64,000 nt of DNA. Origin: an uncultured archaeon. Lineage in GTDB: Archaea > Asgardarchaeota > Lokiarchaeia > Sigyniarchaeales > SOKP01. The stretch spans positions 50,087 to 114,086 of the forward strand of contig CAYLZE010000005.1 in NCBI GenBank assembly GCA_964388035.1. Direction: 5' to 3'. Within the stretch, counting starts at the first letter, position 1, and the number at the start of each line of letters is the position of its first letter. The notes below the pieces were generated by a model. It was not told the DNA's origin. It ran no database searches and was given only the letters and a program-made list of their open reading frames with translations. Position numbers and translations under genes: made by a program. This document shows positions 1-64,000 of the stretch, one piece after another.

Positions 1-2
1 AA

Positions 3-143
3 AAACATGGGATTGTATCCAAAGAAGAATTTATTAACAATCTTAAACAATTCAAGGGAATTCTAAAACCTGGTGAAGGTCAATCTTTATTAAAAGAAAT
101 GCGAAGGGAAGAGCTTGAGCGAGAAGAAAGGTTCACAAAATAA
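3..143 (+). CDS. 3' end of a probable antitoxin (VapB-like), truncated by the window edge
   Basis: Open frame KHGIVSKEEFINNLKQFKGILKPGEGQSLLKEMRREELEREERFTK* overlaps the start of the PIN gene, the usual TA arrangement. Not in the ORF track. Confidence 0.55.
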   Translation, partial: KHGIVSKEEFINNLKQFKGILKPGEGQSLLKEMRREELEREERFTK

Positions 144-552
144 TTCAATTATAGCAGATACTTCCGTTTTAATTGAATATCTTGAAGATACAGAGTTAGG
201 GAGGAAATTCTTTGACCAAGTATTATCAAATCCTCAGATAGAGAAATACTTTATTGCGCCCATTGTTGACACAGAATTAAAATATATTCTTTGTAGAAAA
301 ACTAGTTATGATGAGGCGGTTAAATCGGTTAATAAGTTTTTAAAAGATTTTATATTGTATCCGGAGGAAAATCTACGAGATGAAGCTGCAAAATTAAAAT
401 GCAACTTCGCGATTTCACTTGCAGTTTGTTATAGTATTGCTACTGCTATAGTATTAGATGGTCCCTTATATATTAAGAGACAAAGAGAAATTGAGAAAAT
501 TTTAGATGAATTAACTGAAATTGTTGATTTAAACTTTATTAATGATTTATAA
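115..552 (+). CDS. vapC: PIN-domain (VapC-like) toxin
   Basis: N-terminal IIADTSVLIEYL, internal TELKYIL, and SLA[V]CYSIATA (normally SLAD). Confidence 0.8.
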   Translation: MSEKKGSQNNSIIADTSVLIEYLEDTELGRKFFDQVLSNPQIEKYFIAPIVDTELKYILCRKTSYDEAVKSVNKFLKDFILYPEENLRDEAAKLKCNFAISLAVCYSIATAIVLDGPLYIKRQREIEKILDELTEIVDLNFINDL

Positions 553-867
553 TTTAAATGAATAGATATTTTAAATCAGAGATTTTATTCTAATATTTTT
601 AGGTTTTTGACAATTTTCCCAAATATTTAATCCTTAATTCCTCATAGAGACAAGATACTATTATATACGCTGGATACCTCGAAGAAATGAAAGGGGTATA
701 AAAAAATTGAAGTGAGGAGGACATTACATTAAAATTAATCTCTATAACTATTTCATTGCTGAAGTTGATCTTTACATTGAAATAAAGTTATCATATAAAA
801 ATAGAAAGGTCAAAAAGAATTTAAAAAAATGGTTATAGATCATAAGAAAAAGAATATTTGAATAATA

Positions 868-1596
868 ATGAAGTATCGAATAGGAGTGGACAGTTGTCCT
901 TCAGGGTGGATTTCTATTGCAAATGCATTGAGTCATGAAAAAGAGGTTCGGAATTTCAAAACTATCCAGCATTTGTGGGAGTTTTACAAGGACAAACCTC
1001 CAGAGCTCATTCTGATTGATATTCCAATAGGATTTGTTGAGCAAGGTTCCGAGCCAAGAACGTGCGACAAATTGGCGCGAAAGTATCTTACCCGTGCAAG
1101 ATCCTCTTCGATCTTTCCCGTCCCTTGCAGAGCTGCGATTTATGCAGATTCATATGAGCAAGCAAACGAAATAAATAGGCGGAAGACCGGAAAAGGTGTA
1201 TCAAAGCAGTCATGGAATATAACGGCAAAAATTCGGGAAATGGATAAATTATTACAGAATGAGCCCGAAGCGAGGGAAATTTTCATGGAAAGCATGCCCG
1301 AAGTTTGCTTTACCGCTTTAAATAACGATAATCCCATGGTTTTTTATAAGAAGAAGAAAGAAGGCATTCAAGAACGATTAAAGGTTTTAGAAATGAAAGG
1401 GAGCCTCCATAATTCTTTATTTCCTAAGATCATGAATCAATTTGAATCATCTCACGTGCAAGAAGATGATGTAGTAGATGCTTTAGTATTAAGTTTATCA
1501 GCGTCTCGAGGAGAAACAAGTTTGCGATTTTTACCTCCAAATTATGAAAAAGATGCTACTGGGCTTCCCATGCGTATTGCGTATCCCTCATTTTAA
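868..1596 (+). CDS. DUF429 family predicted nuclease (RNase H-like fold)
   Basis: IGVDSCPSGW, LIDIPIG, R.CD..AR, SSIFPVP, E..PE, DDVVDA motifs. Confidence 0.8.
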   Translation: MKYRIGVDSCPSGWISIANALSHEKEVRNFKTIQHLWEFYKDKPPELILIDIPIGFVEQGSEPRTCDKLARKYLTRARSSSIFPVPCRAAIYADSYEQANEINRRKTGKGVSKQSWNITAKIREMDKLLQNEPEAREIFMESMPEVCFTALNNDNPMVFYKKKKEGIQERLKVLEMKGSLHNSLFPKIMNQFESSHVQEDDVVDALVLSLSASRGETSLRFLPPNYEKDATGLPMRIAYPSF

Positions 1597-1817
1597 CATT
1601 CACTTTTGAATTCTTTAGTAGAAACTCATTCCAAAAAATCTTTTCTTGAATTGAACATGAAACATTAATATTAAAATAGAGTAGATTGGGAAACGAACAC
1701 TAAACCATTTTGATATCGCACATTTAGAAATTTGTGAAGAGAAAAAGATTAATATAGGAGTTCTTCTAAAACATAAATTAATAAAAATTTGATTATAGGA
1801 AATAAAAAATCAAGGTA

Positions 1818-3197
1818 GTGAATTATCCCATCATGGAAACTAAAAACGATAAAATCCATTCTTTTAAGGGGCATTTTTTCTATTCCTTAGGGGCGATACC
1901 GAGTTCTCTCCCATACAACATGATACAATCATTTTTTGTTTTTTTTTATACTATTCATGCGGGACTATCCTTGGAACTGGCGGGTTTAATATTAATATTC
2001 TATGGTATTTGGAATGCGATCAATGATCCGATATTTGGTTATTACATGGATAAGAAGAAATTTAAAAAATGGGGTCGTCGGGTTCCTTATATCGTGATTG
2101 GAACGATTCCAATGACGGGAGGGTTCATTTTTATCTGGTTCGCATCATTATTGACAAATGAGGTTGAAATTTTCTTCTTAGGATTAATCTCACTATTCTT
2201 TTTCGACCTAGGGTTTACTTTAGCCATGACTGCTTGGTCAGCACTCTATACGGAGATGTATGAGACAGCAAAAGAACGTGCCAGCGTGGTAGCACTAAAA
2301 GATTTTATTGCATTTCTTTCCGGGATGTTAGGCTTGCTTTTTCCTCCATTATTTGCGGCAGTGATGGGATGGCCTCTTGTAGGCGTTCTATTTGGCCTAA
2401 TGATCCCCGTGACCATGCTACTTTCCTTACTTGGCACGAAAGAAAAAAAGGAATACCAAATAGATGAGCCCTTGCCCGTTGTTAAAGCTTTCATGGAAAC
2501 AGTTAAAAATAAACCCTTCATGAACATCACGTTTACCTACGCCATGATTGATTTTTTTACGGGGTTAACTCTTACCGTCCTCCCTCTCTATGCTAAATTT
2601 ATTCTCCAAATGGATGAGAGTTTGGTGGGTTTTTCAGCGATAGGAATTGCATTAGCCTTATTGGTGAGCATTCCTTTTTGGAGATGGGTATATTCCAAAA
2701 AAGGTCCTAAATATGGACTATTATTAGCCTTTGGCATTTTTATTATCGGAATTTGGCCCATATCCCTTGCTCCCGATTTCATTACTTTCTTCTTGTTAAC
2801 TTTAATTCCAGGAGTAGGAGCAGGTGGTCTCATCATGACCGAACCTGCAATGTCCTGTGCAATTGATTATGATGAGTTAAGGATAGGAAAGAGACGGGAA
2901 GCGACTTATAACGGCATTTTAACCCTAATTGCCCGCTTATCGATAGTATTTTCAGGAGTGGCGTTGATTTCCGTGCAACTTTTAACGGGTTTTGATTCAA
3001 GTACCCCGATTCAGACCGAACAAACGTTATTTGGTTTAAGAGTGTTAGTCTCCTTAGTACCTCTCTTGGGAGCAGTCATTGGATTTTTGATATTCAGTAG
3101 ATTTCCAATCAATTATAAAGTATTCATGGAACAGCAAGCTAAATTAGAAGCTCTCCATGAAAAACGCTTGAAGGATTTAAAAAATCTTGATTCTTAA
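1818..3197 (+). CDS. MFS glycoside-pentoside-hexuronide (MelB/GPH) family transporter
   Basis: About 12 TM segments; WNAINDPIFG, WGRRVPY, IDYDELRIGKRREATY motifs. Confidence 0.85.
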   Translation: MNYPIMETKNDKIHSFKGHFFYSLGAIPSSLPYNMIQSFFVFFYTIHAGLSLELAGLILIFYGIWNAINDPIFGYYMDKKKFKKWGRRVPYIVIGTIPMTGGFIFIWFASLLTNEVEIFFLGLISLFFFDLGFTLAMTAWSALYTEMYETAKERASVVALKDFIAFLSGMLGLLFPPLFAAVMGWPLVGVLFGLMIPVTMLLSLLGTKEKKEYQIDEPLPVVKAFMETVKNKPFMNITFTYAMIDFFTGLTLTVLPLYAKFILQMDESLVGFSAIGIALALLVSIPFWRWVYSKKGPKYGLLLAFGIFIIGIWPISLAPDFITFFLLTLIPGVGAGGLIMTEPAMSCAIDYDELRIGKRREATYNGILTLIARLSIVFSGVALISVQLLTGFDSSTPIQTEQTLFGLRVLVSLVPLLGAVIGFLIFSRFPINYKVFMEQQAKLEALHEKRLKDLKNLDS

Positions 3198-3722
3198 AAT
3201 TAACTTTTTTTTTATTTATAAAGCATGGAAGTTGATTAAACACTAAAAATTACATTAAAAATTTCCATTCCGAGTTAGTAGAAGCAAATTTTAGTCGAGC
3301 ACTTTTTTTGATTTCCTTACTTAGTTTTGATTTTCGTAAGAGTATTTCTGACAAAATCAGACCTATACCCGCATGAGAAATGAAAGAGGAGATTTTCTTA
3401 TCCCTTCAATTGAGTATGATTTAGAAAGTTAAGAATTCGTTATTCAAAGATTTGTTGTTTATTATAATTAGGTATTTGTTATAAGGAAAGAATATTATCT
3501 TCCAATTCCTTCTATTTTACATGATGTTTATGTACCTCAACTATAACATCCATATTATCTCTTGCAGATTATCCTTTCTTTCTACATCGCAATTTTGATT
3601 ATTCTTCCAAATTTTTGTATATCAATTAGGATAATTGCCAAGATTATTTTAAATAATGAAAAGATTTTTTTTCCTTTGGTTATTTAAGAACTAAAATTTA
3701 CTAATCTTTCCTCTTGATCATA

Positions 3723-5669
3723 ATGGTTAAAAAAGACACCCGGTTTTTAAGTGAAACGGGTAAGGTTTTAATGTTAGGAAATGAAGCTTTAGTAAGGGGA
3801 AGCCTCGAAGCGGGTGTTTCCTATGTTTCTCAATATCCGGGAACCCCCACGAGCGATATAGGTGAGTATTTTCATCAAATATTGCGGGACCAACCCGAAG
3901 TAAAAGAATACATAGTTCATCAATGGGCAGTTAACGAAGCTGTAGCAACATCTTCTTGTGCGGGTGCAGCGTGGACGGGATGTCGCAGTTTGAATCCCAT
4001 GAAACACGTGGGACTAAACGTTGCCAGCGATGCATTGAGTGTAATTGCTCTCAATGGACCTAATCCTGGCGGAATGGTAATCGTAGTTGGAAGTGATCCC
4101 GGTTCTTTAGGGTCCCATCAAGAACAGAATGAGCGTTTTTATGGTTGGATGCTTCATCTTCCCAAAATTGAACCCCACACGCCCCAAGAATGCAAAGATT
4201 GGATTAAATTAGCTTTTGATCTTTCTGAAAAGCATGATTTGGTCATTGATTTTCGAACATCCACGAGAAGTGCCCATTCCAGGGGCTTCGTGGAACTTGG
4301 TCCTTTGAAAAGAGGCAAATCAAAAGGAGAATTTGTTCGAAACATCCCTAAGTATAATTCCTTGCCCCCTCATGCCATTAACAATCATAAAAGGTTATAT
4401 GAACGAATAGAAAAGTTAAGAAACGAAATTCCTTCTCTCAATCTCAATAAGATCCTTCCCGGAGATAATAGGACGGGTATTATCACCAGCGGAATACCGT
4501 ATGGATACACTTTAGAAGCTCTTAATCAATTATCATTAGATGATGTACCGGTCTTAAAATTAGGAATGATTTATCCCTTGAATTATAAAGAAATTTTGGA
4601 TTTCATGCAGGATTTGGACCGAGTCATAATAATCGAAGAATTGGAACCTTTTTTGGAAGTGAAGCTTGCTGAAATTGCTCAAAAAGAAAGGATTAACTTG
4701 AAAATAATAGGAAAAGAATTTTTTCCATCATATGATGAATTTTCCACGGGATTAGTCGCTTCTTGCTTAGCAAAGATATTTGAGAAAAAACCCAATGAAC
4801 AAATGCGCATTGCCACGGAATTATTTGATGAATATAAGAAAATTATACCCAGTCGCTTTCCTACCTTCTGTGCTGGGTGCCCAGAACGGGCTACCCTTTA
4901 TTCCATACTTAAAGCCACGGACAATTTAACCAATACCGTGGTATGTGGGGACATCGGATGTTATGTCATGTCCTTTTTTCCGCCTCAAGAATGCTCAGAT
5001 TTAATCATCTGCATGTCGGGGGGATTAAGTGCTGCGATTGGAATGTCTACCAAGACAGATCAAAAAGTTCTCGCCATGATCGGTGATTCTACCTTTTTTC
5101 ACACCGGAATGAGTCCTCTGGCAGAAGCCGTTGGATACAATTCCAACGTTCTCTTGATCATTTTTGAAAATTCTTGGACCGCTATGACGGGACATCAAAA
5201 CGATGTACTCCGCTATTTAAATACCCAAGGATTTTCAATTGAAAAAATCTGTAAAGCAATTGGAGTACAATGGTTAAAAGTAGAAGACTCCTATAATCCA
5301 AAGAGGTTAACCAAGACGATTGAAAGTGCTTTAGAATCAAAGGGGCTTAAGGTTATAATAATAAAAAGAGAATGCGGTTTACAAGCCCATAGATGGCGCA
5401 TGAGCCAGATTCGTGAATTAGAATCCCAAAATAAGAAATATCAAGAAGTAATATATCAAATATATGGATGCCAAGTCTGCCATGAATGCAGCAGAATCCT
5501 TAGCTGTCCTGCAATTAGACGAGTTACGGTAGACGGGAGAGAAACCATGCAAATTGACCAAGACAGATGCATTAAATGTGGCGTTTGCTATGAGATCTGC
5601 CCCAATAAAGCCATTCATAAATCTACTATCAATGCATTGGAAGAAGAGGTGCCTTTTCGTGAAATTTAA
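3723..5669 (+). CDS. iorA: Indolepyruvate:ferredoxin oxidoreductase subunit alpha
   Basis: LGNEALVRG, YPGTPTSDI, MKHVGLNVASD, FCAGCP, GDIGCY, TPP motif GDSTFFH...N, C-terminal ferredoxin. Confidence 0.92.
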   Translation: MVKKDTRFLSETGKVLMLGNEALVRGSLEAGVSYVSQYPGTPTSDIGEYFHQILRDQPEVKEYIVHQWAVNEAVATSSCAGAAWTGCRSLNPMKHVGLNVASDALSVIALNGPNPGGMVIVVGSDPGSLGSHQEQNERFYGWMLHLPKIEPHTPQECKDWIKLAFDLSEKHDLVIDFRTSTRSAHSRGFVELGPLKRGKSKGEFVRNIPKYNSLPPHAINNHKRLYERIEKLRNEIPSLNLNKILPGDNRTGIITSGIPYGYTLEALNQLSLDDVPVLKLGMIYPLNYKEILDFMQDLDRVIIIEELEPFLEVKLAEIAQKERINLKIIGKEFFPSYDEFSTGLVASCLAKIFEKKPNEQMRIATELFDEYKKIIPSRFPTFCAGCPERATLYSILKATDNLTNTVVCGDIGCYVMSFFPPQECSDLIICMSGGLSAAIGMSTKTDQKVLAMIGDSTFFHTGMSPLAEAVGYNSNVLLIIFENSWTAMTGHQNDVLRYLNTQGFSIEKICKAIGVQWLKVEDSYNPKRLTKTIESALESKGLKVIIIKRECGLQAHRWRMSQIRELESQNKKYQEVIYQIYGCQVCHECSRILSCPAIRRVTVDGRETMQIDQDRCIKCGVCYEICPNKAIHKSTINALEEEVPFREI

Positions 5670-5727
5670 GGAAAATAAAATATTATTAAACATGGTGTCT
5701 GGCTTGTCGAAGGTGAGTAGTTAATTC

Positions 5728-6378
5728 ATGACGTCTAATCAAAATGATATTGTAAATTTAGTTATCGCTGGTACTGCAGGTCAAGGGGTCATTACCCTTA
5801 AACGATTAATAGAATTTGCTGCTCAGAAGGCGGGCGTGGATCGAATCTTCGGCAGTGAGATGCATGGGTTAGCGCAACGCGAAGGCTCCATTACCAGCCA
5901 TACCAGGTATCAGATGAAAATTTTTGCTAATGAGAGAAAAAATCTACAATCGCCCTTGATCAGTTATGGAGATGCTGATTTATTCATATGCCTTGAGCCC
6001 GTGGAAGCCTTGAGAAGAGGAATATATGCTTCCCATAAAACCATGTTTGTATTGAATGAACGCACCATCCCTCCCATCTTGATCACGGCAGATTTGGAAG
6101 AATATCCTCCGTTAGAAAAAATAGGTTCGATTCTGGGCAAGTATTCATCCCAAGTTTATTTCATGAATGCCACGGATTTAGCTTTAAAATTTTTCAGTTC
6201 GAATCAAATGGTCAATATCATCATGTTAGGGTTTGCAATTGCGACGGATAAACTGCCCTTCATAAAAATTGAACATTACGAACAAGTTATTGAAGAATGG
6301 CTCCGAGATCCCGATGATAACATTAAAGCATTGCACATGGGGATTGAAAAAGGAAAGGAAATCGTTAATTCTTTTTAA
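5728..6378 (+). CDS. iorB: Indolepyruvate:ferredoxin oxidoreductase subunit beta
   Basis: AGTAGQGVI, SEMHGLAQREGS, LEPVEALR; follows iorA. Confidence 0.9.
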   Translation: MTSNQNDIVNLVIAGTAGQGVITLKRLIEFAAQKAGVDRIFGSEMHGLAQREGSITSHTRYQMKIFANERKNLQSPLISYGDADLFICLEPVEALRRGIYASHKTMFVLNERTIPPILITADLEEYPPLEKIGSILGKYSSQVYFMNATDLALKFFSSNQMVNIIMLGFAIATDKLPFIKIEHYEQVIEEWLRDPDDNIKALHMGIEKGKEIVNSF

Positions 6379-6484
6379 TCTCTCGATTTAAAAGAGAATA
6401 AATTGCGATAATAGAAAAAAAGAGAGGTTTTCTTCTAGTAATTTTACTGTGAATTATTTAGTAATTATTGATTAGTAATCTTCT

Positions 6485-7009
6485 TCATGCTCTTTTGATA
6501 ACTTTCACTAAACCCTTATCCCGTAATTTATCCATCATTTTTTCGATTTCTTCCAGGCTTTTTTTAGCAATTTCCGCCACTTGCTCTATGGTATTCATGC
6601 CATCACATATTTTTAACACGACATATTCATCTTGGGTTATCATGCCTAAATTTACGCTCATGACGGGGATATCTTTAACTACAATAGGGATGCGCACTTC
6701 TCCACTGGGAGTGGCGGCTTCAAATTCTTCCATGCTGGGGGATTCACCAAAAAAACTCTTCACTCCCGTCACGTTAAAATCTTGATTAATATATACGTAC
6801 AAGGTATGCTCCTTAACCGAGGGATCATCAGGATCCTCAAGATCAGGATACGGATTCACGTGAGAATATTCCTTGGTGTAAATGCCTGTTTCTAATCCGT
6901 TAAGGATCTCGTCCTTATCAACCCTAATCTCAATATGCTCCTTGCAAATATCGCACCATGTCCATATTTGTACAAATCGGAAATAATTTTTTACTTTATT
7001 CTCTGGCAT
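6485..7009 (-). CDS. Hypothetical protein with N-terminal CxxC and C-terminal winged helix
   Basis: CDIC motif; C-terminal CDGMNTIEQVAE...LRDKGLVKV wHTH pattern. Confidence 0.65.
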   Translation of the reverse strand: MPENKVKNYFRFVQIWTWCDICKEHIEIRVDKDEILNGLETGIYTKEYSHVNPYPDLEDPDDPSVKEHTLYVYINQDFNVTGVKSFFGESPSMEEFEAATPSGEVRIPIVVKDIPVMSVNLGMITQDEYVVLKICDGMNTIEQVAEIAKKSLEEIEKMMDKLRDKGLVKVIKRA

Positions 7010-7250
7010 TAAAAAGACCTACTTTATAATTAAATATTTTCCCTTAAAGACTGAGGAAATGTTAAATAAATTTAAAATGAATATTACAACCTATATACAA
7101 CATATGATACTTTAGAATTTAAAGATTTGTTGAAAATGGAAAGAATGGTCATGAAAATGGAACTATCTCTTGAATTTTTGGTAGACGAAAAAAATTAAAG
7201 TCATCAAAAATTAGAATCACTAATATTATCATTTAGTAATAGCTGAAATA

Positions 7251-7424
7251 ATGTCAGTAAAAAAGAACACGTGCTTATCTTGTGGTCATCCGATCGCCCC
7301 ATATGAAAATGCTGTTCATTTTCCCTGTCCAAATTGTGGAGATGTTACTATATGGCGTTGTGAGCGCTGTAGGATCATGGGGAAAACGTATAAATGTTTG
7401 AAATGCGATTTTGAAGGACCATAA
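7251..7424 (+). CDS. Zn-ribbon protein (DUF1610/HVO_2753-like), 57 aa, not in ORF track
   Basis: [57 protein letters not shown]; four CxxC motifs, ends FEGP, and lies upstream of aEF-1beta as is typical in archaea. Confidence 0.9.
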
Positions 7425-7462
7425 TTGCGTGAAAGTCACAATAATAAAAGGAGTTGCAAGTA

Positions 7463-7729
7463 ATGGGAGAATATATGGCTTTAATCGATATGATCCCCGA
7501 GGATATTGATACCGATTTCGATGTGCTTATCGAAGAGGTGAAAAAAGTGATTCCCGAGTCTTGCACGCTCGAGCGCCATGATATCATGCCAGTGGCGTTT
7601 GGCTTGAAGAAAGTAAGGCTCCGGATACGCTATCCCGAAGAATGGGGAGGAACCGAAAAATTAGAAGAATATTTGAACACTATAGAAGGGTTACAGGGAG
7701 TAGAAGCTATTGCTTTTTCGAAAGCTTGA
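7463..7729 (+). CDS. ef1b: Archaeal translation elongation factor 1-beta
   Basis: MIPEDIDTD...PVAFGLKK...GGTEKLEE...IEGLQGVE; SD AAGGAG upstream. Confidence 0.9.
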   Translation: MGEYMALIDMIPEDIDTDFDVLIEEVKKVIPESCTLERHDIMPVAFGLKKVRLRIRYPEEWGGTEKLEEYLNTIEGLQGVEAIAFSKA

Positions 7730-7993
7730 ATGATTGAGGGCTTTCTTATTCCCAATTTAGTTGCTAAATTTTTATGGAATTAAAAATGAACGCTTTTCTT
7801 TTTCCTTTTTCAATATCATGTATTTTTAGACCTTTTTAAAAGAAGAATCTTTTTATTAAGGGTTAGAGATTTTATTTCGGATGAATAAATAGATTTTAAA
7901 ATTCATGCTGTTTAATAGCTAAAAATTACAAGAATTCTGGAGCAAAATGAAGGTAAAAGCAAAGAAATAATATAATATTAAATATTCAAATGT

Positions 7994-8785
7994 TTACAGT
8001 CTCTTTTTAAGTGTCTTTTTATGGATGAAGAAGGATAAGAAGAGAAATCCCAGCCCAAATCCAATCATCACTAGAAAATCAATTAAAAGTCCGTAAATAC
8101 CAAATGCACTGGAATCACCTAATCCCACGTTAATCATATCAATGAAGTAAGAGAGAGGTGAAAGGAGAGTCACGGGAGTGATTGTAATCGGCTCAAAGAG
8201 AGGACTAATAAAAATGAGAGGAAATTTAATGACAGTAGTTAATATATTCACATATCCCGGATTTTCCGTTGGAGGAGTGGAAAGAATGAGACTAAAGCTT
8301 GAAAAAGCAAGTGCTCCAATAAACATTCCGATTAGAACAATTATAAAACCTAAAGAAAAGGAAAGGGAGAAAATAATCATTCCTAAGAACAAGGGAACGA
8401 AAGAGAACATGAATCCATAGCTAAATGAACTCCAAACACATCCCAATAGAATAGTTTTAATTGAGATAGGACAGGTAATTAATCTCTCCAGCGTTTTTCT
8501 CATGGTTTCCCAGGGAAAAATTACGGGTCCTATGGAGGTGGAAGTCAAGAACAAGACCATGGTTATTAGTCCAGAGATCATGTGGATCGGTTGAACTACT
8601 CGTCCGATGACAAAAGCAAAAAATAAGATCACGGGAAAAATTATTCCCTGCATCAGCACGGGGGGTTTATTGTAATAAATTCTGGTGTAAAGCCCTGAAA
8701 TATAGAAGGATTTCCTAAATTGCGTCCAGAAATTTTGAATTTTTGAAATGTTTTCAAACATTGATTCTTCTTTAATCTTTTCCAC
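7994..8785 (-). CDS. ABC-2 type exporter permease (copy 1)
   Basis: 6 TM segments; WE...TLERLITCPIS, KFPLIFISP, SPLSYFID. Confidence 0.88.
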   Translation of the reverse strand: MEKIKEESMFENISKIQNFWTQFRKSFYISGLYTRIYYNKPPVLMQGIIFPVILFFAFVIGRVVQPIHMISGLITMVLFLTSTSIGPVIFPWETMRKTLERLITCPISIKTILLGCVWSSFSYGFMFSFVPLFLGMIIFSLSFSLGFIIVLIGMFIGALAFSSFSLILSTPPTENPGYVNILTTVIKFPLIFISPLFEPITITPVTLLSPLSYFIDMINVGLGDSSAFGIYGLLIDFLVMIGFGLGFLFLSFFIHKKTLKKRL

Positions 8786-9761
8786 CTCTTTCTATGATGG
8801 TTAAAAAAACTTCCTCTAGTTTTGGAATGTGGTTATTTATTTGTTTTATCTTTAACTGGTTTCGAGTTGCAAATTCAACGATATTACACACGGCAATATC
8901 AATTTCTTTAACTATAACCTGATAACTATCTTCATCTTTTTGGATTTTTATCACCGAAGGCATGTTTTTTAATTCTTCTTCGTTAACCCTCCCTTCGAAA
9001 TTTAGAATAATAGCTTGATATTCTTGGGTTAATCTGCGCAAGTTTGCAGGAGTATCCAAGCTAATGATCTTGCCGTGATCGATGATGGCGATTCTATCAC
9101 AGAGCTCATTGGCAACCTCCATGTCGTGCGTGGTTATAAAAATAGTCATTCCTTCACTATTATATTCCTTTATTAATTGCTTTATAATTTTAGCACTTTG
9201 AACATCCAAGCCCGAAGTGGGTTCATCCAGAAATAAAATTTTCGGCCCGCTCATTAAGGCCATGCAAAGCAATAACCTCTGTTTCATCCCTTTTGAGTAT
9301 TTTTTTGCCGTGAGGTTTTTTTTCTCGAACAATTCAAACTTTTTTAATAATTCTTCCGCTTTTTTATTCCTCTCTTTCTTTTCCATTCCATACAATGAAC
9401 CTATGAATGTCAGATTTTGGATTCCCGACAATTCTAAATATACATTTGCCATTTCGGGAACGTTACCCGTGATTTGCTTTACCTGTATGGGATGTTGCCA
9501 CATATCATTGCCAAATACATTAATTTTGCCCTTAGTAGGTTCTAAAACCCCCGTCAACATTCGAATCGTGGTGGTCTTTCCCGCTCCATTCGGACCCAGA
9601 AATCCAAATATCTCTCCCGTTTTTACTTCAAAATTAATATCATCCACAGCTCGAATTGCCATTTTTGTGCCATCTGAAGGTTTTCCCCACTTCAATCCTT
9701 TTCTTTCTCGTTTTGGGGTATCAAAATACTTGCATAGACCGCTTACTTCAATCGCATTCAC
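8772..9761 (-). CDS. ABC exporter ATP-binding protein (DrrA/NodI-like, copy 1)
   Basis: Walker A GPNGAGKTT, signature YSKGMKQR, Walker B LFLDEP. Confidence 0.92.
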   Translation of the reverse strand: MNAIEVSGLCKYFDTPKRERKGLKWGKPSDGTKMAIRAVDDINFEVKTGEIFGFLGPNGAGKTTTIRMLTGVLEPTKGKINVFGNDMWQHPIQVKQITGNVPEMANVYLELSGIQNLTFIGSLYGMEKKERNKKAEELLKKFELFEKKNLTAKKYSKGMKQRLLLCMALMSGPKILFLDEPTSGLDVQSAKIIKQLIKEYNSEGMTIFITTHDMEVANELCDRIAIIDHGKIISLDTPANLRRLTQEYQAIILNFEGRVNEEELKNMPSVIKIQKDEDSYQVIVKEIDIAVCNIVEFATRNQLKIKQINNHIPKLEEVFLTIIERGGKD

Positions 9762-9980
9762 TTAATTCACCAAGTAAATAAATGAAATTTTTTTATATAT
9801 AATTTTAATATTTAATATACGATTATTCTTACTAGACATAACGCTAGATCAAGTTTATTCTTTTCTCAAAACATGTCTTTACAGAAATGTAGAATACATT
9901 TATAAAGTGATTACATTGAAATTAAGAGAATAAGATTTAATAAAATATAGAAAAAAAAAAGATATTTAAAATACCACTAG

Positions 9981-10772
9981 TTATAATCTTCTTTTAATTG
10001 TTATTTTATGGATGAAGAAGGATAAGAAAAGGAATCCAAAGCCAAATGCGATTACTACCGCAAAATCGATTAATAAACCGAAATTACCAAATGCGCTAAC
10101 CTCTCCAAATCCCACGTTAATGATATCAATGAAATAAGTTAAGGGCGAAAGTAAAGTAGCGGGAGTAATCGTTATTGGAGTGAAGAGAGGACTAATAAAT
10201 ATTAGGGGAAATTTAATTAGAACTGTTAAGAGCATGGTATTTCCGGGAGTGTCCGTTGGAGGAGTAGAGAGAATTAGACTGAAGCTTGAAAAGGCTAATG
10301 CACCGATAAACATTCCTATAATAATAATTACGAAACTGGGAGGAAAAGGAATAGAGAAAAAAATCATTCCTAAGAACAATGGTATAAAAGAGAAAGCAAA
10401 TCCATAAACAAAAGAACTCCAAACGCATCCCATTAGGATTGTCTTTATCGAGATAGGACAGGTGATTAATCTCTCCAGCGTTTTTCTTCCGGTTTCCCAG
10501 GGGAAAATTACGGGTCCTATGGAGGTGGAAGTCAAGAACAGGACCATGGTTATTAATCCAGAAACTATGTGAACTGGTTGAATCACTCTCCCAATAATGA
10601 AGGCAAAGAACAACATTATTGGGAATAATATTCCTTGGATCAGCACGGGAGGTTTATTATAATAAATTCGAACATAAGTCATTGAAATATAGAACGACCT
10701 TTTTAATTGCATCCATAAACCTCGTAATTTTGAAATATTTTCAAACATTGATTCTTCTTTAATCTTTTCCAC
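9981..10772 (-). CDS. ABC-2 type exporter permease (copy 2)
   Basis: Paralog of 7994..8785. Confidence 0.88.
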   Translation of the reverse strand: MEKIKEESMFENISKLRGLWMQLKRSFYISMTYVRIYYNKPPVLIQGILFPIMLFFAFIIGRVIQPVHIVSGLITMVLFLTSTSIGPVIFPWETGRKTLERLITCPISIKTILMGCVWSSFVYGFAFSFIPLFLGMIFFSIPFPPSFVIIIIGMFIGALAFSSFSLILSTPPTDTPGNTMLLTVLIKFPLIFISPLFTPITITPATLLSPLTYFIDIINVGFGEVSAFGNFGLLIDFAVVIAFGFGFLFLSFFIHKITIKRRL

Positions 10773-11748
10773 CTCTTTCTATGATGGTTAAAAAAACTTC
10801 CTCTAGTTTTGGAATGTGGTTATTTATTTGTTTTATCTTTAACTGGTTTCGAGTTGCAAATTCAACGATATTACACACGGCAATATCAATTTCTTTAACT
10901 ATAACCTGATAACTATCTTCATCTTTTTGGATTTTTATCACCGAAGGCATGTTTTTTAATTCTTCTTCGTTAACCCTCCCTTCGAAATTTAGAATAATAG
11001 CTTGATATTCTTGGGTTAATCTGCGCAAGTTTGCAGGAGTATCCAAGCTAATGATCTTGCCGTGATCGATGATGGCGATTCTATCACAGAGCTCATTGGC
11101 AACCTCCATGTCGTGCGTGGTTATAAAAATAGTCATTCCTTCACTATTATATTCCTTTATTAATTGCTTTATAATTTTAGCACTTTGAACATCCAAGCCC
11201 GAAGTGGGTTCATCCAGAAATAAAATTTTCGGCCCGCTCATTAAGGCCATGCAAAGCAATAACCTCTGTTTCATCCCTTTTGAGTATTTTTTTGCCGTGA
11301 GGTTTTTTTTCTCGAACAATTCAAACTTTTTTAATAATTCTTCCGCTTTTTTATTCCTCTCTTTCTTTTCCATTCCATACAATGAACCTATGAATGTCAG
11401 ATTTTGGATTCCCGACAATTCTAAATATACATTTGCCATTTCGGGAACGTTACCCGTGATTTGCTTTACCTGTATGGGATGTTGCCACATATCATTGCCA
11501 AATACATTAATTTTGCCCTTAGTAGGTTCTAAAACCCCCGTCAACATTCGAATCGTGGTGGTCTTTCCCGCTCCATTCGGACCCAGAAATCCAAATATCT
11601 CTCCCGTTTTTACTTCAAAATTAATATCATCCACAGCTCGAATTGCCATTTTTGTACCATCTGAAGCTTTTCCCCTCTTCAATCCTTTTCTTTCTCGTTT
11701 TGGGGTATCAAAATATTTGCATAAACTGCTTACTTCAATTGCATTCAC
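10759..11748 (-). CDS. ABC exporter ATP-binding protein (copy 2)
   Basis: Identical to copy 1 after about residue 30. Confidence 0.92.
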   Translation of the reverse strand: MNAIEVSSLCKYFDTPKRERKGLKRGKASDGTKMAIRAVDDINFEVKTGEIFGFLGPNGAGKTTTIRMLTGVLEPTKGKINVFGNDMWQHPIQVKQITGNVPEMANVYLELSGIQNLTFIGSLYGMEKKERNKKAEELLKKFELFEKKNLTAKKYSKGMKQRLLLCMALMSGPKILFLDEPTSGLDVQSAKIIKQLIKEYNSEGMTIFITTHDMEVANELCDRIAIIDHGKIISLDTPANLRRLTQEYQAIILNFEGRVNEEELKNMPSVIKIQKDEDSYQVIVKEIDIAVCNIVEFATRNQLKIKQINNHIPKLEEVFLTIIERGGKD

Positions 11749-11962
11749 TCAATTCACCAAAAACGTATAATAAAAATATATTAATAAGCTTAATGCTTAA
11801 TTTCAGAATATATTTACTAAAAATATAATTTGGGAAATTTACTTTTTATCAATACGTTGCTATATAAAAATTGCACAACTTGTTGTATTAGGGGTCTAAA
11901 AATCAATAAGAATAAGATTTGTTAAAATTTAAAAAAAAAATTAAGGAATCATAAAGATTTGG

Positions 11963-12751
11963 TTAATCCTTGAATCTCCTTTCTAATGTTTTTGCGTGAA
12001 GAAAAAAAGCCAGAAAAAGGAAAAATAGTCCAAAGGCACCTAAAATTGCTAAGTCAATCAAGATACCATGCATTCCAAAGATACTCGCATCTCCAAATCC
12101 TACATTAATTACATCGATAAAATAGGTTAATGGCGAAATAAATGCAGTAGGGGATAGCATAATCGGCACGAATAGGGGACTAATGAAGATCAAGGGAAAT
12201 TTAATGAGGATGGTCAACACCATGGTATTCCCGGGAGCATCCGTGGAAGGGACGGAAAAAAGAAGCCCAAAACTTGCAAACATCAATCCCGCTATCACCA
12301 TTCCAATGAGAATTATGAACAAATTCATCGTTAAATATAAAGAACCAAAAATTATCCCCAAGATGAGCGGAATGGATGAAAAAATGAGCCCGTGGATAAA
12401 AGAGCTCCACATGCTTCCTAACAAGATCGTCCTGATGGAAATAGGACATGTAATTAACCTTTCAAAGCTCTTGCTCATCGTCTCCCAGGGAAAGACAATC
12501 GGTCCTATGGCGGTGGAAGTTAAAAAGATAATCATTGCCATCATTCCAGAAACTAAATATCGCACTTGCACGCTTCTTCCGATGGTTAATGCTATGAAAA
12601 GGATGATGGGAAAGAGAATACCTTGAATCAGGACCGGGGGTTTATTGTAATATATTTTAAGATCCTTTTTTGTAATTGCAAACGAGCGTTTTATTTGAGT
12701 AAAGAAACCTATTCCCTTTAATGGATCCATGCTCATTCTTTTTTCATCCAT
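11963..12751 (-). CDS. ABC-2 type exporter permease (copy 3, more diverged)
   Basis: Same YYNKPPVLIQGILFP and KFPLIFISP motifs. Confidence 0.88.
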   Translation of the reverse strand: MDEKRMSMDPLKGIGFFTQIKRSFAITKKDLKIYYNKPPVLIQGILFPIILFIALTIGRSVQVRYLVSGMMAMIIFLTSTAIGPIVFPWETMSKSFERLITCPISIRTILLGSMWSSFIHGLIFSSIPLILGIIFGSLYLTMNLFIILIGMVIAGLMFASFGLLFSVPSTDAPGNTMVLTILIKFPLIFISPLFVPIMLSPTAFISPLTYFIDVINVGFGDASIFGMHGILIDLAILGAFGLFFLFLAFFLHAKTLERRFKD

Positions 12752-13742
12752 TTACAACACCTCTTTCAAGAATTGTTAAAAATGCTTCTTCTAATTTCGG
12801 TTGGTGAGTGTTCAATTGTTTGATAATAATATTTTTTGACTTAACATAGTCAATAATCTGGCATATAGATTCGGTGAGATTATCAACAATTACGCGAAAT
12901 CCTTCGGGTATTACTTGCACTTCTTTCACGGCCGGGATATTTTTGACATCTTCTTCTTTCACACCATTCGCAAAGTAGACGTCGATAGCTTGAAATTCCT
13001 GTGTTAATCTTTTAATGTTTGCCGGGGTATCTAAACTGATTATCTTACCGTGACTGATGATAGCGATTCTATCACAGAGCTCATTAGCCACTTCCATGTC
13101 ATGTGTGGTTATAAAAATGGTCATTCCACGTTCATTATATTGCTTTAATAATTGTTTTATTATTTTCGCGCTTTGAACATCCAATCCCGAGGTGGGTTCA
13201 TCCAGAAATAGAATTTCCGGCTCGCTCATTAGTGCCATGCAGAGTAATAATCTTTGCTTCATTCCTTTTGAATACTTTTTAGTCTTGAGATGGCGTTTTT
13301 CATATAAGTCAAATTTTTTCAATAATTCTTCCCCCCTTTCCATTCTCCTTTTCTTCGGAATCCCATATAGTTCTCCCATGAATAAGAGATTCTCCCATCC
13401 CGTAAAGGAAATATATGCATTTGCCATTTCTGGGACATTACCCGTGATCTGTTTCACTTGAAGTGGCTGTTTCCATGCATCCATTCCAAATATCTCTATT
13501 TTACCATGAGTCGGACGCAACACCCCCGTCATCATTCGAATGGTGGTAGTTTTTCCAGCCCCATTAGGTCCGAGGAACCCAAATATTTCCCCTCGTTCCA
13601 CTTGAAAATTAATCCCATCTACAGCACGAATGATGTAATTTTCTCCATTTAAGGTATTATTTGCTTTATTCCCCTTTTTTCGATTTATCTTCGATTTAAA
13701 ATGCTTGGATAAATCTTTTACCATAATAGCCGTAGTGTTCAC
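12744..13742 (-). CDS. ABC exporter ATP-binding protein (copy 3)
   Basis: Walker A/B and YSKGMKQR. Confidence 0.92.
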   Translation of the reverse strand: MNTTAIMVKDLSKHFKSKINRKKGNKANNTLNGENYIIRAVDGINFQVERGEIFGFLGPNGAGKTTTIRMMTGVLRPTHGKIEIFGMDAWKQPLQVKQITGNVPEMANAYISFTGWENLLFMGELYGIPKKRRMERGEELLKKFDLYEKRHLKTKKYSKGMKQRLLLCMALMSEPEILFLDEPTSGLDVQSAKIIKQLLKQYNERGMTIFITTHDMEVANELCDRIAIISHGKIISLDTPANIKRLTQEFQAIDVYFANGVKEEDVKNIPAVKEVQVIPEGFRVIVDNLTESICQIIDYVKSKNIIIKQLNTHQPKLEEAFLTILERGVVNG

Positions 13743-13783
13743 TTTAATTACCTCTTGAGAATATTTTATTATTTACTTTATAT

Positions 13784-13945
13784 TCATTCCTCTTCCTTTT
13801 CTAGATGGACATGCTTGAATAGTTCATCAATAGATTGTTCACCGTGGCATTTTATAATTTGATTTATCGAACATCCATTAGGATGTTTTTCCAAGATGTC
13901 AGGATGACTGCAGTCACATTCTTCCTTTTTAATTTTCATTTTCAT
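13784..13945 (-). CDS. Small Cys/His-rich protein (53 aa), not in ORF track
   Basis: MKMKIKKEECDCSHPDILEKHPNGCSINQIIKCHGEQSIDELFKHVHLEKEEE*; SD AGGAG upstream; first gene of the ABC run. Confidence 0.7.
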   Translation of the reverse strand: MKMKIKKEECDCSHPDILEKHPNGCSINQIIKCHGEQSIDELFKHVHLEKEEE

Positions 13946-14137
13946 GTACTCTACACTCCTTTTAATTTATTTTTTCCATTAATTTAATTATATTTATCAT
14001 TAGTTGAATATTAGGTTTAACCAATGAAACTGCATATTTAAATATAACGAAAATTCTTTTCAATAGTTAAAAATAAAACCTAAAAATTTATTTACCAGAA
14101 GTAAATATACTAATTTGAATAGGAAAGGAATTAGACC

Positions 14138-14500
14138 ATGCCTCAAAAAATGAAAGAAATTAACCTCTCTGAAATTGATATATTTGTAAAAGCCCTGCAT
14201 TGTCCCATTCGATGGGATATCATTGAAATTTTAAAAAACGGACCAAAAAGTTCAAAAGAAATATATGATATTCTTAAGGAAAAACCAACTGCTGAAAATT
14301 CTAATGATCCTAACTGTAAAGGAAAGTGTCACGATAATATATATCCTAATTTGAAGAAGCATTCTCTCTATTATCATTTACGGGAATTGGAAGCGGTAAA
14401 GATCATCGCATTGGATGAATTTAAGCCCAGTGAGGAGGGAAGGGCTCCTGAAAAGGTATGGAAATTGAACATGGATAAGATAGTGATTAATTTGAAATAA
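14138..14500 (+). CDS. ArsR/SmtB-family winged-helix regulator
   Basis: KALHCPIRWDIIEILK...SLYYHLRELE; CKGKCH insert; divergent from the ABC operon. Confidence 0.8.
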   Translation: MPQKMKEINLSEIDIFVKALHCPIRWDIIEILKNGPKSSKEIYDILKEKPTAENSNDPNCKGKCHDNIYPNLKKHSLYYHLRELEAVKIIALDEFKPSEEGRAPEKVWKLNMDKIVINLK

Positions 14501-14575
14501 AGAGAGAGCTGGATACCCTTCTCCTTTCTGTCAAGAATCTCTTTTTAAATTTATTTGATTTGAAACGGAGGGATC

Positions 14576-16474
14576 TTAGCCAGTTCTTTTGAAAAGCTTA
14601 TCTAACTCCTTATAGGAAAAAAATTTCATGACCGGTCTTCCATGAGCACAATGAAAGGGGTCCTTGCAAGTGGATAATTGAATCAATAAATTCCTAATAT
14701 CTTTTAAAGACAAATCATCACCTCCCCGAATGCTCCGATGACAGGACAAGTAATTGATGATTTCTTCCTTGACTTCGGAAAAGGAACGTTCCTTTCCAAT
14801 CTCCGTGATATCGCTGACAATTTCCTTGATTATCGCAGTATCCACGGATTTTCCCATAATGACGGGAATTTCTCTTAAAATAAAAGTATTTCCCCCAAAG
14901 TGTTCGAAATTAAAACCCAATTTCTTGAACTGAGCAAGATTTTCCATCAAGAAGAATTTTTCACTGGGGGATACTTCTAGATGTAAAGGAGAGATCAGCA
15001 CTTGTTTACTTTTCACGGAATTTTCATACACGTCCAAGAAATATTCCTTGTTAATTCGCTCGGATGCAGCATGTTGATCCAAGATAAACATTCCTTCCTC
15101 CCCCTCTTGGCTGAATCCTTCTAATAGGATGTAGATTTTATTGCTTAATTGTCCCGTTGGAGGAAGGAGTTTAATACGAGGAAAATTCTTCTCGGTAATA
15201 TATTTATCTCGAATCAAGGAATCCAATACTTTTTTTTGCGAAGATCCTTGCATTTCCTCGTGTTCAATTAACAAGGTTTGTACGGGCTCTGATAGGAATT
15301 CGGAATTCATATCGGCATTTTCTTCCGTCGGGACTTGACTTACTGCCATCTTTTCTTGATCATCTAATACGGCTTGCTCATCAAGATTGAGTGAACTTAC
15401 GTGTTGAGTCGTGGTTTTATTTCCTTTAATACCAGTATAATCCGTGATCTCCATGGGGATAGTTGCACTCTCTTCCTTCATGAAGTTCTCTTCCACTACC
15501 TTGCGAATGATAGTATAGACTTTATTATACATGTAATTATCATCTTCAAATCGCACGTGGAGTTTCTTGGGATGCACGTTAAAATCCACAGTAGAAGGGC
15601 TTATATCTAAAAAGAGGATGAAAAAGGGAAACTTATTTATCATTAAAGTACCTTTATAGGCATCCTTAACTGCTCTGAACAAGACATCACTGATGATGTA
15701 GCGCTTGTTTAAAAACACGCTCGAATCTTTCCGATTTCTACTCGAAATTGCCGGTTTTCCTATTAATCCCCATGCTTTAAAGTCTTCATCTTCGGAATAC
15801 TCAAAGGAAATCAACTGGCTTGCTATTTGCTTGCCATACACGTGGAACACTGTGGTTCGCAAATCATTTGATAAAGGACAATTTAGAATGGTTAGCTCAT
15901 CATGTGCATAATAAAAATGCAACTCGGGATATGCCAACGCATATCGTTGCAAGATATCCGTGATGTGCCCCAGTTCCGTGGCATCGGATTTTAAAAACTT
16001 TTTTCGAGCGGGAAGGTTATAAAAGAGGTTTAATATTTTTATATCCGTGCCAATGGGACAAGAAATACTCTTTTTTCCTTTTACCTTTCCTTCCTCCAGG
16101 ATTAATTCCTCGCCTAAATCAATCCCTTTAATTCTCGAACGGATCTGGACCTTGCTCACCACTGCCATGCTGGCCAGCGCTTCTCCCCGAAAGCCCAGGG
16201 TTTGCAGGTTTTCTAAATCCTCCACGCTTCTTATCTTGCTACTGGTATGCCGTTCGAAAGCAATCTCCATTTCATCGGAGGGAATGCCAATCCCATCATC
16301 TATCACTTGAATTAAAGTTTTCCCCGCATTTTTCACCAGCACTTTTATTTCTTTCGCTCCCGCATCGATACTATTTTCAACCAGCTCTTTAATCACGTTA
16401 GAAGGGCGCTCTACCACCTCACCTGCCGCAATTTTTTCGGCGTGAATAATTTTTTCGATCTTCTTGCGTTCCAT
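14576..16474 (-). CDS. mutL: DNA mismatch repair endonuclease MutL
   Basis: IAAGEVVERP, GFRGEALAS, endonuclease motif DQHAASERINKE, SCH, CAHGRP. Confidence 0.96.
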   Translation of the reverse strand: MERKKIEKIIHAEKIAAGEVVERPSNVIKELVENSIDAGAKEIKVLVKNAGKTLIQVIDDGIGIPSDEMEIAFERHTSSKIRSVEDLENLQTLGFRGEALASMAVVSKVQIRSRIKGIDLGEELILEEGKVKGKKSISCPIGTDIKILNLFYNLPARKKFLKSDATELGHITDILQRYALAYPELHFYYAHDELTILNCPLSNDLRTTVFHVYGKQIASQLISFEYSEDEDFKAWGLIGKPAISSRNRKDSSVFLNKRYIISDVLFRAVKDAYKGTLMINKFPFFILFLDISPSTVDFNVHPKKLHVRFEDDNYMYNKVYTIIRKVVEENFMKEESATIPMEITDYTGIKGNKTTTQHVSSLNLDEQAVLDDQEKMAVSQVPTEENADMNSEFLSEPVQTLLIEHEEMQGSSQKKVLDSLIRDKYITEKNFPRIKLLPPTGQLSNKIYILLEGFSQEGEEGMFILDQHAASERINKEYFLDVYENSVKSKQVLISPLHLEVSPSEKFFLMENLAQFKKLGFNFEHFGGNTFILREIPVIMGKSVDTAIIKEIVSDITEIGKERSFSEVKEEIINYLSCHRSIRGGDDLSLKDIRNLLIQLSTCKDPFHCAHGRPVMKFFSYKELDKLFKRTG

Positions 16475-16561
16475 TAAATTATTACCCGGATTAATACATT
16501 ATCTTTTTTCTTTTAATGTAAAAGGAATTTTATTAAATTAATCTTCTCAATATAAAATGCT

Positions 16562-16671
16562 GTTTCCATCTTCTACTTGAAGCTTTTTCTCCGTAACTGT
16601 AAAATCAGCAGACTCCTTATTAATTTATTAACATGTTTCAATCTTCTACTTGAAGCGTTTTTCTCCGCAAC
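16562..16671 (-). CRISPR. Orphan CRISPR mini-array: 2 repeats, 1 spacer
   Basis: Minus-strand repeat GTTGCGGAGAAAAACGCTTCAAGTAGAAGATTGAAAC (37 bp, 16635..16671). Degenerate distal copy GTTACGGAGAAAAAGCTTCAAGTAGAAGATGGAAAC (16562..16597). 37-bp spacer at 16598..16634. CTTC/GAAG hairpin sits just before the ATTGAAAC handle; AT-rich leader-like DNA follows 16672. Confidence 0.75.
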
Positions 16672-16751
16672 TATTATATATATAATACAATATAAAAACA
16701 ACCCTATTATAATTTTATGTAAATCAGAGAACATTTCCGAATTTAGAAAAG

Positions 16752-17112
16752 TTATCTAAGGTATTGTGACGATTTTGCAGGATTGGCCTTATTAATTTTC
16801 CTTTATATGGAAGTTAATTTAAAATATTAGTAGATAAGAAATTTCTTAGTAACATATTTGTAGCATCTGGATGTGGTGAAAAGACGTGAAGTATTATTAT
16901 AGTGGGAGACTCTGAAGCGGAAAAATGGTAGAGTGTTCCAAAGCCTTTATCATATGTGATTATTGGTACTTGATGTTCAAAGCATAATCAAAAATGATTT
17001 GATCACTTATTCCTGGCTTTAATTCTTTCTCAACAAAAAGTAGATTAAGTCCTGATTTTTTTAAAATTAAAATAGTAGATTTAGCAAGGCATTCGTCTAC
17101 GAGGAGCTTCAT
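16752..17112 (-). pseudogene. Frameshifted DUF5615 (PIN-like) toxin
   Basis: MKLLVDECLAK...PGISDQIIFDYAL, then a frameshift near 16978 to EHQVPIITYDKGFG...; a further stop at 16814-16816. Lies directly downstream of the DUF433 gene. Confidence 0.75.
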
Positions 17113-17150
17113 GTGAACATAAATGATCAAATTATTATGATAAAGGCCTA

Positions 17151-17384
17151 TTAAAGATTAATTAATTCTTCTTCGGGGTGATCGACAACAAAAATCGAAT
17201 ATTCAAGAGCTGCTTTTATATCTTCCCTAGAAAGACGAGGGTATTCCTCTATTATCTTTTCAAAGCTTGCTCCGTCGCTTAACATTTTTAATACTAGAGA
17301 GATCGGTATTCTTGTACCTTTAAATACAGGTTTTCCAGATAGTATAGCTGGATCATTTCGAATTCTTTCAAAGAATTCATTCAT
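17151..17384 (-). CDS. DUF433 family antitoxin
   Basis: RIRNDPAILSGKPVFKGTRIPIS...EEYPRLSREDIKAALEY. Confidence 0.92.
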   Translation of the reverse strand: MNEFFERIRNDPAILSGKPVFKGTRIPISLVLKMLSDGASFEKIIEEYPRLSREDIKAALEYSIFVVDHPEEELINL

Positions 17385-17604
17385 TTATATTCTTCTCTTG
17401 TAATAATTTACTAATGAATTTAATATTCTCAGTAAAAATAAAACTTTTATATTTCAATTTTTATATGGCTAATTTTCACTTTAAGAGAAATTATAGTGTA
17501 AACATTCATTCTTTACTGCTTAAATTTGCTCCATTAAAACTTTCTTTTAAAACAAACTTTACTTCATAATTTTTTAAAAGAAATTGATTTAAGGATATTA
17601 ATTC

Positions 17605-17622
17605 CCTTATTTGGAAATAAGG
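17605..17622. terminator. Palindrome immediately downstream of nagB
   Basis: CCTTATTT-GG-AAATAAGG, 8-bp inverted repeat. Confidence 0.3.
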
Positions 17623-17629
17623 AAGTTTC

Positions 17630-18370
17630 TCATAATAAGGAGGCAGAATCTTCATCAAGAAAGGCCCAGGTGTGGGGGTGTCTTTTTAAAATGGAAGCAG
17701 GATACATCGGGGAAACCGTGACCTCTGAAGACAAGCAATCGCGCACGGCTTCTGCCTTTCGCTTGTCGGGAACCACGCATATAATATATTTTGATTTTAA
17801 AATCTGCCGGATGGACATAGAAATGGCTTGGATGGGTACCTGTTCCACGGATGGAAACCAACCCTCCCCCACTTGTTGCATCCTGCAATCCTCGTCGAGA
17901 TTCACGATGATGTAAGGCACGTCAAGAGTAAAGTCTGCTGGGGGATCATTAAATGCCAAGTGCCCGTTCTCTCCAATTCCCACGAAGGAGACATCAATTC
18001 CTTCCTGAGAAATTAACCGGTTCATTCGGGCACATTCTTCCTGCGGATCGGGAGCATCTCCTTGAATGAAATGGACTTCAGCAGGATGGACCTTGTTAAC
18101 GAGACGCTCCTTTAAATACTTGCGGAAACTGGCGGGATGGTTTTCTGAAAGCCCAATGTACTCATCCAAATGAAACATGGTGGTTTTTTCCCATTTAATG
18201 GAGGGCATATCGCATAATGCATTCAAGAACTCGAATTGAGACGCTCCAGTTGCCGCAATAAATCGTACATTATCTTTATGTTTCAGTATTTCGTCAAAAA
18301 GTTCCGCAGCTTTAAGGGCTGCTGCTTGGCCCAAACTTTTTTTATTTGGATATATGTCTATTTTTAACAT
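17630..18370 (-). CDS. nagB: Glucosamine-6-phosphate deaminase family protein
   Basis: ATGASQ, FHLDEYIG, HPASFRKYL, GIGENGHLAFNDP, PASIL. Confidence 0.88.
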   Translation of the reverse strand: MLKIDIYPNKKSLGQAAALKAAELFDEILKHKDNVRFIAATGASQFEFLNALCDMPSIKWEKTTMFHLDEYIGLSENHPASFRKYLKERLVNKVHPAEVHFIQGDAPDPQEECARMNRLISQEGIDVSFVGIGENGHLAFNDPPADFTLDVPYIIVNLDEDCRMQQVGEGWFPSVEQVPIQAISMSIRQILKSKYIICVVPDKRKAEAVRDCLSSEVTVSPMYPASILKRHPHTWAFLDEDSASLL

Positions 18371-18431
18371 GATGATTTTATCCTTTTAGAGAATATTTTA
18401 AGGATTCTATTATATGGTAAAAGGAGGGTTC

Positions 18432-21353
18432 TCATAAGTCTTTTTCTTGAATTTTTTCTTTAATTTCAATCAATTTTTTCATTGCATCAACGGGTGTTAG
18501 ATTATTGATTTCTACCTCTTTAATGAGTTGAATGATTGTTTTTACCTCGTCATCCAATATTTTTTCGGTTTTAACAACAGGTTTAAAAAAGGAAGTTTGC
18601 ACCATTTTTTTCTGTTTAGATTCTATTTTTTTAGCGTTAGTTTCTGGTTGGGGTTGAAGTTTTGAGGTTAAATCCTTGAGTTTTTCTTCCTTTTCTTCTA
18701 TTTCATACTCTTTAGAATGAAGATCCTGCTCACAGCCTGTCAATTTAGCCTTCAAGTCATTCATTTGTTTATTTAACGCTTCTAGAGCTTTTTTCTTGCT
18801 TTGTATCATGGTTTCATAGGCATGCTCCTGAAATTTCCCATTACCATTACTTCGCACGGTTTCCGTGAAGGGATCGTATTGTTCAATTTGCTCCAATAGG
18901 GAAAAAGCACGAATGATCACGTCATCGGGAATTCCTGCCAATTTTGCAACGTGAATTCCATAGGACTTGTCGGTACTGCCCGATTTTAACTTCCGCACGA
19001 AGTTTATGCTTCCATCATCATTTTCAATAATATCCAGATGATAATTATTTATTCTCGGAAGGTTGATTTCCGTGAGCTGGTGATAATGGGTGCTGAAAAG
19101 AGTTTTTACCTTCATTTCATGCAGTTTTTCAAGAGTTGCCATGGCAATGCTCTGTCCATCACTGGTGCTGGTTCCTCTGCCTAACTCATCAATGATTACC
19201 AAGCTTTGGGGGGTGGCATAATTCAGGATCTTTGCAGTTTCCGTCATTTCTATCATGAACGTGCTTAATTTCCTTGCCAGATCATCCGAAGCTCCAATTC
19301 GGGTAAAAATTTGGTCGAGCATTCCAATCGATGCTTTCGTTGCGGGCACGTAACTCCCCATCTGAGCAATCAAGCAAATTAAAGCCACTTGCCGCAAGTA
19401 GGTCGATTTTCCCGCCATGTTCGGGCCTGTTATGATGAGAATTTGTTCGCTTTCCGTGTCCAAATAACAATTATTCGGAATGAAAGCGTCCATGTAATTT
19501 ATTTGCTCGATAACGGGATGCCTTCCTTCTTCAATCAGGATTTTATCATCTGCCGTGATTGTGGGGCGGCAATAATTATACTTTTCTGCAATTTCTGCGA
19601 AAGAGGATAAAATGTCGATCATCGCTATGTTTTTAGCTGTTTCTAAAACATCGTGAGTTTTTTCAATGGTTTTTTCTCGAATGGTGGTGAAAATTTCATA
19701 TTCCAAATCATAAATTTTCTCTTCCGCCTCGATGATCTTTTCTTCGAGCTTTTTTAATTCGATGGTGGTATACCGCTTTGCATTTTTTAATGTTTGGCGT
19801 TCCACGTATTCATCTTCGGGAATTTTGGAAATGTCTCGCAAGGTTTTTTTAGTAATTTGGATATAATATCCCAGGATATTATTATGCCCCACTTTCAATC
19901 CCGAGACCACGTTCCACCTTTTTTTTTGTTCATTTTCGTAATCCAAGAGGTACTTCTTTCCATTTTGTAAGATATCACGCAATTCATCTACTTCATCATT
20001 GAACCTTGTTTTTATGATCCCACCTTCCTTGATAGTGGTCGGAGGATTTTCAGCTATGGACGCCCCTATCAAAGCGCGTACCTCTCCAAAATCTGAAATA
20101 TTATCTAAAAATGTTGCAATCTCCGGTATCGAAGCATTTTTTAAACAATTTTTTATTTCTGGGATTTTTTCCAGGGAATTTTTCAAGTTTAGCAAATCTC
20201 GTGCATTACAAGTGCCAGAATAGTTTATACGATTTACAAATCTTTCCAAATCACCCAATTCTTTCAATCTTTCCCTCAAATCCGAGCGCAAGAAAATGTC
20301 TTGTTTAAACTTTTCCACGATGTTGAGGCGATTATTAATCTCCTCGATGCTTGTCAATGGCTTTAATATGATTTTTTTCAACAATCGGGCTCCCATGGGC
20401 GTGTGAGTGTAATTGAAAATGGAATATAAAGTGGTATCCTTACCTCTCTCCCATAAGGATTTGGTTAATTCCAAATTTCTCTGCGTGACGTAATCTAAAT
20501 GGAGGGTTCCTTCTTCCTGAATTAAATTAATTTTGAAAATATTAGGGAGAATGTCTCTTTGCGTTTCCTTTAAAAAAGCTAATAGGCCTCCCGCTGCTTG
20601 AACAGCAAGATCATGAGATTCCAATCCAAACGGTTCCAAGTTAGTAAGATTAAAGTGCCGCGTGATTAAAGCATGCGCATCATCGAGCGTGAAACAATGA
20701 TCATGGTGGGGTTTTATTAGCGCATCTGTTAAATCAGTCAAGAATATGAGAAGATGTTCATCCTTATTTAATTCTGACGGAATGATCACTTCCACGGGAT
20801 CGTATTGAGAAAAGATGCTGAGCAATTTTTCCATGGGATCTTTTATTTTCATGGAAAACTCTGTGGTAACAAATTCGCCCGTGGTTAGATCGGCAAAAGC
20901 TATCCCATACCCTTTCTTTTCTTTAATGATAGATGCAATATAATTGTTTTCGTTGGACTTTACTAATTCTGAATCCACGATCGTACCAGGCGAGAGAATT
21001 TTTACCACGCCCCTCTTGACAATTCTCCCTTTCACCGTGGCAGGATCTTCCAATTGATCCACGACCACGACGGTTTGCCCTAAATTAATGAGATTGTTCA
21101 GATAATTTCCGGCGTGATGGGGTATGCCTGCTAATGGATAAGAATCATTTCCGATTTTTCTTTTAGTCAAAGTTATTCCCAATAAACTAGACACCCTCGT
21201 GGCATCCTCATAAAAGAATTCGAAGAAATCTCCCATTCGATACGCGATGATGTACTCTTTGGGGTAATTTTTCCGAATAGATGCCCAATGCTGCATCATG
21301 GGAGTGAGCTTTCTAATATCTAGGTCCTTGGACAATTCATCATCGATAGACAT
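18432..21353 (-). CDS. mutS: DNA mismatch repair protein MutS (MutS1)
   Basis: TPMMQ, RMGDFFEFF (Phe-X-Glu), ITGPNMAGKSTYLRQ, DELGRGTS, SYGIHVAKLAG. Confidence 0.96.
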   Translation of the reverse strand: MSIDDELSKDLDIRKLTPMMQHWASIRKNYPKEYIIAYRMGDFFEFFYEDATRVSSLLGITLTKRKIGNDSYPLAGIPHHAGNYLNNLINLGQTVVVVDQLEDPATVKGRIVKRGVVKILSPGTIVDSELVKSNENNYIASIIKEKKGYGIAFADLTTGEFVTTEFSMKIKDPMEKLLSIFSQYDPVEVIIPSELNKDEHLLIFLTDLTDALIKPHHDHCFTLDDAHALITRHFNLTNLEPFGLESHDLAVQAAGGLLAFLKETQRDILPNIFKINLIQEEGTLHLDYVTQRNLELTKSLWERGKDTTLYSIFNYTHTPMGARLLKKIILKPLTSIEEINNRLNIVEKFKQDIFLRSDLRERLKELGDLERFVNRINYSGTCNARDLLNLKNSLEKIPEIKNCLKNASIPEIATFLDNISDFGEVRALIGASIAENPPTTIKEGGIIKTRFNDEVDELRDILQNGKKYLLDYENEQKKRWNVVSGLKVGHNNILGYYIQITKKTLRDISKIPEDEYVERQTLKNAKRYTTIELKKLEEKIIEAEEKIYDLEYEIFTTIREKTIEKTHDVLETAKNIAMIDILSSFAEIAEKYNYCRPTITADDKILIEEGRHPVIEQINYMDAFIPNNCYLDTESEQILIITGPNMAGKSTYLRQVALICLIAQMGSYVPATKASIGMLDQIFTRIGASDDLARKLSTFMIEMTETAKILNYATPQSLVIIDELGRGTSTSDGQSIAMATLEKLHEMKVKTLFSTHYHQLTEINLPRINNYHLDIIENDDGSINFVRKLKSGSTDKSYGIHVAKLAGIPDDVIIRAFSLLEQIEQYDPFTETVRSNGNGKFQEHAYETMIQSKKKALEALNKQMNDLKAKLTGCEQDLHSKEYEIEEKEEKLKDLTSKLQPQPETNAKKIESKQKKMVQTSFFKPVVKTEKILDDEVKTIIQLIKEVEINNLTPVDAMKKLIEIKEKIQEKDL

Positions 21354-21467
21354 CGTATGGAAAAAAAATCTCTTTTAGCTTAAATATCTAAAGAGACCGC
21401 TGTTTATTTAGTATAAACTCATGGTACTATTAAATTTCATTTATTAATAGCATAATCATGGATGATT

Positions 21468-22526
21468 TTATATCCAAGGAGTCTTATCCAAGGTCTCTTG
21501 CCAAGATTTTGAGGTTTCCACGAGATCGGGATAATATTTTTGGATCTCTGCAATTGCCTCCAAGCAACCCGTTAATTTATGAGCACTATCGTATCGATTA
21601 AATAGGAATTCTCGGTCATTTAAGGTGGGAAGGGTATAATTTAGATACTTGCTTAAAGCTTTTTGAATGTCGTCTTCCCGATAACCCCCTGTTTGCTTGC
21701 AACTTCTCGTGAGACAAAAGATAGCATCTAAATCAATACAGTAGGAAACATCTCCATCCCAAAGCCCAAAATCGTTTTGTAATTGAAGCGTTGCATCAAT
21801 AATTTTTTCAGGATAAGGAAGGGGGTGCTTCATGAATTCATATACCCAATAATAGTGTACTGCACCGCCTAATTCGTGTTTCGTTAGTCTATCTTTTTTT
21901 AATCGGTGAATCCAACCCAATCGCCAGAATCCTACTTCTGGATCTGCCATCTTATCCAACCATTCAAAATACCAATCGAAAAAATTTTCATGAGGATAAG
22001 AATCTAAGCCCAAAGTAGCAAAAGAAGCGGCAAGACCTCCTCCACGATGGGAACCAGGCCAATACAATAATCCCCATTCTGGCGTGGTCCTTAACCATTT
22101 TTCAACTTTTTTTTGGTTATTTAATTTTTTAGCAATTTTAAGGGGATATTTTGGAGCTCCTCCTAATAAATTCAATGCAGAAATTGAAAATGCCGTGCTA
22201 TGTTCCTTGAAATGGATTCCATAATTTATTAAACTTTTCTTGAACCAGCCTGTTTTTGGGTCTTGGAAGGATTGAATGTAAGAGAGCCAGCCTTCCTTAT
22301 TTTCGTTAGGATGGGAGGAGAAATAGGAATCCAAAAGGTTTGGAATGGTTAAATTAAATACCATGTCCGTGATGCCATACAAGGAGGGTTTTGTCTTTGA
22401 ACGAACTACAGAATAATTTCCCGTTTTTTCATCAATCTTGTAGGAGTCCACCCAATCGAATAAATAACTCTGAAATGAAGTGAGATCTTTAGGGTGGGAT
22501 ATTTTTAATAGTTCCATGTTACTCAT
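21468..22526 (-). CDS. Hypothetical protein, possible alpha/alpha-toroid (prenyltransferase/terpene-cyclase-like repeats)
   Basis: Repeated Q.P.TG.F / DPEVGFW / LQNDFGLW QW-like motifs. Confidence 0.55.
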   Translation of the reverse strand: MSNMELLKISHPKDLTSFQSYLFDWVDSYKIDEKTGNYSVVRSKTKPSLYGITDMVFNLTIPNLLDSYFSSHPNENKEGWLSYIQSFQDPKTGWFKKSLINYGIHFKEHSTAFSISALNLLGGAPKYPLKIAKKLNNQKKVEKWLRTTPEWGLLYWPGSHRGGGLAASFATLGLDSYPHENFFDWYFEWLDKMADPEVGFWRLGWIHRLKKDRLTKHELGGAVHYYWVYEFMKHPLPYPEKIIDATLQLQNDFGLWDGDVSYCIDLDAIFCLTRSCKQTGGYREDDIQKALSKYLNYTLPTLNDREFLFNRYDSAHKLTGCLEAIAEIQKYYPDLVETSKSWQETLDKTPWI

Positions 22527-22679
22527 TAAAAGGCTTAGGAAATAATATTTTTTTAGATTTCTTTCAATTCATGGTAAAAAATGTTCTAAAAGGATTTAAC
22601 TCAATTAATTTGAAAAGAGTTCCTTTCCCCAAGATTCCTATTTATAATTTAGATAACCAAAAAAATAAAAGAAATTTAT

Positions 22680-25430
22680 TTAAATTTTTAAAACTTTCTT
22701 CTCAAGGGTTAATTCGTAAGCTTCTTCCATGGCAGTTTTGTAGATATCCACTTTAAACTTATTATGTAAAGGACTTATTCTTGCTCCAGCGTGTGCTGCT
22801 TTATACACAGAATTTGATAAGAATCCTAATTTTCCTTTCACCATCTTGGCTGCTTTTTCCAGCTCCGTTAAGGTATTATCATCATATCCTCCAAAAAGCC
22901 CATCTAAGAAGGCATAGAAATAAAGAAATATGAATATTCCCGTTAAGAAAATAATGGCGGTATTGATGATTTTATCCCCCATTTCGATGACCCAAAGTGC
23001 TTCTCCCACGAAATATAAGACTGCAAAGTTGCAAATCGCGGCTAATATAGGAGCTATAAAGGTTTTATAGGGATACACCTTATAATCCGAGATTTTACGC
23101 TTTACGATAATCCAAGCAATGATATCCTTAGTAAATACCGCGGGAATATAAGCATAGAGAACGGCAATCATGTCTTTCAATGCCAATACCAAGACTAGCA
23201 TTAGGATCGCTCTGGTGCTTTGTTCAATTACCCATACCAAAGCAGCATAGCCCGTTCTCCCCGTACCTTGAAAAACTGCATCTACCAGCCAAGAATATAC
23301 TCCAAAGGAATGAAAGATCAATAAAGGAAACAGAAAACGTACAGCCGGGCCACCATAATCCTCTCCTGCTGCACCTACTATAAATTTAGGTCCTACCGCA
23401 AAAAGAACCGATACTATGAAGAAGGCAAAATAATTTCCCCATCTAAAAGCTTGATAAATATAAAGTTTGGTGAGAGTTTTCTTATTATGAGACTCAGATT
23501 CACTAAATGCTCCTAATAATGATGCTCCATAGAGTGTTACGAGTTGGACAATCATTCCAATGTTCCAAGTTAATTGAAAGTAGCCGAGTTCATTGGAATA
23601 ATTAGCAATGAAAGCGCTAGTGATGATAATTTGCAAGAAATACCCTATTTGAACGAAGGATTCTCCAAAGGCTAAACGAGAGCCATAGTGCATGGTTTGT
23701 TTGAATTCTTCTTTATCGAAATCAACGCGAAACACCGTTTTGGGAGAAAATCCCATTCTCTTAAAGATGGCAACGGATAATGCAAACGTGGCCCAGTAGT
23801 CAAAGTATCTCGCTATAGAATAACCAATACCTGCTCCTAGTGCTTCTCCAATGGCAGGATTAGCTGCCCCCCATAATCTTCCAATATAGCAAAATATTAC
23901 CTGTCCTATTATCAAAAATACGACTTCCCATGCGACATATAAAATTAAATGATAATCAGACCTTTGCATTCCCTGAAATGTGTACATGAAGACCAAGAAA
24001 AATCCCGGATATTGCACCAGTGAGAAAGTGATGAAGACCCAACTCATGTGAGCTAAATTCGTGTTTGGAAAAATTATAGAACCTAAGAATGCAAATATTG
24101 AGACTTGAACAACTCCCGTGAATAGTTGCCACCATACAAAAATTTGGATATAATGAATGGCTTTTTCGGGGTTCTTCACACGGTATTGGGAGAAATATTT
24201 AGCCAGTGCATAAGATGTGCCAAAATCAAAGAGTAGCCATGCGATTTGAAAGAGATTGTAGGTTAAATAATACCATCCTGCTGCTTGGGGATAGGGTTGA
24301 ATAATTTGGGGCATGACAAAATTGGAAACCAATAATTGAGGAATGACGACTAATAATCCGATAAAAAGCGTGAAAAAAAACCCTCCCAACTGGCGGTGTA
24401 TGCCTATAACTTCCCAATCATCCTTTAAATCTACTTTTTTTTCAAGTTTTTGCTCGAGGACCCTGGATTCTTCTATTTTTTTTTCTTCTTCTTCTCGTGC
24501 CATTCTTTCTAAGGCTTGAATGGTGGCTTGGTCCATTTCGGGCTGGGATCGTTTTCTTACGATCTGGAATAAGGAGAAAGCCATTACTGCAAGGCTGATT
24601 ACGATGATCAACAAGATGATTTGATCGAAGAAGTGCGGCACGGGTGAATATGGCCAAACAGGATAAGTATCAAAATTTTCATTCAATGTTTGAAACATCA
24701 TGCCATATAAGAGGTAATTAAAATAGGGCCATACCATAAAATCCTTGTTAAAACCCTCTTCTAACCACCCGTTAAATAATAGCACGTTTCCTTTTCCCTT
24801 GCTCGCTTCTACTAATATAGGTTGTCGATATTCATCGATGGCTAAATTTTCCGATGTTGGATAAGTATCTATTATAGGTTTTACTCCATCCGCATAACTC
24901 TGCAGGGGGATTTTCGTCATGCTATCTGCCTTCAAACTAGGAGCAGAATTCCAATCCAAGTTCTTGCCGAGAGGATTGGTATTATCTTTAACGATGAAGA
25001 CCTCTGCCTCATCATTCTCCTCAAAATTAGCAATGTCTAAAATACCCATATCAAATAAAAGTTCGGGATCTTGAAAAAGGGCATTTCCCATAAATATAGC
25101 TAAACCTCCCCCTTTTTCCACGAAATCTACGAGTCTTGCACGACCTGCTGATTTCAGGACAACATCAAAAACGATGACAATATCATAAGCACCTAATTCG
25201 GAGATATCTCCCACCGTCACATCGAAATTTTGTTCATCCACTCTCAAACTTTGAAGGAAAAGTTCATCATTACCATTAGTGATGACGAGAACCTTGTTCT
25301 GGTTTGAAGCTTGTCCCTTAGAAGGGGGTATCAATATAAAAAATCCCACGGTGCTGCTAATAAATAAGGCAATCACGCAGATAACTAATATGTTAGAATT
25401 TATTTTATTAGTTTTCATCTTTTTAAGCAA
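22680..25430 (-). CDS. Large membrane protein: extracellular GATase-like domain plus MOP/flippase-like multi-TM domain
   Basis: N-terminal TM; LGAYDIVIV...LVDFVEKGGGLAIFMG; then about 14 TM segments with LFDFGTSYALAKYFSQY. Confidence 0.6.
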   Translation of the reverse strand: MLKKMKTNKINSNILVICVIALFISSTVGFFILIPPSKGQASNQNKVLVITNGNDELFLQSLRVDEQNFDVTVGDISELGAYDIVIVFDVVLKSAGRARLVDFVEKGGGLAIFMGNALFQDPELLFDMGILDIANFEENDEAEVFIVKDNTNPLGKNLDWNSAPSLKADSMTKIPLQSYADGVKPIIDTYPTSENLAIDEYRQPILVEASKGKGNVLLFNGWLEEGFNKDFMVWPYFNYLLYGMMFQTLNENFDTYPVWPYSPVPHFFDQIILLIIVISLAVMAFSLFQIVRKRSQPEMDQATIQALERMAREEEEKKIEESRVLEQKLEKKVDLKDDWEVIGIHRQLGGFFFTLFIGLLVVIPQLLVSNFVMPQIIQPYPQAAGWYYLTYNLFQIAWLLFDFGTSYALAKYFSQYRVKNPEKAIHYIQIFVWWQLFTGVVQVSIFAFLGSIIFPNTNLAHMSWVFITFSLVQYPGFFLVFMYTFQGMQRSDYHLILYVAWEVVFLIIGQVIFCYIGRLWGAANPAIGEALGAGIGYSIARYFDYWATFALSVAIFKRMGFSPKTVFRVDFDKEEFKQTMHYGSRLAFGESFVQIGYFLQIIITSAFIANYSNELGYFQLTWNIGMIVQLVTLYGASLLGAFSESESHNKKTLTKLYIYQAFRWGNYFAFFIVSVLFAVGPKFIVGAAGEDYGGPAVRFLFPLLIFHSFGVYSWLVDAVFQGTGRTGYAALVWVIEQSTRAILMLVLVLALKDMIAVLYAYIPAVFTKDIIAWIIVKRKISDYKVYPYKTFIAPILAAICNFAVLYFVGEALWVIEMGDKIINTAIIFLTGIFIFLYFYAFLDGLFGGYDDNTLTELEKAAKMVKGKLGFLSNSVYKAAHAGARISPLHNKFKVDIYKTAMEEAYELTLEKKVLKI

Positions 25431-25559
25431 ATTTATTATTTTTTATAGTTGATATTAATGATATAATTCTATAAATAACCTTTTTAAATTTCATCCTCGG
25501 ACTATTTTTTTTAAACTTGATTTAATAACTTTTTTTGAGGAGTTATTTTTTTTTATCTC

Positions 25560-26354
25560 ATGAGTAATGAAGATTTAGATTTGGTATTATATGAAGCAAA
25601 AGGTGGCGTTGCTACCATTTCCCTAAATAGACCGCCCGTTCATGCGTTTAATTTAGAATTAATGAAGACACTCTATCAACGGTTAGAACAAGCTAATAAC
25701 GATGATAGTGTAAAATGCGTGTTACTTAAGAGTACCGGAACGCGCGTGTTCAGTGCGGGAATTGACATTAAATCGAAATCACTCGATGAGGATCCCGAAT
25801 ATTTTGAAGAAGTGAAGAAATACGGGAGATTAAACAATCAAATGATCGTGACCATGATGAAACCGGTTGTAGTTCAAGTACAAGGATCGGCGATTGGATA
25901 TGGAATGGAATTAGTTATGGCAGCGGATATGCGCATTTTTGCAGACCGACCCCAAGAAGAAATGTTCTTTAGAATGCCGGAAATAGCAATTGCCATATAT
26001 CCACAGACGGGGGCAACTATTCTGCCCTTATTAGCATTTGGATTCACCTACGCAAAAAATGTTTTATTTACTTCAGATGATTTTGGATTGGCAGAATTGA
26101 AGAATTTGAACATCCCAACGAGAATATTTCCTTTAGAACATCTTAATGTAGAAACACAAAAGTTCATGAGAACGTTTTCAAAAAGGATGAATTCTTTCAT
26201 GTATTTGATGAAATCTACGTTAAACATCATGAACAAAAAATTAATTGACCGATGTTTTGATTTGGAGGATGAATGTGGAAAAGAAGCGTATAAAAAGAAA
26301 ACACCAGGAGAGTGGAAAAGATTCATACAAGATCTATATAAACGCTATTTATGA
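25560..26354 (+). CDS. Enoyl-CoA hydratase/isomerase family protein
   Basis: ATISLNRP, FSAGIDI, KPVVVQVQGSAIGYGMELVMAADMR, MPEIAIAI. Confidence 0.88.
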   Translation: MSNEDLDLVLYEAKGGVATISLNRPPVHAFNLELMKTLYQRLEQANNDDSVKCVLLKSTGTRVFSAGIDIKSKSLDEDPEYFEEVKKYGRLNNQMIVTMMKPVVVQVQGSAIGYGMELVMAADMRIFADRPQEEMFFRMPEIAIAIYPQTGATILPLLAFGFTYAKNVLFTSDDFGLAELKNLNIPTRIFPLEHLNVETQKFMRTFSKRMNSFMYLMKSTLNIMNKKLIDRCFDLEDECGKEAYKKKTPGEWKRFIQDLYKRYL

Positions 26355-26743
26355 TGGATATTTTCTTTTTTGGACCAGAAATAAAAAAAATAACAGGGGT
26401 GTGCATGAATTTTATCGTTTAACCTGACATGGAGCAATCCCTCATAGAGTACATGCCTCTTATCCTACATTTTAAAAATATTATTAACTTTACCGTTTTT
26501 TTATTAATAGTTTTCATCCTTGGTTCTTAAATTTAAGTAGTATAAGCAAGTTAGGAGGTATTAGGATTAATAAATCACTTACCTTTTTCCCTTAAAAGAG
26601 ATCATGAAGAAGGTGGAGAAAACATTCATTAATCAACAAAGAAAAATCGAGCGGGTTTGAGGAAATCCTTAGCTAATGAATCTATTTTCAATTCCCTTAT
26701 ATTTTCTTGTATTAATGAAGACACAACGATTATTAAGGTTGCA

Positions 26744-27472
26744 TCACTCCTTTTTCCACATTCTATTAAATCTAGCTTCTTGAATTTCTTTTATGGGGAG
26801 AATGATATGGAAACTAGCAAACGGTTTTTTATTATTATTCGGTTTTCCTTGCATTTTTCTTTTCTCTCTAAAATCATCCATTTTTTCCATTAGTTCTTCA
26901 TAAAATTTAAAATATTCTTGATATTCTTCTTCATCCAACACTTCTACATAATAGTTTATATGTTTTCTCTTATAAAAAGTCTCAATTTCATCCGGAGTTA
27001 ACTTATGTGCTTCTTTTAAATATTTCTTTAAATCTTGATAATATGGGATACAATCATCGAGAATTTTTTTTATGAGTTGAATGGTCTTTTTATCGGAGTC
27101 CAAATCTTTTTCTAATATTCTTTTGACTTGAGCTGAAGGAAGTGATTTTAAATGTTCTAGATCAAGACGAGTCAATTCAAGCAAGTTAGGGATCACGGAG
27201 TACATTTTCATTTTTTTCTCCTTCCGTTGAACCTTAAGTAAGCCCGTCTTTTTCAATTCTTTAAGGTGCTTCAAGACTGTAGGGCGTGTTTTGCCTAATT
27301 TTTCACACAATTCATTAATACTTAATTCTCCAGAAGCCCATAGCAGAAGTAAGATTCTAATTTTAGTTAAATCGTTCAAAGTTTCCGCTACTTTAAGCTG
27401 GAATTCCATGTTATTTATATCTGCTCGTTCAGAAGAGGAGTTTGATAGTTCTTTATCTTTTTCTATAGTCAT
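26744..27472 (-). CDS. ArsR-family wHTH transcriptional regulator
   Basis: TRIL-type helix, ELSINELCEKLGKTRPTVLKHLKELKKTGLL. Confidence 0.8.
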   Translation of the reverse strand: MTIEKDKELSNSSSERADINNMEFQLKVAETLNDLTKIRILLLLWASGELSINELCEKLGKTRPTVLKHLKELKKTGLLKVQRKEKKMKMYSVIPNLLELTRLDLEHLKSLPSAQVKRILEKDLDSDKKTIQLIKKILDDCIPYYQDLKKYLKEAHKLTPDEIETFYKRKHINYYVEVLDEEEYQEYFKFYEELMEKMDDFREKRKMQGKPNNNKKPFASFHIILPIKEIQEARFNRMWKKE

Positions 27473-27605
27473 GGTTAATTTAATTGGAGTCCAAATTTGT
27501 AATAAACTTTATTAATGATAAGAGTTAAATTACTAAAATTAATTTAACGACACGAATGATCCAATAAATATATAATCTTCTTTCTTCTTCCAATACTTTT
27601 AGTCA

Positions 27606-28439
27606 TTATACGTGTTTTTCTAACCACACGTAAATATCTTGATACACTTGGGCCCTATTTTTTTCATTCAATAAATCGTGGAGGAATCCATCATAGATCT
27701 TAAATGTCTTATCTGCACTCTTTACATTTTTAAAGAACTTCTCCGCCTTTTTTTTATCGACAATTTTATCATTCCCTCCTTGCAAAATTATGACAGGGCA
27801 AGCGAGCTGGGAGGCATTAGATAGGATCCACTTTCTTAACTTTTCTCTCTCAGAAGCTGTATTTCCAGTTATAGCTTTTAATGTATTTTTATCCTTAATA
27901 AATAGTTTTAAAATTTTCAAATCACTCGTTAATTGATTTTGATCCATATTGATTTCAATAGATTGAGAAAGAGAGTTACTTAATTTTTTTAACATTTTCT
28001 TCCCAACCGTACTTTTTCCAAATAAGCCCAATTCTGGAGAAGTAATGATAACTCCTGGAAGATCGGGGTGCCTAATTGCATGCATCAAGCAAACTAAAGC
28101 TCCGAAACCTTGTCCCAATAAAAAAATCTTTTTTCCATTAGCTTTTTTCTCGATTAAATCTAAAAAGAGGACCAAATCTTTTTGTAAATGATCCATACTA
28201 TCAATTTCTCCAGCGATATCGCCCTTGCTTCTATTATGTCCTCTCAAATCATAAGCGTGCAAGGTATACCCTTTCTCATTCAAATATTTTGCAATTAAAT
28301 TGAATCTATCGGAATGAAATGCTAATTCATGAAGTGCAACGATATGGGCTTTGACCTCTCCTTCAGAATTCCAAGATTGATAAAAGAGCTCCCGTCTTTC
28401 GCGCCCTTCAAAAAATTTCTCAACATTATTATTCGACAT
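27606..28439 (-). CDS. Alpha/beta-hydrolase (lysophospholipase/PldB-like) lacking the catalytic serine
   Basis: YDLRGHNRS, FLLGQGFGAL (normally GHSMG), LQGGNDKIV, YDGFLHDLLNE. Confidence 0.8.
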   Translation of the reverse strand: MSNNNVEKFFEGRERRELFYQSWNSEGEVKAHIVALHELAFHSDRFNLIAKYLNEKGYTLHAYDLRGHNRSKGDIAGEIDSMDHLQKDLVLFLDLIEKKANGKKIFLLGQGFGALVCLMHAIRHPDLPGVIITSPELGLFGKSTVGKKMLKKLSNSLSQSIEINMDQNQLTSDLKILKLFIKDKNTLKAITGNTASEREKLRKWILSNASQLACPVIILQGGNDKIVDKKKAEKFFKNVKSADKTFKIYDGFLHDLLNEKNRAQVYQDIYVWLEKHV

Positions 28440-28645
28440 TGAACTTCAAGGTTTTTTTACTTAGAATATTATAAATAATTTACCTTTCATGATAATTAGT
28501 TTTTACGTTCTTTAAACAAATCTCGTAGTTCCATTATAAAACCATATGCATTTAACAAAAATAATAAAAAATTTTTAATTCTTAAATGAATTTCTAATAA
28601 AAACGGATTGTTTTATTACATGCTGAAAAATGTAAATTAGGTACA

Positions 28646-29239
28646 ATGTTCATGAACAACAATGATGTCATTAATATTGTAATTTTTGGAAGAGGAGGAC
28701 AAGGAGGAGTCACTGCTTCTCAAATTATTGCGGAAGCGGCTTTCAATAGCGGTAAATTCGTGGACGTGCATGCTTATCCCTCTTTTGGAGCAGAACGGAG
28801 GGGGGCACCCATTCAAGCGTATGCCAAGTTATCCAAGAAAGACAAGATTTGGGATAGATCCCAGATTGAATTTCCTGATATCGTGATTGTTTTAGATGAA
28901 AGCACGATTACTAATGATCTGGTCAAATCTATAAAGGAAAATGGATTTTTCATTATTAATACAGATAAAGACCCCGAATTTTTCCTGAAAAGATATGAGT
29001 TTAATGAAGGAGTTAAAATAATTGCTGCGGACATCAGTAAATTAGCAAGTGAAAATGAATTAATAGTCGAGGGTATCCCCGTTGTAAACGTGCCCATATT
29101 GGGATTGTTATCCAAAGCGGTTCCGGAAATAACTTTGACAGATTTGAAAAGTGTCATCCTAAAGCGGTTAGGAGAGAATTTGGGAAACAGGAATGTTTCA
29201 CTCATGGAGAAGGGATTTGAAATAATCAAGACGGTATGA
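28646..29239 (+). CDS. porC: 2-oxoacid:ferredoxin oxidoreductase gamma subunit
   Basis: GRGGQGGVTA, PSFGAERRGAP. Confidence 0.9.
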   Translation: MFMNNNDVINIVIFGRGGQGGVTASQIIAEAAFNSGKFVDVHAYPSFGAERRGAPIQAYAKLSKKDKIWDRSQIEFPDIVIVLDESTITNDLVKSIKENGFFIINTDKDPEFFLKRYEFNEGVKIIAADISKLASENELIVEGIPVVNVPILGLLSKAVPEITLTDLKSVILKRLGENLGNRNVSLMEKGFEIIKTV

Positions 29240-29476
29240 GAACTTAATTTTCTTAAGGTTTAAATTACAATACAAACCGGCTATTTTTCTACTTGAATCT
29301 GAAGAGATAATTCATTATCATTTATTTTAAGATAAAACTTCATATTCTTCGGATTATGCACCATATTATTTTCTGATATAATTGCCAAAACGCCCTCCTT
29401 CTTATAATAAATGATAATGAACTTTTTAAAGCTATTTGCTTTTGACTTTATAATAGAGTGATTTTTTTCGAGAATT

Positions 29477-29776
29477 ATGAATGAATCAAAAAAGGATTAT
29501 CAAAAAATACTGAGTTCAGTTCAAAAAAGCGTGATCGGAGAAGCTGGAAAAACGGGAACGTGGAGCAAGTTAAAGCCCGTCATAGATTTGAATAAATGCA
29601 TTCCTGCAAAATCAGGTAAACCAAGTTGCTTTAATTGCTGGTTGTATTGTCCAGAAGCGGTGATTGAAAGAAAAATTCCACCAGAAATTAATTTGGAATA
29701 TTGCAAAGGTTGCGGTATCTGCGCCGAGGAATGCCCCGTTAGAGCTATAACTATGGAGGAGGTAAATTCGGATTGA
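29477..29776 (+). CDS. porD: 2-oxoacid:ferredoxin oxidoreductase delta subunit
   Basis: KTGTW...PVID, CWLYCPE, YCKGCGICAEECP. Confidence 0.9.
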   Translation: MNESKKDYQKILSSVQKSVIGEAGKTGTWSKLKPVIDLNKCIPAKSGKPSCFNCWLYCPEAVIERKIPPEINLEYCKGCGICAEECPVRAITMEEVNSD

Positions 29777-31053
29777 CAACAACAGAACAGAATGCAAATA
29801 TCAAGACAAGAAATATAAGGATCATGACAGGAAACCATGCAGCAGCTCATGCATTTCGTCAAGTTCGAGTGGGCGTGGTTTCTGCTTATCCAATCACTCC
29901 TCAAAGTCCTGTGGTAGAGAAAATTTCTCAGTTTATAAACGAAGGAAAATTAAAAGCTAAATTTGTAATGGTTGAATCGGAGCACTCTGCAGCAGCCGTT
30001 TGTTGTGCCGCCTCTGCGACAGGTTCAAGAGTGGGTACTGCCACTTCTTCGCATGGCTTAATGTTAATGTACGAGCTTTTACCTTGGGCATCGGGGAATA
30101 GACTGCCCATAATAATTAATTTAGCCACCCGAGCCACGGGAGCCCCGTGGTCTGTGTGGACAGACCATCAAGATTTCATGACCGTGCGAGACGTGGGATG
30201 GATTCAAATGTTTTGTGAGGATAATCAAGAAATTTACGATACAAACTTGCAAGCCTTTAAAATTGCTGAAGATCCTCGCGTTTATTTACCGGTGATAGTG
30301 GGATATGATGGATACATTCTTAGTCACACGATGATGCCCGTTCAGTTAGAACTGCAAGCTGACGTTGACAAATTTCTTCCTCCCTTAAAACATCATATTA
30401 ATTTATCTGATATCTCCCATATTAAAGGAATTGATCCCGTCACGACCCCTCACGTTATAAAAAGAGAAGAGGGAACCGCACCAGGATACTATGAATTTCG
30501 ATATTCCCTACAAAGAGCCTTAGAGAATTCCATTCCCATCATTAAAGAAGTTCACGATGAATTTGCCAATACTTTCGGGAGATCATATGGAAATGGAATT
30601 TACAAGAACTACATGACGGAAGATGCAGATTCCATTATTTTTGCGATGGGCTCAGTCGCATCCCAAGCAAGAAGCGTGGTGAACATGCTTAGAAAAGAGG
30701 GCATAAAAATCGGACTCATTGTACTTAAACTGTTTCGTCCTTTTCCAAGAAAGATCCTAAATGAATCATTACGTGATTTTGATAATATTATCGTGTTTGA
30801 TAGAGATATAGGATACGGCTATGAAGGGGTTCTGGCTTATGAATTGAAAGCAGCACTGTATGGTGTAAAGAATCCTCCTTTTATAAAGGGATTTATACTT
30901 GGTTTGGGAGGGCGCGATATTAATAATGATCAAATCAAGAAAGGAGTATATAAAGCTCTAGAGGAATCAAAGAAAGGAATTTATTCCCATGAAACAGATT
31001 TTCTCGGATTAAAATTGGATGAATTAGATTTTTCTAATGGAGGGAAAAAATAA
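29773..31053 (+). CDS. porA: 2-oxoacid:ferredoxin oxidoreductase alpha subunit
   Basis: GNHAAA, AYPITPQS, VESEHSA, TATSSHGL. Confidence 0.92.
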   Translation: MTTTEQNANIKTRNIRIMTGNHAAAHAFRQVRVGVVSAYPITPQSPVVEKISQFINEGKLKAKFVMVESEHSAAAVCCAASATGSRVGTATSSHGLMLMYELLPWASGNRLPIIINLATRATGAPWSVWTDHQDFMTVRDVGWIQMFCEDNQEIYDTNLQAFKIAEDPRVYLPVIVGYDGYILSHTMMPVQLELQADVDKFLPPLKHHINLSDISHIKGIDPVTTPHVIKREEGTAPGYYEFRYSLQRALENSIPIIKEVHDEFANTFGRSYGNGIYKNYMTEDADSIIFAMGSVASQARSVVNMLRKEGIKIGLIVLKLFRPFPRKILNESLRDFDNIIVFDRDIGYGYEGVLAYELKAALYGVKNPPFIKGFILGLGGRDINNDQIKKGVYKALEESKKGIYSHETDFLGLKLDELDFSNGGKK

Positions 31054-31054
31054 A

Positions 31055-31951
31055 ATGGTTAATGTAATGGATCTTCCTGAGGAGGAATATATCTATCCGG
31101 GAACAAGAGCTTGTGCAGGATGCGGAATGGCTTTAATTTATAGAATGGCCTTGAAGGCTTTGGGACCAGATACTATAATTACAGTTCCCGCATCTTGTTT
31201 GACCGTGCTCCACGGAATGCAGGGTTTTTGTTCCACGAAAGTTTCAGTGCTTCACACGCCTTTTGCCACCACGGGAGCGTCAGCTTCAGGCATTGTCGCT
31301 TCTTTGGAAGAAAAAGACCTAGCAGATAAGATTTGCGTGGTGGCATTTGCCGGAGATGGAGGTACCACGGATATTGGAATTCAGAGTTTAAGTGGCGCAG
31401 CCGAACGTGGCACGAATTTCATTTACGCTTGTTATGACAATGAAGCTTACATGAACACGGGAGTGCAGAGAAGTGGGTCAACACCATTGGGAGCATTCAG
31501 TACCACGACTCCTGGTGGGAAAACTCAAACCAAGAAAAACATGCCAAAAATTTTAGAAGCCCATGGTATTCCCTATGTGGCCACTGCGAGTGCATCTTAT
31601 CCCATCGATCTTTTTGAGAAATTTCAGAAAGCTCGAACAATTACAGGTACGAAATATATTCACATCCATTCCCCGTGTCCTCCGGGATGGGGATATGACC
31701 CTAAGGATACCATCAAAATTGGACGGTTAGCCGTGCAATCGGGATTTTGGCCTTTATATGAAGTAAAACATGGGAAATTCGAACTTTCCTTGAATAGCAA
31801 AAAATACCTTGACTCTTCGAAGCGGGTACCCATTGAAGAATATCTTAAAGCTCAAGGAAGATTTAAGAAAATTACTGCTACCGAGATTGAGAAATATAAC
31901 AGCTACATAACTGATTTATGGGATGACATTCAAAGAAGAGTGGAAGAATAA
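31055..31951 (+). CDS. porB: 2-oxoacid:ferredoxin oxidoreductase beta subunit
   Basis: ACAGCG, GDGGTTDIG, YDNEAYMNTGVQRS, SPCPPGW. Confidence 0.92.
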   Translation: MVNVMDLPEEEYIYPGTRACAGCGMALIYRMALKALGPDTIITVPASCLTVLHGMQGFCSTKVSVLHTPFATTGASASGIVASLEEKDLADKICVVAFAGDGGTTDIGIQSLSGAAERGTNFIYACYDNEAYMNTGVQRSGSTPLGAFSTTTPGGKTQTKKNMPKILEAHGIPYVATASASYPIDLFEKFQKARTITGTKYIHIHSPCPPGWGYDPKDTIKIGRLAVQSGFWPLYEVKHGKFELSLNSKKYLDSSKRVPIEEYLKAQGRFKKITATEIEKYNSYITDLWDDIQRRVEE

Positions 31952-32084
31952 TTCCGAGATTATCATTTTCTTTTCTTTATTGAAATGATGCCCCTACTTT
32001 ATATTAACTGAACACTAAAATTCTTTTATCTATATTTCTTTATATATATTACTAATTCCAAGTCATGCATGAGATTAGGAGCAA

Positions 32085-33029
32085 ATGTTAAGAACCTATA
32101 TATTCAGCGAACAACACCAGAATTGGATAGAAGAAGAACAAAAACTCTTTCTCCATGATCATTGCGTTATTTTAGATGATGAACGCAAGAAAATTTATCT
32201 GTGGAGTGGTCCAGAGAGTACCCAAGAAACGCGAGAAAATGCACAAGAGGCAATTAAAGAACTTGTTTCAAGATATCCTCAAGGATTCCTTGAATACAAC
32301 GTTCTACAAGAAAAATTTCCGGAAAATGTGACGAAAAAAGTTAATTCAATGCTATTAGGAGCGAAAGAAGAAGAAAATAAATCCAAATTTCAATTTAGTC
32401 AATTATCTGCCGTACGCCTTTATTTTATTTCTATTCTTCTTTCTATTATCTTGTCTATTGTTGCCCAAGCAGATCTATTTTTCTCCTTAAGTTGGCCCTT
32501 ATCGGGGGGTAATTTAACGGTCAATGCAAACACCTATTTATTCTGGATAAATTTTGCTTATTGGATGTATGTTGTTATAGGAGGGTTGTATTTGTTTGCC
32601 ACTCTTATCGGGGTCTGGCAAAAAGAGTATCAAGTGGTTATTTATTCATCAGTAGGTGTCATTACTTGCTTGGGTATTGTTTTATATCTCGCAGAAGGAG
32701 TATTTCTTTTTGAATTTGAACCAGGATCAACTCTAACTGTATATTTAATCTCTCTTTTTAACATAATATTGTTTTTAATTTCAATTTTGCTCCCTACGTT
32801 GATCTTTGTGATTCCTAATGGTCTTAAGCTTTGGAAATTTTTTAAAACTTATCAGAAATTCATCGTTTTAGAAAATTTTCAGGATCTTCAAGAGTTTGAT
32901 GAAAATAAGATCAAGGAAATGAAATCAAAAAAAAAATTCATTAAAAAACTAACTTTAAAAAAATTTAGAGAGAAAAAAGTTAGCAAGAGTGATTCCAACC
33001 TCGAGAAAAGCGAATTGAATGCAGCATAA
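32085..33029 (+). CDS. Gelsolin-like domain fused to a 4-TM membrane region
   Basis: N-terminal DHCVILDDERKKIYLWSGPESTQETRENA resembles the gelsolin repeat core; four hydrophobic helices; Lys-rich tail. Confidence 0.6.
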   Translation: MLRTYIFSEQHQNWIEEEQKLFLHDHCVILDDERKKIYLWSGPESTQETRENAQEAIKELVSRYPQGFLEYNVLQEKFPENVTKKVNSMLLGAKEEENKSKFQFSQLSAVRLYFISILLSIILSIVAQADLFFSLSWPLSGGNLTVNANTYLFWINFAYWMYVVIGGLYLFATLIGVWQKEYQVVIYSSVGVITCLGIVLYLAEGVFLFEFEPGSTLTVYLISLFNIILFLISILLPTLIFVIPNGLKLWKFFKTYQKFIVLENFQDLQEFDENKIKEMKSKKKFIKKLTLKKFREKKVSKSDSNLEKSELNAA

Positions 33030-33158
33030 TTATCAGATTTATTTATTTAAGATTAAAGGTTAATTTTTTGGTATTTTGCTACGGGTTTCCATTTCTTAAA
33101 ATAATGCATCCCCATTAGGATAGAAAAGTCTTTTAAGCCAAAAGAGTTAATAAAATAT

Positions 33159-34028
33159 GTGCAAGCTTCCAAGATTCTTACCAAGTTAGATAAAGAAGAT
33201 CTACGTATTCTCATGGCAATTGAGAGAGGAATGGTTAAATCTGAATACGTAACTATTGCAGATATAAAGTTTTATGCTCGATATCCCATGGAAGAAACGC
33301 TTTATCGCTTGAAAAAGGTTCACAAATTAGATTTGATCATCAGGGATTCTTCTCAAAGGGAAACAGGGTTCACTTTAAATTCGATAGGTTACGATCTCTT
33401 AGCCCTTCATGCGCTGGTTGAAAAAAACATTATTAGCCAATTGGGACCTTCTATTGGAATGGGAAAAGAATCCGACGTATATAGTTGCATGGATGATGAA
33501 AAGAACATTTATGCCCTCAAAATTTATCGAATTGGAAGAACGAGCTTTAAGAATATAAAAAGATTAAGAAATATTTTGGGAGAAAGAACGCATTATTCTT
33601 GGTTATACGTCAACCGTCTTGCCGCTCACAAGGAATATGAGGCATTAAAAAAAATATACGAATTAAATCTTGACACTCCCAAACCGATCGGAATAAATCG
33701 ACACATCATTGTCATGGAATATTTACGGGGAAAGGAATTATATTATTACAAATCTATAGATGATCCTGAATATATATTCAATGAAATCATCGATCAAGTG
33801 CGAATCATATATCAGAAGGCAGGATTGATTCATGGGGATTTAGGAGAATTTAACATCGTGATGGATGAAGAAGGTCGCATTCTTATCATAGATTGGCTTC
33901 AATCCGTTCCATCCACCCATCCAAATGCTATTTCCATATTGCAAAGGGATATTGAAAACATTTGCAATTATTTTGAAAAGAAGTATGATATAGAAAGCAA
34001 CGTGGAAGTGATTTTGGAATCGTTTTAA
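33159..34028 (+). CDS. rio2: RIO2-type Ser/Thr kinase
   Basis: N-terminal wHTH with GYDLLAL, IGMGKESDVY, IHGDLGEFNI, IIDWLQ. Confidence 0.9.
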   Translation: MQASKILTKLDKEDLRILMAIERGMVKSEYVTIADIKFYARYPMEETLYRLKKVHKLDLIIRDSSQRETGFTLNSIGYDLLALHALVEKNIISQLGPSIGMGKESDVYSCMDDEKNIYALKIYRIGRTSFKNIKRLRNILGERTHYSWLYVNRLAAHKEYEALKKIYELNLDTPKPIGINRHIIVMEYLRGKELYYYKSIDDPEYIFNEIIDQVRIIYQKAGLIHGDLGEFNIVMDEEGRILIIDWLQSVPSTHPNAISILQRDIENICNYFEKKYDIESNVEVILESF

Positions 34029-34036
34029 GATTTTTT

Positions 34037-34675
34037 TCATTTACTAATGTTTTCAGAAGGGTATTCTTTTTTTGTCTCACAAATTATAATAAAATCTTCC
34101 AGGTTATCTTTCTTTATTACTTCCCATATGTTAAAATAATTGATTAGTTCAGATTCTAACTGGCTTAAATCCACTTTCTTTTTCAAAATGCTAAGCATCA
34201 TGGTAGATTTATCGTGTATTACTCGTAGTAATTCCATAATTCCTTTCTTCATATTCATGAGATTTTGAAGAGACGTGAACGATAATGTTAAATTAAAACT
34301 AGCATTTCTGAACGGTAAATTCTCCATGTCGCATTGAATTAAATTAAAATTTGGAGAATTAAAATTATTATTTTGAATTTTTTCCATGAACCTCCCTAAC
34401 ATGCCCCACGAAAGATCTATTCCAACATATATAAAATCACCCTTTTGCATATCTTTTGTAACCTGTGTATAAAATTGATAAAATAATCCCGTCCCACACC
34501 CTGCATCTAGAACGATTTGAATTGGAAAATTTAACTTTTTTAATAAGATTTCATATTTTTCTGACTGAATTTTTAAATAACGAGCATCATAAAAAGGGGC
34601 ACTTGAATCATATTTCTCCATCATCTCCCTCTTTTTATCCGGCTTCGAGTTCTTCCCTCTCAGATTCATAACCAT
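34037..34675 (-). CDS. Class I SAM-dependent methyltransferase
   Basis: VLDAGCGTG, GIDLS.GML, CDMENLPF. Confidence 0.88.
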   Translation of the reverse strand: MVMNLRGKNSKPDKKREMMEKYDSSAPFYDARYLKIQSEKYEILLKKLNFPIQIVLDAGCGTGLFYQFYTQVTKDMQKGDFIYVGIDLSWGMLGRFMEKIQNNNFNSPNFNLIQCDMENLPFRNASFNLTLSFTSLQNLMNMKKGIMELLRVIHDKSTMMLSILKKKVDLSQLESELINYFNIWEVIKKDNLEDFIIICETKKEYPSENISK

Positions 34676-34783
34676 TAAGTTTTAATTATAAAAAAAGTTA
34701 TAAGTTTACAATACATTTGAAAATTTTTAACTCTTAATTATTTTACTAACATACATCTTAAAGTTTGTTGAGGTATTAGGAAT

Positions 34784-35044
34784 ATGTCCAAAGATAATAA
34801 CAATTATAAGTCTAAAAATCCCCTCACCATCTTACAAAATAGCCAAAATTCACAAATTTTGCTCCGCTTAAAGGATGGTACCGAATATAAGGGACTTTTA
34901 AAAGAGATTGATGCTTATATGAACATGATATTAGAAGACGCTACGGAAATAATGGATGGCTCTCCCATCGCAAAATATAACGAGCTATTTATTAGAGGAA
35001 ATAATCTCCTTTTTATAAAACCCGATGCTTCAGAGCTCCTCTAA
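34784..35044 (+). CDS. Sm-like archaeal protein (SmAP/LSm)
   Basis: Sm1 LKDGTEYKGLLKEIDAYMNMIL, Sm2 FIRGNN. Confidence 0.92.
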   Translation: MSKDNNNYKSKNPLTILQNSQNSQILLRLKDGTEYKGLLKEIDAYMNMILEDATEIMDGSPIAKYNELFIRGNNLLFIKPDASELL

Positions 35045-35276
35045 AGATCCCTTTGAATAATATTATCATCCTAAATTATATAAGAAGGTAATTCAACTAC
35101 ACATATCAAAGTGAATTCAATTAATTTAAAATACTAACAACGGTGCTTTAGGAGATTTATTTTCAAAGGAATAAAGCTTTGTTGATGATTTTAAAAATAA
35201 TATAATGAATGAAATTAGTCTACAGTTCTTTTTAAAAAAAACCCCAAAAAAAAAAAATTGAAATTATTTGATTTAA

Positions 35277-35984
35277 TTATTTCTTTCTTCTTATGACGTA
35301 GATTAATCCTATTGTGCTCAAGGCAGTGATCCCTAAAAAGATTGGTAATTCATATCCAGGAATTTGAAACCCTTGTAGTGTAAGTTCCCAAATAGTCTTT
35401 CCAACATAAGTAAATTTTTCAGAACTAATTACACCGTTAGTTGTATCCCAGGTCATAACATCCTTATAATTATAAGGATAATAAGGAACTTTACCATAAT
35501 CAATAGTAAGAACATTATCTTGGGAACTAATATAGTCTTGCGCATAAGAAGGTATTGATCCGACTAAAGCTGTTAAATATGCATCTACTGGAACGGGTAA
35601 TATCAATGAAGGGTATGCAGACAAACTGGTGGGATCTTTATATACATTAATGTAATAAGTGGTACTATCGGGATATTCATCGAATTCCCCAACGGTCCAA
35701 TCCCAGTACTGAAAGGTTATATACCAATAAGTAGTTTTATCAGTTATACCAGTTATAACATATTTTGTTTTTGCATCTTGAACACCCATTTCTCCCATCA
35801 TTTGAGCCCAATTAGTACCAAATACCGCTTCTAAACCGTCTTTATCTACCGTTGTTACTTTATAAATGTATTGATCATTTTCAGCCACTTTTAAGTCATA
35901 TAGTGCGGCTCTTGCACCTATTACATTACCTATGAGGAAGGTTGCCATTAGAACAAGGAATAGAATTGAAGTTTTCCTATTCAT
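35277..35984 (-). CDS. Secreted/surface protein with Loki-CTERM-type C-terminal sorting signal
   Basis: Signal peptide; C-terminus IPGYELPIFLGITALSTIGLIYVIRRKK. Confidence 0.8.
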   Translation of the reverse strand: MNRKTSILFLVLMATFLIGNVIGARAALYDLKVAENDQYIYKVTTVDKDGLEAVFGTNWAQMMGEMGVQDAKTKYVITGITDKTTYWYITFQYWDWTVGEFDEYPDSTTYYINVYKDPTSLSAYPSLILPVPVDAYLTALVGSIPSYAQDYISSQDNVLTIDYGKVPYYPYNYKDVMTWDTTNGVISSEKFTYVGKTIWELTLQGFQIPGYELPIFLGITALSTIGLIYVIRRKK

Positions 35985-36291
35985 AATTTCACCTTGATTT
36001 TAATATTTTCTGTATTTTAAATTTTTATTAGATTTGATATTATAAAATGTGTTCTATATCCTATTTAATTCTTTTCTTTTTTTATTGTATTAATCTAGTA
36101 TTTAGATTTTTTATTAAATTCTTAAAAATTGTATTTTTAGTTTTAAATAATAATTTTTCATTAAATTTGACAAGGAATTATCATCTTAATTCCAACGCGT
36201 TTTATAATTTAAATTTTGGATTAAAAATCTGCAATTAAAGCAAAAATTTTATAGATAAGGGAGATCTAATGAGAAATGAATTTTTGCTTAT

Positions 36292-36772
36292 TTATAGAGA
36301 ACTCAATATGAAAACTTTTATATGATCTACTAATTTTTCTTCTAAAGAAGGATCGGGGGGATATCCTATAGCAAGCTCATTTTTGACCTCATTTTCCAAA
36401 TCTTTCTTTAAATCAGAGGACATTTTGATTGCATCCAACGTGTCGAGATGGACCTCTCCTTTTTCTTTGAGTATTCTTGTAATAAAAACAGAGATAATGA
36501 TTTTTATTGTGTCTTCAGAACTTTCAGCTCCTATCACTTAGGGGATCTTGATCAAACAGAAACCCTTTATAATAGAAAATGTTGGTATTTCTCCATTTTT
36601 GAATTTTGAATTTTAACACGTCTAATACTCCGAGAATGTCTAATGGACTTTTGGCATCTTTTAAATTAAAAAAAATGCCTGATTTAATCTCTTCTTCGTA
36701 TTGTTTTAAGATCTCCCTTAATTTTATAATTAGTTCTTGTTTTGATGAAAAATGAAGATTATTGTTGCTCAA
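36292..36772 (-). pseudogene. Hypothetical gene probably split by a frameshift (ORFs 36524..36772 and 36292..36537)
   Basis: Overlapping ORFs; removing one base near 36538 joins ...LFDQDPL to VIGAESSED... Confidence 0.45.
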
Positions 36773-37083
36773 ATTCGTGATATCTTCTGATATTTTAATT
36801 AATCTAACGAATTAATAAATTATATCATCATTAAACAAAAAATGTTATTTTTAAATTTTCTTTTTTTTCCCATTTCCATTTATTCTCTATAAATCGTAAT
36901 AAAACCTATTAAAAATAACAGAAATAGAATTTTAGACTTTCAAGATACTGTAAAAAATAGAATTAATATAACAACAATGAGAGAGATATTAGTGTCATTT
37001 TAATAAATTTACAATAAATAGGAAAAAAAAGCGTTATTATTAGGATTTTATAATAATTTAATCTTAAATTTGCATGGATCAAT

Positions 37084-38010
37084 TTAACTATTAATGATTT
37101 CTACTATTTTTGGAAAGATACGTGTATAATGAACTGCCATGGAATGAATTCCGGCAATTAAATTCTTCTTTTTTAACTCGGAAATAAAGGGTTTGAAGAA
37201 TTCATAATTTAATTGATCATACATGCGATTTTGTTCTTTTTTATCGGTTATATCATTTTTCACGCTTTTCCATTTGGCTAAAATATCTTTAGGCACATCT
37301 ACTCCGGGAACAAAATCATCAAAACCCTTGGCAATAGCATAGCTTTTCATAGGAAAGACCCCTAATAATATGGGAACTTTATACTTACCTATAGCCTCCA
37401 AAAATTCAATGGTTCGATCCAAGTCATAAACGACTTGAGTTTGAATAAATTCTGCCCCTGCTTCTGCCTTTCTGCCAATTTTAAGCACTTCTGCTTCCAT
37501 GGGATCAGCATTTGGATTAGCCGCACATCCCACATGTAAGGTCGGAGGGCATTCTATTTCGTGCCCGTTGATAGATTTTTTGTCCACCATTTCTCGCACC
37601 AATTTTACTAAAGTAGCCGAATCGAGATCAAACACGGGTTTCGATTCAGGCATGTCTCCTAAAGCAGTATGATCTCCTGTTAAAGAAAGAACATTTTTTA
37701 TTCCCAAAGCTTGGGCACCCATGATCATTCCGGCAATTCCCAATTTATTCACGTCTCTCACAGTAAGTTGCCAAATGCATTCTATTCCTGTTTGCTGTTG
37801 AATAATGGCCGATGCAGCTAAGGAATTGATAGTTAGGATTGCTAAAGGACTGTCCGTAACGTTAGCAGCTACTATATAAGGAGCCATTTCTTTTGCTTCT
37901 TCAACTGTATGGGATAAATCGCAAGTTTTTTCGGGCTCTAATTCTCCCGTCAATATGAATTTTTTACTTTCCAACATTTGACCTAATTTTGAATATGCCA
38001 TTTTATCCAA
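37084..38010 (-). CDS. metF: Methylenetetrahydrofolate reductase
   Basis: GELEP, NVTDSP, QLTVRDVN, LTGDH, PVFDLDS, AGAEFIQTQ. Confidence 0.9.
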   Translation of the reverse strand: MDKMAYSKLGQMLESKKFILTGELEPEKTCDLSHTVEEAKEMAPYIVAANVTDSPLAILTINSLAASAIIQQQTGIECIWQLTVRDVNKLGIAGMIMGAQALGIKNVLSLTGDHTALGDMPESKPVFDLDSATLVKLVREMVDKKSINGHEIECPPTLHVGCAANPNADPMEAEVLKIGRKAEAGAEFIQTQVVYDLDRTIEFLEAIGKYKVPILLGVFPMKSYAIAKGFDDFVPGVDVPKDILAKWKSVKNDITDKKEQNRMYDQLNYEFFKPFISELKKKNLIAGIHSMAVHYTRIFPKIVEIINS

Positions 38011-38017
38011 TCACCTC

Positions 38018-38689
38018 CTACCTAAAAATAACTTCTTGCTGATGTCCACTTTCGCTCCAATCTCTCGCATCTCTGAGTTGAGAAAATAGATCAAGCCTTC
38101 CTATGCTTTTCAAGCGATTGAAAATTAAAATCCAACCGCAATCTCTTTCATAACCCCCTACTTCGCATTTACCCTTGACCATTCCTCCACAAGGACCATT
38201 CATGAGACTTTTTGCACAAGTTGCAATAGGACATATGCCTCCCGTATAATTAAGCAAGCAATCGCCACAAGCTCTGCACCGCATGTAAAAGCGTCCGATT
38301 CTTTCGGTCATCCCGATGAATTTCGTGTCATTTGAAATCAATACGGGCATATCAGGATATTTTTTTTGAATTACTTCTATAATAGATTGTACGCCAAGTC
38401 CACAACTAAGTGTCAAAATACCGTCAGAAACCTTTAGCTCATCTTCAATTTTTCGCAAATCTTGTTTCATCACCCGATTATCACAGACATCCTCAGAAAC
38501 GATCACTGCAGTGACTTCATATCCCTTTTCCTTGAGTTTATTTTCCCACTCTTTTGCACCTTCCGTACCCCCCGTCTGACAAAGGGCCGCACAAGTTCCA
38601 CATGAAACAATTGCTATTTTCTTGAGCTTGTAATTTTCAATGGCCTCAAATACTTCTTCTTCCGGTTTCTTTACTGTTATGACTACCAT
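38018..38689 (-). CDS. metV: MTHFR small Fe-S/Zn subunit
   Basis: CGTCAALCQTGG, CRACGDCLL...GGICP...CAKSLMNGPCGG...CEV...CGW. Confidence 0.88.
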   Translation of the reverse strand: MVVITVKKPEEEVFEAIENYKLKKIAIVSCGTCAALCQTGGTEGAKEWENKLKEKGYEVTAVIVSEDVCDNRVMKQDLRKIEDELKVSDGILTLSCGLGVQSIIEVIQKKYPDMPVLISNDTKFIGMTERIGRFYMRCRACGDCLLNYTGGICPIATCAKSLMNGPCGGMVKGKCEVGGYERDCGWILIFNRLKSIGRLDLFSQLRDARDWSESGHQQEVIFR

Positions 38690-39378
38690 TTTTTAATTCC
38701 CTCTTAAAATTGATAGATAAGATTATTATGTAATGAAATTGTAAAACTGATATATAGTTTATCTTTTTTTGTAGATTTTGTGACCAAGTCTCGTACTATT
38801 CATGACAGTTTTTTTTGTTGAATAGACAAAATTAGTTGTGATTCGTTTCAAAATAATAAAAAAGGATGAAAATAAAAACTAACGTGATCGTTTTTAGGTA
38901 TGGAAACGTCTAGTTTCCGAAATGCAAAGTTTAACAATAGTTATGAAAGCAATAATCTCTTTCGAATATCAATATTTTTAATTATCAAGGACCCTAATCT
39001 AATTATTAAAAGTAAAGCATTATTGAAAAGGATAAGTGGAATATTTAAAAAGTAGTTAGTTTTTAAATGATCCTTTGAGCATATTAGTTTGAACCAAAGA
39101 GTAGTACAAATAAGAGAGCACCCTAATGTAATATATTAATTTTTCCCTGCATTCTCAACTTACGTTCAAGAATCTTTTCTGATGCATCGCCTAAAAAGTT
39201 ATACTTCCCTGGGATTATGATTATTCATTTTGTTGAAAATGTAATCTTTTCTCTTGGAAAGATATCATGTAAATTAAGCTTCTAAAATAAATGATACAAC
39301 TTTAAAAAATACATATCTTAAATTAACCTATTATATTAAAAAGTAGAAAAAAAATAATTTTTCATTGTAAATTTAAAC

Positions 39379-40875
39379 TTAAATTGAAATTCCTAACATT
39401 CCCGGTAAAATCTTGCTTAATGGAACAGCTAACCCGCCTAAAAGCGAAAATACAGAAGAAAGTTTTTTCAATTTGGTTTTCATGTCCTTTGTCACGAGGA
39501 CAACTCTGGTTTTCCCTTCGATTATAACACCCTCTTCCGACTCGAGATATATCTGAATGGTTTGCTCACCTAGTTCTCTTGGTTCTAAGGTTAACCATAT
39601 AGTATCTCCATTTTCTAGCATGCTTGAAAGAACATTAACAATATCAGTTCCTCCTTGAGATATTAAGGGAATGGGTTTACTTGGAATTTCAAAAGAACCC
39701 CTACCTTCCACCTCGATGTCTAACGTGAATTGCCGTGGAGCAAACCCCGGGGCAGCAACTTTTAATCGATATCTTTTAGCGGCAGGAGCGTTATTATAGA
39801 AAAAGATCATCAAGTTCAACTCACCATTAGCAAAAACCACTTCTTGGGCAGAAGAATCCATGTATATCGGATCTTTCGAGATCCGTGAGATATTATCAGC
39901 TAGTTCCAGCTGTAACCTGTCAATTATGGTGAAAAATCCCGGGTTATATTGTTTTATATAATCGAATATCTTGAATACATCTTCAGTCGAGAAGTACCAT
40001 GCACCTTCCACCAAAAATCCCTTATTCACATCAAAAGTTTCCGCTTTAGTATTAATGATTTCACTCATTTCTTTAAGAAATAGCTCATCATCCAAAACTT
40101 CTTGATATTTTAAATAGTACAAGAAGAGTAGGGACTCCATCGCAAAAGTAATGGGTAGTTCATCTTCTTCCATTTCTTTTACATGACTAACGAAAGCCGG
40201 ATTCAATATTTTGTTAATTTCTTCCAGATATTCATCCCATTTTAAAAATGTCACCGGATCTAAGTGATTGGAAAAGATTTCAGAAAAAAAGTTATCTAGG
40301 AAAATTTGATGGGTGGTGGGTTTAAAGAAATCCTGCAGGCCATTTACATCGTGAATGTGTAAATTCAAGCTCCGAATAAGGATGGCTAAAGCTAACCCTA
40401 CAAGGGCAAATCCTGCAGCCGCAAAACCAACATCTAAATTCCCAATAGCAAGCATGACGATGAATAAAATGATTGCAACAAAGCAAATTAGAGAGATGAG
40501 TTTAAGTAAATTAATCACTTTTTTTACATTACTTTCAAGGAGTTCAAATCCATCCAAACTATCAATGGGTCTCCCTCGTTTTCTTTCAAAATTCAATCGC
40601 ATTTTTAGAGAAGTTTCCGTGAGACTAGCACCAAGCAATAACATGACGGAATTAAATGCATAAATGATTAATACTATATAGAAAATTATCGTGAGGGTTA
40701 AGTCTAATGTTGTTACGATAGTTAGAATGGTGACAACGACCAGAACAAGAGGTAGCACGAAAAGGAGAATCTTTCCAAAGCTTGTTATGTAATTGGTGAG
40801 CTGACCCTGCGTTTTTTCTTTCTTCAATATTTTTGCCAAAAAGTCTTGTAATAATTTTTCCATGGAAATCAACAA
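39379..40875 (-). CDS. Hypothetical membrane protein
   Basis: Four N-terminal TM helices, soluble domain, C-terminal hydrophobic tail; 498 aa. Confidence 0.7.
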   Translation of the reverse strand: MLISMEKLLQDFLAKILKKEKTQGQLTNYITSFGKILLFVLPLVLVVVTILTIVTTLDLTLTIIFYIVLIIYAFNSVMLLLGASLTETSLKMRLNFERKRGRPIDSLDGFELLESNVKKVINLLKLISLICFVAIILFIVMLAIGNLDVGFAAAGFALVGLALAILIRSLNLHIHDVNGLQDFFKPTTHQIFLDNFFSEIFSNHLDPVTFLKWDEYLEEINKILNPAFVSHVKEMEEDELPITFAMESLLFLYYLKYQEVLDDELFLKEMSEIINTKAETFDVNKGFLVEGAWYFSTEDVFKIFDYIKQYNPGFFTIIDRLQLELADNISRISKDPIYMDSSAQEVVFANGELNLMIFFYNNAPAAKRYRLKVAAPGFAPRQFTLDIEVEGRGSFEIPSKPIPLISQGGTDIVNVLSSMLENGDTIWLTLEPRELGEQTIQIYLESEEGVIIEGKTRVVLVTKDMKTKLKKLSSVFSLLGGLAVPLSKILPGMLGISI

Positions 40876-41416
40876 TTATAGTTGTTAAATATTCAATCGT
40901 GTTCTCTTATTTATTTTTATGTATCTTTGATCTAACGAGGTATTTAAAATGAAAAAATGAATATAGTTAGCAGCTTAGCTTGAAATCATCAATTTTTTTT
41001 TGAAAAATGACGAAAAGAAATAATTTATATAGAATCATTAATTTTTTTATTTAAAAATATTGGATCTTGATCTTTTTTCTTTCATTTTTTTATTGATCTG
41101 ATAACTTTTTCATTCCTTCTCTCTTAAAAAAGTAATGAAAAAGGAACACAATATCCAGATTTCTCCAAATTTCGTTACTTCTACTTTTGAAAAAGTAATA
41201 AAATTAGCATCTTTTGATGCTTTTATGAGGTTTTCCATTTTCGGTCATGGGAGGGGTGAAAAAAGGCGTACTTTCAATTATATTAATAATATCCATCCTT
41301 TTGGCAGAGGAAAATTTCCCATTAGATTTAAATAGGTAGTTGATAATCTTTATAATAGAGTAAATTAAAAGAAATAATAAAGTTAAAAAAAGTAAAAAAA
41401 AAAGGAGTGATAAAAT

Positions 41417-41749
41417 ATGGAATTATACCAATCCAAAGAAAAATTAGAATTATTAACTGATCAAAAAAGAAAAGAATTATACGGTCTAGCAAAAGATGTG
41501 AGCAAAGAAACTATTGAAGAAGTATGCCCTGCGCTGCTTCGAGTATGCATGAACGGTCCTAAAGGAGCTTTAAAAAATGAATTAGGGAGGGTTATCTTTC
41601 ATTTGCAAAAAAATGAACGCATTTCTACACTAATAGGATTACAAAAATTACTTGAAGGAGCGTTAATGGTAGATCAAAAAGAAACTTTCGAAATTCTCAA
41701 CTCATCTGATGCTCAAGATTTAGCGAATAAAATAAAAGCAATTTTATAA
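41417..41749 (+). CDS. Hypothetical protein
   Basis: 110-aa ORF with a strong SD (AAGGAGTGA). Confidence 0.75.
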   Translation: MELYQSKEKLELLTDQKRKELYGLAKDVSKETIEEVCPALLRVCMNGPKGALKNELGRVIFHLQKNERISTLIGLQKLLEGALMVDQKETFEILNSSDAQDLANKIKAIL

Positions 41750-41903
41750 AATCTTTATCTATTTTTTCTCATTTAAACCTATTTTAGATTAATCATATAA
41801 AGGCTTGGTTAATAAAATTTCTCGTTCTTGTTCTATTTTATAAATTAGTTCTCTAGAATTTCCTATTTCATATTTAGCTTTAAATGAATAATCTCAGATA
41901 CTG

Positions 41904-42428
41904 CTAGCATTTCAACCTGTTATCTAATCTTGTTCCGCAATTCGGACAGTAGAAATTTTTTTCCTCCCATTTTTCGGATGTCATATATTTTTTAAGGAGG
42001 TTTTTAAGATTTTCATAGATATTTTCGAGCATGATGTCTTCAATTGAGATTAAATTTAATTTCCCTTTTTTATATAAGAGTAATTTTTCTTTTTTTCTGT
42101 TAAAATACTGTTTTCCAAAGTATCCCCAATATTCCATGTATACATCATATTCAGATAAAAACCAGTCATATTTAACGGGAGAACCATGGATGGTTATCTC
42201 TTTTTCATATTCATGTTTAATATTAAAATATGTTAATGCGTTATCAATAATCATTTCTCCTTTTGAACGTGTAACATGACCGTCCATGCACTTGAATTTA
42301 GTAGCCCTTGTAGGGACATACTTTCTTTGCCATTTTTCTAGAATTTTCTTAATAGAATAATAGAATACGATAAAAAGTAATACACATATAATTCCTCCTA
42401 TAAAAAAGTATGCGAGATATGTTTCCAT
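41904..42428 (-). CDS. Membrane-anchored PD-(D/E)xK-like domain protein with C-terminal Zn ribbon
   Basis: TM helix, then DGHVTRSKGEMIIDN...YEKE...YDWFL...YMEYWG; CPNCG. Start inferred at METYL. Confidence 0.6.
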   Translation of the reverse strand: METYLAYFFIGGIICVLLFIVFYYSIKKILEKWQRKYVPTRATKFKCMDGHVTRSKGEMIIDNALTYFNIKHEYEKEITIHGSPVKYDWFLSEYDVYMEYWGYFGKQYFNRKKEKLLLYKKGKLNLISIEDIMLENIYENLKNLLKKYMTSEKWEEKNFYCPNCGTRLDNRLKC

Positions 42429-42645
42429 GATAATCAGAATCTTTTTGAGATTAAATTCGTAATTAATTACATTAAATTTAGAATCGAGAAAAAGCATATG
42501 TTTTATGGGGGAGAGCAAGATTACTGAAAATGTATTTTTAATAAATGGAATAGATCCCTTCATGATTATTTCAACATGCTTTAATGATTTGCTTACCGCA
42601 AATATGCTTTAAAATAGGAAAAAAAGGTTTATACTTAACAGAATT

Positions 42646-43392
42646 TTATTTAATTCTCTTGATTAGCCATTCTGGCATGATTAAAGATAAATAGGATAAG
42701 AGAAATACTAAGATCGCAAAAATCCATGATATGTAGATAAAGATAGAATATCCTGTATTACCAAAAAACACGATGGTAACTGTATCAAGGACATTCATTA
42801 AAAGATATAAAATCATGCAAATTACAGCCCAAAATAACAAGTTAAGTCCCAATTTTGCGATTTTTTCGGATGTTTTTTTCTCAACTCTCCTCAAGAGAAT
42901 TGCCAGATAAACAAAAATTGCCCAAGAGAAGATTACCAGACTTCCTGTAGAATAAATGCGAATACTTGGTTGTCCTTGATAATCTGCTTGCGGAACACCC
43001 CACCAATTCCAAGGAAGCCAAAGCAGAAGTATTATAATAGAACCCATAATAGCTAGCGGGATTAAAAGTGCATTGCTCTTCTCTGTCATCTCATTAATAA
43101 AAACAACAAATAAGAGATCGACAATTATAATCATTGTATATGCAAAAGGTAAAGAAAAACGATAAATTTCTTTATAAAATCCCGTTATCACGGCTTCGGC
43201 TAATCCGATGGCTAATACTATTAAAGCAAGTGTAAGGCCGATAAAAACAAATGTTAAATGTAGCGTAGGAGGGGTTTTTCTCTCACGGTATTTGAAATAC
43301 ATTTTCGATGAGATAAACACCCCAAATATGGAAAGGGCTATGTAAGCAAAAAATATCGGAAGGATTCTAATTTCAAAAGCATCATAACTCAT
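42646..43392 (-). CDS. 7-TM membrane protein (sensor-like)
   Basis: Seven hydrophobic helices; ends MPEWL. Confidence 0.7.
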   Translation of the reverse strand: MSYDAFEIRILPIFFAYIALSIFGVFISSKMYFKYRERKTPPTLHLTFVFIGLTLALIVLAIGLAEAVITGFYKEIYRFSLPFAYTMIIIVDLLFVVFINEMTEKSNALLIPLAIMGSIIILLLWLPWNWWGVPQADYQGQPSIRIYSTGSLVIFSWAIFVYLAILLRRVEKKTSEKIAKLGLNLLFWAVICMILYLLMNVLDTVTIVFFGNTGYSIFIYISWIFAILVFLLSYLSLIMPEWLIKRIK

Positions 43393-43529
43393 AACAATCT
43401 ATTCATGTTCCTTTACTAAAAAAAAGTTTTCTTTTTAGATAAAAAATCAACTATTCACTTATATAAAAAATTCGGGGAATAATTTGAACTTTAGACATAC
43501 AATTGAATTAGAACTTCTTATTTCTCTAA

Positions 43530-44597
43530 TTATTGGTTGATCTTTAGTCCTTTTTTTGCTAAGTCAAGTACTTCTTTAGGAATATCCAACCAAAAATTAG
43601 CTTTAACGTTCAATTTTTTTAAATTGTTTAGATTACCCAAGGAAGAAGGAATATTTTTTAACTTATTATTATCCAAGTTAAGCACCTCTAAATTTACTAA
43701 ATTGCAAATCTCCTTGGGGATCTCTAAGAGATCATTTGCACTCAAATTTAATGCCTTTAAAGAAGATATGGCACAAACTGGGTTTGGGAATTCATTCAGT
43801 TGGTTTAATCTTAAATCCAAAACCTCAAGACAAGAAAATAACGCAAATTCTTTTGGAAGAGCCTTCAACTTATTTCTTCTTAAAAATAATTTCTTAAGGA
43901 ATTTAAAGCCTTCTATTGGCATTGGTAAGCAATTAATTCGGTTTGAATTTAAATTAAGAATTAGGAGGGAACTGAATTCCCCAAAATGCGCTGGTAATAC
44001 TTCTATTTGATTATGATCAAGCCAAAGATCCTTAAGCGAAGGCATGAATGCTAACTCTTTAGGAAATCGATGAATTAAATTATGACTTAAATAAAGGAAT
44101 TTTAAGGAATGTAATGGAATGGTTAATGGGGGTAAAGATTTTAATTTACAATTTGGAAGGGATATCCCAATTACTTTATTATTATTTTGCAAATACCCTA
44201 ATTGATTGGGAGCTATTTCTTTAACTTCAGGTATGTTTTTACCTACCTCAATTTCAAGGATTTTGAGATAATCTTCTTCACTGAATTCAATATCCATGAT
44301 ACCTTTATTTTTTTTGTTTGAAGTTGGTTTATCCCGAGTTTTTATGGGTTCTCCACATTTAGGGCAAAATTCTATTTGAGAAGAGCATAAATAACAACAA
44401 TGGGGACAAGGTACTCGCTTAATGTGATAAATTTGTTCGTCTTTTTTCAGCAGAAACACTATATTAAAATTGATAATTGAATTTGTTAGAAAGTCTATAT
44501 TATCCTTATTGTCTGATGGATATTTAAATTTATAAATAAATCCCTCACTTATAAAACGATCATAAAAACAAAAATAATGATTTATTTCCACTCTCAT
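43530..44597 (-). CDS. Leucine-rich repeat protein with Zn ribbon
   Basis: Multiple LxxLxLxxNxLxxLP repeats; CPHC...CPKCG. True start is probably downstream of 44597. Confidence 0.85.
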   Translation of the reverse strand: MRVEINHYFCFYDRFISEGFIYKFKYPSDNKDNIDFLTNSIINFNIVFLLKKDEQIYHIKRVPCPHCCYLCSSQIEFCPKCGEPIKTRDKPTSNKKNKGIMDIEFSEEDYLKILEIEVGKNIPEVKEIAPNQLGYLQNNNKVIGISLPNCKLKSLPPLTIPLHSLKFLYLSHNLIHRFPKELAFMPSLKDLWLDHNQIEVLPAHFGEFSSLLILNLNSNRINCLPMPIEGFKFLKKLFLRRNKLKALPKEFALFSCLEVLDLRLNQLNEFPNPVCAISSLKALNLSANDLLEIPKEICNLVNLEVLNLDNNKLKNIPSSLGNLNNLKKLNVKANFWLDIPKEVLDLAKKGLKINQ

Positions 44598-44908
44598 CTC
44601 AAGTTAAATGAATATCATAAATTATTCGGATTTGATAATAAAGGTTGCATGGAGTCTCTACCTTAAATTTTAGTATTTAATTAACGTGAGATAAAAGATA
44701 ATAAATAAATCATGATATAGAATTTCTTCTTTTTATCAATTTTTTAGAGGAGTTTATATATATTTTTTAGTAGGAATTTTTGCCTAATATATTTAAAATC
44801 CATTTTAATGATGACCATATATGTTTTATGAATTTTCAATAGTTAAAGTAAAGTACATTAATAAAAGAGGGAATCATCATAAACCAACTTAATTTTGATT
44901 TATTTCAA

Positions 44909-45805
44909 TTGGGTGGAAGATTCATTATATGTAAAATTTTTGAAACTCTAATTGAACCCAATTTTAAACAACAAAATTTAAAACAATTTTTAATGAATAA
45001 TCTTCCTAACTTTGCACGAGGAACTATAGAAAATCCAGGAATTGGTTTTAGGCTTATAGAAAATTATGATTTACCAAGATATTTTAGAGATGATTTTGAC
45101 TATGAAGATTTCTTAAATAAATTACTGATAATTGAATATCAATTAGAAATACATAAATTAATACATTTAAATGGGGAAGATAAACCAACGTTAATAAAGG
45201 ATTATATAGGATATATATTTTTTATATCTCCCAATCTTTTAATAATTAAGGGTAATAAAGAAGATTGTAAAACTATTTTAGATAGTTTTTTTGCAGTTAC
45301 AAGATTCATATTTCAAAGGATTGAAGTTTTTTCATTTGAATCGGATTTTTTTATAAAATTAATAGAAAAGTTGTGGTTTAAGCAATTTAAATTTGAAGAT
45401 GATTTTAGAATTAGTTATTTAATGAAATTAAAGACTTTAACAAATGAAGGTATAACTAGAGTTATAGCATATATCGACAATCCTTTTCCAAGATTTTTAT
45501 CAAGACACGCAGCCCAAGCAATTTTAAATAATTATCAATTCGAGTATTGTAAGTATAGACTCATTTTAAAAGATGTATATTTTACTATTGAACTTGATCG
45601 TAAAGGTCCTGTTAATATAATGCAGGATTGTGGAGACTTTGTATGGTTTAGTAAAAATGAGCGAGCAATTCATGGAAGTTATATTATTTATCGTTTGGTA
45701 AATTATTTCAATTATTGGAAAAATTTGCCTCCAAATAGTAAAAATATTTCCGAGAAATTTAAAAACTCTCTCCGAGAATATTTAGATGCTCTAGAAGACG
45801 AATAA
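44909..45805 (+). CDS. Hypothetical protein (very AT-rich)
   Basis: 298-aa ORF, no recognised motif. Confidence 0.6.
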   Translation: MGGRFIICKIFETLIEPNFKQQNLKQFLMNNLPNFARGTIENPGIGFRLIENYDLPRYFRDDFDYEDFLNKLLIIEYQLEIHKLIHLNGEDKPTLIKDYIGYIFFISPNLLIIKGNKEDCKTILDSFFAVTRFIFQRIEVFSFESDFFIKLIEKLWFKQFKFEDDFRISYLMKLKTLTNEGITRVIAYIDNPFPRFLSRHAAQAILNNYQFEYCKYRLILKDVYFTIELDRKGPVNIMQDCGDFVWFSKNERAIHGSYIIYRLVNYFNYWKNLPPNSKNISEKFKNSLREYLDALEDE

Positions 45806-46183
45806 AGTTTATTCAAATAGTAATAATTTTTTTTGAAAGTCTTAACAAGATAATCGTGAAACGGTCCTTTCACGGCAATTCAAGCATATCTAAATAATAA
45901 TTCCTTATATATATATCATTAAGAGGGAATATTTTTAAAAAGGAGAAAAATATCATAGTGCCTAAGTTCTAAATCATTTCAATAGTTAAAGAGGGATAAA
46001 TAAAATTAATGATATTATTCATTCTTTGAGCATATCGCTACAAGTTAGCAATGAGGGCTTAATTTCAGTGGTTACTCCTTTTGAAGAAATTCCAAAGATA
46101 TTATTTATTGAAGTATATTAAGTTATATGAGACATAAATAATATAGACAGAATTAAAATTCAATCTTAGAATTAGGGTTTCTT

Positions 46184-47686
46184 ATGGATTTAACATTTTA
46201 TGGCGGCGTGAATGAAATTGGAGGAAATAAAATATTATTACGAAATAATAATACTAGGATTTTCTTAGATTTTGGCATATCTTATGCTAGAATGAAGGAA
46301 TATTATGAATTTCCTCTTTTACAGCCAAGTAATAAGGACGATCTATTAAAAACCTTCCTTATTCCGGATTTAAAAGGCGTGTATCAATACCATACTCATG
46401 AGGTCATTTATAATCAAAAAGGTCCCCAGAAGGTTAATCCTCAAAATGAAACCAGAATCATTGATGCAGTTTTGTTATCACATGCCCACATGGACCATTA
46501 TGGATACATTGGGCTTCTTAGACAGGATATACCAATTTATACCTCGAGGTTAACTAAAAGAATCATCCAATTGTATTCTAAAATGGGAAGAAATGAATTC
46601 AATGTAATAATTGATCATCTGAATTTGAAAAACATTAAAGAATCTAAGGAATTATTAATTAACGATTTGCTCATTAAGCGATTTAATGTAGATCATTCCA
46701 TTTTGGGGGCTTCAGCTTATTATATCGATGGCGACAAATCAATTGTCTATACGGGAGATTTTCGGTTACATGGGCTTAAAAAAGAAGTAACTGAAAATTT
46801 CCTAAATCAAGTTAAAAAGGAAAGGATAGATTATTTATTATGTGAGGGTACAAGACTCGGATTGCTAGATGAGAATGAAGATCAAATTGCTGAAAGCAAC
46901 ATTTTAGATTCAGAAGAAGAAGTTAGAAAAAAATGCATGAACATTATCGATAGTGAAGAGGATTTGGTAATATATGACGCATCCCAAGCGGATTTGGAAC
47001 GACTCCGAATCCTCTGGGAAGTTGCTAAGAAAACAGGTCGTGTCTTAGTAGTCGATTCTAAAAAAGCCTACTTGCTTCTAAATCTAAATAAGAAGAAGAA
47101 CATAGTGAAAGGTTTGCCAAAATTAGGAGATTTTAAAATTTTATTAGGAAGATCAAAATTAAGATCTTCTTCAAAAGCATGTAAGGAATTAACTGCAAGC
47201 TGTCCTGGTTTATATCTTGAATGTTTTAAATCGGGGAGGAAATATCATGAAAGGATTATGGGGGAGGAGGAAGAAATTTCGGATGATACTTACATTTGGG
47301 GTCCACAATTAAGAAAAAAAATATTGGACAAATCAAATGAATATCTCATTTATACTTCAAATGGTCCTTTACTTCTCTTACAATGTAAATTAAAGAAAGT
47401 ACCAATAAAGGGAACTTATATCTATGGAAAGGCAGAACCATTCAATGAAGAAATGGAATTTACTTTTGAGCGGTTAATGAATTGGTTAAAGTTATGCGAG
47501 TTAAACTTAGCATATGCACACACCACGGGACATTGCATGCCCGATGATTTAAAACGCGCAATTGAGATAATCAATCCTAAACAAATTATTCCCGTTCATA
47601 CCCAACATCCTGATTCTTTTAAAGAATTACTTCCAAACAATATTACTCTCATCAAACCCGAATTAAATCAGAAAATAATTTTATAA
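46184..47686 (+). CDS. RNase J-like beta-CASP metallo-beta-lactamase
   Basis: GGVNEIGGN, LDFG, SHAHMDH, VDHS, YTGDFR, CEGT, HTTGH, IPVHT. Confidence 0.88.
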   Translation: MDLTFYGGVNEIGGNKILLRNNNTRIFLDFGISYARMKEYYEFPLLQPSNKDDLLKTFLIPDLKGVYQYHTHEVIYNQKGPQKVNPQNETRIIDAVLLSHAHMDHYGYIGLLRQDIPIYTSRLTKRIIQLYSKMGRNEFNVIIDHLNLKNIKESKELLINDLLIKRFNVDHSILGASAYYIDGDKSIVYTGDFRLHGLKKEVTENFLNQVKKERIDYLLCEGTRLGLLDENEDQIAESNILDSEEEVRKKCMNIIDSEEDLVIYDASQADLERLRILWEVAKKTGRVLVVDSKKAYLLLNLNKKKNIVKGLPKLGDFKILLGRSKLRSSSKACKELTASCPGLYLECFKSGRKYHERIMGEEEEISDDTYIWGPQLRKKILDKSNEYLIYTSNGPLLLLQCKLKKVPIKGTYIYGKAEPFNEEMEFTFERLMNWLKLCELNLAYAHTTGHCMPDDLKRAIEIINPKQIIPVHTQHPDSFKELLPNNITLIKPELNQKIIL

Positions 47687-47800
47687 ACATATTTAAAAAC
47701 ATTTCAAACTAGGTAGTAAGTGAAAATTTCTATCAAGTAAACTAATAAAAAAGACAAATAATCTAAATAAATTCAAAATTGCTATCATGGGGCGATATCT

Positions 47801-49303
47801 ATAGAGTCGAAGGTAAGATTAACTTTTCTCGGAGGAGTAAATGAAATAGGAGGAAATATCGTTCTTTTAGAAGATTTTGTTAAGGATGTTAAGATTTTTC
47901 TTGATTTTGGGATAAAAATTAAGAAGTATTATAAACACTACGAATCAGGTGATTCGGCCAAGAGCATTGATGAATTAATCACCTTAAATCTGCTTCCCAA
48001 TGAGAAACATTTATCGGTGAAAAATTTATATACGCATGAGTTTAGCAACTTTAAGATAAGAAAGAAAAAATGTTCTGATAGTTCTAATCAATCATTAGAT
48101 GCTCTGTATCCTTCTAATTTAGACGGCGTTTTAATCTCCCATTCACATAAGGATCATTTTTCTGGACTTTCATACATGAATCGCACGATTCCTGTCTATG
48201 CGGGTGTCGTGACGAGAAAAATAATCAATGCCTTCTATAAATCCTCCAAAATTTCCTTGAATAATAATTTTGGGCAGTTAAATTGGATTACCTTCAGAAC
48301 AGGGCAGATTTTAGATATAAAAGGATTAAAGATTGTACCTTTTCACGTGGATCATTCAATTCCTGCTGCCTATGGTTTTATTATTTACACTTCTGTTGGT
48401 CCCGTAGTATATACGGGAGATTTTAGAATGCATGGATCCTTGTCTCATATGTCACGTGAATTCCTTGAAGAAATTCAGTCCCATCATATCATTCAATCAA
48501 AGAAAGTTCTCTCAAAGGAAGAGAGAAGCAGGATAGAGAAGGGTGTAAAAGTCTTAATTTGTGAAGGAACAAAAATTAATAAAAGTACTGTTGAATCAGA
48601 AAAAGAGGTGGAAGATAATTTAGATAAGTTATTTAAACAGAATCCCTTTGATTTTATTTTAGTAAAATACGATAGAATTGATTGGGATCGATTTCGAACA
48701 TTTTCCCATATGGCTAAAAAATATCAGTGGAAATATATAATTTCTGAAAAGGAGGCTTACTTTTACTATCTCTTGAATGAAGATGCCTTTCATATGACCA
48801 TGAAAGATCCTAATATCCTCACAGATAGCCACATTCTTATTTTAAGGAGTAATAAAGACAGATTTAAATGGCAGAAGAAAATTAGAAAAATAATCCGCGT
48901 TAACCGAATGGCATATCGTTTGATTACTTACTTGGAATTAAAAAACTTGAAGGAAAAGTATTTCCTATACATCACACACCTTAGTGATAGTTTATTTAAC
49001 CATATCAATTTTGATCGAAGGGGATTGTTTATATCCTCCTCCGTCGATCCTTACGTGGAGGAATTTTATGATAATACTAATGGCATTAGGTTAAAATTAG
49101 AACCACTTGGTATTCCTACCTATCGCATCCACGCTTCAGGTCATGCTACTCCACATGATTTGATCAATTTTATAGATAGCATTCGCCCCGAGATGCTCAT
49201 TCCCATTCATACAAAACATTCGGAATTTTTTAAAAACCTCTTTCGAAATTCAGACATAAAGGTCATCGTACCTGAAAAATATTCAGTGATTAATATCAAT
49301 TAA
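47801..49303 (+). CDS. Second RNase J-like beta-CASP protein; N-terminus extends to a probable ATA start
   Basis: In-frame VRLTFLGGVNEIGGN...FLDFG lies upstream of the GTG at 48017; SHSHKDH, VDHS, YTGDFR, HASGH, IPIHT. Confidence 0.85.
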   Translation: MESKVRLTFLGGVNEIGGNIVLLEDFVKDVKIFLDFGIKIKKYYKHYESGDSAKSIDELITLNLLPNEKHLSVKNLYTHEFSNFKIRKKKCSDSSNQSLDALYPSNLDGVLISHSHKDHFSGLSYMNRTIPVYAGVVTRKIINAFYKSSKISLNNNFGQLNWITFRTGQILDIKGLKIVPFHVDHSIPAAYGFIIYTSVGPVVYTGDFRMHGSLSHMSREFLEEIQSHHIIQSKKVLSKEERSRIEKGVKVLICEGTKINKSTVESEKEVEDNLDKLFKQNPFDFILVKYDRIDWDRFRTFSHMAKKYQWKYIISEKEAYFYYLLNEDAFHMTMKDPNILTDSHILILRSNKDRFKWQKKIRKIIRVNRMAYRLITYLELKNLKEKYFLYITHLSDSLFNHINFDRRGLFISSSVDPYVEEFYDNTNGIRLKLEPLGIPTYRIHASGHATPHDLINFIDSIRPEMLIPIHTKHSEFFKNLFRNSDIKVIVPEKYSVININ

Positions 49304-49441
49304 AAAGAGAGAATAATCTAACAATCTATTTATCTTAAAAATCATCATAAAATCTTACAAAGAGAGGAAATCAATAATAAACTTTTTAATTCTTTCTTTT
49401 GCTTTGCAATATTCTTGCATTATAACGATTGAATGCTATAA

Positions 49442-50191
49442 TTAATGTTTTTTGAAGCAAATAATTCCCCCAAATTCATTAATACGAATACCAGCAAGAC
49501 TCTCGTTTGATATAATTTTAGTTATAATCCCTTTATTTTCTGCAATCTGTTTGAGCCTATAAAGACGGTTATTTTGTTTAGAATTTTCAAGTAATTCATC
49601 TGTCATCAAGAGATAATCCAGCTTGTTAGCAACTTTTTTATCTTTTTTCCCTCCTTTAAGAATAATTTCTTCTATTTCGTTCAATCCATATACCACGCGG
49701 TAATTCACTTGGTCAAGATTAATGCTTTTTTCAAGTTGTTTCATTAATAAGTATGCTTCTTGAGCGGTTGTCCTTTTTATTATCTCTTTATTTTCTTCTT
49801 GTTGTAGTAAATGCCATGTTTCTTCTAAATTCCGAGCATTTCCAGTAAGTATTCCATAGCTTACTTGACTATCCCCTCGAGAATCAATAAGCCAACGATG
49901 ATGTTTTTTAATATATTCAAGAAAATTATGAGAGAGAGATGAATTTGGTGGGCTGGCAAGAAGTATACTTTTAAGACCTTGATTAATTGAAGATCTGAAT
50001 TCATTAATTATCTTCTCATAAAACTGAACTTTATCCCGATCATCCGCGTTTTTCCATTTTCGGGATAAGGATATGGTTTTTACTTTCTTAACTGATTCAC
50101 TAAAAACATACCATATATGAATTGCTTGTTCATCAAATCCAACTAAAACTGCAACATGATATCCCCGTTTTTGTCTTCGCTTATCTTTCAT
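49442..50191 (-). CDS. Pelota-like protein (eRF1 domains 2+3 only)
   Basis: ILLASP...FLEYI, VVYGLNEI, YLLMTDELL, KIISNESLAG.RINEFGGI; no N-terminal domain. Confidence 0.65.
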   Translation of the reverse strand: MKDKRRQKRGYHVAVLVGFDEQAIHIWYVFSESVKKVKTISLSRKWKNADDRDKVQFYEKIINEFRSSINQGLKSILLASPPNSSLSHNFLEYIKKHHRWLIDSRGDSQVSYGILTGNARNLEETWHLLQQEENKEIIKRTTAQEAYLLMKQLEKSINLDQVNYRVVYGLNEIEEIILKGGKKDKKVANKLDYLLMTDELLENSKQNNRLYRLKQIAENKGIITKIISNESLAGIRINEFGGIICFKKH

Positions 50192-50454
50192 GGATATATT
50201 AAAAGATTGGCATTCGAAATATTTTATGTTGATTTAATTCATTTTAATTTTTGAATATATTTTTACTGCCTTATCAAAGGGCGTTTAATCAAACTTAATA
50301 AAAACGTTTAAAATTAAAATTTATAAAAATAAAATTTTTACGGCTTGAAATGGATTAGATCATTTAAAAATGATGATTGCTGATTTAGCAATTTCAATTT
50401 AAATAATTTGAGATAAAAGTATTTTTTTTTTCTTAAAATTTTAAAAAAGAGGAG

Positions 50455-50931
50455 TTAATCAGGAATGATCACAGAGGGATCTTCCTTAATTTTATCTAAT
50501 ACAATTTGTGTTTTAATTTCTTCGACCCCAGGTAAATTACGTAGGGTTTCAATAAGATTCATGGAGTCTTGGTGATCGAGACATTTTGCCATGATAAATA
50601 AGGGATATTCTCCCGTGATTACATATGCATATTTAACTTGAATCATTTCTAAAATCTTATTTTTAAGTGCATCTAAGGATTGCGAAGAATTTAGGCGAAG
50701 AGAAGCCATGACCATTTCCCTATACCCCAACTGGCGACAATCAATGAGCGTGACATATTGCTTGATGATATTCTGTTCTTTCATGCGATTTATACGCATT
50801 CGAATTGAAGTAGTACTTAAGCTGATCAATTTTTCAATATCACGCAAGGATGCTTTAGCATCATCTTGTAGGATTTTTAGTATTTCTTTATCGGTCTCAT
50901 CTAATTCTGCAATCTTTGGTATTCCTGCCAT
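50455..50931 (-). CDS. Lrp/AsnC-family transcriptional regulator
   Basis: LDETDKEILKILQDDAK...LSTTSIRMRINRM...ITGEYPL...IKTQIVL; divergent from tusA. Confidence 0.92.
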   Translation of the reverse strand: MAGIPKIAELDETDKEILKILQDDAKASLRDIEKLISLSTTSIRMRINRMKEQNIIKQYVTLIDCRQLGYREMVMASLRLNSSQSLDALKNKILEMIQVKYAYVITGEYPLFIMAKCLDHQDSMNLIETLRNLPGVEEIKTQIVLDKIKEDPSVIIPD

Positions 50932-51045
50932 TTTTTCCCATTCTCTTTAAAATAAGGTTAATCCTAACTTTTTATTAATTATAACTATATTTATCAAAAA
51001 TTAAAACTAATTTATGTTATGATGCTAACCATTTAAATTTTGCGT

Positions 51046-51116
51046 TTGTGATATTAGTTTAAAAAGGTTTATTCCAACTTGTGATAATCAAACACCGTAC
51101 TTTTATTATATGTGAT
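51046..51116 (+). promoter_or_regulatory. Triple-box operator/promoter upstream of tusA-dsrEFH
   Basis: TTGTGAT at 51046 and 51079, ATGTGAT at 51110; 18-mer ACTTTTATTATATGTGAT at 51099..51116. Confidence 0.8.
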
Positions 51117-51230
51117 GTATATTTAAATAGTAGATTACATTTGTACTAATTGAAAAAAAGATTATTATCACGTGTAATTAAAAAAAAACACAAAAGCAAT
51201 ACAAATTAAAAAAATTAAAGGGGTAATATA

Positions 51231-51455
51231 ATGTCAGAAGTTGTACTTGATTGTACAGGAATGAAGTGTCCGATGCCCGTGTTGAAAACTAAAAAAGAGT
51301 TGAGTAAATTAAGCACGGGACAGACTTTAAAGTTAATGGTTGACGATAAAGGCGCCTTAAAAGATATTCCGGCGTTATTACATAAAACTGGGGACGACTT
51401 GCTCGAAACTAAGGAAGAAGGAGAAAAAATTACGTTTACTATTAAAAAAGCGTAA
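51231..51455 (+). CDS. tusA: Sulfur carrier TusA/SirA
   Basis: LDCTGMKCPMPVLKTKK (CPxP), DD..A..DIP. Confidence 0.92.
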   Translation: MSEVVLDCTGMKCPMPVLKTKKELSKLSTGQTLKLMVDDKGALKDIPALLHKTGDDLLETKEEGEKITFTIKKA

Positions 51456-51473
51456 AGAACGGAGTTAGCGGTC

Positions 51474-51842
51474 ATGCATACATATACTATAGTGATAAGC
51501 ACGGAACCTTATAAATTTGAAGCAACGGATACATTGATAAATGTTGGAAATGCAATCATCAATCATGGAAATAAAATTCGGGGAATTTTTTTTTATGGGA
51601 GTGGCGTTTATAATATCAAGAAAGATATAGAAACAGGAATTAAGGTGCGTAATTTACCATCCAAATTAGAAGAATTCATTAAATTGAATAACATACAAGT
51701 AGCAGGATGCACGACATGGATCGGTCTCTGTGGTATAAAAGAAAATTGTTTTATCGATGGAGCAAAGGAAGAAGGATTAGGAGAATTAACTAACTGGACC
51801 TCAGAATCTGATAAATTAATTGTATTTGGTACCGGAGGATAG
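51474..51842 (+). CDS. dsrE: DsrE/TusD family sulfurtransferase
   Basis: TEPY, IFFYGSGVYN, conserved Cys in VAGCTTW, GLGEL...SDKLIVF. Confidence 0.85.
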   Translation: MHTYTIVISTEPYKFEATDTLINVGNAIINHGNKIRGIFFYGSGVYNIKKDIETGIKVRNLPSKLEEFIKLNNIQVAGCTTWIGLCGIKENCFIDGAKEEGLGELTNWTSESDKLIVFGTGG

Positions 51843-51847
51843 GAATC

Positions 51848-52216
51848 ATGATAAAATCTATTGTTATTATCTCAGATCATTCTCCTATCGGAAAAAATTC
51901 AGCTCGAGAAACTCTACGATTGGTTTCAGGTTTTGTAGGATTAGGGGTGGAATTAGATTGTAAGGTGATATTAACTGGAGATGCCGTTTTACTCATGAAT
52001 AAGCACTCCAATCCGAAAGCTATTGGAGCAGATTCATTTGATGAGGCTTTTGAAATGTTAGAACTCACGGATTCAGAAATATATTTACTGGATACCGCGT
52101 TAGAAGAGGTCGGATTAACTAAAGATGATCTTATCGATTATGAAAATCTCAAGGTGATATCGCTATCTCAAATGGTTAAGTTCATAGAACAAGCGGATAT
52201 GAGTTTTAGATTTTAA
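51848..52216 (+). CDS. dsrF: DsrF/TusC family protein
   Basis: HSPIGKNSARETLR, ILTGDAV, ends ADMSFRF. Confidence 0.8.
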   Translation: MIKSIVIISDHSPIGKNSARETLRLVSGFVGLGVELDCKVILTGDAVLLMNKHSNPKAIGADSFDEAFEMLELTDSEIYLLDTALEEVGLTKDDLIDYENLKVISLSQMVKFIEQADMSFRF

Positions 52217-52573
52217 ATGGGGTGGAAAAGAATGAAAGAAAATTATGATTTGCTGTACTTGTTTGGATACAGTCCAAGAACCGGAAAGGAATTAGAACGA
52301 TTACTCGCAATTGTTGAGCAACATCAAGAATCTGGGTTGCAGGTGGGGATGGTTTTGATTCATGATGGTGTCGTGGTAGCTTCCTCAATGGGTAAGCATC
52401 CTGAGGAAGTTAAGCGCCTGAGAGAACTCTCTATAGGATTACATGTAATGATACCTGATTTGCAAGCCCGAGGCCTTTCTTTAGATCACTTGGAGGAGAA
52501 CATCCAAGGTATTAATTACGAGGAATTAGTTGAGCTACTTGACAATGCGCAGAAAATCATATCGTGGATGTAA
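52217..52573 (+). CDS. dsrH: DsrH/TusB family protein
   Basis: LIHDGV, PDLQARG, INYEELVELL...ISW; start may be 52232. Confidence 0.82.
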   Translation: MGWKRMKENYDLLYLFGYSPRTGKELERLLAIVEQHQESGLQVGMVLIHDGVVVASSMGKHPEEVKRLRELSIGLHVMIPDLQARGLSLDHLEENIQGINYEELVELLDNAQKIISWM

Positions 52574-52871
52574 AGATTAAAGGCTTATAAAACAATAAAA
52601 AAGAAAAAAGATTTCCAAAATTCAAGAAAATTGAGTTAATTTGAGAGTAATACCAAGAAACTACATCTTTTTGTTCTTATTATTTATTTACTTCTTTAAA
52701 GCTATATTGTCAAATACAAGAGAAATTATAGGAATCTTTTTAAAAGTCTCATTATATGCCTTGAATTATAATTTAAAATTTTCCTTTTATTAATTTAAGC
52801 GGAAAACATGCACTTTAAGAAAGAAGAGTTCATAATTTTCTTTTTTTGATAAGGTTTGCATGAGTTTGCAC

Positions 52872-52941
52872 TTGTGATATTTTTATAAAGTTATCCTTAT
52901 GGTTTGTGATAATTAATGATAAAACTTTTATTATATGTGAT
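52872..52941 (+). promoter_or_regulatory. Triple-box operator/promoter upstream of the dsrE2-like gene
   Basis: TTGTGAT at 52872 and 52904, ATGTGAT at 52935; same 18-mer at 52924..52941. Confidence 0.8.
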
Positions 52942-53142
52942 TTAATTTTAAATAGTACCCTACATTTAATTTTAAGGAGTGATATCCTCCTTATCTTTAA
53001 AAAACATCAAAAAGTAAGTATTGGAGTAAAATGGTTTCCAAGCCAAATAAATACGGTCTTTTGATAAAATGGTTATCCAAAATACTCCAACTAATTGATT
53101 AAAATGCAGGGTCACTAAAAAATTAAAAGAAAGGTGGAAAAA

Positions 53143-53559
53143 ATGGTAGAAAAAATTAATTTTATTGTAAAGGACAAATCATTTGAGAAATTCATGATGA
53201 TGACGATCCTAGGAACCACAGGAGCCGCCATGGATACGGAAATGAACTTTTTCTTTACTTTTTGGGGGTTAAACCTCTTAAAAAAGTCATTTAAGCCAAA
53301 GGTTGCCGGAATGCCCTTTCCCATGAAAGGAATGGCGGCTAATATGTTTAGAAAAAGATTAAAGAAATTTGGAATGGAAAATCCTTGGGATCTGATCAAA
53401 GAAGCTGTGGAAGATGGGAAAATGAAATTATATCCTTGTCAAATGACGATGGACTTAATGGGAATTAAACGGGAAGAATTATGGGATTTCGTAGAAGATC
53501 CTATTGGTGCAGCTGGCTTCTTGGATATGGCAGAAGGGGCCAGAATTGTATCATTATAA
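53143..53559 (+). CDS. DsrE2/DsrE-like (YrkE-type) sulfur carrier
   Basis: FFFTFWGLNLLKK, LYPCQMTMDLMG, GAAGFL. Confidence 0.88.
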   Translation: MVEKINFIVKDKSFEKFMMMTILGTTGAAMDTEMNFFFTFWGLNLLKKSFKPKVAGMPFPMKGMAANMFRKRLKKFGMENPWDLIKEAVEDGKMKLYPCQMTMDLMGIKREELWDFVEDPIGAAGFLDMAEGARIVSL

Positions 53560-53900
53560 TTCTATGCAAATTTTTTGAAATTCTGTAATATCCGAAATTT
53601 TAAACAAGATTCTTCTACATGTTAGTATGGCATCAAAAGCTAAGTTAGCATAAGATTATAAATACAATTCTCGTAATAGAAAATTACATTGATAAAAAAT
53701 TGAAAAGTACAATGAGAAATAAAGAAGAAGGTTGTGATTACTTAATTCAGTAAATTAATAGGTTCTTTGTTTATATCTTTTTTTTAATTCTATTTTCTTA
53801 TCTTATTTTATTTTAGTCTTTTAAATGTGGTATTTTTAAATTTAAAATTGATCTTGTTTCTAATTTTGTTTGAAATTCAATGATAATTTGATTTTCGCGT

Positions 53901-53971
53901 TTGTGATATTACTTTTTAAATAGTAATTTCTTCTTGTGATAGTAAATGGAAAAACTTTTATTATATGTGAT
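53901..53971 (+). promoter_or_regulatory. Triple-box operator/promoter upstream of hdrC
   Basis: TTGTGAT at 53901 and 53934, ATGTGAT at 53965; same 18-mer at 53954..53971. Confidence 0.8.
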
Positions 53972-54029
53972 TCACTTTTAATTAAAAGTTTATATTTGTA
54001 ATATTATTAGCTAATATGGTGAAAAAAAA

Positions 54030-54578
54030 ATGTCAGATGTTAAAGAAGTACATCGTGAATTCAAGCTTGATGAAGAATTTGAGCCAGAATTCTTTAAAGA
54101 TATTGAACGACGGTCAAACATATTACAATGCATTCAATGCGGCACGTGCACTGCATCGTGCGAAAGTGGTCGATGGACTGCCTTAAAAACTCGATTAATC
54201 ATTAGAAAAGTCGTGTTAGGAGATTTATCGGTTCTAAAAGATCCTGACATTTGGCTCTGTACCACCTGTTATCAGTGTTATGAACGCTGTCCTCGTGATG
54301 TGCGTCCCACGGATGTAATCATGGAATTACGAAATATTGCCACTAAAATGGGGAACATATCTCCCAATCATAGAGCCGTGGTGGGCTATTTAAAAAACAC
54401 CGGACACGCAGTTCCTATTAACGACGCAGTAAGAAAACAACGCGTGGAACTGGGACTTGATGAACTTCCTCCGACCCTGTTCAAATATAAAGGAAAAAAA
54501 GGAGAAGAGGATCTCAAAAATATTCGAGAAAGATTGTTTCCCTTGCCTCTAGAGAAGGGAAAGGAGGGTAAGAATTAA
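54030..54578 (+). CDS. hdrC: Heterodisulfide reductase subunit C
   Basis: CIQCGTCTASC, WLCTTCYQCYERCPR, TGHAVP, LPPT. Confidence 0.93.
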   Translation: MSDVKEVHREFKLDEEFEPEFFKDIERRSNILQCIQCGTCTASCESGRWTALKTRLIIRKVVLGDLSVLKDPDIWLCTTCYQCYERCPRDVRPTDVIMELRNIATKMGNISPNHRAVVGYLKNTGHAVPINDAVRKQRVELGLDELPPTLFKYKGKKGEEDLKNIRERLFPLPLEKGKEGKN

Positions 54579-54579
54579 G

Positions 54580-55497
54580 ATGGTTAAGGAGAATACGTTT
54601 GCCTTCTTTTTGGGTTGCATAATGAATAATAGATACCCGCAGATTGAGAAGTCAACGAAGTACGTTATGGAAAGGTTGGGGTATACTCTATTGGATATGG
54701 AACGAGCCAGTTGCTGTCCGGCACCGGGCGTTCTCCGTTCATTTAATAAAATTGATTGGATGGTACTTGCCGCCCGGAACATTTGCATAGCGGAAAAGTT
54801 AGATGCGGATATTTTAACGGTTTGTAATGGTTGTTTTGGCACGCTTCAAGAGGTAAACAGGCATCTGAAGGAAAATGAAGCGCATCGGGAGTTAGTAAAC
54901 GAAAAATTAAAGCTCATTGGAGACTACCACTTTAACGGAACAATCGAAGTTAAGCACGTTGCTGAGGTATTGGGATATGAGATTGGTCCGTGGGGCATTG
55001 AGGATTTTATTACCAGGAAAGTACATGCCCGTGTAGCGGTTCATTATGGCTGTCATTTTTTAAAGCCCACGAAAATTAGGGAGATGGACAGTTCAGAAAA
55101 ACCAACAATCGTAGAGGACTTTATAAGTGCGTTGGGAGTTGAGGCCGTGCCATTTAAAGAGCAACTCACATGTTGTGGCGCGGGAGGTGGTCTGAAGGCC
55201 TTTGATGCTCCCTCCAGCATGAGCGTTTTTGCGGAGAAGATGAAGAACATTGATGAAGTGAAGCCAGATTTCATTTTAGATATATGTCCTTTCTGTCATT
55301 TACAATTTGAGACGGGGCAAGATTACTTGAACAAGAATAGGAACATGAATTATGATTATCCGGTAATTCATCTTTCCCAGCTCACGGCGTATTGCATGGG
55401 CATGGATCAAGAATTCGTCGGTTTACAATATCAGATGATGGGGAAAGACTACATTTTTGGAAAAGATACTAAAAAAGGAGAGGAGGAGATGGTTTAA
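54580..55497 (+). CDS. hdrB: Heterodisulfide reductase subunit B
   Basis: Two CCG domains: FLGCIMNNRYP, SCCPAPG, CNGC; HYGCH, CCGAGGG, CPFCHLQF. Confidence 0.94.
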   Translation: MVKENTFAFFLGCIMNNRYPQIEKSTKYVMERLGYTLLDMERASCCPAPGVLRSFNKIDWMVLAARNICIAEKLDADILTVCNGCFGTLQEVNRHLKENEAHRELVNEKLKLIGDYHFNGTIEVKHVAEVLGYEIGPWGIEDFITRKVHARVAVHYGCHFLKPTKIREMDSSEKPTIVEDFISALGVEAVPFKEQLTCCGAGGGLKAFDAPSSMSVFAEKMKNIDEVKPDFILDICPFCHLQFETGQDYLNKNRNMNYDYPVIHLSQLTAYCMGMDQEFVGLQYQMMGKDYIFGKDTKKGEEEMV

Positions 55498-55498
55498 G

Positions 55499-57535
55499 TT
55501 GACAATTAAAGAACACAAGTTGGAAAAGACGGCTTCTACAGAAGAACAGGACGAACCAAGTGAAGGGGAAGAGGAACCCCGCATAGGCGTTTTTGTATGT
55601 CATTGCGGGCATAATATTGCCGGTACGGTGGATGTAGAGAGGGTAGCAAAATATGCATCCACGCTTCCAGACGTGGTAAAAGCGGAACATTACATGTTCA
55701 TGTGTTCAAAACCAGGAGTGCAAATGGTAAAGGATTCCATCAAAGAATTGGGGGTGAATCGAACCGTGGTTGCCTCTTGTTCCAAAAATCAACACGGGAA
55801 GACCTTTGCGCACGCGATAGAAGAGATGGGAATCAACAAGCATCGACACCAGCAAGTAAACGTGAGGGAATATTGTAGTTGGGTGCATCAAAAAGATAAA
55901 GAGAAAGCTACTCAAAAAGCTCTCCGCTTGATTGAAGCGGGAGTGAATAGAGCTCGAAAATTAGAGGACGTAGAAACTCGAAAAATAAGCACTACCAAGG
56001 CCGCTTTAGTCATAGGAGGAGGTATTGCAGGACTTCGAGCTGCTAATGATATGGCAGAATTGGGCATCCCGGTCTACTTGGTGGAAAAAGAATCCACGAT
56101 AGGAGGACACATGACTAGATTAAATAAAACATTCCCGACTAATGAATGTCCTCAATGTAGCATATCACCTTTGACGAATGGAGTTGCGAATCATCCTTTA
56201 ATCGAATTATATACGAATGCTCAAGTTAAGGATGTTGAGGGTTCTCTTGGGAACTTTGAGATAGAAGTGGAAATCAAACCTCGATATGTCAATGACAACT
56301 GTACGAGCTGTGGAGAATGTGCCAAGAATTGTCCTGTAGAAGTACCAAGTGAGTGGGATATGGGAATGTCCATGCGTAATGCTATCTATAAGGCATATCC
56401 ACAAGCGATTCCCGCTACGTATGTTAGGGATAAAAAAACGTGTATTGAATGTAACACTTGTATAAATGTTTGCCCCGTAAATGCTATTGATTTTTCGATG
56501 GAAAAAGAAACGAAGAAATTCAAGGTGGGATCCATCGTGGTTGCTGCGGGTTATGATGAATATGATCCTACAGAAATAGAACCATACCATTATGGACAAG
56601 AAGGGTATGAGGATGTTATTACTCAATTAAAGTTAGAGAGAATGCTTTCTCCCACTTCAATGACCAATAGTGAGGTTCTTAGGCCATCAGATGGTAAGAT
56701 CCCGAAGAATATCGTAATGATTCAATGTGTTGGAAGCAGAAATGATCAAGTAGGAAATGCATATTGCACGGGAGTGTGCTGTAAAATCGCTGTTAAAAAT
56801 TCTGGGATTGTTAAAGAAATGTATCCTGATTCTAATGTTACTATTTGCTATATAGATATCAGAACCCCCGGGTTGAACTTTGAGGAATATTATAAATCTT
56901 CCCAAGAAAAAGGAGTGCGATTTATTCGGGGAAGACCCTCGGAAATAGTGAGAGATCCCAACACGGGAGAATTAAGAGTTATTGTTGAAGACACCCTTAG
57001 CCAAACACCCTTACAATTAAAAGCAGATTTAGTAATTCTTTCGGCGGCAATGGTTCCTCCTGAAGGAATCGGACCACTTGGATCAAAATTACATGTCTTG
57101 CGCTCAAAGGAGGGTTTTCTCAAGGAGTTCCATATCAAGATGAACCCTACTCTTAGCAGCAAGGGTGGAATCTTTTTGGCGGGAGCGATTCAAGGACCTA
57201 AAGATATATCGGAAACTGTCGCTCATGCAGGAAGTGCCGCGGCATTAGCAGCTGCACCCTTAGTTAAGGGATACATTGAAAAAGAAATGCTAGTACCCTC
57301 GGTTGCCAGAGATTTATGCACAAAGTGTGGGTTATGTGCAACCGTGTGCGCTCCCGCGGCAATTATTTTTAATGAAGAAGGTTATCCCGTTGTTAATGAG
57401 GTTGCTTGTAAATCTTGTGGAATGTGCATGCCCGCATGTCCTACAGCAGCGATTCAGCTCTTGAATTTTCGTGATGATCAACTATTAGATGAAATTAAAG
57501 CAGTATCTGGAGGAGGTGTGTGTGCCGATGACTGA
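55499..57535 (+). CDS. hdrA: Heterodisulfide reductase subunit A
   Basis: RIGVFVCHCGHNI, GGGIAG, KTFPTNECPQCS, inserted ferredoxin, QCVGSR...CTGVCC, C-terminal ferredoxin. TTG start at 55499 inferred. Confidence 0.94.
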   Translation: MTIKEHKLEKTASTEEQDEPSEGEEEPRIGVFVCHCGHNIAGTVDVERVAKYASTLPDVVKAEHYMFMCSKPGVQMVKDSIKELGVNRTVVASCSKNQHGKTFAHAIEEMGINKHRHQQVNVREYCSWVHQKDKEKATQKALRLIEAGVNRARKLEDVETRKISTTKAALVIGGGIAGLRAANDMAELGIPVYLVEKESTIGGHMTRLNKTFPTNECPQCSISPLTNGVANHPLIELYTNAQVKDVEGSLGNFEIEVEIKPRYVNDNCTSCGECAKNCPVEVPSEWDMGMSMRNAIYKAYPQAIPATYVRDKKTCIECNTCINVCPVNAIDFSMEKETKKFKVGSIVVAAGYDEYDPTEIEPYHYGQEGYEDVITQLKLERMLSPTSMTNSEVLRPSDGKIPKNIVMIQCVGSRNDQVGNAYCTGVCCKIAVKNSGIVKEMYPDSNVTICYIDIRTPGLNFEEYYKSSQEKGVRFIRGRPSEIVRDPNTGELRVIVEDTLSQTPLQLKADLVILSAAMVPPEGIGPLGSKLHVLRSKEGFLKEFHIKMNPTLSSKGGIFLAGAIQGPKDISETVAHAGSAAALAAAPLVKGYIEKEMLVPSVARDLCTKCGLCATVCAPAAIIFNEEGYPVVNEVACKSCGMCMPACPTAAIQLLNFRDDQLLDEIKAVSGGGVCADD

Positions 57536-57980
57536 ATGTGAAGTCGAAGAGCAAGAAATAAAAGATAAATATGAAAACATCGTGGTTTTCATGTGTAATG
57601 AATGTGGTCAAGGATCAGCAAACACGGCGGGTGTGGCCCGGATGGGATATGATCCAGCTATTCGAATCGTTCGCGTCCAATGCACCGGCCAAGTAGGACC
57701 CATTCAAATCATGGATGCAATCAACAACGGAGCAGATTCTGTGGCATGTATTGGTTGTTGTTTGGGGGCATGTCATTTCTTTAATGGAAATATCCTCTCA
57801 ATGCATCGAATAAAGTTATTAAAAAAGTTGTTTAAGGAGTTAGGGTATAGCGATCAATTTGTCAATCAGTATACTTCGCGTGCTGCAGAAGGTGAGACCG
57901 CAACTGGAGATTTTGAGGATATAGTGGAACGATTATCAAAAGCAATAAAAGAAGGAGGAGTCATAAAGAATGAATGTTAA
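57528..57980 (+). CDS. mvhD: MvhD [2Fe-2S] subunit
   Basis: FMCNEC...AG..RM.Y...IRIVRVQCTG, GC..GACHF..GN; SD GGAGGAGG. Confidence 0.88.
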   Translation: MTECEVEEQEIKDKYENIVVFMCNECGQGSANTAGVARMGYDPAIRIVRVQCTGQVGPIQIMDAINNGADSVACIGCCLGACHFFNGNILSMHRIKLLKKLFKELGYSDQFVNQYTSRAAEGETATGDFEDIVERLSKAIKEGGVIKNEC

Positions 57981-59211
57981 AGTTTTTCAGTTCGGTGGAT
58001 GTAATAAATGTTTTCATGAAGCCTTGTTATTGAAGGAAAATGATGCGCTAAACGTGGAATTTATTTCCGATCCAAAGTCTTGGAAAGAAGAAAAAGCAGA
58101 TGTATCCGTAATTGCAGGACATTTAATTCCAAAAGATAAAGAAATATTAGGAAGGATTAAAGCAAATTCCGGTAAAGTAATTGGATATGGAGATTGTACC
58201 ACAACAGGAGGAGTTTTTGCCTTAGCAAACCAAAGAGGCTTTGACATAACACCCTTAAAAGAATTCATCCCAAATGCCATGAACATTAATAGTTGTTTGG
58301 GTGAAATTGACGAATTAAGGACCGAAATTGAGGGAAAAGAGCAATCCAAGTTGGGAGTTTTATGCAATTCTTGTAAACGGAAAGCAACTTGTGAATATTT
58401 GGAAGAGGTACATCGTCAAATTGAATTTGAAGATGAAGAGACATGCTTTAATGACTTGGGATATCTTTGTAATGGATTCATCGCTAAAGAATGCAAGGAA
58501 CGCTGCGTGGACTTTAATGCGCCCTGTCGGGGATGCAAACCCATGGTAGAACGCTCGGGAATACGAATGTTAGGGATGTTTGGAACCTTGATGGGGAATA
58601 TTGATATGGCCACGGAACATTCCGAGAAAGGAGCTACGGACAAATTAGCCGATGCAGAGGACGATCTCACGCGAAGCTTGCCCGATGTAGTAGGGAATTT
58701 TTTTAGGTTTTCTCTCCGTACTTCAGGATTACCCAAAGGAAGGATTCCACCATCTGGTAGTCTATTGGAAAATGTGTTCACGGGTCGATTGATAGAAGAA
58801 TTACCTTTAATTGCCGGATTGCTTGGTGGAGATCGATGCATCTCTTTCATGTTAAAATTCATAGAACCATATGAAAAAGCTAACGGGATTGAAATTAGTC
58901 CTAAGACGCAAGAATATAGACAGCATTTATTAGAATTAGAACAAGATTTACAATCAGCGATAAAGGAAGAAGATCCTCAGAAATATAAGGAAATCACGAA
59001 AGAAATAAGAAAAATTGCTGGAAATATGAATTTATCTAACATGTTTTTTGGTGGATTTCGATCTCAAATTGATGGACAAGATAATTTTGAAGATTATAAA
59101 GTACATTTATTCGATATAATTGAGGGTACCTATAAAAATGGTACACTTGAATATGAAATCGATTCAAATGGAATAGTAAAACAAATAAAAATTAAGGAGG
59201 AAAAGAAATGA
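57970..59211 (+). CDS. Atypical MvhG-like Fe-S protein with C-terminal extension
   Basis: GCNKC, YGDCTTTGGV, CNSC, CFNDLGYLCNG, C...C....PCRGC, FFRFSL; about 150 extra C-terminal residues. Confidence 0.75.
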   Translation: MNVKVFQFGGCNKCFHEALLLKENDALNVEFISDPKSWKEEKADVSVIAGHLIPKDKEILGRIKANSGKVIGYGDCTTTGGVFALANQRGFDITPLKEFIPNAMNINSCLGEIDELRTEIEGKEQSKLGVLCNSCKRKATCEYLEEVHRQIEFEDEETCFNDLGYLCNGFIAKECKERCVDFNAPCRGCKPMVERSGIRMLGMFGTLMGNIDMATEHSEKGATDKLADAEDDLTRSLPDVVGNFFRFSLRTSGLPKGRIPPSGSLLENVFTGRLIEELPLIAGLLGGDRCISFMLKFIEPYEKANGIEISPKTQEYRQHLLELEQDLQSAIKEEDPQKYKEITKEIRKIAGNMNLSNMFFGGFRSQIDGQDNFEDYKVHLFDIIEGTYKNGTLEYEIDSNGIVKQIKIKEEKK

Positions 59212-61670
59212 GTTTTGCATTATTAAAAGAAGAAATAATTGACGCAGGCTTATGCCAAGGATGTGGACTTTGTGCGGGATCATGCAAGCATATTGAAATG
59301 GATGTTATGCGTCCTAATATCAAAGATTATTGCATTTTAGAAAGAGGTGCGGAAGATTGTGGAAAATGTTATCAAAATTGTCCTCAAGTAAAACAAAAAT
59401 CATTTAAAGAAAAACAACCCACGGCTATTTATTCTTTAAGAAGTACTAATCCCGAAATTTTAGAGAAAGCAACAAGTGGAGGATTTATTACAGCTCTTAC
59501 GAAACATCTGTTGGAAGAAGGGATTTTAAAAAATATCGTCATGGTCCAAAATGTAGATGATCGAGCAAAAGCTTCGATTGTTTCGGATCCCAAGGAGGTA
59601 ATTAAGAAAGCCGGAGTTGTATATGGTCGTTCGGGAGTGCTAGAAAAGTTAGTTACCCTTACTGGTGATCCCACGGAGCAAATTGGTATTGTAGGCGTTC
59701 CTTGCGAAATGCGTGGTGCAGCGGAATTAGAAACGGAAATGAATCGAGACATATTAAAAATGGGATTATTTTGCAATTCGAGCATACGAACAGTACAAAC
59801 GGATCATGGATTGGTTTGTTCACCTTGCTGTAATGGATGTCCCTCGGGTGTTAATGCTCAAGGATATATATCCTTGATTCGAGAAGGTAAATATCAAGAA
59901 GCCGTCGATTTAATTAGAGAAAACAATCCCCTACCCTCGATTTGTGGAAGGATTTGTACTCATGAATGCGAGCATGGCTGTACTTTGATCGGAGAAGACC
60001 ATCCTGTTGCTATACGGGAGCTTAAAAAGTTTATCACAGAATGGGAGATAACCAATTCCGATAAAAAGTTTTCTCGTTGGAGTAAAAATAAGAAAGATAA
60101 GATTGCTATCATTGGATCGGGGCCAGCAGGACTTACAGCAGGATACTATTTGGCGAAAATGGGATATCAACCAACCATATTTGAGAAGAGTGATCAAGTC
60201 GGAGGCATGTTAAGGTTCGGGGTACCGCAGTTCAGGCTACCCAATTATGTTTTAGATTATGATATTCAAATGATCAAACGAGTTGGCGTGAATATTCAAA
60301 CAAATAAACCTTTTGGTCCTGAGATGACCATCGAAAATTTAAAAGATGAGGGATTTAAAGCTATTTTCATAGCTATTGGGCAATATAAACCAAGAACTCT
60401 TCATCTTGAAGGAGAAGATTTACCAAATGTATATGTTGCAATCAATTTTCTGATTGATAGGAAATACCGATATTGGGAACAGAAGGAGGAGTTTGTAGGC
60501 AAAACAATCGGGATTATTGGAGGAGGCCCCGTAGCAGTAGATGTTGGTCAAACTGCCCTAAGATTAGGAGCTGAAGAGGTTCATCTGGTGGATATAATGA
60601 ACGAACAAGATTTAGAATTAGTACTCAGGGATATCCCCGAAAATGAGAAACCTTTGATGAAATATCATTACACCACTTCAACTTCCAAAATCACACAAAA
60701 TTCAGAAAAGAAATTGGTGTTGAATTGTTATAAAATCGAATGGGGAGAACCAAATGAAACTGGGAGAAAAGAGTTAAAAAAAGTGGAAAACTCAGATTAC
60801 ACCATACCTGTTGACGTGATTGTCATAGCTGTTGGTCAAGCCGTTGATTTTGAACTAATTGACGTGGCAACAAATAACGAAATAGAAAAGGATAGAAATA
60901 AAATTTCAATTAATCCCATAACCTTTGAAACTAACCTTCCAGGAGTCTTCGCAGGTGGGGATATTGTTGCGAATTCTAAGGCGGTTGCTATTGCGGCGAT
61001 TGCACATGGAAAGGAAGCTGCTATTTCCATTGATAGATATCTCAAGGGTGAAGATTTACTACAAGGCAGATATAAACAAGATAAAATGTTCTTTACGGGT
61101 CCACGCAAACCTCCAAAAGATTATTCCCAAAAACCTGAAAGTTTAGAAGAGGCGACAGAGGATGTAAAATGGGATTTTTCTGAAATTGATGCCATGTTTA
61201 ATGAAGATCTTGCATTAAAAGAGGCTCGACGCTGTCTCAGCTGCAATCATTTCTGTGCTCATTGTCAAGACTTTCCTGCTATATATTCCGATTTTTCAGC
61301 GGGAGAGGTAGGCTCTAAGGAAGGATTTACTACGGTGGTTGCGTGGTCAGCAAGAGGAAAAGAAATTATTGATAATGCCATATCCATAGGATTATTTGAA
61401 GTCGGAGAGGTAAATCAGGAAGAATTAAGAAAGGCCATTCATCTTAAATCCAAGCGCGATTTACTAACTTTCGAAAAAACATCTCGTCAACAAGTTCTTG
61501 AATACATTACCAAGCAAGGACCCAGCACCATAAGCAACATGGCAGAAAATTTATCTTTGGAACCCAAAAAAGTGAGATATGAAGCCTTAAGATTAGTCCA
61601 ACTCAATAAAGTTGAAATGAAAATTCAAACGGGTACAAATGATCCATTATTTACCCTAACTTGCGATTAA
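59208..61670 (+). CDS. FrhB/FdhB-like protein with inserted GltD/NfnB-like FAD/NAD(P) oxidoreductase and C-terminal wHTH
   Basis: FrhB N-part (GLCQGCGLC, SGGFITAL, VGVPC, GLFC); GltD block (PCCNGCP...CGRICTHECEHGC, GSGPAG, FAGGD, EARRCLSC); FrhB C-part (CAHCQDF...SDFSAG.VGS..GFTTVV); HTH tail. Confidence 0.8.
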   Translation: MSFALLKEEIIDAGLCQGCGLCAGSCKHIEMDVMRPNIKDYCILERGAEDCGKCYQNCPQVKQKSFKEKQPTAIYSLRSTNPEILEKATSGGFITALTKHLLEEGILKNIVMVQNVDDRAKASIVSDPKEVIKKAGVVYGRSGVLEKLVTLTGDPTEQIGIVGVPCEMRGAAELETEMNRDILKMGLFCNSSIRTVQTDHGLVCSPCCNGCPSGVNAQGYISLIREGKYQEAVDLIRENNPLPSICGRICTHECEHGCTLIGEDHPVAIRELKKFITEWEITNSDKKFSRWSKNKKDKIAIIGSGPAGLTAGYYLAKMGYQPTIFEKSDQVGGMLRFGVPQFRLPNYVLDYDIQMIKRVGVNIQTNKPFGPEMTIENLKDEGFKAIFIAIGQYKPRTLHLEGEDLPNVYVAINFLIDRKYRYWEQKEEFVGKTIGIIGGGPVAVDVGQTALRLGAEEVHLVDIMNEQDLELVLRDIPENEKPLMKYHYTTSTSKITQNSEKKLVLNCYKIEWGEPNETGRKELKKVENSDYTIPVDVIVIAVGQAVDFELIDVATNNEIEKDRNKISINPITFETNLPGVFAGGDIVANSKAVAIAAIAHGKEAAISIDRYLKGEDLLQGRYKQDKMFFTGPRKPPKDYSQKPESLEEATEDVKWDFSEIDAMFNEDLALKEARRCLSCNHFCAHCQDFPAIYSDFSAGEVGSKEGFTTVVAWSARGKEIIDNAISIGLFEVGEVNQEELRKAIHLKSKRDLLTFEKTSRQQVLEYITKQGPSTISNMAENLSLEPKKVRYEALRLVQLNKVEMKIQTGTNDPLFTLTCD

Positions 61671-61699
61671 ATTAAAAAATAATTAAGGAGGAATTATAC

Positions 61700-61936
61700 A
61701 TGAAATGTGATAGTGAATTAAACGTTTGCGGATTGGTTTGTCCGGTTCCAGCTCTAAAGACTAAGCAAGAATTGCGAAAGATGCGTCCTGGAACGGTGCT
61801 TAAAGTAATTACCGATTACAAGCCAGCCAGCGAATCTGTTCCCAGAGACTTAGCTAAAACCAAGCACAAACATTTAGGAACGGAATTTAATGATGATGAC
61901 GAGCAATGGTACATGTATTTTGAAGTTGTAAAATAA
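61700..61936 (+). CDS. tusA: Second TusA/SirA sulfur carrier
   Basis: LNVCGLVCPVPALKTK (CPxP), LKVITD; SD AAGGAGG. Confidence 0.9.
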   Translation: MKCDSELNVCGLVCPVPALKTKQELRKMRPGTVLKVITDYKPASESVPRDLAKTKHKHLGTEFNDDDEQWYMYFEVVK

Positions 61937-62006
61937 CCAAAAATTAAATTATAAATAATTTCTTTTAATCTATCTTTTTTTTATTTTTTAGCATTTTAGC
62001 AACTTT

Positions 62007-62360
62007 TTACATCCAAGAGACTATTTTAGGATGATCTACTAAAAGATCCACTAAAGCGTTATAATCAATGAGTTTGATTTTTTCTTGTATCTCATTCAAA
62101 TCCATACCTCGTGCTTTCATATCAGGGACTAATGCGAAAAGATTAGCAGCTAACCCCATTAACTTTTCTAAATTAGGATTTATTTCTGACTTTTTTGAAA
62201 GACCAATAACCCCATCATGAAGGAACACTAAACTTACCTCAGCACTCAATACTTGAACTTGGTCCTCAATTATCTTAACTAATTCTTTAAAAGCTTTGTA
62301 TATATTAATACTATAACCAAACAAGTAAATAATTCTTTTGGATTCCATAACTTTTCCCAT
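62007..62360 (-). CDS. dsrH: DsrH/TusB family protein (copy 2)
   Basis: FLHDGV, PDMKARG, IDYNALVDLL...VSWM. Confidence 0.82.
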   Translation of the reverse strand: MGKVMESKRIIYLFGYSINIYKAFKELVKIIEDQVQVLSAEVSLVFLHDGVIGLSKKSEINPNLEKLMGLAANLFALVPDMKARGMDLNEIQEKIKLIDYNALVDLLVDHPKIVSWM

Positions 62361-62365
62361 CCTAT

Positions 62366-62743
62366 TTAATATTTAAACGTAAAATCTGCCTCTAATATTA
62401 ATTTTGAGATGAGATCATGACTAATTAGTTGAATACTATCACTTGTCATCAGGTCCCCCTCAGTTAAACCCAAAATTGTAAGATCTTCCTCACATATGTA
62501 AATTTCTAGATTCGAAAGGTCCATCAATTTTTTTAGATCATTCAAGGAATCCAAATTAAGTGCAAGAGGATCAATTTGGCGGTTTAAAAAATAAATAGCG
62601 TCCTTGAGTAATACCACCTTACAATCCTCAATATCTCCAACTGCTAATATGCCCGAGGCCAATCGAATTGATTCAATTACAGAATTCTTTCCAAACGGTG
62701 AATCTTCGCATATTATTAAAATTGAATTCATGTTGGTTTTCAT
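62366..62743 (-). CDS. dsrF: DsrF/TusC family protein (copy 2)
   Basis: DSPFGKNSVIESIR, LLKDAIY, ADFTFKY; start 62743 or 62731. Confidence 0.8.
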   Translation of the reverse strand: MKTNMNSILIICEDSPFGKNSVIESIRLASGILAVGDIEDCKVVLLKDAIYFLNRQIDPLALNLDSLNDLKKLMDLSNLEIYICEEDLTILGLTEGDLMTSDSIQLISHDLISKLILEADFTFKY

Positions 62744-63108
62744 CTCCCCGGTCCAAAAAAAATGACCCGATCTGAATTTGCTATTAATTCCGAAAGTCCT
62801 CCTAATCCCTCTATACATGCACTTTCTATGAATTCGGAAGACTTAATTCCCGTGATGCTTATCCACGTACTACAGGCCGCCACCTTGGCTTGATATTTAT
62901 TACTGAATTCAAGCAATCGTTTTGGTAAATTTCTAAATGAATTCCCGACTTCTCTATCACCTTTAATGCTATAGACGCCACTCCCATAGAAAAAGATTCC
63001 CAAAATCCGATGTCCTTTGCTGATAATTGCTTCTCCTAAATTAATTAAGGTATCCAATGCTTCATATTTATATGGTTCCGCTGAAACGATGAATGAAAAT
63101 GTTACCAT
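62740..63108 (-). CDS. dsrE: DsrE/TusD family protein (copy 2)
   Basis: AEPY, IFFYGSGVY, VAACSTW, SDRVIFF. Confidence 0.85.
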   Translation of the reverse strand: MVTFSFIVSAEPYKYEALDTLINLGEAIISKGHRILGIFFYGSGVYSIKGDREVGNSFRNLPKRLLEFSNKYQAKVAACSTWISITGIKSSEFIESACIEGLGGLSELIANSDRVIFFGPGR

Positions 63109-63229
63109 GTAATATTTTATTGAACTATACTATATTTTCTTAATGGTTATAATAGTTCAGCCATATTGAAAATTAAATAAAAATAAAAATAAAGAAGATA
63201 TATAAAAATAAAAAAAACAATTTGGTTAA

Positions 63230-63991
63230 TTAATTAGTCAGGGAGTCAAATATCTTGCCGTCTCTCATTCTTAAAATCTTATCAGCCAATGAGCCCATAT
63301 CGGGATCATGTGTTACCATTAATATAGTCTGATTGAGTTTTATATTCAAATCTCGGATTAATTGTACTATTTGCTTTCCATTCTCGCTATCTAACTCTCC
63401 CGTAGGTTCATCTGCCAGCAGAATGGCAGGTTCGTTAACTAAAGCTCTAGCAACCGCAACTCGTTGTTGTTCCCCGCCGGAAAGTTCAGAAGGGAGGAAA
63501 TCTTCTCGTTCACTTAATCCCACAAGATCGAGAAATCTATGTGCCGTTTCTTGGCGCTTTTCTTTGGGTTTATTTGCAAAGATCATGGGCAACTCCACGT
63601 TCTCAAAAGCTGTGAGGACAGGGACTAGATTATAAAATTGGAAGATGAATCCGATTTTATTTAGTCTCATCAGTGTGCGCTCATCATCATTCATGTGAGC
63701 AACATTCACCCCATTGATATAGACTTCACCACTAGTAGGAGTGTCTAAAGCACCGACCATGTTAAGGAGGGTTGTTTTACCCGATCCGGATGGACCCATA
63801 ACGGAAATAAATTCTCCTCTCTTGACATTGAGCGTTACACCATCAAGCGCTTTTACGAGTATCCCTTCGGTAATTTGATAATTTTTTTTAAGATCAAAGG
63901 TTTGAATCATTAAGTCCGGATCTAATTCTCTTTTCGTACTTTCTTTTTCTAAAACGGTTTTGGCATATTTTTCCTCTTTCATTTTCACCAT
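63230..63991 (-). CDS. ABC transporter ATP-binding protein (LolD/MacB type)
   Basis: GPSGSGKTT, IGFIFQFYNL, LSGGEQQRVAVARAL, ADEPTGELD. Confidence 0.92.
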   Translation of the reverse strand: MVKMKEEKYAKTVLEKESTKRELDPDLMIQTFDLKKNYQITEGILVKALDGVTLNVKRGEFISVMGPSGSGKTTLLNMVGALDTPTSGEVYINGVNVAHMNDDERTLMRLNKIGFIFQFYNLVPVLTAFENVELPMIFANKPKEKRQETAHRFLDLVGLSEREDFLPSELSGGEQQRVAVARALVNEPAILLADEPTGELDSENGKQIVQLIRDLNIKLNQTILMVTHDPDMGSLADKILRMRDGKIFDSLTN

Positions 63992-64000
63992 CTCATTTCT

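Follow-up and report, generated by a model that had tools for sequence, protein, structure and literature searches.

We propose, with a probability of roughly 40%, that a Lokiarchaeon from a salt marsh encodes a bifurcating, cytoplasmic HdrABC complex that has been uncoupled from H2 and whose high-potential acceptor is sulfane sulfur delivered by carriers. The broader claim, that carrier-borne sulfur is the Hdr substrate whatever the direction of the reaction, is moderately favored. Evident in the sequence are the parts of such a system, their intact ligands, a nickel-free input arm, an NADH-type motif, co-inheritance, and a shared promoter. The identity of the HdrABC substrate in organisms that lack coenzymes M and B has long been in question, and such complexes abound in Asgard genomes. 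The operon offers a concrete candidate substrate, which can be tested in the cultured MK-D1, L. ossiferum, and Harpocratesius and in the easily grown Methermicoccus shengliensis. If the proposal is correct, sulfur would offer Lokiarchaeia an electron outlet in addition to H2, a point of relevance to syntrophy models for the origin of eukaryotes.

An hdr operon embedded among sulfur-carrier genes

Within the 64,000-nucleotide window (the whole stretch of DNA analyzed), all 16 genes of the described region (16/16) lie where the initial annotation had placed them and belong to the families it had named, so that its picture of an hdr operon amid carrier genes is confirmed by gene positions and by Pfam and NCBIfam profiles. 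Likely true starts are 53143 for dsrE2, 55499 (TTG) for hdrA, 57528 for mvhD, and 62743 for the second dsrF. The host genome is 5.47 Mb in size and 96.7% complete, and no RNA is listed for the window.

On the plus strand upstream of the hdr genes, these profiles identify TusA1 (51231..51455, Pfam), a DsrE/TusD-like protein (51474..51842), a DsrF/TusC-like protein (51848..52216), a DsrH/TusB-like protein (52217..52573), and a DsrE2-family carrier (53143..53559). TusA2 (61700..61936, plus strand), the most conserved carrier with 85% mean column identity, is encoded at the other end. Beyond it, on the minus strand, is a second set assigned by Pfam: DsrH (62007..62360, also supported by synteny), DsrF (62366..62743), and DsrE (62740..63108), the last being 54% identical to the first DsrE and having no TGTGAT promoter. 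This convergent dsrEFH is a lineage-specific neighbor that lies outside the conserved block, as it adjoins in only 2 of the other 39 loci inspected (Lokiarchaeia-type order plus one Thorarchaeote). Nine was thus the right count of carrier-family genes, but a sulfur-binding Cys is found in only five of the nine products: TusA1 (Cys13 of CPxP, invariant in 30/30), TusA2 (Cys14), both copies of DsrE (active Cys79), and DsrE2 (Cys of YPCQM, invariant in 30/30). Each of these five residues is invariant in 29–39 orthologues. The sulfur-binding Cys is absent from DsrF and DsrH, the normal state of these two proteins, and both DsrH copies are Cys-free throughout.

A gene for an Lrp/AsnC regulator (50455..50931, minus strand; Pfam and synteny) is divergent from tusA1. 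It stays with the block in Lokiarchaeia; its position in MK-D1, L. ossiferum, and Harpocratesius has shifted to the interval from dsrE2 to hdrC. A motif of three TGTGAT boxes is present upstream of tusA, dsrE2, and hdrC, all on the plus strand, with 3 occurrences compared with about 0.004 expected in a genome of this size. In copy 1 (51038..51117), the boxes are spaced by 33 and 31 bp, and the third lies within a shared 17-mer; in copy 2 (52864..52942), they lie at 52873, 52905, and 52936; and in copy 3 (53893..53972), they lie at 53902, 53935, and 53966. Copy 1 is a candidate Lrp operator to which the regulator may bind. A three-box scan of the genome revealed no regulon members beyond these three genes. 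The exact triple is kept in only some relatives, and the promoter is therefore lineage-level evidence.

In a synteny survey, the linkage of tusA and dsrEFH with hdrCBA-mvhD, central to the initial annotation, proved to hold throughout Lokiarchaeia and to recur, with the genes rearranged, in Thorarchaeia. The tusA2 gene is directly behind frhB in 35 of 39 loci and in Methermicoccus, and a DsrE-type gene is detected by BLAST upstream of hdrC in 30 of 32 loci, with the other two having a DsrE-like gene at a looser threshold. Of 400 Asgard genomes, about 79 encode MvhG*, the product of the marker gene of the block, and those of MK-D1 (block DSAG12_01139-01151) and L. ossiferum are among them. Because gene order is conserved, the promoter repeats are far above expectation, and independent salt-marsh assemblies cover the region, the arrangement is not due to chance.

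A true orthologue of the operon is present in M. shengliensis (Amam_01016-01024), the HdrB of which is sister to the Asgard clade (support 100/98). In strain ZC-1 of this methanogen, transcripts of the tusA, dsrE-type, and hdr genes drop together when methanol is replaced by trimethoxybenzoate, whereas flanking genes hardly change (PMC8630106 supplement). Because this orthologous operon with TusA and DsrE is expressed in an organism that uses CoM and CoB, lack of these coenzymes is not the reason that carriers are present.

A methanogen-type Hdr core with a nickel-free input arm

The core genes, all on the plus strand, encode HdrC (54030..54578; TIGR03290), HdrB (54580..55497), and HdrA (55499..57535). 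HdrC and HdrB score above the NCBIfam cut-offs for the CoB-CoM equivalogs (180/160 bits for HdrC and 362/345 bits for HdrB), and HdrB contains the complete ligand sets of two non-cubane clusters (10 Cys and 1 His). HdrA is of the full methanogen type (E 1e-197 against 5ODC, compared with 5e-39 and a partial match against the sHdrA structure 6TJR). According to alignment with 5ODC and motif tallies, it keeps the equivalents of E356 and K409, which are reportedly the bifurcating-FAD residues.

The CoB pocket of HdrB is partly altered (R14 kept, R201 to K, R240 to T, and G49 to R in 5ODC numbering). Of the CoM/CoB pocket residues listed in PMC13261682, R14, G46, G198, and F233 are kept, R201 is mostly K, and R240 is T or G, a position that is variable in methanogens too; most paralogues likewise retain R14. 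The host genome has six HdrB-type paralogues. In a tree built without sHdr, Flx-Hdr, or other bacterial HdrB sequences, and with an outgroup taken from the best 80 matches to the Methermicoccaceae protein, the HdrBs form a long-stemmed clade (0.52, 100/100) adjoining methanogen HdrB, from which we claim neither a donor nor a direction of transfer. A complex prediction for HdrB with TusA2 scored 0.00 and was counted neither for nor against contact.

The input arm, also on the plus strand, begins with the [2Fe-2S] connector MvhD (57528..57980; PF02662), followed by MvhG* (57970..59211), in which an MvhG Fe-S wire (residues 1–255) is fused to a tail related to the [NiFe] large subunit (about 58732–59211). 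This tail has no Cys, and thus neither RxCGxC nor DPCxxC of the [NiFe] large subunit is present. The full-length model of MvhG* is poor (pLDDT 54), whereas the tail folded alone reaches a pLDDT of 91. Its fold matches are individually weak (best E 0.056), yet every listed one falls within the NiFe large subunit/complex I 49-kDa family; an initial profile comparison, made against one MvhA, produced no match. The tail is a nickel-free MvhA relic, and it probably fills the MvhA site. Annotations that count MvhG* as a hydrogenase part overstate H2 use.

The last component of the arm is an FrhB-family flavoprotein (59208..61670, plus strand), which is co-encoded in 40/40 loci and contains a central GltD/NfnB-type flavin module (about 59775–61247) and a short helical C-terminal domain. 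Its F420 sheet (148–172) is replaced by a 497-residue span that includes the GltD module, Ser209 is read as Glu, and the flavin insert has an acidic motif of the NADH type. Because F420-site features are lost and the insert is of the NADH type, NADH is a likelier donor than F420H2 and probably feeds the complex. Of the two donors named in the initial annotation, F420H2 is thus weakened; its interpretation is otherwise supported in part, by the linkage, the shared promoter, the nickel-free arm, and the missing DsrC, DsrAB-type reductase, McrA, and ComA described below, and HdrB action on TusA- or DsrE-borne persulfides is a candidate reaction.

Partner proteins in the host and other Asgard genomes

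The initial annotation had found no DsrC and no DsrAB-type reductase in the window, and searches at the genome level found none either: DsrC is present in 0 of 400 Asgard genomes, and no sulfite reductase domain (NIR_SIR) was found. Because DsrC is missing, DsrEFH needs another acceptor. These results led us to reject an rDsr-type DsrEFH-DsrC system, and a TusABCDE-MnmA relay was rejected because there is no DsrC/TusE acceptor and MnmA (PF03054) gave only weak partial matches. A search of the host genome for Mcr and CoM synthesis favored the reading of the initial annotation, as neither McrA nor ComA was found and neither ComE nor cysteate synthase scored above cut-off. CoM synthesis was also rejected as a general trait, with ComDE-like genes in 7 of 31 relatives (no comA or cysteate synthase evident beside them) and ComA in 2 of 135 family genomes.

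Proposed reaction and alternative explanations

In the mechanism that we favor, TusA1, DsrEFH, and DsrE2 would gather sulfane sulfur, derived from polysulfide or cysteine, and hand it to TusA2. HdrB would then reduce the TusA2-delivered sulfur to HS-, either in its protein-bound form or once it has been passed to a small anionic thiol, and HdrABC would perform flavin-based electron bifurcation in the cytoplasm without H2. The sulfur reaction should be near equilibrium and may be reversible. By our own arithmetic, the energy margin with NADH as the donor is thin, and this counts against the proposal.

Carrier-borne sulfur as the substrate is supported by the adjacency of tusA and dsrE-type genes, the shared promoter, the co-expression in ZC-1, and the absence of DsrC and CoM genes. 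It is also supported by co-loss in a genome of the same genus, where hdrC to tusA2 is deleted and the first dsrEFH is broken, by carriers adjoining two unrelated HdrBC types at three loci in other Asgards, by the absence of tusA beside methanogen hdrB (0 of 68 loci, flanks up to 8 kb), and by the long HdrB stem and altered pocket. It is weakened by the kept pocket residues, by the CoM/CoB-using Methermicoccus host, by the ordinary transcript levels of the block in MK-D1 (RPKM 182–348), and by carriers without such an Hdr, since dsrH (225 of 400 Asgard genomes) is about three times commoner than MvhG* and one genome keeps lrp-tusA-dsrEFH-dsrE2 with no adjacent Hdr.

These carriers without Hdr would also fit a possible, if doubtful, alternative in which the Hdr reduces a small disulfide (CoM-S-S-CoB in Methermicoccus, some analogue in Asgards) and TusA and DsrE are accessory, providing sulfur for non-cubane cluster building or repair or for a thiol cofactor. 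The nearest HdrB relatives sampled are methanogen HdrBs, the pocket backbone is kept, several anionic disulfides other than the native one can serve as substrates of methanogen Hdr (PMC13261682), and the Methermicoccus operon has been read, without an activity measurement and without discussion of the carriers in the main text, as an F420H2:CoM-S-S-CoB oxidoreductase (PMC8630106). However, the lack of tusA at ordinary methanogen hdrB loci argues against a general co-encoding of carriers for maturation, five carriers with a Cys, drawn from three families, are many for such a role, the host has a separate tusA-iscS-iscU cluster (contig C3), and no CoM route was found there.

It is improbable that the complex runs in reverse for assimilation, converting reduced ferredoxin, HS-, and a carrier thiol to NADH and a carrier persulfide for tRNA thiolation, molybdopterin, Fe-S clusters, or Cys. 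That direction is favored with NAD at standard potentials (our arithmetic; values from PMC5296606 and a textbook S0/HS- potential), the Lrp regulator suggests amino acid sensing, no sulfite reductase domain was found, and the Harpocratesius block has an inserted IscS/NifS desulfurase, an extra TusA, and a ThiF/MoeB-family gene. Such biosynthetic neighbors are nevertheless confined to 1 of 40 loci, the host genome already encodes cysteine desulfurases, and a large bifurcating complex would be costly for a small anabolic flux.

An H2-linked Mvh-Hdr with MvhA in trans, as the literature assumes for Asgard Hdr, is very unlikely. An intact MvhA is encoded on contig C28 together with a separate MvhG and HdrA. 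Formally it is the MvhA elsewhere in the genome that the initial annotation had named among the findings against its reading, but because this MvhA is paired with an MvhG of its own, it does not weigh against that reading. Another MvhG is encoded beside hyp genes at a contig end (C46). A preprint links Hdr and persulfides to a group 3c hydrogenase, but the MvhG* relic probably occupies the MvhA site, and the flavoprotein is encoded at every locus. Dissimilatory sulfur oxidation of the sHdr type is just as improbable: TusA and DsrE-type transferases are found wherever sHdr occurs (PMC11094781) and the host has three GcvH-family genes, but one of these adjoins a gcvT-like gene, inspection of gene order revealed a lipoate-binding gene in 0 of 40 loci, there is one HdrB instead of B1 and B2, and HdrA is of the methanogen type.

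Comparison with known systems

A literature search that reached few subscription journals found no prior description of the operon, but the idea of a persulfide-acting Hdr in an Asgard has already been floated. The Fig. 5 legend of a 2025 preprint (Nobs et al., 10.1101/2025.07.22.663070) puts forward, as a hypothesis, the formation of sulfide by Hdr from persulfides bound to TusA and DsrE in the Asgard Nerearchaeum; there, the donor is assumed to be H2 with a group 3c hydrogenase, and that part of the preprint describes neither an operon nor a phylogeny nor a nickel-free arm.

The operon shares with MvhAGD-HdrABC of hydrogenotrophic methanogens (5ODC/5ODR, 9SW2, and 9SFI) HdrA, HdrB, and HdrC, MvhD, the MvhG wire, all HdrB cluster ligands, and the HdrA E356 and K409 equivalents. 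It differs in that MvhA is a fused, Cys-free relic, input is by a flavoprotein, carriers are co-encoded, and no Mcr or CoM genes were found. A nickel-free arm composed of a dead relic and an FrhB-family flavoprotein, docked via an MvhD homologue, is also found in ElpABC-HdrABC (Elp-Hdr/Fdh-Hdr), where the relic derives from FdhA and not from MvhG/MvhA, the donor F420H2 and the acceptor CoM-S-S-CoB have been demonstrated, and there are no sulfur carriers (PMC12350162); the truncated FdhA (ElpA) is absent from the Asgard operon and MvhG* takes its place. Linked TusA and DsrE-type transferases with an active Cys beside an Hdr-like complex are a hallmark that the block shares with sHdr-LbpA, but the sHdr system is set apart by its two HdrB/C pairs, its short HdrA, its lipoate-binding proteins, and the oxidation of sulfane sulfur to sulfite (PMC11094781).

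The FrhBG-HdrA2B2C2 operon of M. shengliensis has the same order (two dsrE-type genes, hdrC, hdrB, hdrA, mvhD, MvhG*, frhB, and tusA). It differs in its complete F420-type FrhB, with the F420 sheet and Ser209 loop present, in the kept CoB arginines R201 and R240, and in its CoM/CoB-using host. We tentatively suggest, as an unlikely extension, that Lokiarchaeia, Thorarchaeia, and Methermicoccaceae share a distinct Hdr subfamily in which a dedicated TusA or DsrE persulfide would be the direct substrate of a methanogen-type HdrB and a swappable input arm (F420H2, NADH, or NADPH) would be mounted on the nickel-free fossil of a hydrogenase. Asgard fermenters would thereby gain a sulfur sink coupled to ferredoxin and depend less on H2-consuming partners. 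Of FlxABCD, the operon has only the gene for MvhD (FlxD-like), the FlxA-type NADH input is absent, and the DsrC disulfide postulated as the Flx-Hdr acceptor has no counterpart in the Asgard genomes searched; even so, FlxABCD-HdrABC of Desulfovibrio, for which NADH input, bifurcation, and a sulfur acceptor carried on a protein have been proposed (PMC5296606), is the best functional analogue of the complex proposed here.

Gene content of the block and its host

All 16 genes that the initial annotation placed at 50455-63108 were recovered at those positions and in the families it gave: lrp, tusA1-dsrE-dsrF-dsrH, dsrE2, hdrC-hdrB-hdrA-mvhD-mvhG-like-frhB-tusA2, and a second, convergent dsrEFH. The host genome (5.47 Mb, 96.7% complete, 7.3% contaminated) has its relatives among the Promethearchaeota/Lokiarchaeia, and salt-marsh metagenomes contain DNA near-identical to this region. 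The active cysteine is kept by TusA1, TusA2, both DsrE proteins, and DsrE2 in all aligned orthologues, and DsrF and DsrH have no Cys at the active carrier site in this alignment.

Elsewhere in the host genome, a separate tusA-iscS-iscU-like cluster (contig C3, 82350-84694) and a dsrE-tusA pair (contig C19, 36950-37555) are likely housekeeping sulfur relays. A cluster on contig C47 (22931-27198) with a split YeeE/YedE pair, tusA, a 417-aa DsrE-domain protein, a second TusA-like ORF, and a gene resembling selD by eye could possibly serve selenium or sulfur import. Within the window, a two-gene pair (∼263 and 329 aa, from ORF lengths only) occurs three times in tandem on the minus strand at 7994-13742. 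At 46184-50191, two metallo-beta-lactamase/RNase J-like genes stand in tandem next to a convergent gene whose 249-aa product weakly matches eRF1 domain 3; the metallo-beta-lactamase genes also flank the locus of G162, the only same-genus genome.

Conservation, loss, and expression of the block

When the distinctive MvhG-like protein was used as a marker, 80 of 400 Asgard genomes gave matches, of which one was no more than a weak hit to an ordinary MvhG. Across the 40 loci examined, the rule in Lokiarchaeia is lrp / tusA-dsrE-dsrF-dsrH-dsrE2-hdrC-hdrB-hdrA-mvhD-mvhG-like-frhB-tusA, an order present in P. syntrophicum MK-D1, Ca. L. ossiferum, Ca. Harpocratesius, and Ca. Sigynarchaeum. The tusA/dsrEFH-hdrCBA-mvhD linkage, for which a synteny survey had been proposed, is thus kept in this class and rearranged in Thorarchaeia, where a DsrE-type gene lies 5′ of hdrC and tusA (often with dsrEFH) 3′ of frhB. 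Overall, tusA is the gene directly behind frhB in 35 of the 39 loci that could be scored, and hdrC is preceded by a DsrE-type gene in 30/32 (DsrE-like at a looser threshold in the other two), counts that are not independent because the genomes are kin. The second convergent dsrEFH, present in the window, is only an occasional neighbor among the loci examined. The same order of two DsrE-type genes, hdrC, B, A, mvhD, mvhG-like, frhB, and tusA is shared by Methermicoccaceae and by one 1.5-Mb genome among 351 of their class. The block is real and conserved, and its carrier-Hdr link outlasts rearrangement across two classes and one methanogen family.

Individual loci vary. In Ca. Harpocratesius (L037:7584-17989), a cysteine desulfurase, an extra TusA, and a ThiF/MoeB-family gene are inserted into the block and frhB is reduced to 142 aa; in MK-D1 (L039:1-3663), a second, divergent hdrC-hdrB-hdrA set lies immediately 5′ of tusA1; and in G117 (L149:9973-10572), a TusA fused to a Roadblock/LC7 domain adjoins tusA-dsrEFH-lrp.

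In G162 (L144:6950-8165), 58 bp of the hdrC start are closely followed by the tusA2 3′ end, and the hdr block is therefore deleted. The first dsrEFH survives as a broken dsrE-dsrH remnant, whereas lrp, tusA1, dsrE2, and the other copy of dsrEFH remain intact. This is one case of co-loss. Against such coupling, an intact lrp-tusA-dsrEFH-dsrE2 set stands with no adjoining Hdr in G188 (L155), and dsrH-family genes occur in 225/400 Asgard genomes; the carriers thus serve other purposes too. Even so, they also adjoin HdrBC pairs unrelated to that of the block: tusA-yeeE-dsrEFH lies directly 5′ of a real mvhG-mvhA hydrogenase and then a different hdrC-hdrB in G149 (L152:6275-13260), dsrEFH is near mvhG-mvhA-hdrCBA in G232, and G128 has the order dsrE2-hdrCBA-tusA.

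An 80-bp element in which three TGTGAT boxes are spaced 31-33 bp apart recurs 5′ of tusA1, dsrE2, and hdrC and nowhere else in the whole host genome (three copies against ∼0.004 expected). It is a candidate operator that the adjacent Lrp may bind, and its motif drifts in more distant relatives. The dsrE2-hdrC gap is 30-70 bp in many relatives, consistent with one transcript.

The M. shengliensis operon is Amam_01016-01024 (PMC8630106 supplement). In strain ZC-1, with expression relative to ribosomal protein genes, every listed operon member read drops when methanol is replaced by trimethoxybenzoate (tusA 0.81 to 0.46, hdrB 0.65 to 0.29, tusD-like 1.36 to 0.87), whereas the flanking fae/hps hardly moves (0.37 to 0.32; same supplement), which supports co-transcription of carriers and Hdr. 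The block genes of MK-D1 are transcribed at ordinary levels; their Hdr part has been listed before, with no remark on the carriers.

The input arm

Residues 1-255 of the MvhG-like protein match MvhG, with invariant cluster cysteines, and are followed by a 160-residue tail without Cys. The best PDB profile matches of this tail are [NiFe] large subunits (FrhA, E = 8.8e-5), it aligns to Asgard MvhA (E = 3e-5) with other residues in place of the RxCGxC nickel motif, and all the folds that its confident model recovers, each of them weakly, are of the large-subunit and complex I 49-kDa kind; the arm is thus a nickel-free hydrogenase relic. The initial annotation had reported no mvhA in the window; the host encodes an intact MvhA on contig C28, accompanied by its own MvhG. 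Close to hypD, at the end of a contig (C46, 58-1380), lies the gene for a 440-aa Vhu-type MvhG; its large subunit may be unassembled, and a second hydrogenase is likely.

The final subunit belongs to the FrhB family. In FrhB, the span from GLFC to CxxCxD bears the sheet next to F420, and the F420 loop has a Ser (PMC3591093). This span has 59 residues (normal) in Methermicoccus, 21 in Thorarchaeia, and 497 in the window protein, where it holds a GltD/NfnB-type module, and the Ser position is Glu. In 28 of the 29 fusions that were scored, an acidic VDI takes the position of the YRR of NADPH enzymes, and by the usual Rossmann rule an acidic motif indicates NADH preference. Of the two donors suggested earlier, NADH is therefore likely and F420H2 doubtful, although CofE is encoded in the host genome. 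The flavin insert of G153 (L046:6134-8605) has a YRR motif and lower identity, which suggests module replacement; in G201 and G260, a short spacer with Cys stands where the insert would be.

HdrA and the HdrB pocket

HdrA aligns full-length with PDB 5ODC (E = 4e-197) and keeps the equivalents of E356 and K409, so that electron bifurcation is plausible. HdrB and HdrC pass the cut-offs of NCBI's CoB-CoM reductase models, and the cluster ligands of HdrB are all kept. A tree of 110 sequences places the block HdrBs in one clade (support 100/100, stem 0.52), whose sister group is Methermicoccaceae (100/98). Together, the two branch with methanogen HdrB and apart from the other Asgard paralogues (98/92). 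Of the CoM/CoB contacts taken from PMC13261682, R14, G46, G198, and F233 are kept. R201, present in 68/68 methanogens, is Lys in 17/21 block HdrBs; G49 is a new Arg in 20/21; and R240, variable among methanogens too, is Thr, Gly, or Ser. Judged from these residues, the pocket appears retuned, not abolished, and still suited to an anionic thiol arm.

The host genome has no McrA, no ComA, no ComE or cysteate synthase above cut-off, and no sulfite reductase domain. The reported lack of dsrC in the window holds more widely, with DsrC in 0/400 Asgard genomes. In 7/31 Lokiarchaeia, comD/comE-like pairs that score above the TIGR03846 cut-off stand alone (L298-L303), with no evident comA neighbors.

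Energetics and possible functions

We consider net reduction of carrier persulfide by an NADH-fed Hdr the leading, though tentative, reading, with a probability of about 0.4. The reaction would be 2 NADH + 2 Fd(ox) + carrier-SSH → 2 NAD+ + 2 Fd(red) + carrier-SH + HS-. The S0/HS- couple lies at about -270 mV under standard conditions and, by our own arithmetic, about -180 mV at 1 mM sulfide. With NADH at -320 mV (PMC5296606) and S0/HS- as a stand-in for the protein persulfide potential, ferredoxin could be reduced down to about -460 mV. With the same stand-in, the reverse direction is favored at standard concentrations and the forward one possible at 1 mM sulfide; thus, the system is likely near equilibrium.

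That the carriers are accessory to Hdr and not its substrate is rather unlikely, yet this explanation stays alive because in Methermicoccus, where CoM-S-S-CoB is present, they accompany the orthologous Hdr, which has R201/R240 unchanged. An assimilatory role, in which the system forms carrier persulfide, is favored by the standard-concentration energetics and is improbable on our assessment. H2-linked or sHdr-like schemes are jointly very unlikely, the former facing a nickel-free arm and a C28 MvhA paired with its own MvhG.

Comparison with known systems

The methanogen orthologue has already been named (PMC8630106), and a preprint figure legend floats a persulfide substrate for Asgard Hdr, with H2 as donor (10.1101/2025.07.22.663070). 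Our search of largely open-access literature found no paper treating the operon, the nickel-free arm, or the carriers as one unit; new here are the triple promoter, the deletion in G162 together with the decay of its first dsrEFH, the loss of F420-site features, and the Methermicoccus co-expression. The block lies outside the Mvh-Hdr, Elp/Fdh-Hdr, sHdr, and Flx-Hdr systems and the DsrC/TusE relays because a defining feature fails in each. Its closest working likeness is Elp-Hdr for the input and the postulated Flx-Hdr-DsrC for the output.

Follow-up and report, generated by a model that had tools for sequence, protein, structure and literature searches.

Three copies of a phased three-box cassette, a putative operator/promoter, in the TusA/DsrE/Hdr gene cluster of an Asgard archaeon

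In an Asgard (Loki-lineage) archaeon with a genome of 5.47 Mb, the same arrangement of short boxes recurs upstream of tusA, of a dsrE2-like gene and of hdrC, which belong to one gene cluster for sulfur carriers and Hdr. The questions raised by this locus are what the arrangement does, which protein may bind it, and how it came to be present three times. The window, i.e., the whole stretch of DNA that was analysed, comprised 64 kb.

The cassette occupied approximately 105-118 bp and was found in three copies in the genome, each consisting of three same-strand TTGTGATA-type boxes followed by a TATA box (Table 1). TTGTGATA itself occurred only six times in the window, always on the plus strand, as boxes 1 and 2 of the three copies. 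Box 3 had the form ATGTGAT and was contained in an 18-mer, ACTTTTATTATATGTGAT, which was exact in all copies. The TATA-like element, TTTAAATA in copies 1 and 2 and TTTAATTA in copy 3, started exactly 12 bp past the start of ATGTGAT in each case. Box spacings were 33/31, 32/31, and 33/31 bp in copies 1, 2, and 3, respectively, equal to three helical turns, and the boxes would therefore lie on one face of the DNA. The initial annotation had reported these coordinates and spacings, the identical 18-mer with a TATA-like element after it, and the common operator/promoter layout upstream of the three units. All of this was recovered exactly on rescanning, as was its observation that the motif is missing upstream of the second dsrEFH (no box in 63109-63229). 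When aligned, the boxes shared only TTGTGATA(W)T and thus were asymmetric 8-10-bp direct repeats; no consistent dyad partner was found in the flanks of the nine boxes in the window and of the orthologous boxes. Box 4 was lost from copy 2, and copies 2 and 3 had no TATA element on the left. In copy 1, such an element abuts box 1, and 6/6 orthologous regions with an array had TTTAAA or TATAAA together with YTTTGYG at approximately 15 bp to the left of this box; we infer that the element is the lrp promoter. The copy 1 array is thereby flanked on both sides by divergent putative core promoters, and box 3 abuts or overlaps the BRE position of the rightward one, all TATA and BRE elements being assigned by consensus only. 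The likely start of the dsrE2-like gene is the ATG at 53143, with GGTGG before it.

Table 1. Genes and cassette elements of the locus (positions in the window).
Feature	Position	Strand	Details
Lrp/AsnC-family regulator gene	50455..50931	-	158 aa, divergent from tusA; Pfam HTH_AsnC-type + AsnC_trans_reg
Putative divergent lrp core promoter	51032..51045	-	TTTAAA then TTTTGCGT (BRE-like on minus strand), abuts box 1
Module copy 1	51031..51148	+	Lrp-tusA intergenic region, putative ancestral position; box 1 51046-51053, box 2 51079-51086
Module copy 1, right part			18-mer 51099-51116 with box 3 (from 51110); TATA 51122-51129; degenerate box 4 (TGTACT) 51142-51147
Degenerate in-phase box 5 (TGTAAT)	51173..51178	+	tusA leader, 31 bp after box 4, inside ATTATCACGTGTAAT inverted repeat
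Unit 1	51231..52573	+	tusA 51231-51455, dsrE 51474-51842, dsrF 51848-52216, dsrH 52217-52573; Pfam TusA, DsrE, DsrE, DsrH
Module copy 2	52865..52967	+	dsrH-dsrE2 spacer; boxes 52872-52879, 52904-52911; 18-mer 52924-52941 with box 3 (from 52935); TATA 52947-52954
Unit 2	53134..53559	+	dsrE2-like gene (PF13686); Pfam DrsE_2, E 8e-26
Module copy 3	53886..54003	+	dsrE2-hdrC spacer; boxes 53901-53908, 53934-53941; 18-mer 53954-53971 with box 3 (from 53965)
Module copy 3, right part			TATA-like TTTAATTA 53977-53984; degenerate box 4 (TGTAAT) 53997-54002
Unit 3	54030..61936	+	hdrC, hdrB, hdrA, mvhD, MvhG-like (Oxidored_q6), FrhB/GltD fusion, tusA2; Pfam

TGTGAT was counted 1859 times genome-wide on both strands, and the 18-mer three times in the whole genome. 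Exactly three phased triples were found, all at this locus, against approximately 5e-4 expected at 31-33 bp spacing by arithmetic from genome word counts, so that random occurrence, which the initial annotation had named as a possible refutation, does not apply. A PWM array scan of the genome gave 40-41 bits for the three copies, the very sites on which the PWM was trained, and 20.7 for the next locus. Outside the locus there were six two-box phased TGTGAT pairs, approximately three being expected by chance, and for this reason they were not counted as regulon members; two of them were intergenic, one near a TrmB-like regulator accompanied by a methyltransferase, the other near a Roadblock-domain gene. 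The earlier term "regulon" is accordingly too wide: with no further array in the genome, control would be confined to one locus, and the sequence points to a locus-restricted system. A mobile or dispersed repeat was rejected, as blastn with the three intergenic regions returned the module at these three places only. A phased triple-box scan of metagenomes returned at least 80 loci, mostly tandem-repeat DNA, and among the loci listed none encoded Lrp, TusA, DsrE2 or HdrC homologs. Scans for sigma-70 promoters and intrinsic terminators stayed at chance level; these models do not apply to an archaeon.

In relatives (Promethearchaeota MAGs) the corresponding genes form a compact cluster, Lrp facing tusA-dsrEFH-dsrE2-hdrCBA-mvhD and further genes, with one array only, located between Lrp and tusA, and this held for the 10 related loci spanning these genes. 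Lrp was divergent from the cluster in 11/11 related loci that were long enough, from tusA in ten and from hdrC in L031. Within family f1, Lrp and DsrE2 were both present in 11 genomes and both absent from 23, the two mismatches lying at contig ends; in another family Lrp adjoins DsrE2 in four genomes. A scan of orthologous upstream regions, likewise proposed earlier, gave arrays in L021, L022, L024, L025, and L031, where YGTGAT boxes are kept in 31-33-bp phase over four to five periods and box 1 has a TATA-like element to its left. Boxes were present also downstream of the TATA element, and several relatives carry in-phase boxes across the start site and leader. At the phase of box 5, CGTGAT stands in L022 and L025, while the in-phase TGTGAT of L024 comes one period closer because this locus is without box 2. 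Copy 1 and the orthologous arrays all lie directly upstream of lrp, 81-129 bp from its start (Lrp-tusA, or Lrp-hdrC in L031).

Identity among the three copies was 73-75% across 107-118 bp (blastn E 1e-11 to 1e-12), and 100% within the boxes. The copies are paralogs of one module and therefore not three independent occurrences. Since boxes, spacing, 18-mer and TATA were kept despite this drift, the comparison indicates that selection acted on the boxes after duplication. The dsrH-dsrE2 spacer is 560 bp here versus 52-173 bp in the ten relatives measured, all without the module, and the dsrE2-hdrC spacer is 470 bp versus 42-71 bp in the nine relatives keeping hdrC there. Internal gaps in the relatives are short, and no modules were found within their clusters. 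Oligo-T runs, which act as archaeal terminators, were seen in the enlarged spacers right after dsrE2 and after dsrH. The ancestral cassette was probably the one between the divergent lrp and tusA, and what appears to be new here is that this single array of the relatives is accompanied by two extra, diverged copies in this genome only. Copied twice into the cluster, it would have provided tusA-dsrEFH, dsrE2, and hdrCBA-mvhD-...-tusA2 each with its own regulated promoter.

The initial annotation had also taken the common layout as evidence that carriers and Hdr form one system, a link put forward as a hypothesis in a 2025 preprint on another Asgard archaeon. Lrp tracked the carrier/hdr cluster across the relatives, and the gene order of unit 3 was identical in L022, L023, L025, L027, and L028. 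The triple-promoter layout occurs in this genome only, and what carries the link is therefore mainly conserved synteny.

The divergent gene was identified as Lrp from the beginning, and its product is a genuine Lrp/AsnC regulator. An N-terminal HTH of the Lrp/AsnC (FFRP) type (PF13404, E 2.4e-10, residues 10-51) was followed by a RAM/AsnC_trans_reg domain (PF01037, E 6e-11, residues 79-146). The AF2 model (pLDDT 74.7) consisted of the HTH and a beta-alpha-beta-beta-alpha-beta domain (E72-80, H86-94, E99-104, E111-115, H120-131, E136-144). The closest solved relative, matched over the full length at E 5e-22, was FL11 (PH1519), a lysine-sensing Lrp octamer of Pyrococcus, with which it shares the HTH plus RAM architecture; the octamer covers long DNA stretches (PMC2995911). 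FL11 acts on genes of amino-acid metabolism, whereas the genes here are those of sulfur carriers and Hdr. Exactly two cysteines, the number given earlier, are present in our Lrp, C65 and C117, which were invariant in 23/23 orthologs, while the pair was found in 0/6 paralogs; FL11 has Pro and Thr at these positions. In the AF2 model they flank beta1 and beta3, which should be neighbours by the canonical topology of the domain, and they would sit at one edge of the RAM sheet.

Lrp is the best candidate for the binder because of synteny, near-perfect co-occurrence with the cluster, three-turn phasing, and the position of the array between divergent core promoters. Operator type and recognition-helix sequence changed together between two Lrp subclades, a correlation that comprises only one or two evolutionary events. 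Our main reading, with a probability of about 0.6, is that the cassette is an operator/promoter at which dimers of the neighbouring Lrp would bind cooperatively to the boxes, forming a higher-order assembly with approximately 100 bp of wrapped DNA. The assembly would repress the units and, by negative autoregulation, lrp itself, since there is an overlap between box 3 and the BRE position and box 1 directly adjoins the lrp promoter, and a sulfur-related signal would relieve the repression. Here we infer which protein binds, in which direction it regulates and what its ligand is, and repression is favoured over activation by a small measure only.

For archaeal Lrp proteins, arrays with sites two or three turns apart and wrapping of approximately 100 bp have been documented (PMC2995911, PMC1802622), and to this extent the precedent invoked in the initial annotation is sound. 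Such centre-to-centre spacing (PMC2995911) was found in the window and in the orthologs, and copy 1 and all orthologous arrays are located in or next to the control region of the regulator. Ss-LrpB of Sulfolobus solfataricus likewise has three regularly spaced sites in whole-helical-turn phasing in its own control region, with approximately 100 bp expected to be wrapped around interacting dimers, and is autoregulated, as is predicted here (PMC1802622, PMC2995911). The precedent differs in its sites, 15-bp palindromes with the consensus TTGCAAAATTTGCAA, whereas our boxes are not 13-15-bp (semi)palindromes with an A+T-rich centre. Natural Lrp sites are often degenerate, and the missing palindrome therefore lowers the case for membership among Lrp arrays but does not exclude it. 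Moreover, unlike in Ss-LrpB, the array was copied to two further promoters of one cluster, and binding by Lrp is here a prediction. Ptr2 of Methanocaldococcus jannaschii also has regularly spaced Lrp sites upstream of TATA, with its own control region adjoining a target (PMC2995911), but it is an activator with two sites per target, in contrast to three to five here. Since there is overlap of these with the BRE position, and in orthologs with the start site too, repression is more indicated than Ptr2-like activation. The upstream-only boxes of copies 2 and 3 would also fit an activator with a Ptr2-like UAS.

A real operator/promoter may instead be bound by another factor encoded elsewhere, e.g., a TrmB-family regulator on contig C11. 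The asymmetric TTGTGATA boxes are unlike known Lrp semi-palindromes, and at the site upstream of the C11 gene TATA lies between two TTGTGAT boxes, accompanied by a TTGTG-N6-CACAA palindrome. We nevertheless consider a foreign binder unlikely: pairs outside the locus are near their chance number, and Lrp was the only regulator gene linked consistently to the array. The TrmB-like protein itself was rejected on its phyletic pattern, since, used as the query, it had no match (E <= 1e-15) in the box-bearing genomes G001 and G011, only 27-31% identity in G015 and G018, and its best match (40%) in G006, a genome without Lrp and the cluster.

That a segmental duplication or insertion left copies 2 and 3 as inert remnants, with only the Lrp-tusA copy working and one transcript for the whole cluster, is distinctly improbable in our judgement. 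In its favour, a single array and short gaps suffice in the relatives, the left TATA is absent from both copies, and box 4 is absent from copy 2. Yet, for all the drift elsewhere to 73-75% identity, the nine boxes have been preserved, as have both spacings, the 18-mer and the offset from box to TATA, and, with the oligo-T runs after dsrE2 and dsrH as terminators, the downstream units would need promoters of their own. A structured RNA element (leader, riboswitch or sRNA) in place of a protein-binding DNA array is hardly credible. Read-through from upstream units could transcribe copies 2 and 3, but the boxes of copy 1 are upstream of TATA, and what is conserved is a series of separate boxes in helical phase rather than paired stems. 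This candidate was rejected, as Rfam gave no match at E <= 1 and folding energies were no better than those of shuffles (z = -0.10, -0.03, -1.62), with three different folds.

As to the signal for the Lrp-bound operator, Cys65 and Cys117 may form a thiol-based sulfane-sulfur/redox sensor, bridged or persulfidated by the cargo of the TusA/DsrE2/DsrEFH->Hdr route and switching the wrapped operator complex. A sensing role for these cysteines is pure conjecture, and we regard this version of it as rather doubtful. The bacterial repressors SoxR, sHdrR, and SqrR respond to sulfane sulfur and control sulfur-oxidation (sHdr, TusA, DsrE) genes (PMC10451225, PMC12423496). They too are dedicated local regulators of clusters of Hdr-like and TusA/DsrE genes and have two conserved cysteines, which are their sensor (PMC10451225, PMC12423496). 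They belong, however, to the ArsR-SmtB family with a different operator type; our Lrp/AsnC protein does not have that fold and at most would be their analogue in function, outside their family. If true, this would be the first case of an Lrp/AsnC protein in which a cysteine switch replaces the binding of amino acids, and the bacterial SqrR/SoxR/sHdrR logic would have an archaeal counterpart, reached in a different fold.

Almost nothing is experimentally known of gene regulation in Asgard archaea, few of which can be cultivated. Here the regulator is small and soluble and the operator, at approximately 105 bp and with nine perfect boxes, is sharply delimited, so that recombinant protein would suffice for in vitro tests without culture, and three cassette copies in one genome versus one in relatives constitute a natural experiment. 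The triplication would represent an operon split into separately promoted, co-regulated units by copying of its own operator. The locus may also give access to the regulation of the TusA/DsrE/Hdr module, for which a part in Asgard hydrogen-sulfur metabolism has recently been proposed.

Upstream of tusA, the dsrE2-like gene and hdrC (module copies 1 to 3) the same promoter layout recurs, and on reading 50300-54300 the boxes lay exactly where the initial annotation had placed them. TTGTGATA was found six times in the 64-kb window, on the plus strand only (51046, 51079, 52872, 52904, 53901 and 53934). The exact 18-mer ACTTTTATTATATGTGAT at 51099, 52924 and 53954 puts a third box, ATGTGAT, at 51110, 52935 and 53965, and 12 bp from the start of this box a TATA element begins (TTTAAATA at 51122 and 52947, TTTAATTA at 53977). 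A dyad partner of the boxes was looked for and none was found; this asymmetry counts against placing them in the classical Lrp site type.

The assembly (5.47 Mb, 33% GC, 211 contigs; window at C5:50087-114086) contains 1859 occurrences of TGTGAT on both strands and three of the 18-mer. The genome-wide motif scan proposed in the initial annotation gave exactly three phased triples, all at this locus, against about 5e-4 expected from the counts at 31-33 bp spacing. With a three-box position-weight matrix, copies 1-3 scored 40-41 bits and the best unrelated locus 20.7; the matrix was trained on the scored sites, so the gap between scores is informative and the absolute score is not. Neither blastn nor the array scan detected boxes upstream of the second dsrEFH set, as had been noted before. 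The genes are listed in the table.

Genes of the locus, in window coordinates
Feature	Position	Strand	Basis
Lrp/AsnC regulator	50455-50931	-	Pfam
tusA, dsrE, dsrF, dsrH	51231-52573	+	Pfam
DsrE2-type protein	53134-53559	+	Pfam
hdrC, hdrB, hdrA, mvhD, MvhG-like protein, FrhB/GltD fusion, second tusA	54030-61936	+	Pfam
second dsrHFE set	62007-63108	-	Pfam

By blastn (E 1e-11 to 1e-12), copies 1-3 align over ~105-118 bp with only 73-75% identity. The inter-box spacers have largely drifted, but all three copies agree exactly in boxes, both spacings, 18-mer and TATA element. Searching with the three regions by blastn returned the module nowhere else in the genome; being confined to three sites, it is not a dispersed repeat. 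For comparison, 12 orthologous loci of the same family were examined in MAGs of Promethearchaeota (Asgard, Loki-lineage). In 10/10 loci spanning the genes, Lrp is transcribed divergently from the series tusA-dsrEFH-dsrE2-hdrCBA-mvhD-...-tusA2, either entire or in a truncated or reduced form. The dsrH-dsrE2 gap is 52-173 bp in these ten loci versus 560 bp here with copy 2, the dsrE2-hdrC gap is 42-71 bp in relatives having hdrC versus 470 bp here with copy 3, and neither gap contains the module in any of the ten. Short module-free gaps and synteny together indicate a single array in the Lrp-tusA intergenic region as the ancestral state; the cassette has been copied twice in the window genome, with the boxes of the copies kept by selection. 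The predicted leader of ~170 nt between copy 2 and dsrE2 holds a 23-codon ORF, MVSKPNKYGLLIKWLSKILQLID (53031-53102, preceded by GGAG), which has no known homolog and could be due to chance. A degraded form of the orthologous cluster is found in a genome of the same genus (G001, L021:1771-3205), which still has Lrp, the box array (as CGTGAT variants), tusA and dsrE2. Its dsrE is down to ~31 codons and fused near a partial dsrH. An hdrC N-terminus of ~25 codons (EFHREFKLDEEF...) leads directly into the C-terminal third of tusA2, the apparent trace of a deletion from hdrC through to tusA2.

When orthologous intergenic regions were anchored on box 1, as an upstream-region scan of the kind initially suggested, YGTGAT boxes stood in 31-33-bp phase in the window and in L021, L022, L024, L025 and L031. 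L024 has four perfect boxes (spacings 32/31/31); in L022 and L025, boxes 4 and 5 come after TATA, at +31 and +31. Degenerate in-phase boxes also belong to copy 1 (TGTACT at 51142, TGTAAT at 51173), and copy 3 has TGTAAT at 53997. In 6/6 of these regions TTTAAA/TATAAA with YTTTGYG is present ~15 bp to the left of box 1, and we read it as the putative core promoter of the divergent lrp gene. Of this element, copies 2 and 3 retain the TTTGCR/TTTCGCG part and lack the left TATA, which fits the lack of a leftward gene there. More distant relatives have BRE-like AAAAAC at the box 3 position and TATA regions reading AAAAAACTAnnATTTAAATA. An inverted repeat lies 40-70 nt downstream of TATA in tusA 5' leaders (L022, L024, L025, L027, L028, L040-L047; window 51162-51180), with arms that vary by genome yet stay complementary (ATCAC..GTGAT, GATATCA..TGATATC, ATACCA..TGGTAT); such a repeat may act as a hairpin in the leader or as a palindromic operator.

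Synteny, co-occurrence, geometry and operator/helix co-change make the neighbouring Lrp the candidate binder. It adjoins the cluster at every locus of sufficient length. In two relatives (L038 and L039/L031) Lrp is divergent directly from hdrC, without intervening tusA-dsrEFH-dsrE2; the regulator thus travels with hdr even where the carriers are missing at that position. Within the family (f1) co-occurrence is nearly perfect, with Lrp and DsrE2 in 11 genomes, neither in 23, and two mismatches (G012, G035) at contig ends; related genomes being non-independent samples, this is descriptive, with no formal test. In four genomes of another family of the order (G044, G048, G050, G055; L015-L019) a 39-42% identical Lrp adjoins dsrE2 on the same strand, ~150-230 bp apart, as opposed to the layout divergent from tusA, and no TGTGAT array was seen at these loci. 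Archaeal Lrp sites are spaced by two or three helical turns, and the control region of Ss-LrpB in Sulfolobus solfataricus has three regularly spaced sites that this protein binds, wrapping ~100 bp (PMC2995911, PMC1802622). Among solved structures the closest homolog is Pyrococcus FL11 (PH1519), which forms octamers. Helix 3 of array-bearing orthologs reads L(S/T)TT(S/A)IR; in a clade where this helix has (K/M)S(A/Q/P)T and is one residue shorter, an inverted TCACTA...TAGTGA pair takes the place of the array. This weakly suggests a linked change of operator type and recognition helix, since the tree contains essentially one switch (clade support 92/98). The GTGA core persists in all of these orthologs, including the TTGTGAAAAG/CTTTTTCACAA palindrome in L023.

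The boxes might instead be bound by a TrmB-family regulator from another contig (C11), whose gene has TTGTGAT words around its own TATA, but box-bearing G001 and G011 contain no match to this regulator, which is best matched in a genome without the Lrp/cluster system. Upstream of that gene (L033:3330-3400; C11:68830-68900) two TTGTGAT boxes, 34 bp apart, flank TATA, and a perfect TTGTG-N6-CACAA palindrome is present; the site is probably the gene's own autoregulatory operator, unrelated to the Lrp array. An RNA element is an unlikely identity for the module, given no Rfam match, folding z-scores of -0.10, -0.03 and -1.62, and three different folds. It is also unlikely that the duplicated copies are inert relics, as their boxes are perfectly retained in otherwise drifted sequence.

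The two cysteines initially noted in Lrp, C65 and C117, are its only ones and are conserved without exception in 23 orthologs, with identities down to 39%. The pair occurs in 0/6 Lrp paralogs encoded in this genome, and FL11 carries Pro and Thr in its place. In order-level homologs, further cysteines adjoin both of them (DCC, FC...KC). In the AF2 model (pLDDT 74.7) C65 comes just before beta1 and C117 just after beta3, which should be adjacent strands by canonical fold topology. Regulators of bacterial sHdr/TusA/DsrE clusters, which have an ArsR fold, sense sulfane sulfur via two conserved cysteines (PMC10451225). By this analogy, sulfane-sulfur sensing by Lrp is a lead and not a finding.

Lrp dimers would bind the phased boxes cooperatively and wrap both the stretch that separates the two divergent core promoters and the promoters themselves. 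Our preferred reading is repression with negative autoregulation, given that box 3 occupies the BRE position, boxes 4/5 of orthologs lie over the start site and box 1 abuts the putative lrp promoter. Alternatively, copies 2 and 3, with upstream-only boxes, could be activated, as by Ptr2 of Methanocaldococcus jannaschii. Oligo-T runs terminate transcription in archaea; those after dsrH and after dsrE2 in the window genome probably do so. Given such termination, the copied cassettes would again allow dsrE2 and hdr to be initiated under shared control. Relatives' dsrE2-hdrC gaps (L022:3781-3841, L023:3615-3657, L028:3689-3738, L030:3793-3836; oriented copies) have T10-T15 directly after dsrE2 and then, ~25 bp before hdrC, a TTTATATTT-like element; these may be an internal terminator/attenuator and a weak promoter setting the carrier:Hdr ratio.

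The architecture is of a known kind, a phased array of Lrp type lying in the control region of the regulator itself; within the searchable literature we found no such array described for Asgard archaea. For another Asgard archaeon, an earlier preprint puts forward carrier-Hdr coupling as a hypothesis (bioRxiv 10.1101/2025.07.22.663070). At the present locus, conserved synteny shows this coupling more strongly than does the shared motif, which the initial annotation had offered as non-coding evidence that carriers and Hdr form one system. What is new is that the operator is defined, that it is conserved, and that it has been triplicated in one lineage.

Follow-up and report, generated by a model that had tools for sequence, protein, structure and literature searches.

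An FrhB-type flavodomain with a nested NfnL/GltD-like module in a hydrogenase-free hdr operon of a Loki-type Asgard archaeon

The operon and its last gene

The window analysed here is a stretch of 64,000 nt from a Loki-type Asgard archaeon, in which a hydrogenase-free hdr operon ends in an intact open reading frame (59208-61670, + strand) that encodes a fusion protein of 820 aa. The ATG of the fusion gene overlaps the stop codon of the mvhG-like gene upstream (ATGA), GGAGG lies 8 nt 5' of it, and a TusA-like gene starts 30 nt 3' of the fusion. The features are as follows, with the basis or a detail of each assignment in brackets.

54030-54578, + strand: hdrC (Pfam/NCBIfam)
54580-55497, + strand: hdrB (Pfam/NCBIfam)
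55457-57535, + strand: hdrA (Pfam/NCBIfam; the true start is probably later)
57489-57980, + strand: mvhD (Pfam/NCBIfam)
57970-59211, + strand: mvhG-like Fe-S protein, 413 aa (Oxidored_q6 at 26-109, VhuG-like stretch at 120-190)
59208-59402, + strand: N-terminal 2x[4Fe-4S] ferredoxin domain of the fusion, aa 1-65 (alignment and invariant Cys)
59403-59777, + strand: FrhB-type flavodomain part 1, aa 66-190 (Pfam, PDB alignments, model)
59778-61253, + strand: nested NfnL/GltD-like NAD(P)H dehydrogenase module, aa 191-682 (Pfam, NCBIfam, PDB, model)
60591-60593, + strand: codon of Asp462, the residue with which strand beta2 of the NAD(P) Rossmann fold ends (homologue alignment)
61254-61427, + strand: FrhB-type flavodomain part 2, aa 683-740 (Pfam, PDB alignments)
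61428-61667, + strand: linker helix and C-terminal winged-helix domain, aa 741-820 (tail model, weak Pfam wHTH)
61700-61936, + strand: TusA-like gene, 78 aa, with the motif CGLVCPVP (ORF and translation; CPxP motif read from the sequence)

An earlier note on this DNA had proposed that the fusion takes the place of a hydrogenase as the electron input to MvhD/HdrA. Consistent with this, no [NiFe] large-subunit gene was found in the operon or beside the mvhG-like gene, the only one detected being on another contig, and the feeding of MvhD/HdrA by FrhB-type subunits has precedent in the characterised Elp-Hdr and Fdh-Hdr complexes (PMC12350162). Nor does the operon contain a molybdopterin-oxidoreductase-like gene for an FdhA/ElpA-like partner; the adjoining partner is the Oxidored_q6 MvhG-like protein, which is always immediately 5' of the fusion. 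The order hdrC-hdrB-hdrA-mvhD-mvhG-like-fusion is kept in every Asgard locus with enough upstream DNA, about 60 loci including that of MK-D1. HdrA (NCBIfam HdrA2, 752 bits) is a long, methanogen-like form that includes ferredoxin inserts, not a short sHdrA, and nine sulfur-carrier genes lie around the operon, with TusA, DsrE and DsrE2 genes in its flanks.

The architecture is not a chance pattern: more than 120 clusters (90% identity) carry all of it, at 70-75% identity. The earlier note had allowed that it might prove both common and already characterised; a search for it elsewhere found it to be common, almost only in one Lokiarchaeial family that includes the cultured strain MK-D1, yet no paper describing or characterising it turned up in a literature search of limited extent. 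The fusion and the MvhG-like protein are jointly missing from five near-complete genomes of this family.

The split FrhB fold and the nested module

The fusion consists of a 2x[4Fe-4S] ferredoxin domain, an FrhB-type flavodomain with an NfnL/GltD-like module nested in it, and a winged-helix tail. The nesting had been proposed from the sequence, and domain HMMs, PDB alignments and a structure model bear it out. Matches to FrhB_FdhB_N (aa 75-146, 55.1 bits against a cut-off of 22), FrhB_FdhB_C, Fer4_20 (aa 202-283, 77.5 bits) and Pyr_redox_2 (aa 298-601, 81.5 bits) all exceed the curated Pfam cut-offs, that to FrhB_FdhB_C falling in two stretches around the insert, the better at aa 665-737 (profile positions 79-149, 57.1 bits against 23.3). 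Twenty Cys of the fusion are invariant, sufficient for five [4Fe-4S] clusters. The full-length AlphaFold model is mediocre (pLDDT 70, pTM 0.49), and its confidence is low in every Fe-S region as well as at the junction.

The ferredoxin domain contributes C16, C19, C22, C26, C42, C51, C54 and C58, all eight invariant in 121-122 of 122 homologues, and aligns with the ferredoxin domains at the N-termini of Fsr, ACDS zeta and FwdI (PMC10229431, PMC11493965); the model has low pLDDT in this region. Behind it, FrhB part 1 carries a GG(F/V)(I/V)T flavin motif, P165-C166 and GLFC189, and aligns with residues 14-139 of FrhB and 7-169 of Fsr in the PDB; part 2, with C683-x2-C686-QDF and the motif SDFSAGEVGS..G.TTV, aligns with FrhB 191-256, ACDS zeta 264-338 and Fsr 247-333. 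C166 and C189 are ligands 1 and 2, and C683 and C686 ligands 3 and 4, of FrhB's own [4Fe-4S] cluster 1; all four are invariant in 122/122 homologues, in agreement with the PC..C..CxxC motif described for the family (PMC10229431). The two flanks together form, in the model, one FrhB fold, and the flavin motifs are kept. With the insert skipped, model residues 65-758 superpose on FrhB (9r51_B; Z 22.5, rmsd 3.5 A, 220 of 282 residues), and the flanks match 8rvu_E, 8rja_K and 8riu_E at Z 20.9-21.5, the value for 8rvu_E being 21.5 (rmsd 2.3 A, 191 aa).

The insertion point thus lies between Cys2 and Cys3 of cluster 1 (C189...C683), within a few residues of the break points given in the earlier note, which had FrhB stop after GLFC189N and restart at C683AHC686QDF. 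As to the extent of the insert, the FrhB split stands as claimed, but the last 36 residues (644-679) belong to the NfnL/GltD module and not to FrhB. Cys2 and Cys3 are 493 residues apart in the fusion as against 58-62 in the FrhB paralogues of the same genome, and the insert substitutes for the segment of the paralogues rather than adding to FrhB, no remnant of that segment being visible. Equated by residue numbering, the replaced segment would correspond to the lid of Fsr's F420H2-oxidase domain (residues 204-253 in MtFsr; PMC10229431), and with it replaced F420 binding may be altered or lost.

This last point opens the way to a reading in which reactivity with F420 has been lost from the FrhB flavin site, the FrhB part is only a flavin/Fe-S relay or scaffold, and the fusion is a plain NADH:Hdr donor, so that the ideas of two ports and of transhydrogenation would both be wrong. 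FrhB-fold proteins without F420 chemistry do exist, among them HCAR (5dqr), which matches the model at Z 17.2. However, the fusion retains the FrhB family's motifs for flavin binding, and the genome has F420 synthesis genes (cofH and cofD, both above their cut-offs) and 12 FrhB_C matches. In addition, rare natural deletion variants have lost the NfnL core but, at the same place in the operon, still encode the ferredoxin domain, the FrhB part and the wHTH, and the FrhB part therefore has a role of its own; the retention in the operon of variants with neither NfnL core nor NAD(P) site is hard to explain without a substrate site in FrhB. We regard the loss of F420 reactivity as distinctly improbable, and the FrhB FAD as probably an F420/F420H2 site.

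The insert is 492 residues long and comprises Fer4_20 helices, an FAD Rossmann fold (GSGPAG, 303-308), an NAD(P) Rossmann fold (GGGPVAVD, 438-445) and a permuted segment. These two motifs and VDIM (461-464), all singled out in the earlier note, are kept in 118-122 of 122 homologues. The insert is circularly permuted relative to NfnB/GltD, in that segment 644-679, ending in RC676LSC679, is the permuted N-terminus of the module and supplies its first CxxC; it is colinear with NfnA/StnC of Bfu-type NfnABC. Its PDB sequence matches are led by NfnA (9n5u, E 1e-89) and include 9bov, StnC (8oh5) and NfnB (4ylf), the NfnB alignment spanning aa 205-615, and model residues 203-681 match 9n5v_A at Z 27.8 and 8oh5_C at Z 26.9. 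The Fer4_20 helices carry C207, C211, C246, C250, C254 and C258, which with C676 and C679 make eight invariant ligands, enough for two [4Fe-4S] clusters; the assignment of each Cys to its cluster we take to follow that of DPD. In the sequence, the FrhB ligands C189 and C683 border on the two ends of the module (C207/C211 and C676/C679), and on this ground, rather than from coordinates, the clusters of the module are predicted to lie next to FrhB cluster 1. A bifurcating transhydrogenase of the NfnSL (NfnAB) type is not indicated: the operon and its flanks hold no gene for an NfnS/NfnA partner ([2Fe-2S] and second FAD), and the domain order likewise fits the non-bifurcating NfnA type.

Where NADPH-type relatives read YRR(S/T)xxEMPA after strand beta2, the fusion reads VDIMNEQDLELV instead. 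The acidic replacement of YRR pointed out in the earlier note holds across orthologues: of 122 homologues, 118 have D at position 462 and 3 have E, and all operon-linked orthologues have Asp or Glu where NADPH-type relatives carry YRR. By contrast, YRR is found in a separate paralogue in Promethearchaeum spp., in 5/5 aligned NADPH-type PDB relatives, and, among the 85 representative modules alignable at this position, in 55. This one motif suggests use of NADH rather than NADPH; some NADPH-dependent GltD subfamilies also do without YRR.

The winged-helix tail

The wHTH tail noted earlier finds support in a model of the tail alone, a canonical winged helix (pLDDT 85) of H-H-H-beta-beta topology with a beta-hairpin as its wing, although the sequence profile stays sub-threshold: residues 742-809 match a wHTH model below the Pfam cut-off, as do 24/31 orthologue tails. 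The modelled tail resembles the winged helices of ArsR/MarR, Z-alpha, SelB and ESCRT-II proteins (Z 10-11, rmsd 1.0-2.0 A over 56-64 residues). A penultimate Cys819 is present in 117/122 homologues, being absent from the MK-D1 clade and from homologues P0121 and P0122, and comes in the model directly after the second wing strand; no DsrC/TusE entry, considered on account of this Cys, is among the structural or Pfam matches listed.

Given this fold, predicted to be of the canonical DNA-binding type and closest to ArsR/MarR, the fusion could be a trigger enzyme whose tail binds DNA and reports the NADH/F420 or Fe-S redox state to the promoter or promoters of the sulfur-carrier/hdr cluster. Helix 3 is near-invariant (R790, Y791, A793, L794, R795, L796, Q798), and a conserved "recognition" helix would suit DNA binding; enzymes bearing a wHTH are also known, ROK kinases and archaeal riboflavin kinase being among the structural matches of the tail. 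However, the net charge of the tail domain is near zero (mean -0.8, pI 6.3), the cluster already has next to it a gene for an Lrp-type regulator that has an operator of its own, and winged helices also serve in protein docking, as in ESCRT-II and TFE, both again among the structural matches. Regulation by DNA binding is thus very unlikely, and the tail is most likely a docking domain.

Electron path and comparison with known systems

Taken together, by analogy with known Hdr systems, we consider it probable, with some reserve, that the fusion is the flavin arm through which electrons enter (or leave) a hydrogenase-independent HdrABC-MvhD complex, and that it has a second hydride port; that it forms a complex with HdrABC-MvhD is suggested by the gene order. 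Its part would resemble that of FdhB/ElpB in the methanogen Fdh-Hdr and Elp-Hdr complexes, with an NAD(H) port in addition. NADH, as the Asp462 type would imply, would reduce the NfnL FAD, from which both electrons would pass via the two NfnL clusters to FrhB cluster 1, a three-way node between the FrhB FAD, the NfnL branch and the N-terminal ferredoxin clusters. HdrA would then send some of the electrons to ferredoxin and the others to HdrBC, where the substrate would be a disulfide or persulfide, possibly carrier-bound sulfane sulfur, since TusA, DsrE and DsrE2 genes flank the operon. The same wiring would permit F420H2:NAD+ hydride exchange, or the reverse, confurcating direction.

NADH (-320 mV) alone is energetically a weak donor for bifurcation to ferredoxin and a low-potential sulfur couple. 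Bifurcation from NADH only to ferredoxin and a persulfide-type acceptor would be thermodynamically tight, and in the cell the complex may run the other way. Electrons from carrier-bound sulfane sulfur or thiols (at HdrBC) and from reduced ferredoxin would then converge on HdrA and leave via the fusion to NAD+ and/or F420, making the fusion an output module comparable to the proposed ANME HdrABC-FrhB confurcation or to sHdr sulfur oxidation ending in NAD+ reduction. The wiring would be identical to that of the input arm, the nine sulfur-carrier genes would fit, and Hdr-FdhB clusters have already been proposed to confurcate electrons to F420 (PMC12054007, PMC9012536). However, the long HdrA is not the sHdrA of such a pathway, the stretch covered showed no gene for a lipoate-binding protein, and Loki-type archaea have been described as fermenters that need electron sinks (10.1101/2025.07.22.663070). 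The oxidative direction is unlikely, if still worth keeping in mind, and an input arm remains our preferred reading. A further extension of it would make cluster 1 a true three-way node, by which one polypeptide couples the F420, NAD and (via HdrA) ferredoxin/sulfur pools as a built-in F420H2:NAD+ transhydrogenase and dual-donor input for persulfide-linked bifurcation, while the tail with its penultimate Cys docks or even carries the sulfur substrate. We hold this to be quite doubtful; if true, such coupling would exist in the archaeal lineage closest to eukaryotes.

Among known systems, ElpB/FdhB, the F420H2-oxidising arm of Elp-Hdr (M. marburgensis) and Fdh-Hdr-Fmd (M. hungatei), are like the fusion FAD subunits of FrhB fold that contain [4Fe-4S] clusters and have their genes alongside those of MvhD and HdrABC, and they replace the Mvh hydrogenase as donor to the bifurcating HdrA flavin (PMC12350162); 8rvu_E, on which the flanks superpose, is the formate dehydrogenase beta (FdhB-type) chain of an Elp-Hdr entry. 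Unlike the fusion, they have neither NfnL-like insert nor winged-helix tail, their partner is a degenerate or active FdhA whereas the neighbour of the fusion is MvhG-like without a large subunit, and the methanogen acceptor is CoM-S-S-CoB whereas the fusion operon sits among TusA/DsrE genes. The ferredoxin-plus-FrhB layout of the flanks recurs in the N-terminal half of Fsr, ACDS zeta and FwdI (aligned over aa 5-177 and 677-750; Z 20.9-21.4), which serve other redox enzymes as plug-in interfaces to F420 (PMC11493965, PMC10229431); these keep the Cys2-Cys3 segment of cluster 1 (54 residues in Fsr) and have one flavin and no NAD(P) site. For the insert, the best match in both sequence and structure is NfnA/StnC of Bfu-type NfnABC (T. 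sibiricus 9n5u/9n5v, C. saccharolyticus 9bov, S. ovata 8oh5), which shares the circular permutation, with an "EAxRCLxC" segment after the Rossmann domains, and whose NfnL-like domain is a non-bifurcating, NADPH-oxidising hydride-to-Fe-S entry module in a larger protein (PMC12018979). However, NfnA/StnC modules have YRR and use NADPH where the fusion has VDIM, I or L stands in them in place of C246, a Lys being reported to ligate cluster A7 (PMC12018979), where the fusion has CGRIC as in NfnL, and their host is a NuoG/Fdh-like protein instead of FrhB. A parallel in design is the ANME-1 HdrA9-11 or "type III HdrA", in which a module of the same kind, an NfnB/GltD domain of about 500 residues proposed as an NAD(P)H entry to Hdr chemistry, is likewise nested in the Fe-S (ferredoxin) domain of an Hdr-system protein (PMC9012536, PMC12054007), although there the host is HdrA itself, in another lineage, and here an FrhB-type donor subunit.

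Architecture of the fusion and of its insert

The last gene of the hydrogenase-free hdr operon is an open frame of 820 residues (59208-61670, plus strand), the ATG of which shares bases with the TGA that ends the preceding gene (ATGA) and lies 8 nt downstream of a GGAGG, indicating that the two genes are translationally coupled. Pfam assigns the following domains to this fusion:

residues 75-146, FrhB_FdhB_N, above the curated cut-off
residues 665-737, FrhB_FdhB_C, the better of two stretches, profile positions 79-149, above the curated cut-off
residues 202-283, Fer4_20, above the curated cut-off
residues 298-601, Pyr_redox_2, above the curated cut-off
residues 742-809, winged-helix model PF25212, below the cut-off

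NCBIfam agrees, with glutamate-synthase-small-subunit-like models over 175-687 and FrhB/FpoF models over the flanks, and this domain order upholds in substance the claim of the earlier note that an FrhB domain is split by a GltD-like module, the boundaries proposed there requiring small shifts only. The N-terminal flank (residues 5-190) matches the ferredoxin-plus-F420-oxidoreductase halves of Fsr, the ACDS zeta subunit, FwdI and FrhB. The ligand pattern of the FrhB-type [4Fe-4S] cluster 1 in Fsr, PC-X40-C-X54-C-X2-C (PMC10229431), maps to P165-C166, C189, C683 and C686, all of which are invariant in 122 homologues; in Fsr, this cluster takes electrons directly from FAD and hands them on to the ferredoxin-domain clusters (PMC10229431). 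Between its second and third cysteines lie 493 residues in the fusion versus 58-62 in the genome's own ordinary FrhB paralogues, and the insert thus replaces that FrhB segment, which would correspond, by residue numbering rather than by superposition, to the lid region of MtFsr (204-253; PMC10229431).

A full-length AlphaFold model, built with 48 homologues, was of middling quality (mean pLDDT 70, pTM 0.49), with pLDDT below 50 in the Fe-S regions. Among the matches listed, Foldseek on the whole model returned Nfn, DPD and GltS chains only, and alignment by VIA-align against 48,161 representative chains was needed to reveal the FrhB fold. By this method, the insert region of the model (203-681) matches 9n5v_A (Z 27.8) and 8oh5_C (Z 26.9), while residues 65-758, with the insert skipped, align with FrhB 9r51_B over 220 residues (Z 22.5, rmsd 3.5 A), and the flanks likewise match 8rvu_E, the FdhB-type formate dehydrogenase beta subunit of an Elp-Hdr complex (Z 21.5, rmsd 2.3 A, 191 residues), FwdI (Z 21.4) and ACDS zeta (Z 20.9). 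In the predicted model the flanks therefore do adopt an FrhB fold, a point on which the earlier note had made its nested reading depend.

The closest solved relatives of the insert are the NfnL-like domains of T. sibiricus NfnA (9n5u, E 1e-89), a C. saccharolyticus NfnABC subunit (9bov) and StnC (8oh5), followed in the PDB by NfnB (4ylf), NfnI, GltD and DPD. HMMER matches T. maritima NfnB in two pieces, with fusion residues 205-615 equivalent to NfnB 45-462 and 644-679 to NfnB 7-42, so the insert is circularly permuted relative to NfnB and GltD; the 'EAxRCLxC' segment, which in the usual order begins the Fer4_20 domain, is found at the end of the insert. NfnA and StnC, by comparison, are colinear with it. 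The permuted form is widespread, as most of the best 150 representatives listed (50% identity) match fusion residues 204-687; stand-alone permuted modules start with 'SPCxxxCP' and end with 'RCLRC', and the module occurs also within HdrC/HdrB-, HdrA-MvhD-, POR- and DHODH-containing proteins, behaving as a mobile redox plug-in. In NfnABC it is a non-bifurcating NADPH entry point whose two clusters feed an Fe-S chain (PMC12018979). Bifurcation of the NfnSL type at the FAD of the insert was considered and rejected, as no NfnS-like partner was found in the operon or its flanks and the module belongs to the NfnA type. The fusion is a clean piece of natural domain engineering, a permuted flavoenzyme spliced between two ligands of one Fe-S cluster, and a limited literature search found no published description of an NfnL/GltD module nested in an FrhB domain.

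Twenty cysteines are invariant (eight in the ferredoxin domain, four at FrhB cluster 1 and eight in the insert), which would be enough for five [4Fe-4S] clusters. The first ligands of the insert, C207 and C211, lie 18-22 residues past C189, and its last, C676 and C679, 4-7 residues ahead of C683; given this proximity along the chain, the clusters of the insert would have to sit next to FrhB cluster 1.

The nicotinamide site

The motif YRR(S/T)xxEMPA follows strand beta2 in all five aligned NADPH-type structures, and the fusion has VDIMNEQDLELV there. At position 462, 118 of the 122 homologues have D and 3 have E, and an acidic residue is retained in distant operon-linked orthologues, as LIDIQ in the cultured Promethearchaeum syntrophicum strain MK-D1 and as TEIQ or AEIR elsewhere. 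Among representative modules alignable at the end of beta2 (n=85), YRR is found in 55 and an acidic residue in only 5. A separate paralogue with YRRS..ELPAR occurs in some Promethearchaeum spp. (loci L066 and L069, protein P0122). In L066 this second, NADPH-type copy (8540-10546) is found downstream of the operon-linked one, which is of the acidic type, at a distance of about 780 nt; in L069 it occupies 253-2706. The contrast between acidic and YRR forms supports a putative NADH-type site in the insert. However, YRR is also absent from some NADPH-dependent GltD subfamilies, for which reason the assignment is kept provisional: of the NADH preference proposed in the earlier note, the acidic motif is confirmed (D or E in 121/122), while NADH use itself continues to be predicted from sequence.

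Deletion variants, an HdrD-like relative and the winged-helix tail

Shorter relatives of residues 1-195 (366-399 aa, 60-69% identity) are represented by proteins P0287, P0288, P0297, P0298, P0125, P0304 and P0308 and by L088:9001-10140, which occupies the same operon slot as the fusion; the short form is present in only 1 of 71 family genomes. In the alignment, these proteins retain the ferredoxin domain, both FrhB parts, the tail and the penultimate Cys, and are without residues ~198-254 and ~290-640, that is, without the NfnL core. They might be taken for the ancestral, un-inserted state. However, NfnL remnants ('CGCTLIGD.HPV.I.ELK.F' and 'F.EI..M.....LQEGK.C.SC') persist between GLFC and CxxCQDF, and the short forms are thus internal deletions of the long form rather than its ancestor. 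Their CGC motif is new, and the four non-FrhB cysteines left (CGC plus CxxC) could hold one cluster. That such variants are maintained argues that the ferredoxin/FrhB/winged-helix core is functional even where the NAD(P) site is missing.

In relatives, a 920-aa HdrD-like protein that combines a Fer4 dicluster, an NfnL-like module and two CCG domains carries in that module the nearest paralogue of the insert (52-55% identity, of the same VDIL type at the end of beta2), which suggests that NfnL-like modules have been shuffled within the lineage. This protein, encoded at L091:1104-3863 (minus strand; from G279:C21) near an aldehyde:ferredoxin oxidoreductase gene and with similar frames of ~922 aa in many family genomes, looks like a one-chain NADH-linked disulfide reductase.

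Modelled alone, the tail is a canonical winged helix (pLDDT 85) that matches ArsR/MarR, Z-alpha, SelB, ESCRT-II and TFE-alpha domains (Z 10-11, rmsd 1-2 A). Its helix 3 is almost invariant, and with a mean net charge of -0.8 the domain is close to neutral; docking is tentatively favoured over DNA binding. The penultimate Cys819 is kept in 117 of 122 homologues and absent from the MK-D1 clade. A DsrC-like tail was judged unlikely and retained only as a minor element of the most speculative reading, as the structural and Pfam matches listed were all generic winged helices and that clade lacks the Cys.

Genomic context, distribution and comparison with known Hdr systems

The order hdrC-hdrB-hdrA-mvhD-mvhG-like-fusion is found in every Asgard locus with enough upstream DNA, including MK-D1 and a Sigynarchaeum MAG, and the usual 5' neighbours of the operon are a divergent lrp, then dsrE, a second DsrE-family gene and dsrH, then a dsrE2-like gene. 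In a Sigynarchaeum springense MAG, tblastn matches the orthologue over residues 1-820 (L070:9001-11445), but the frame from its start ends after codon 497, owing to a frameshift, to pseudogenisation or to an error in the assembly. The operon may end with a further gene, 30 nt after the fusion stop:

61700-61936, plus strand, 78-aa TusA-like ORF with motif CGLVCPVP

Beyond it, the window carries a convergent dsrEFH-like set, homologues of which were undetected downstream in most related loci, the TusA-like gene being outside the query set. The operon contains no [NiFe] large-subunit gene, and the sole match in the genome (G000:C28:2032-4462, on another contig, a 434-aa frame) has as its neighbour an 802-aa ORF that contains an MvhD domain; in addition to the hydrogenase-free module, the genome thus seems to hold a separate Hdr-type one that is linked to a hydrogenase. 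Both cofH and cofD are present above cut-offs, and Fno has no match above cut-off in the genome. Genome-wide, there are 12 FrhB_C and 14 MvhD matches. Four of the latter, on other contigs, have one or two in-frame TGA codons:

C32:3954-4322, MvhD (FlpD) frame
C57:19051-19419, MvhD (FlpD) frame
C4:111997-112365, MvhD (FlpD) frame
C45:4166-4525, MvhD (FlpD) frame

Selenocysteine codons have been reported for Loki-type archaea, and these TGA codons are possibly of that kind.

Full-length copies of the fusion occur in about 36 of 301 genomes in a phylum-wide sample, nearly all from the window's own GTDB family, and five near-complete family genomes without the fusion lack the MvhG-like protein too. 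The wide Asgard spread implied by NCBI names (Thor, Heimdall, Odin, Hod, Hermod) was rejected, as copies among the 301 genomes are almost confined to this family. Beyond it, two copies come from other members of the order and a third from a genome with 9% contamination. The last (G295:C137:2056-4533, from another family, 74% identical) is the sole full-length copy beyond the window's order and, because of that contamination, probably reflects mis-binning of the contig and not a transfer.

We infer the function, the partners, the direction and the F420 use of the fusion. Anaerobic energy metabolism relies centrally on Hdr-based electron bifurcation, for which the known donors are H2, formate and F420H2. 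An F420-type donor arm with an added NAD(H) port would tie the Hdr complex of Loki-type Asgard archaea, whose redox balancing is key in syntrophy models of eukaryogenesis, directly to the fermentative NADH pool. This idea can be tested at the bench, because cultured MK-D1 has an orthologue in the same operon, and the deletion variants and the YRR paralogue provide built-in controls from nature. For another Asgard archaeon, a preprint proposes that Hdr reduces sulfur bound to TusA/DsrE, the electrons coming from a group 3c hydrogenase, and the portion of it considered here makes no mention of the fusion (10.1101/2025.07.22.663070). In the characterised Elp-Hdr and Fdh-Hdr complexes, the bifurcating HdrA flavin can be supplied not by the Mvh hydrogenase but by an FrhB-fold FAD subunit acting with MvhD and a partner that is either inactive or active (PMC12350162), and the operon described here has the same logic, the partner being the MvhG-like Fe-S protein.
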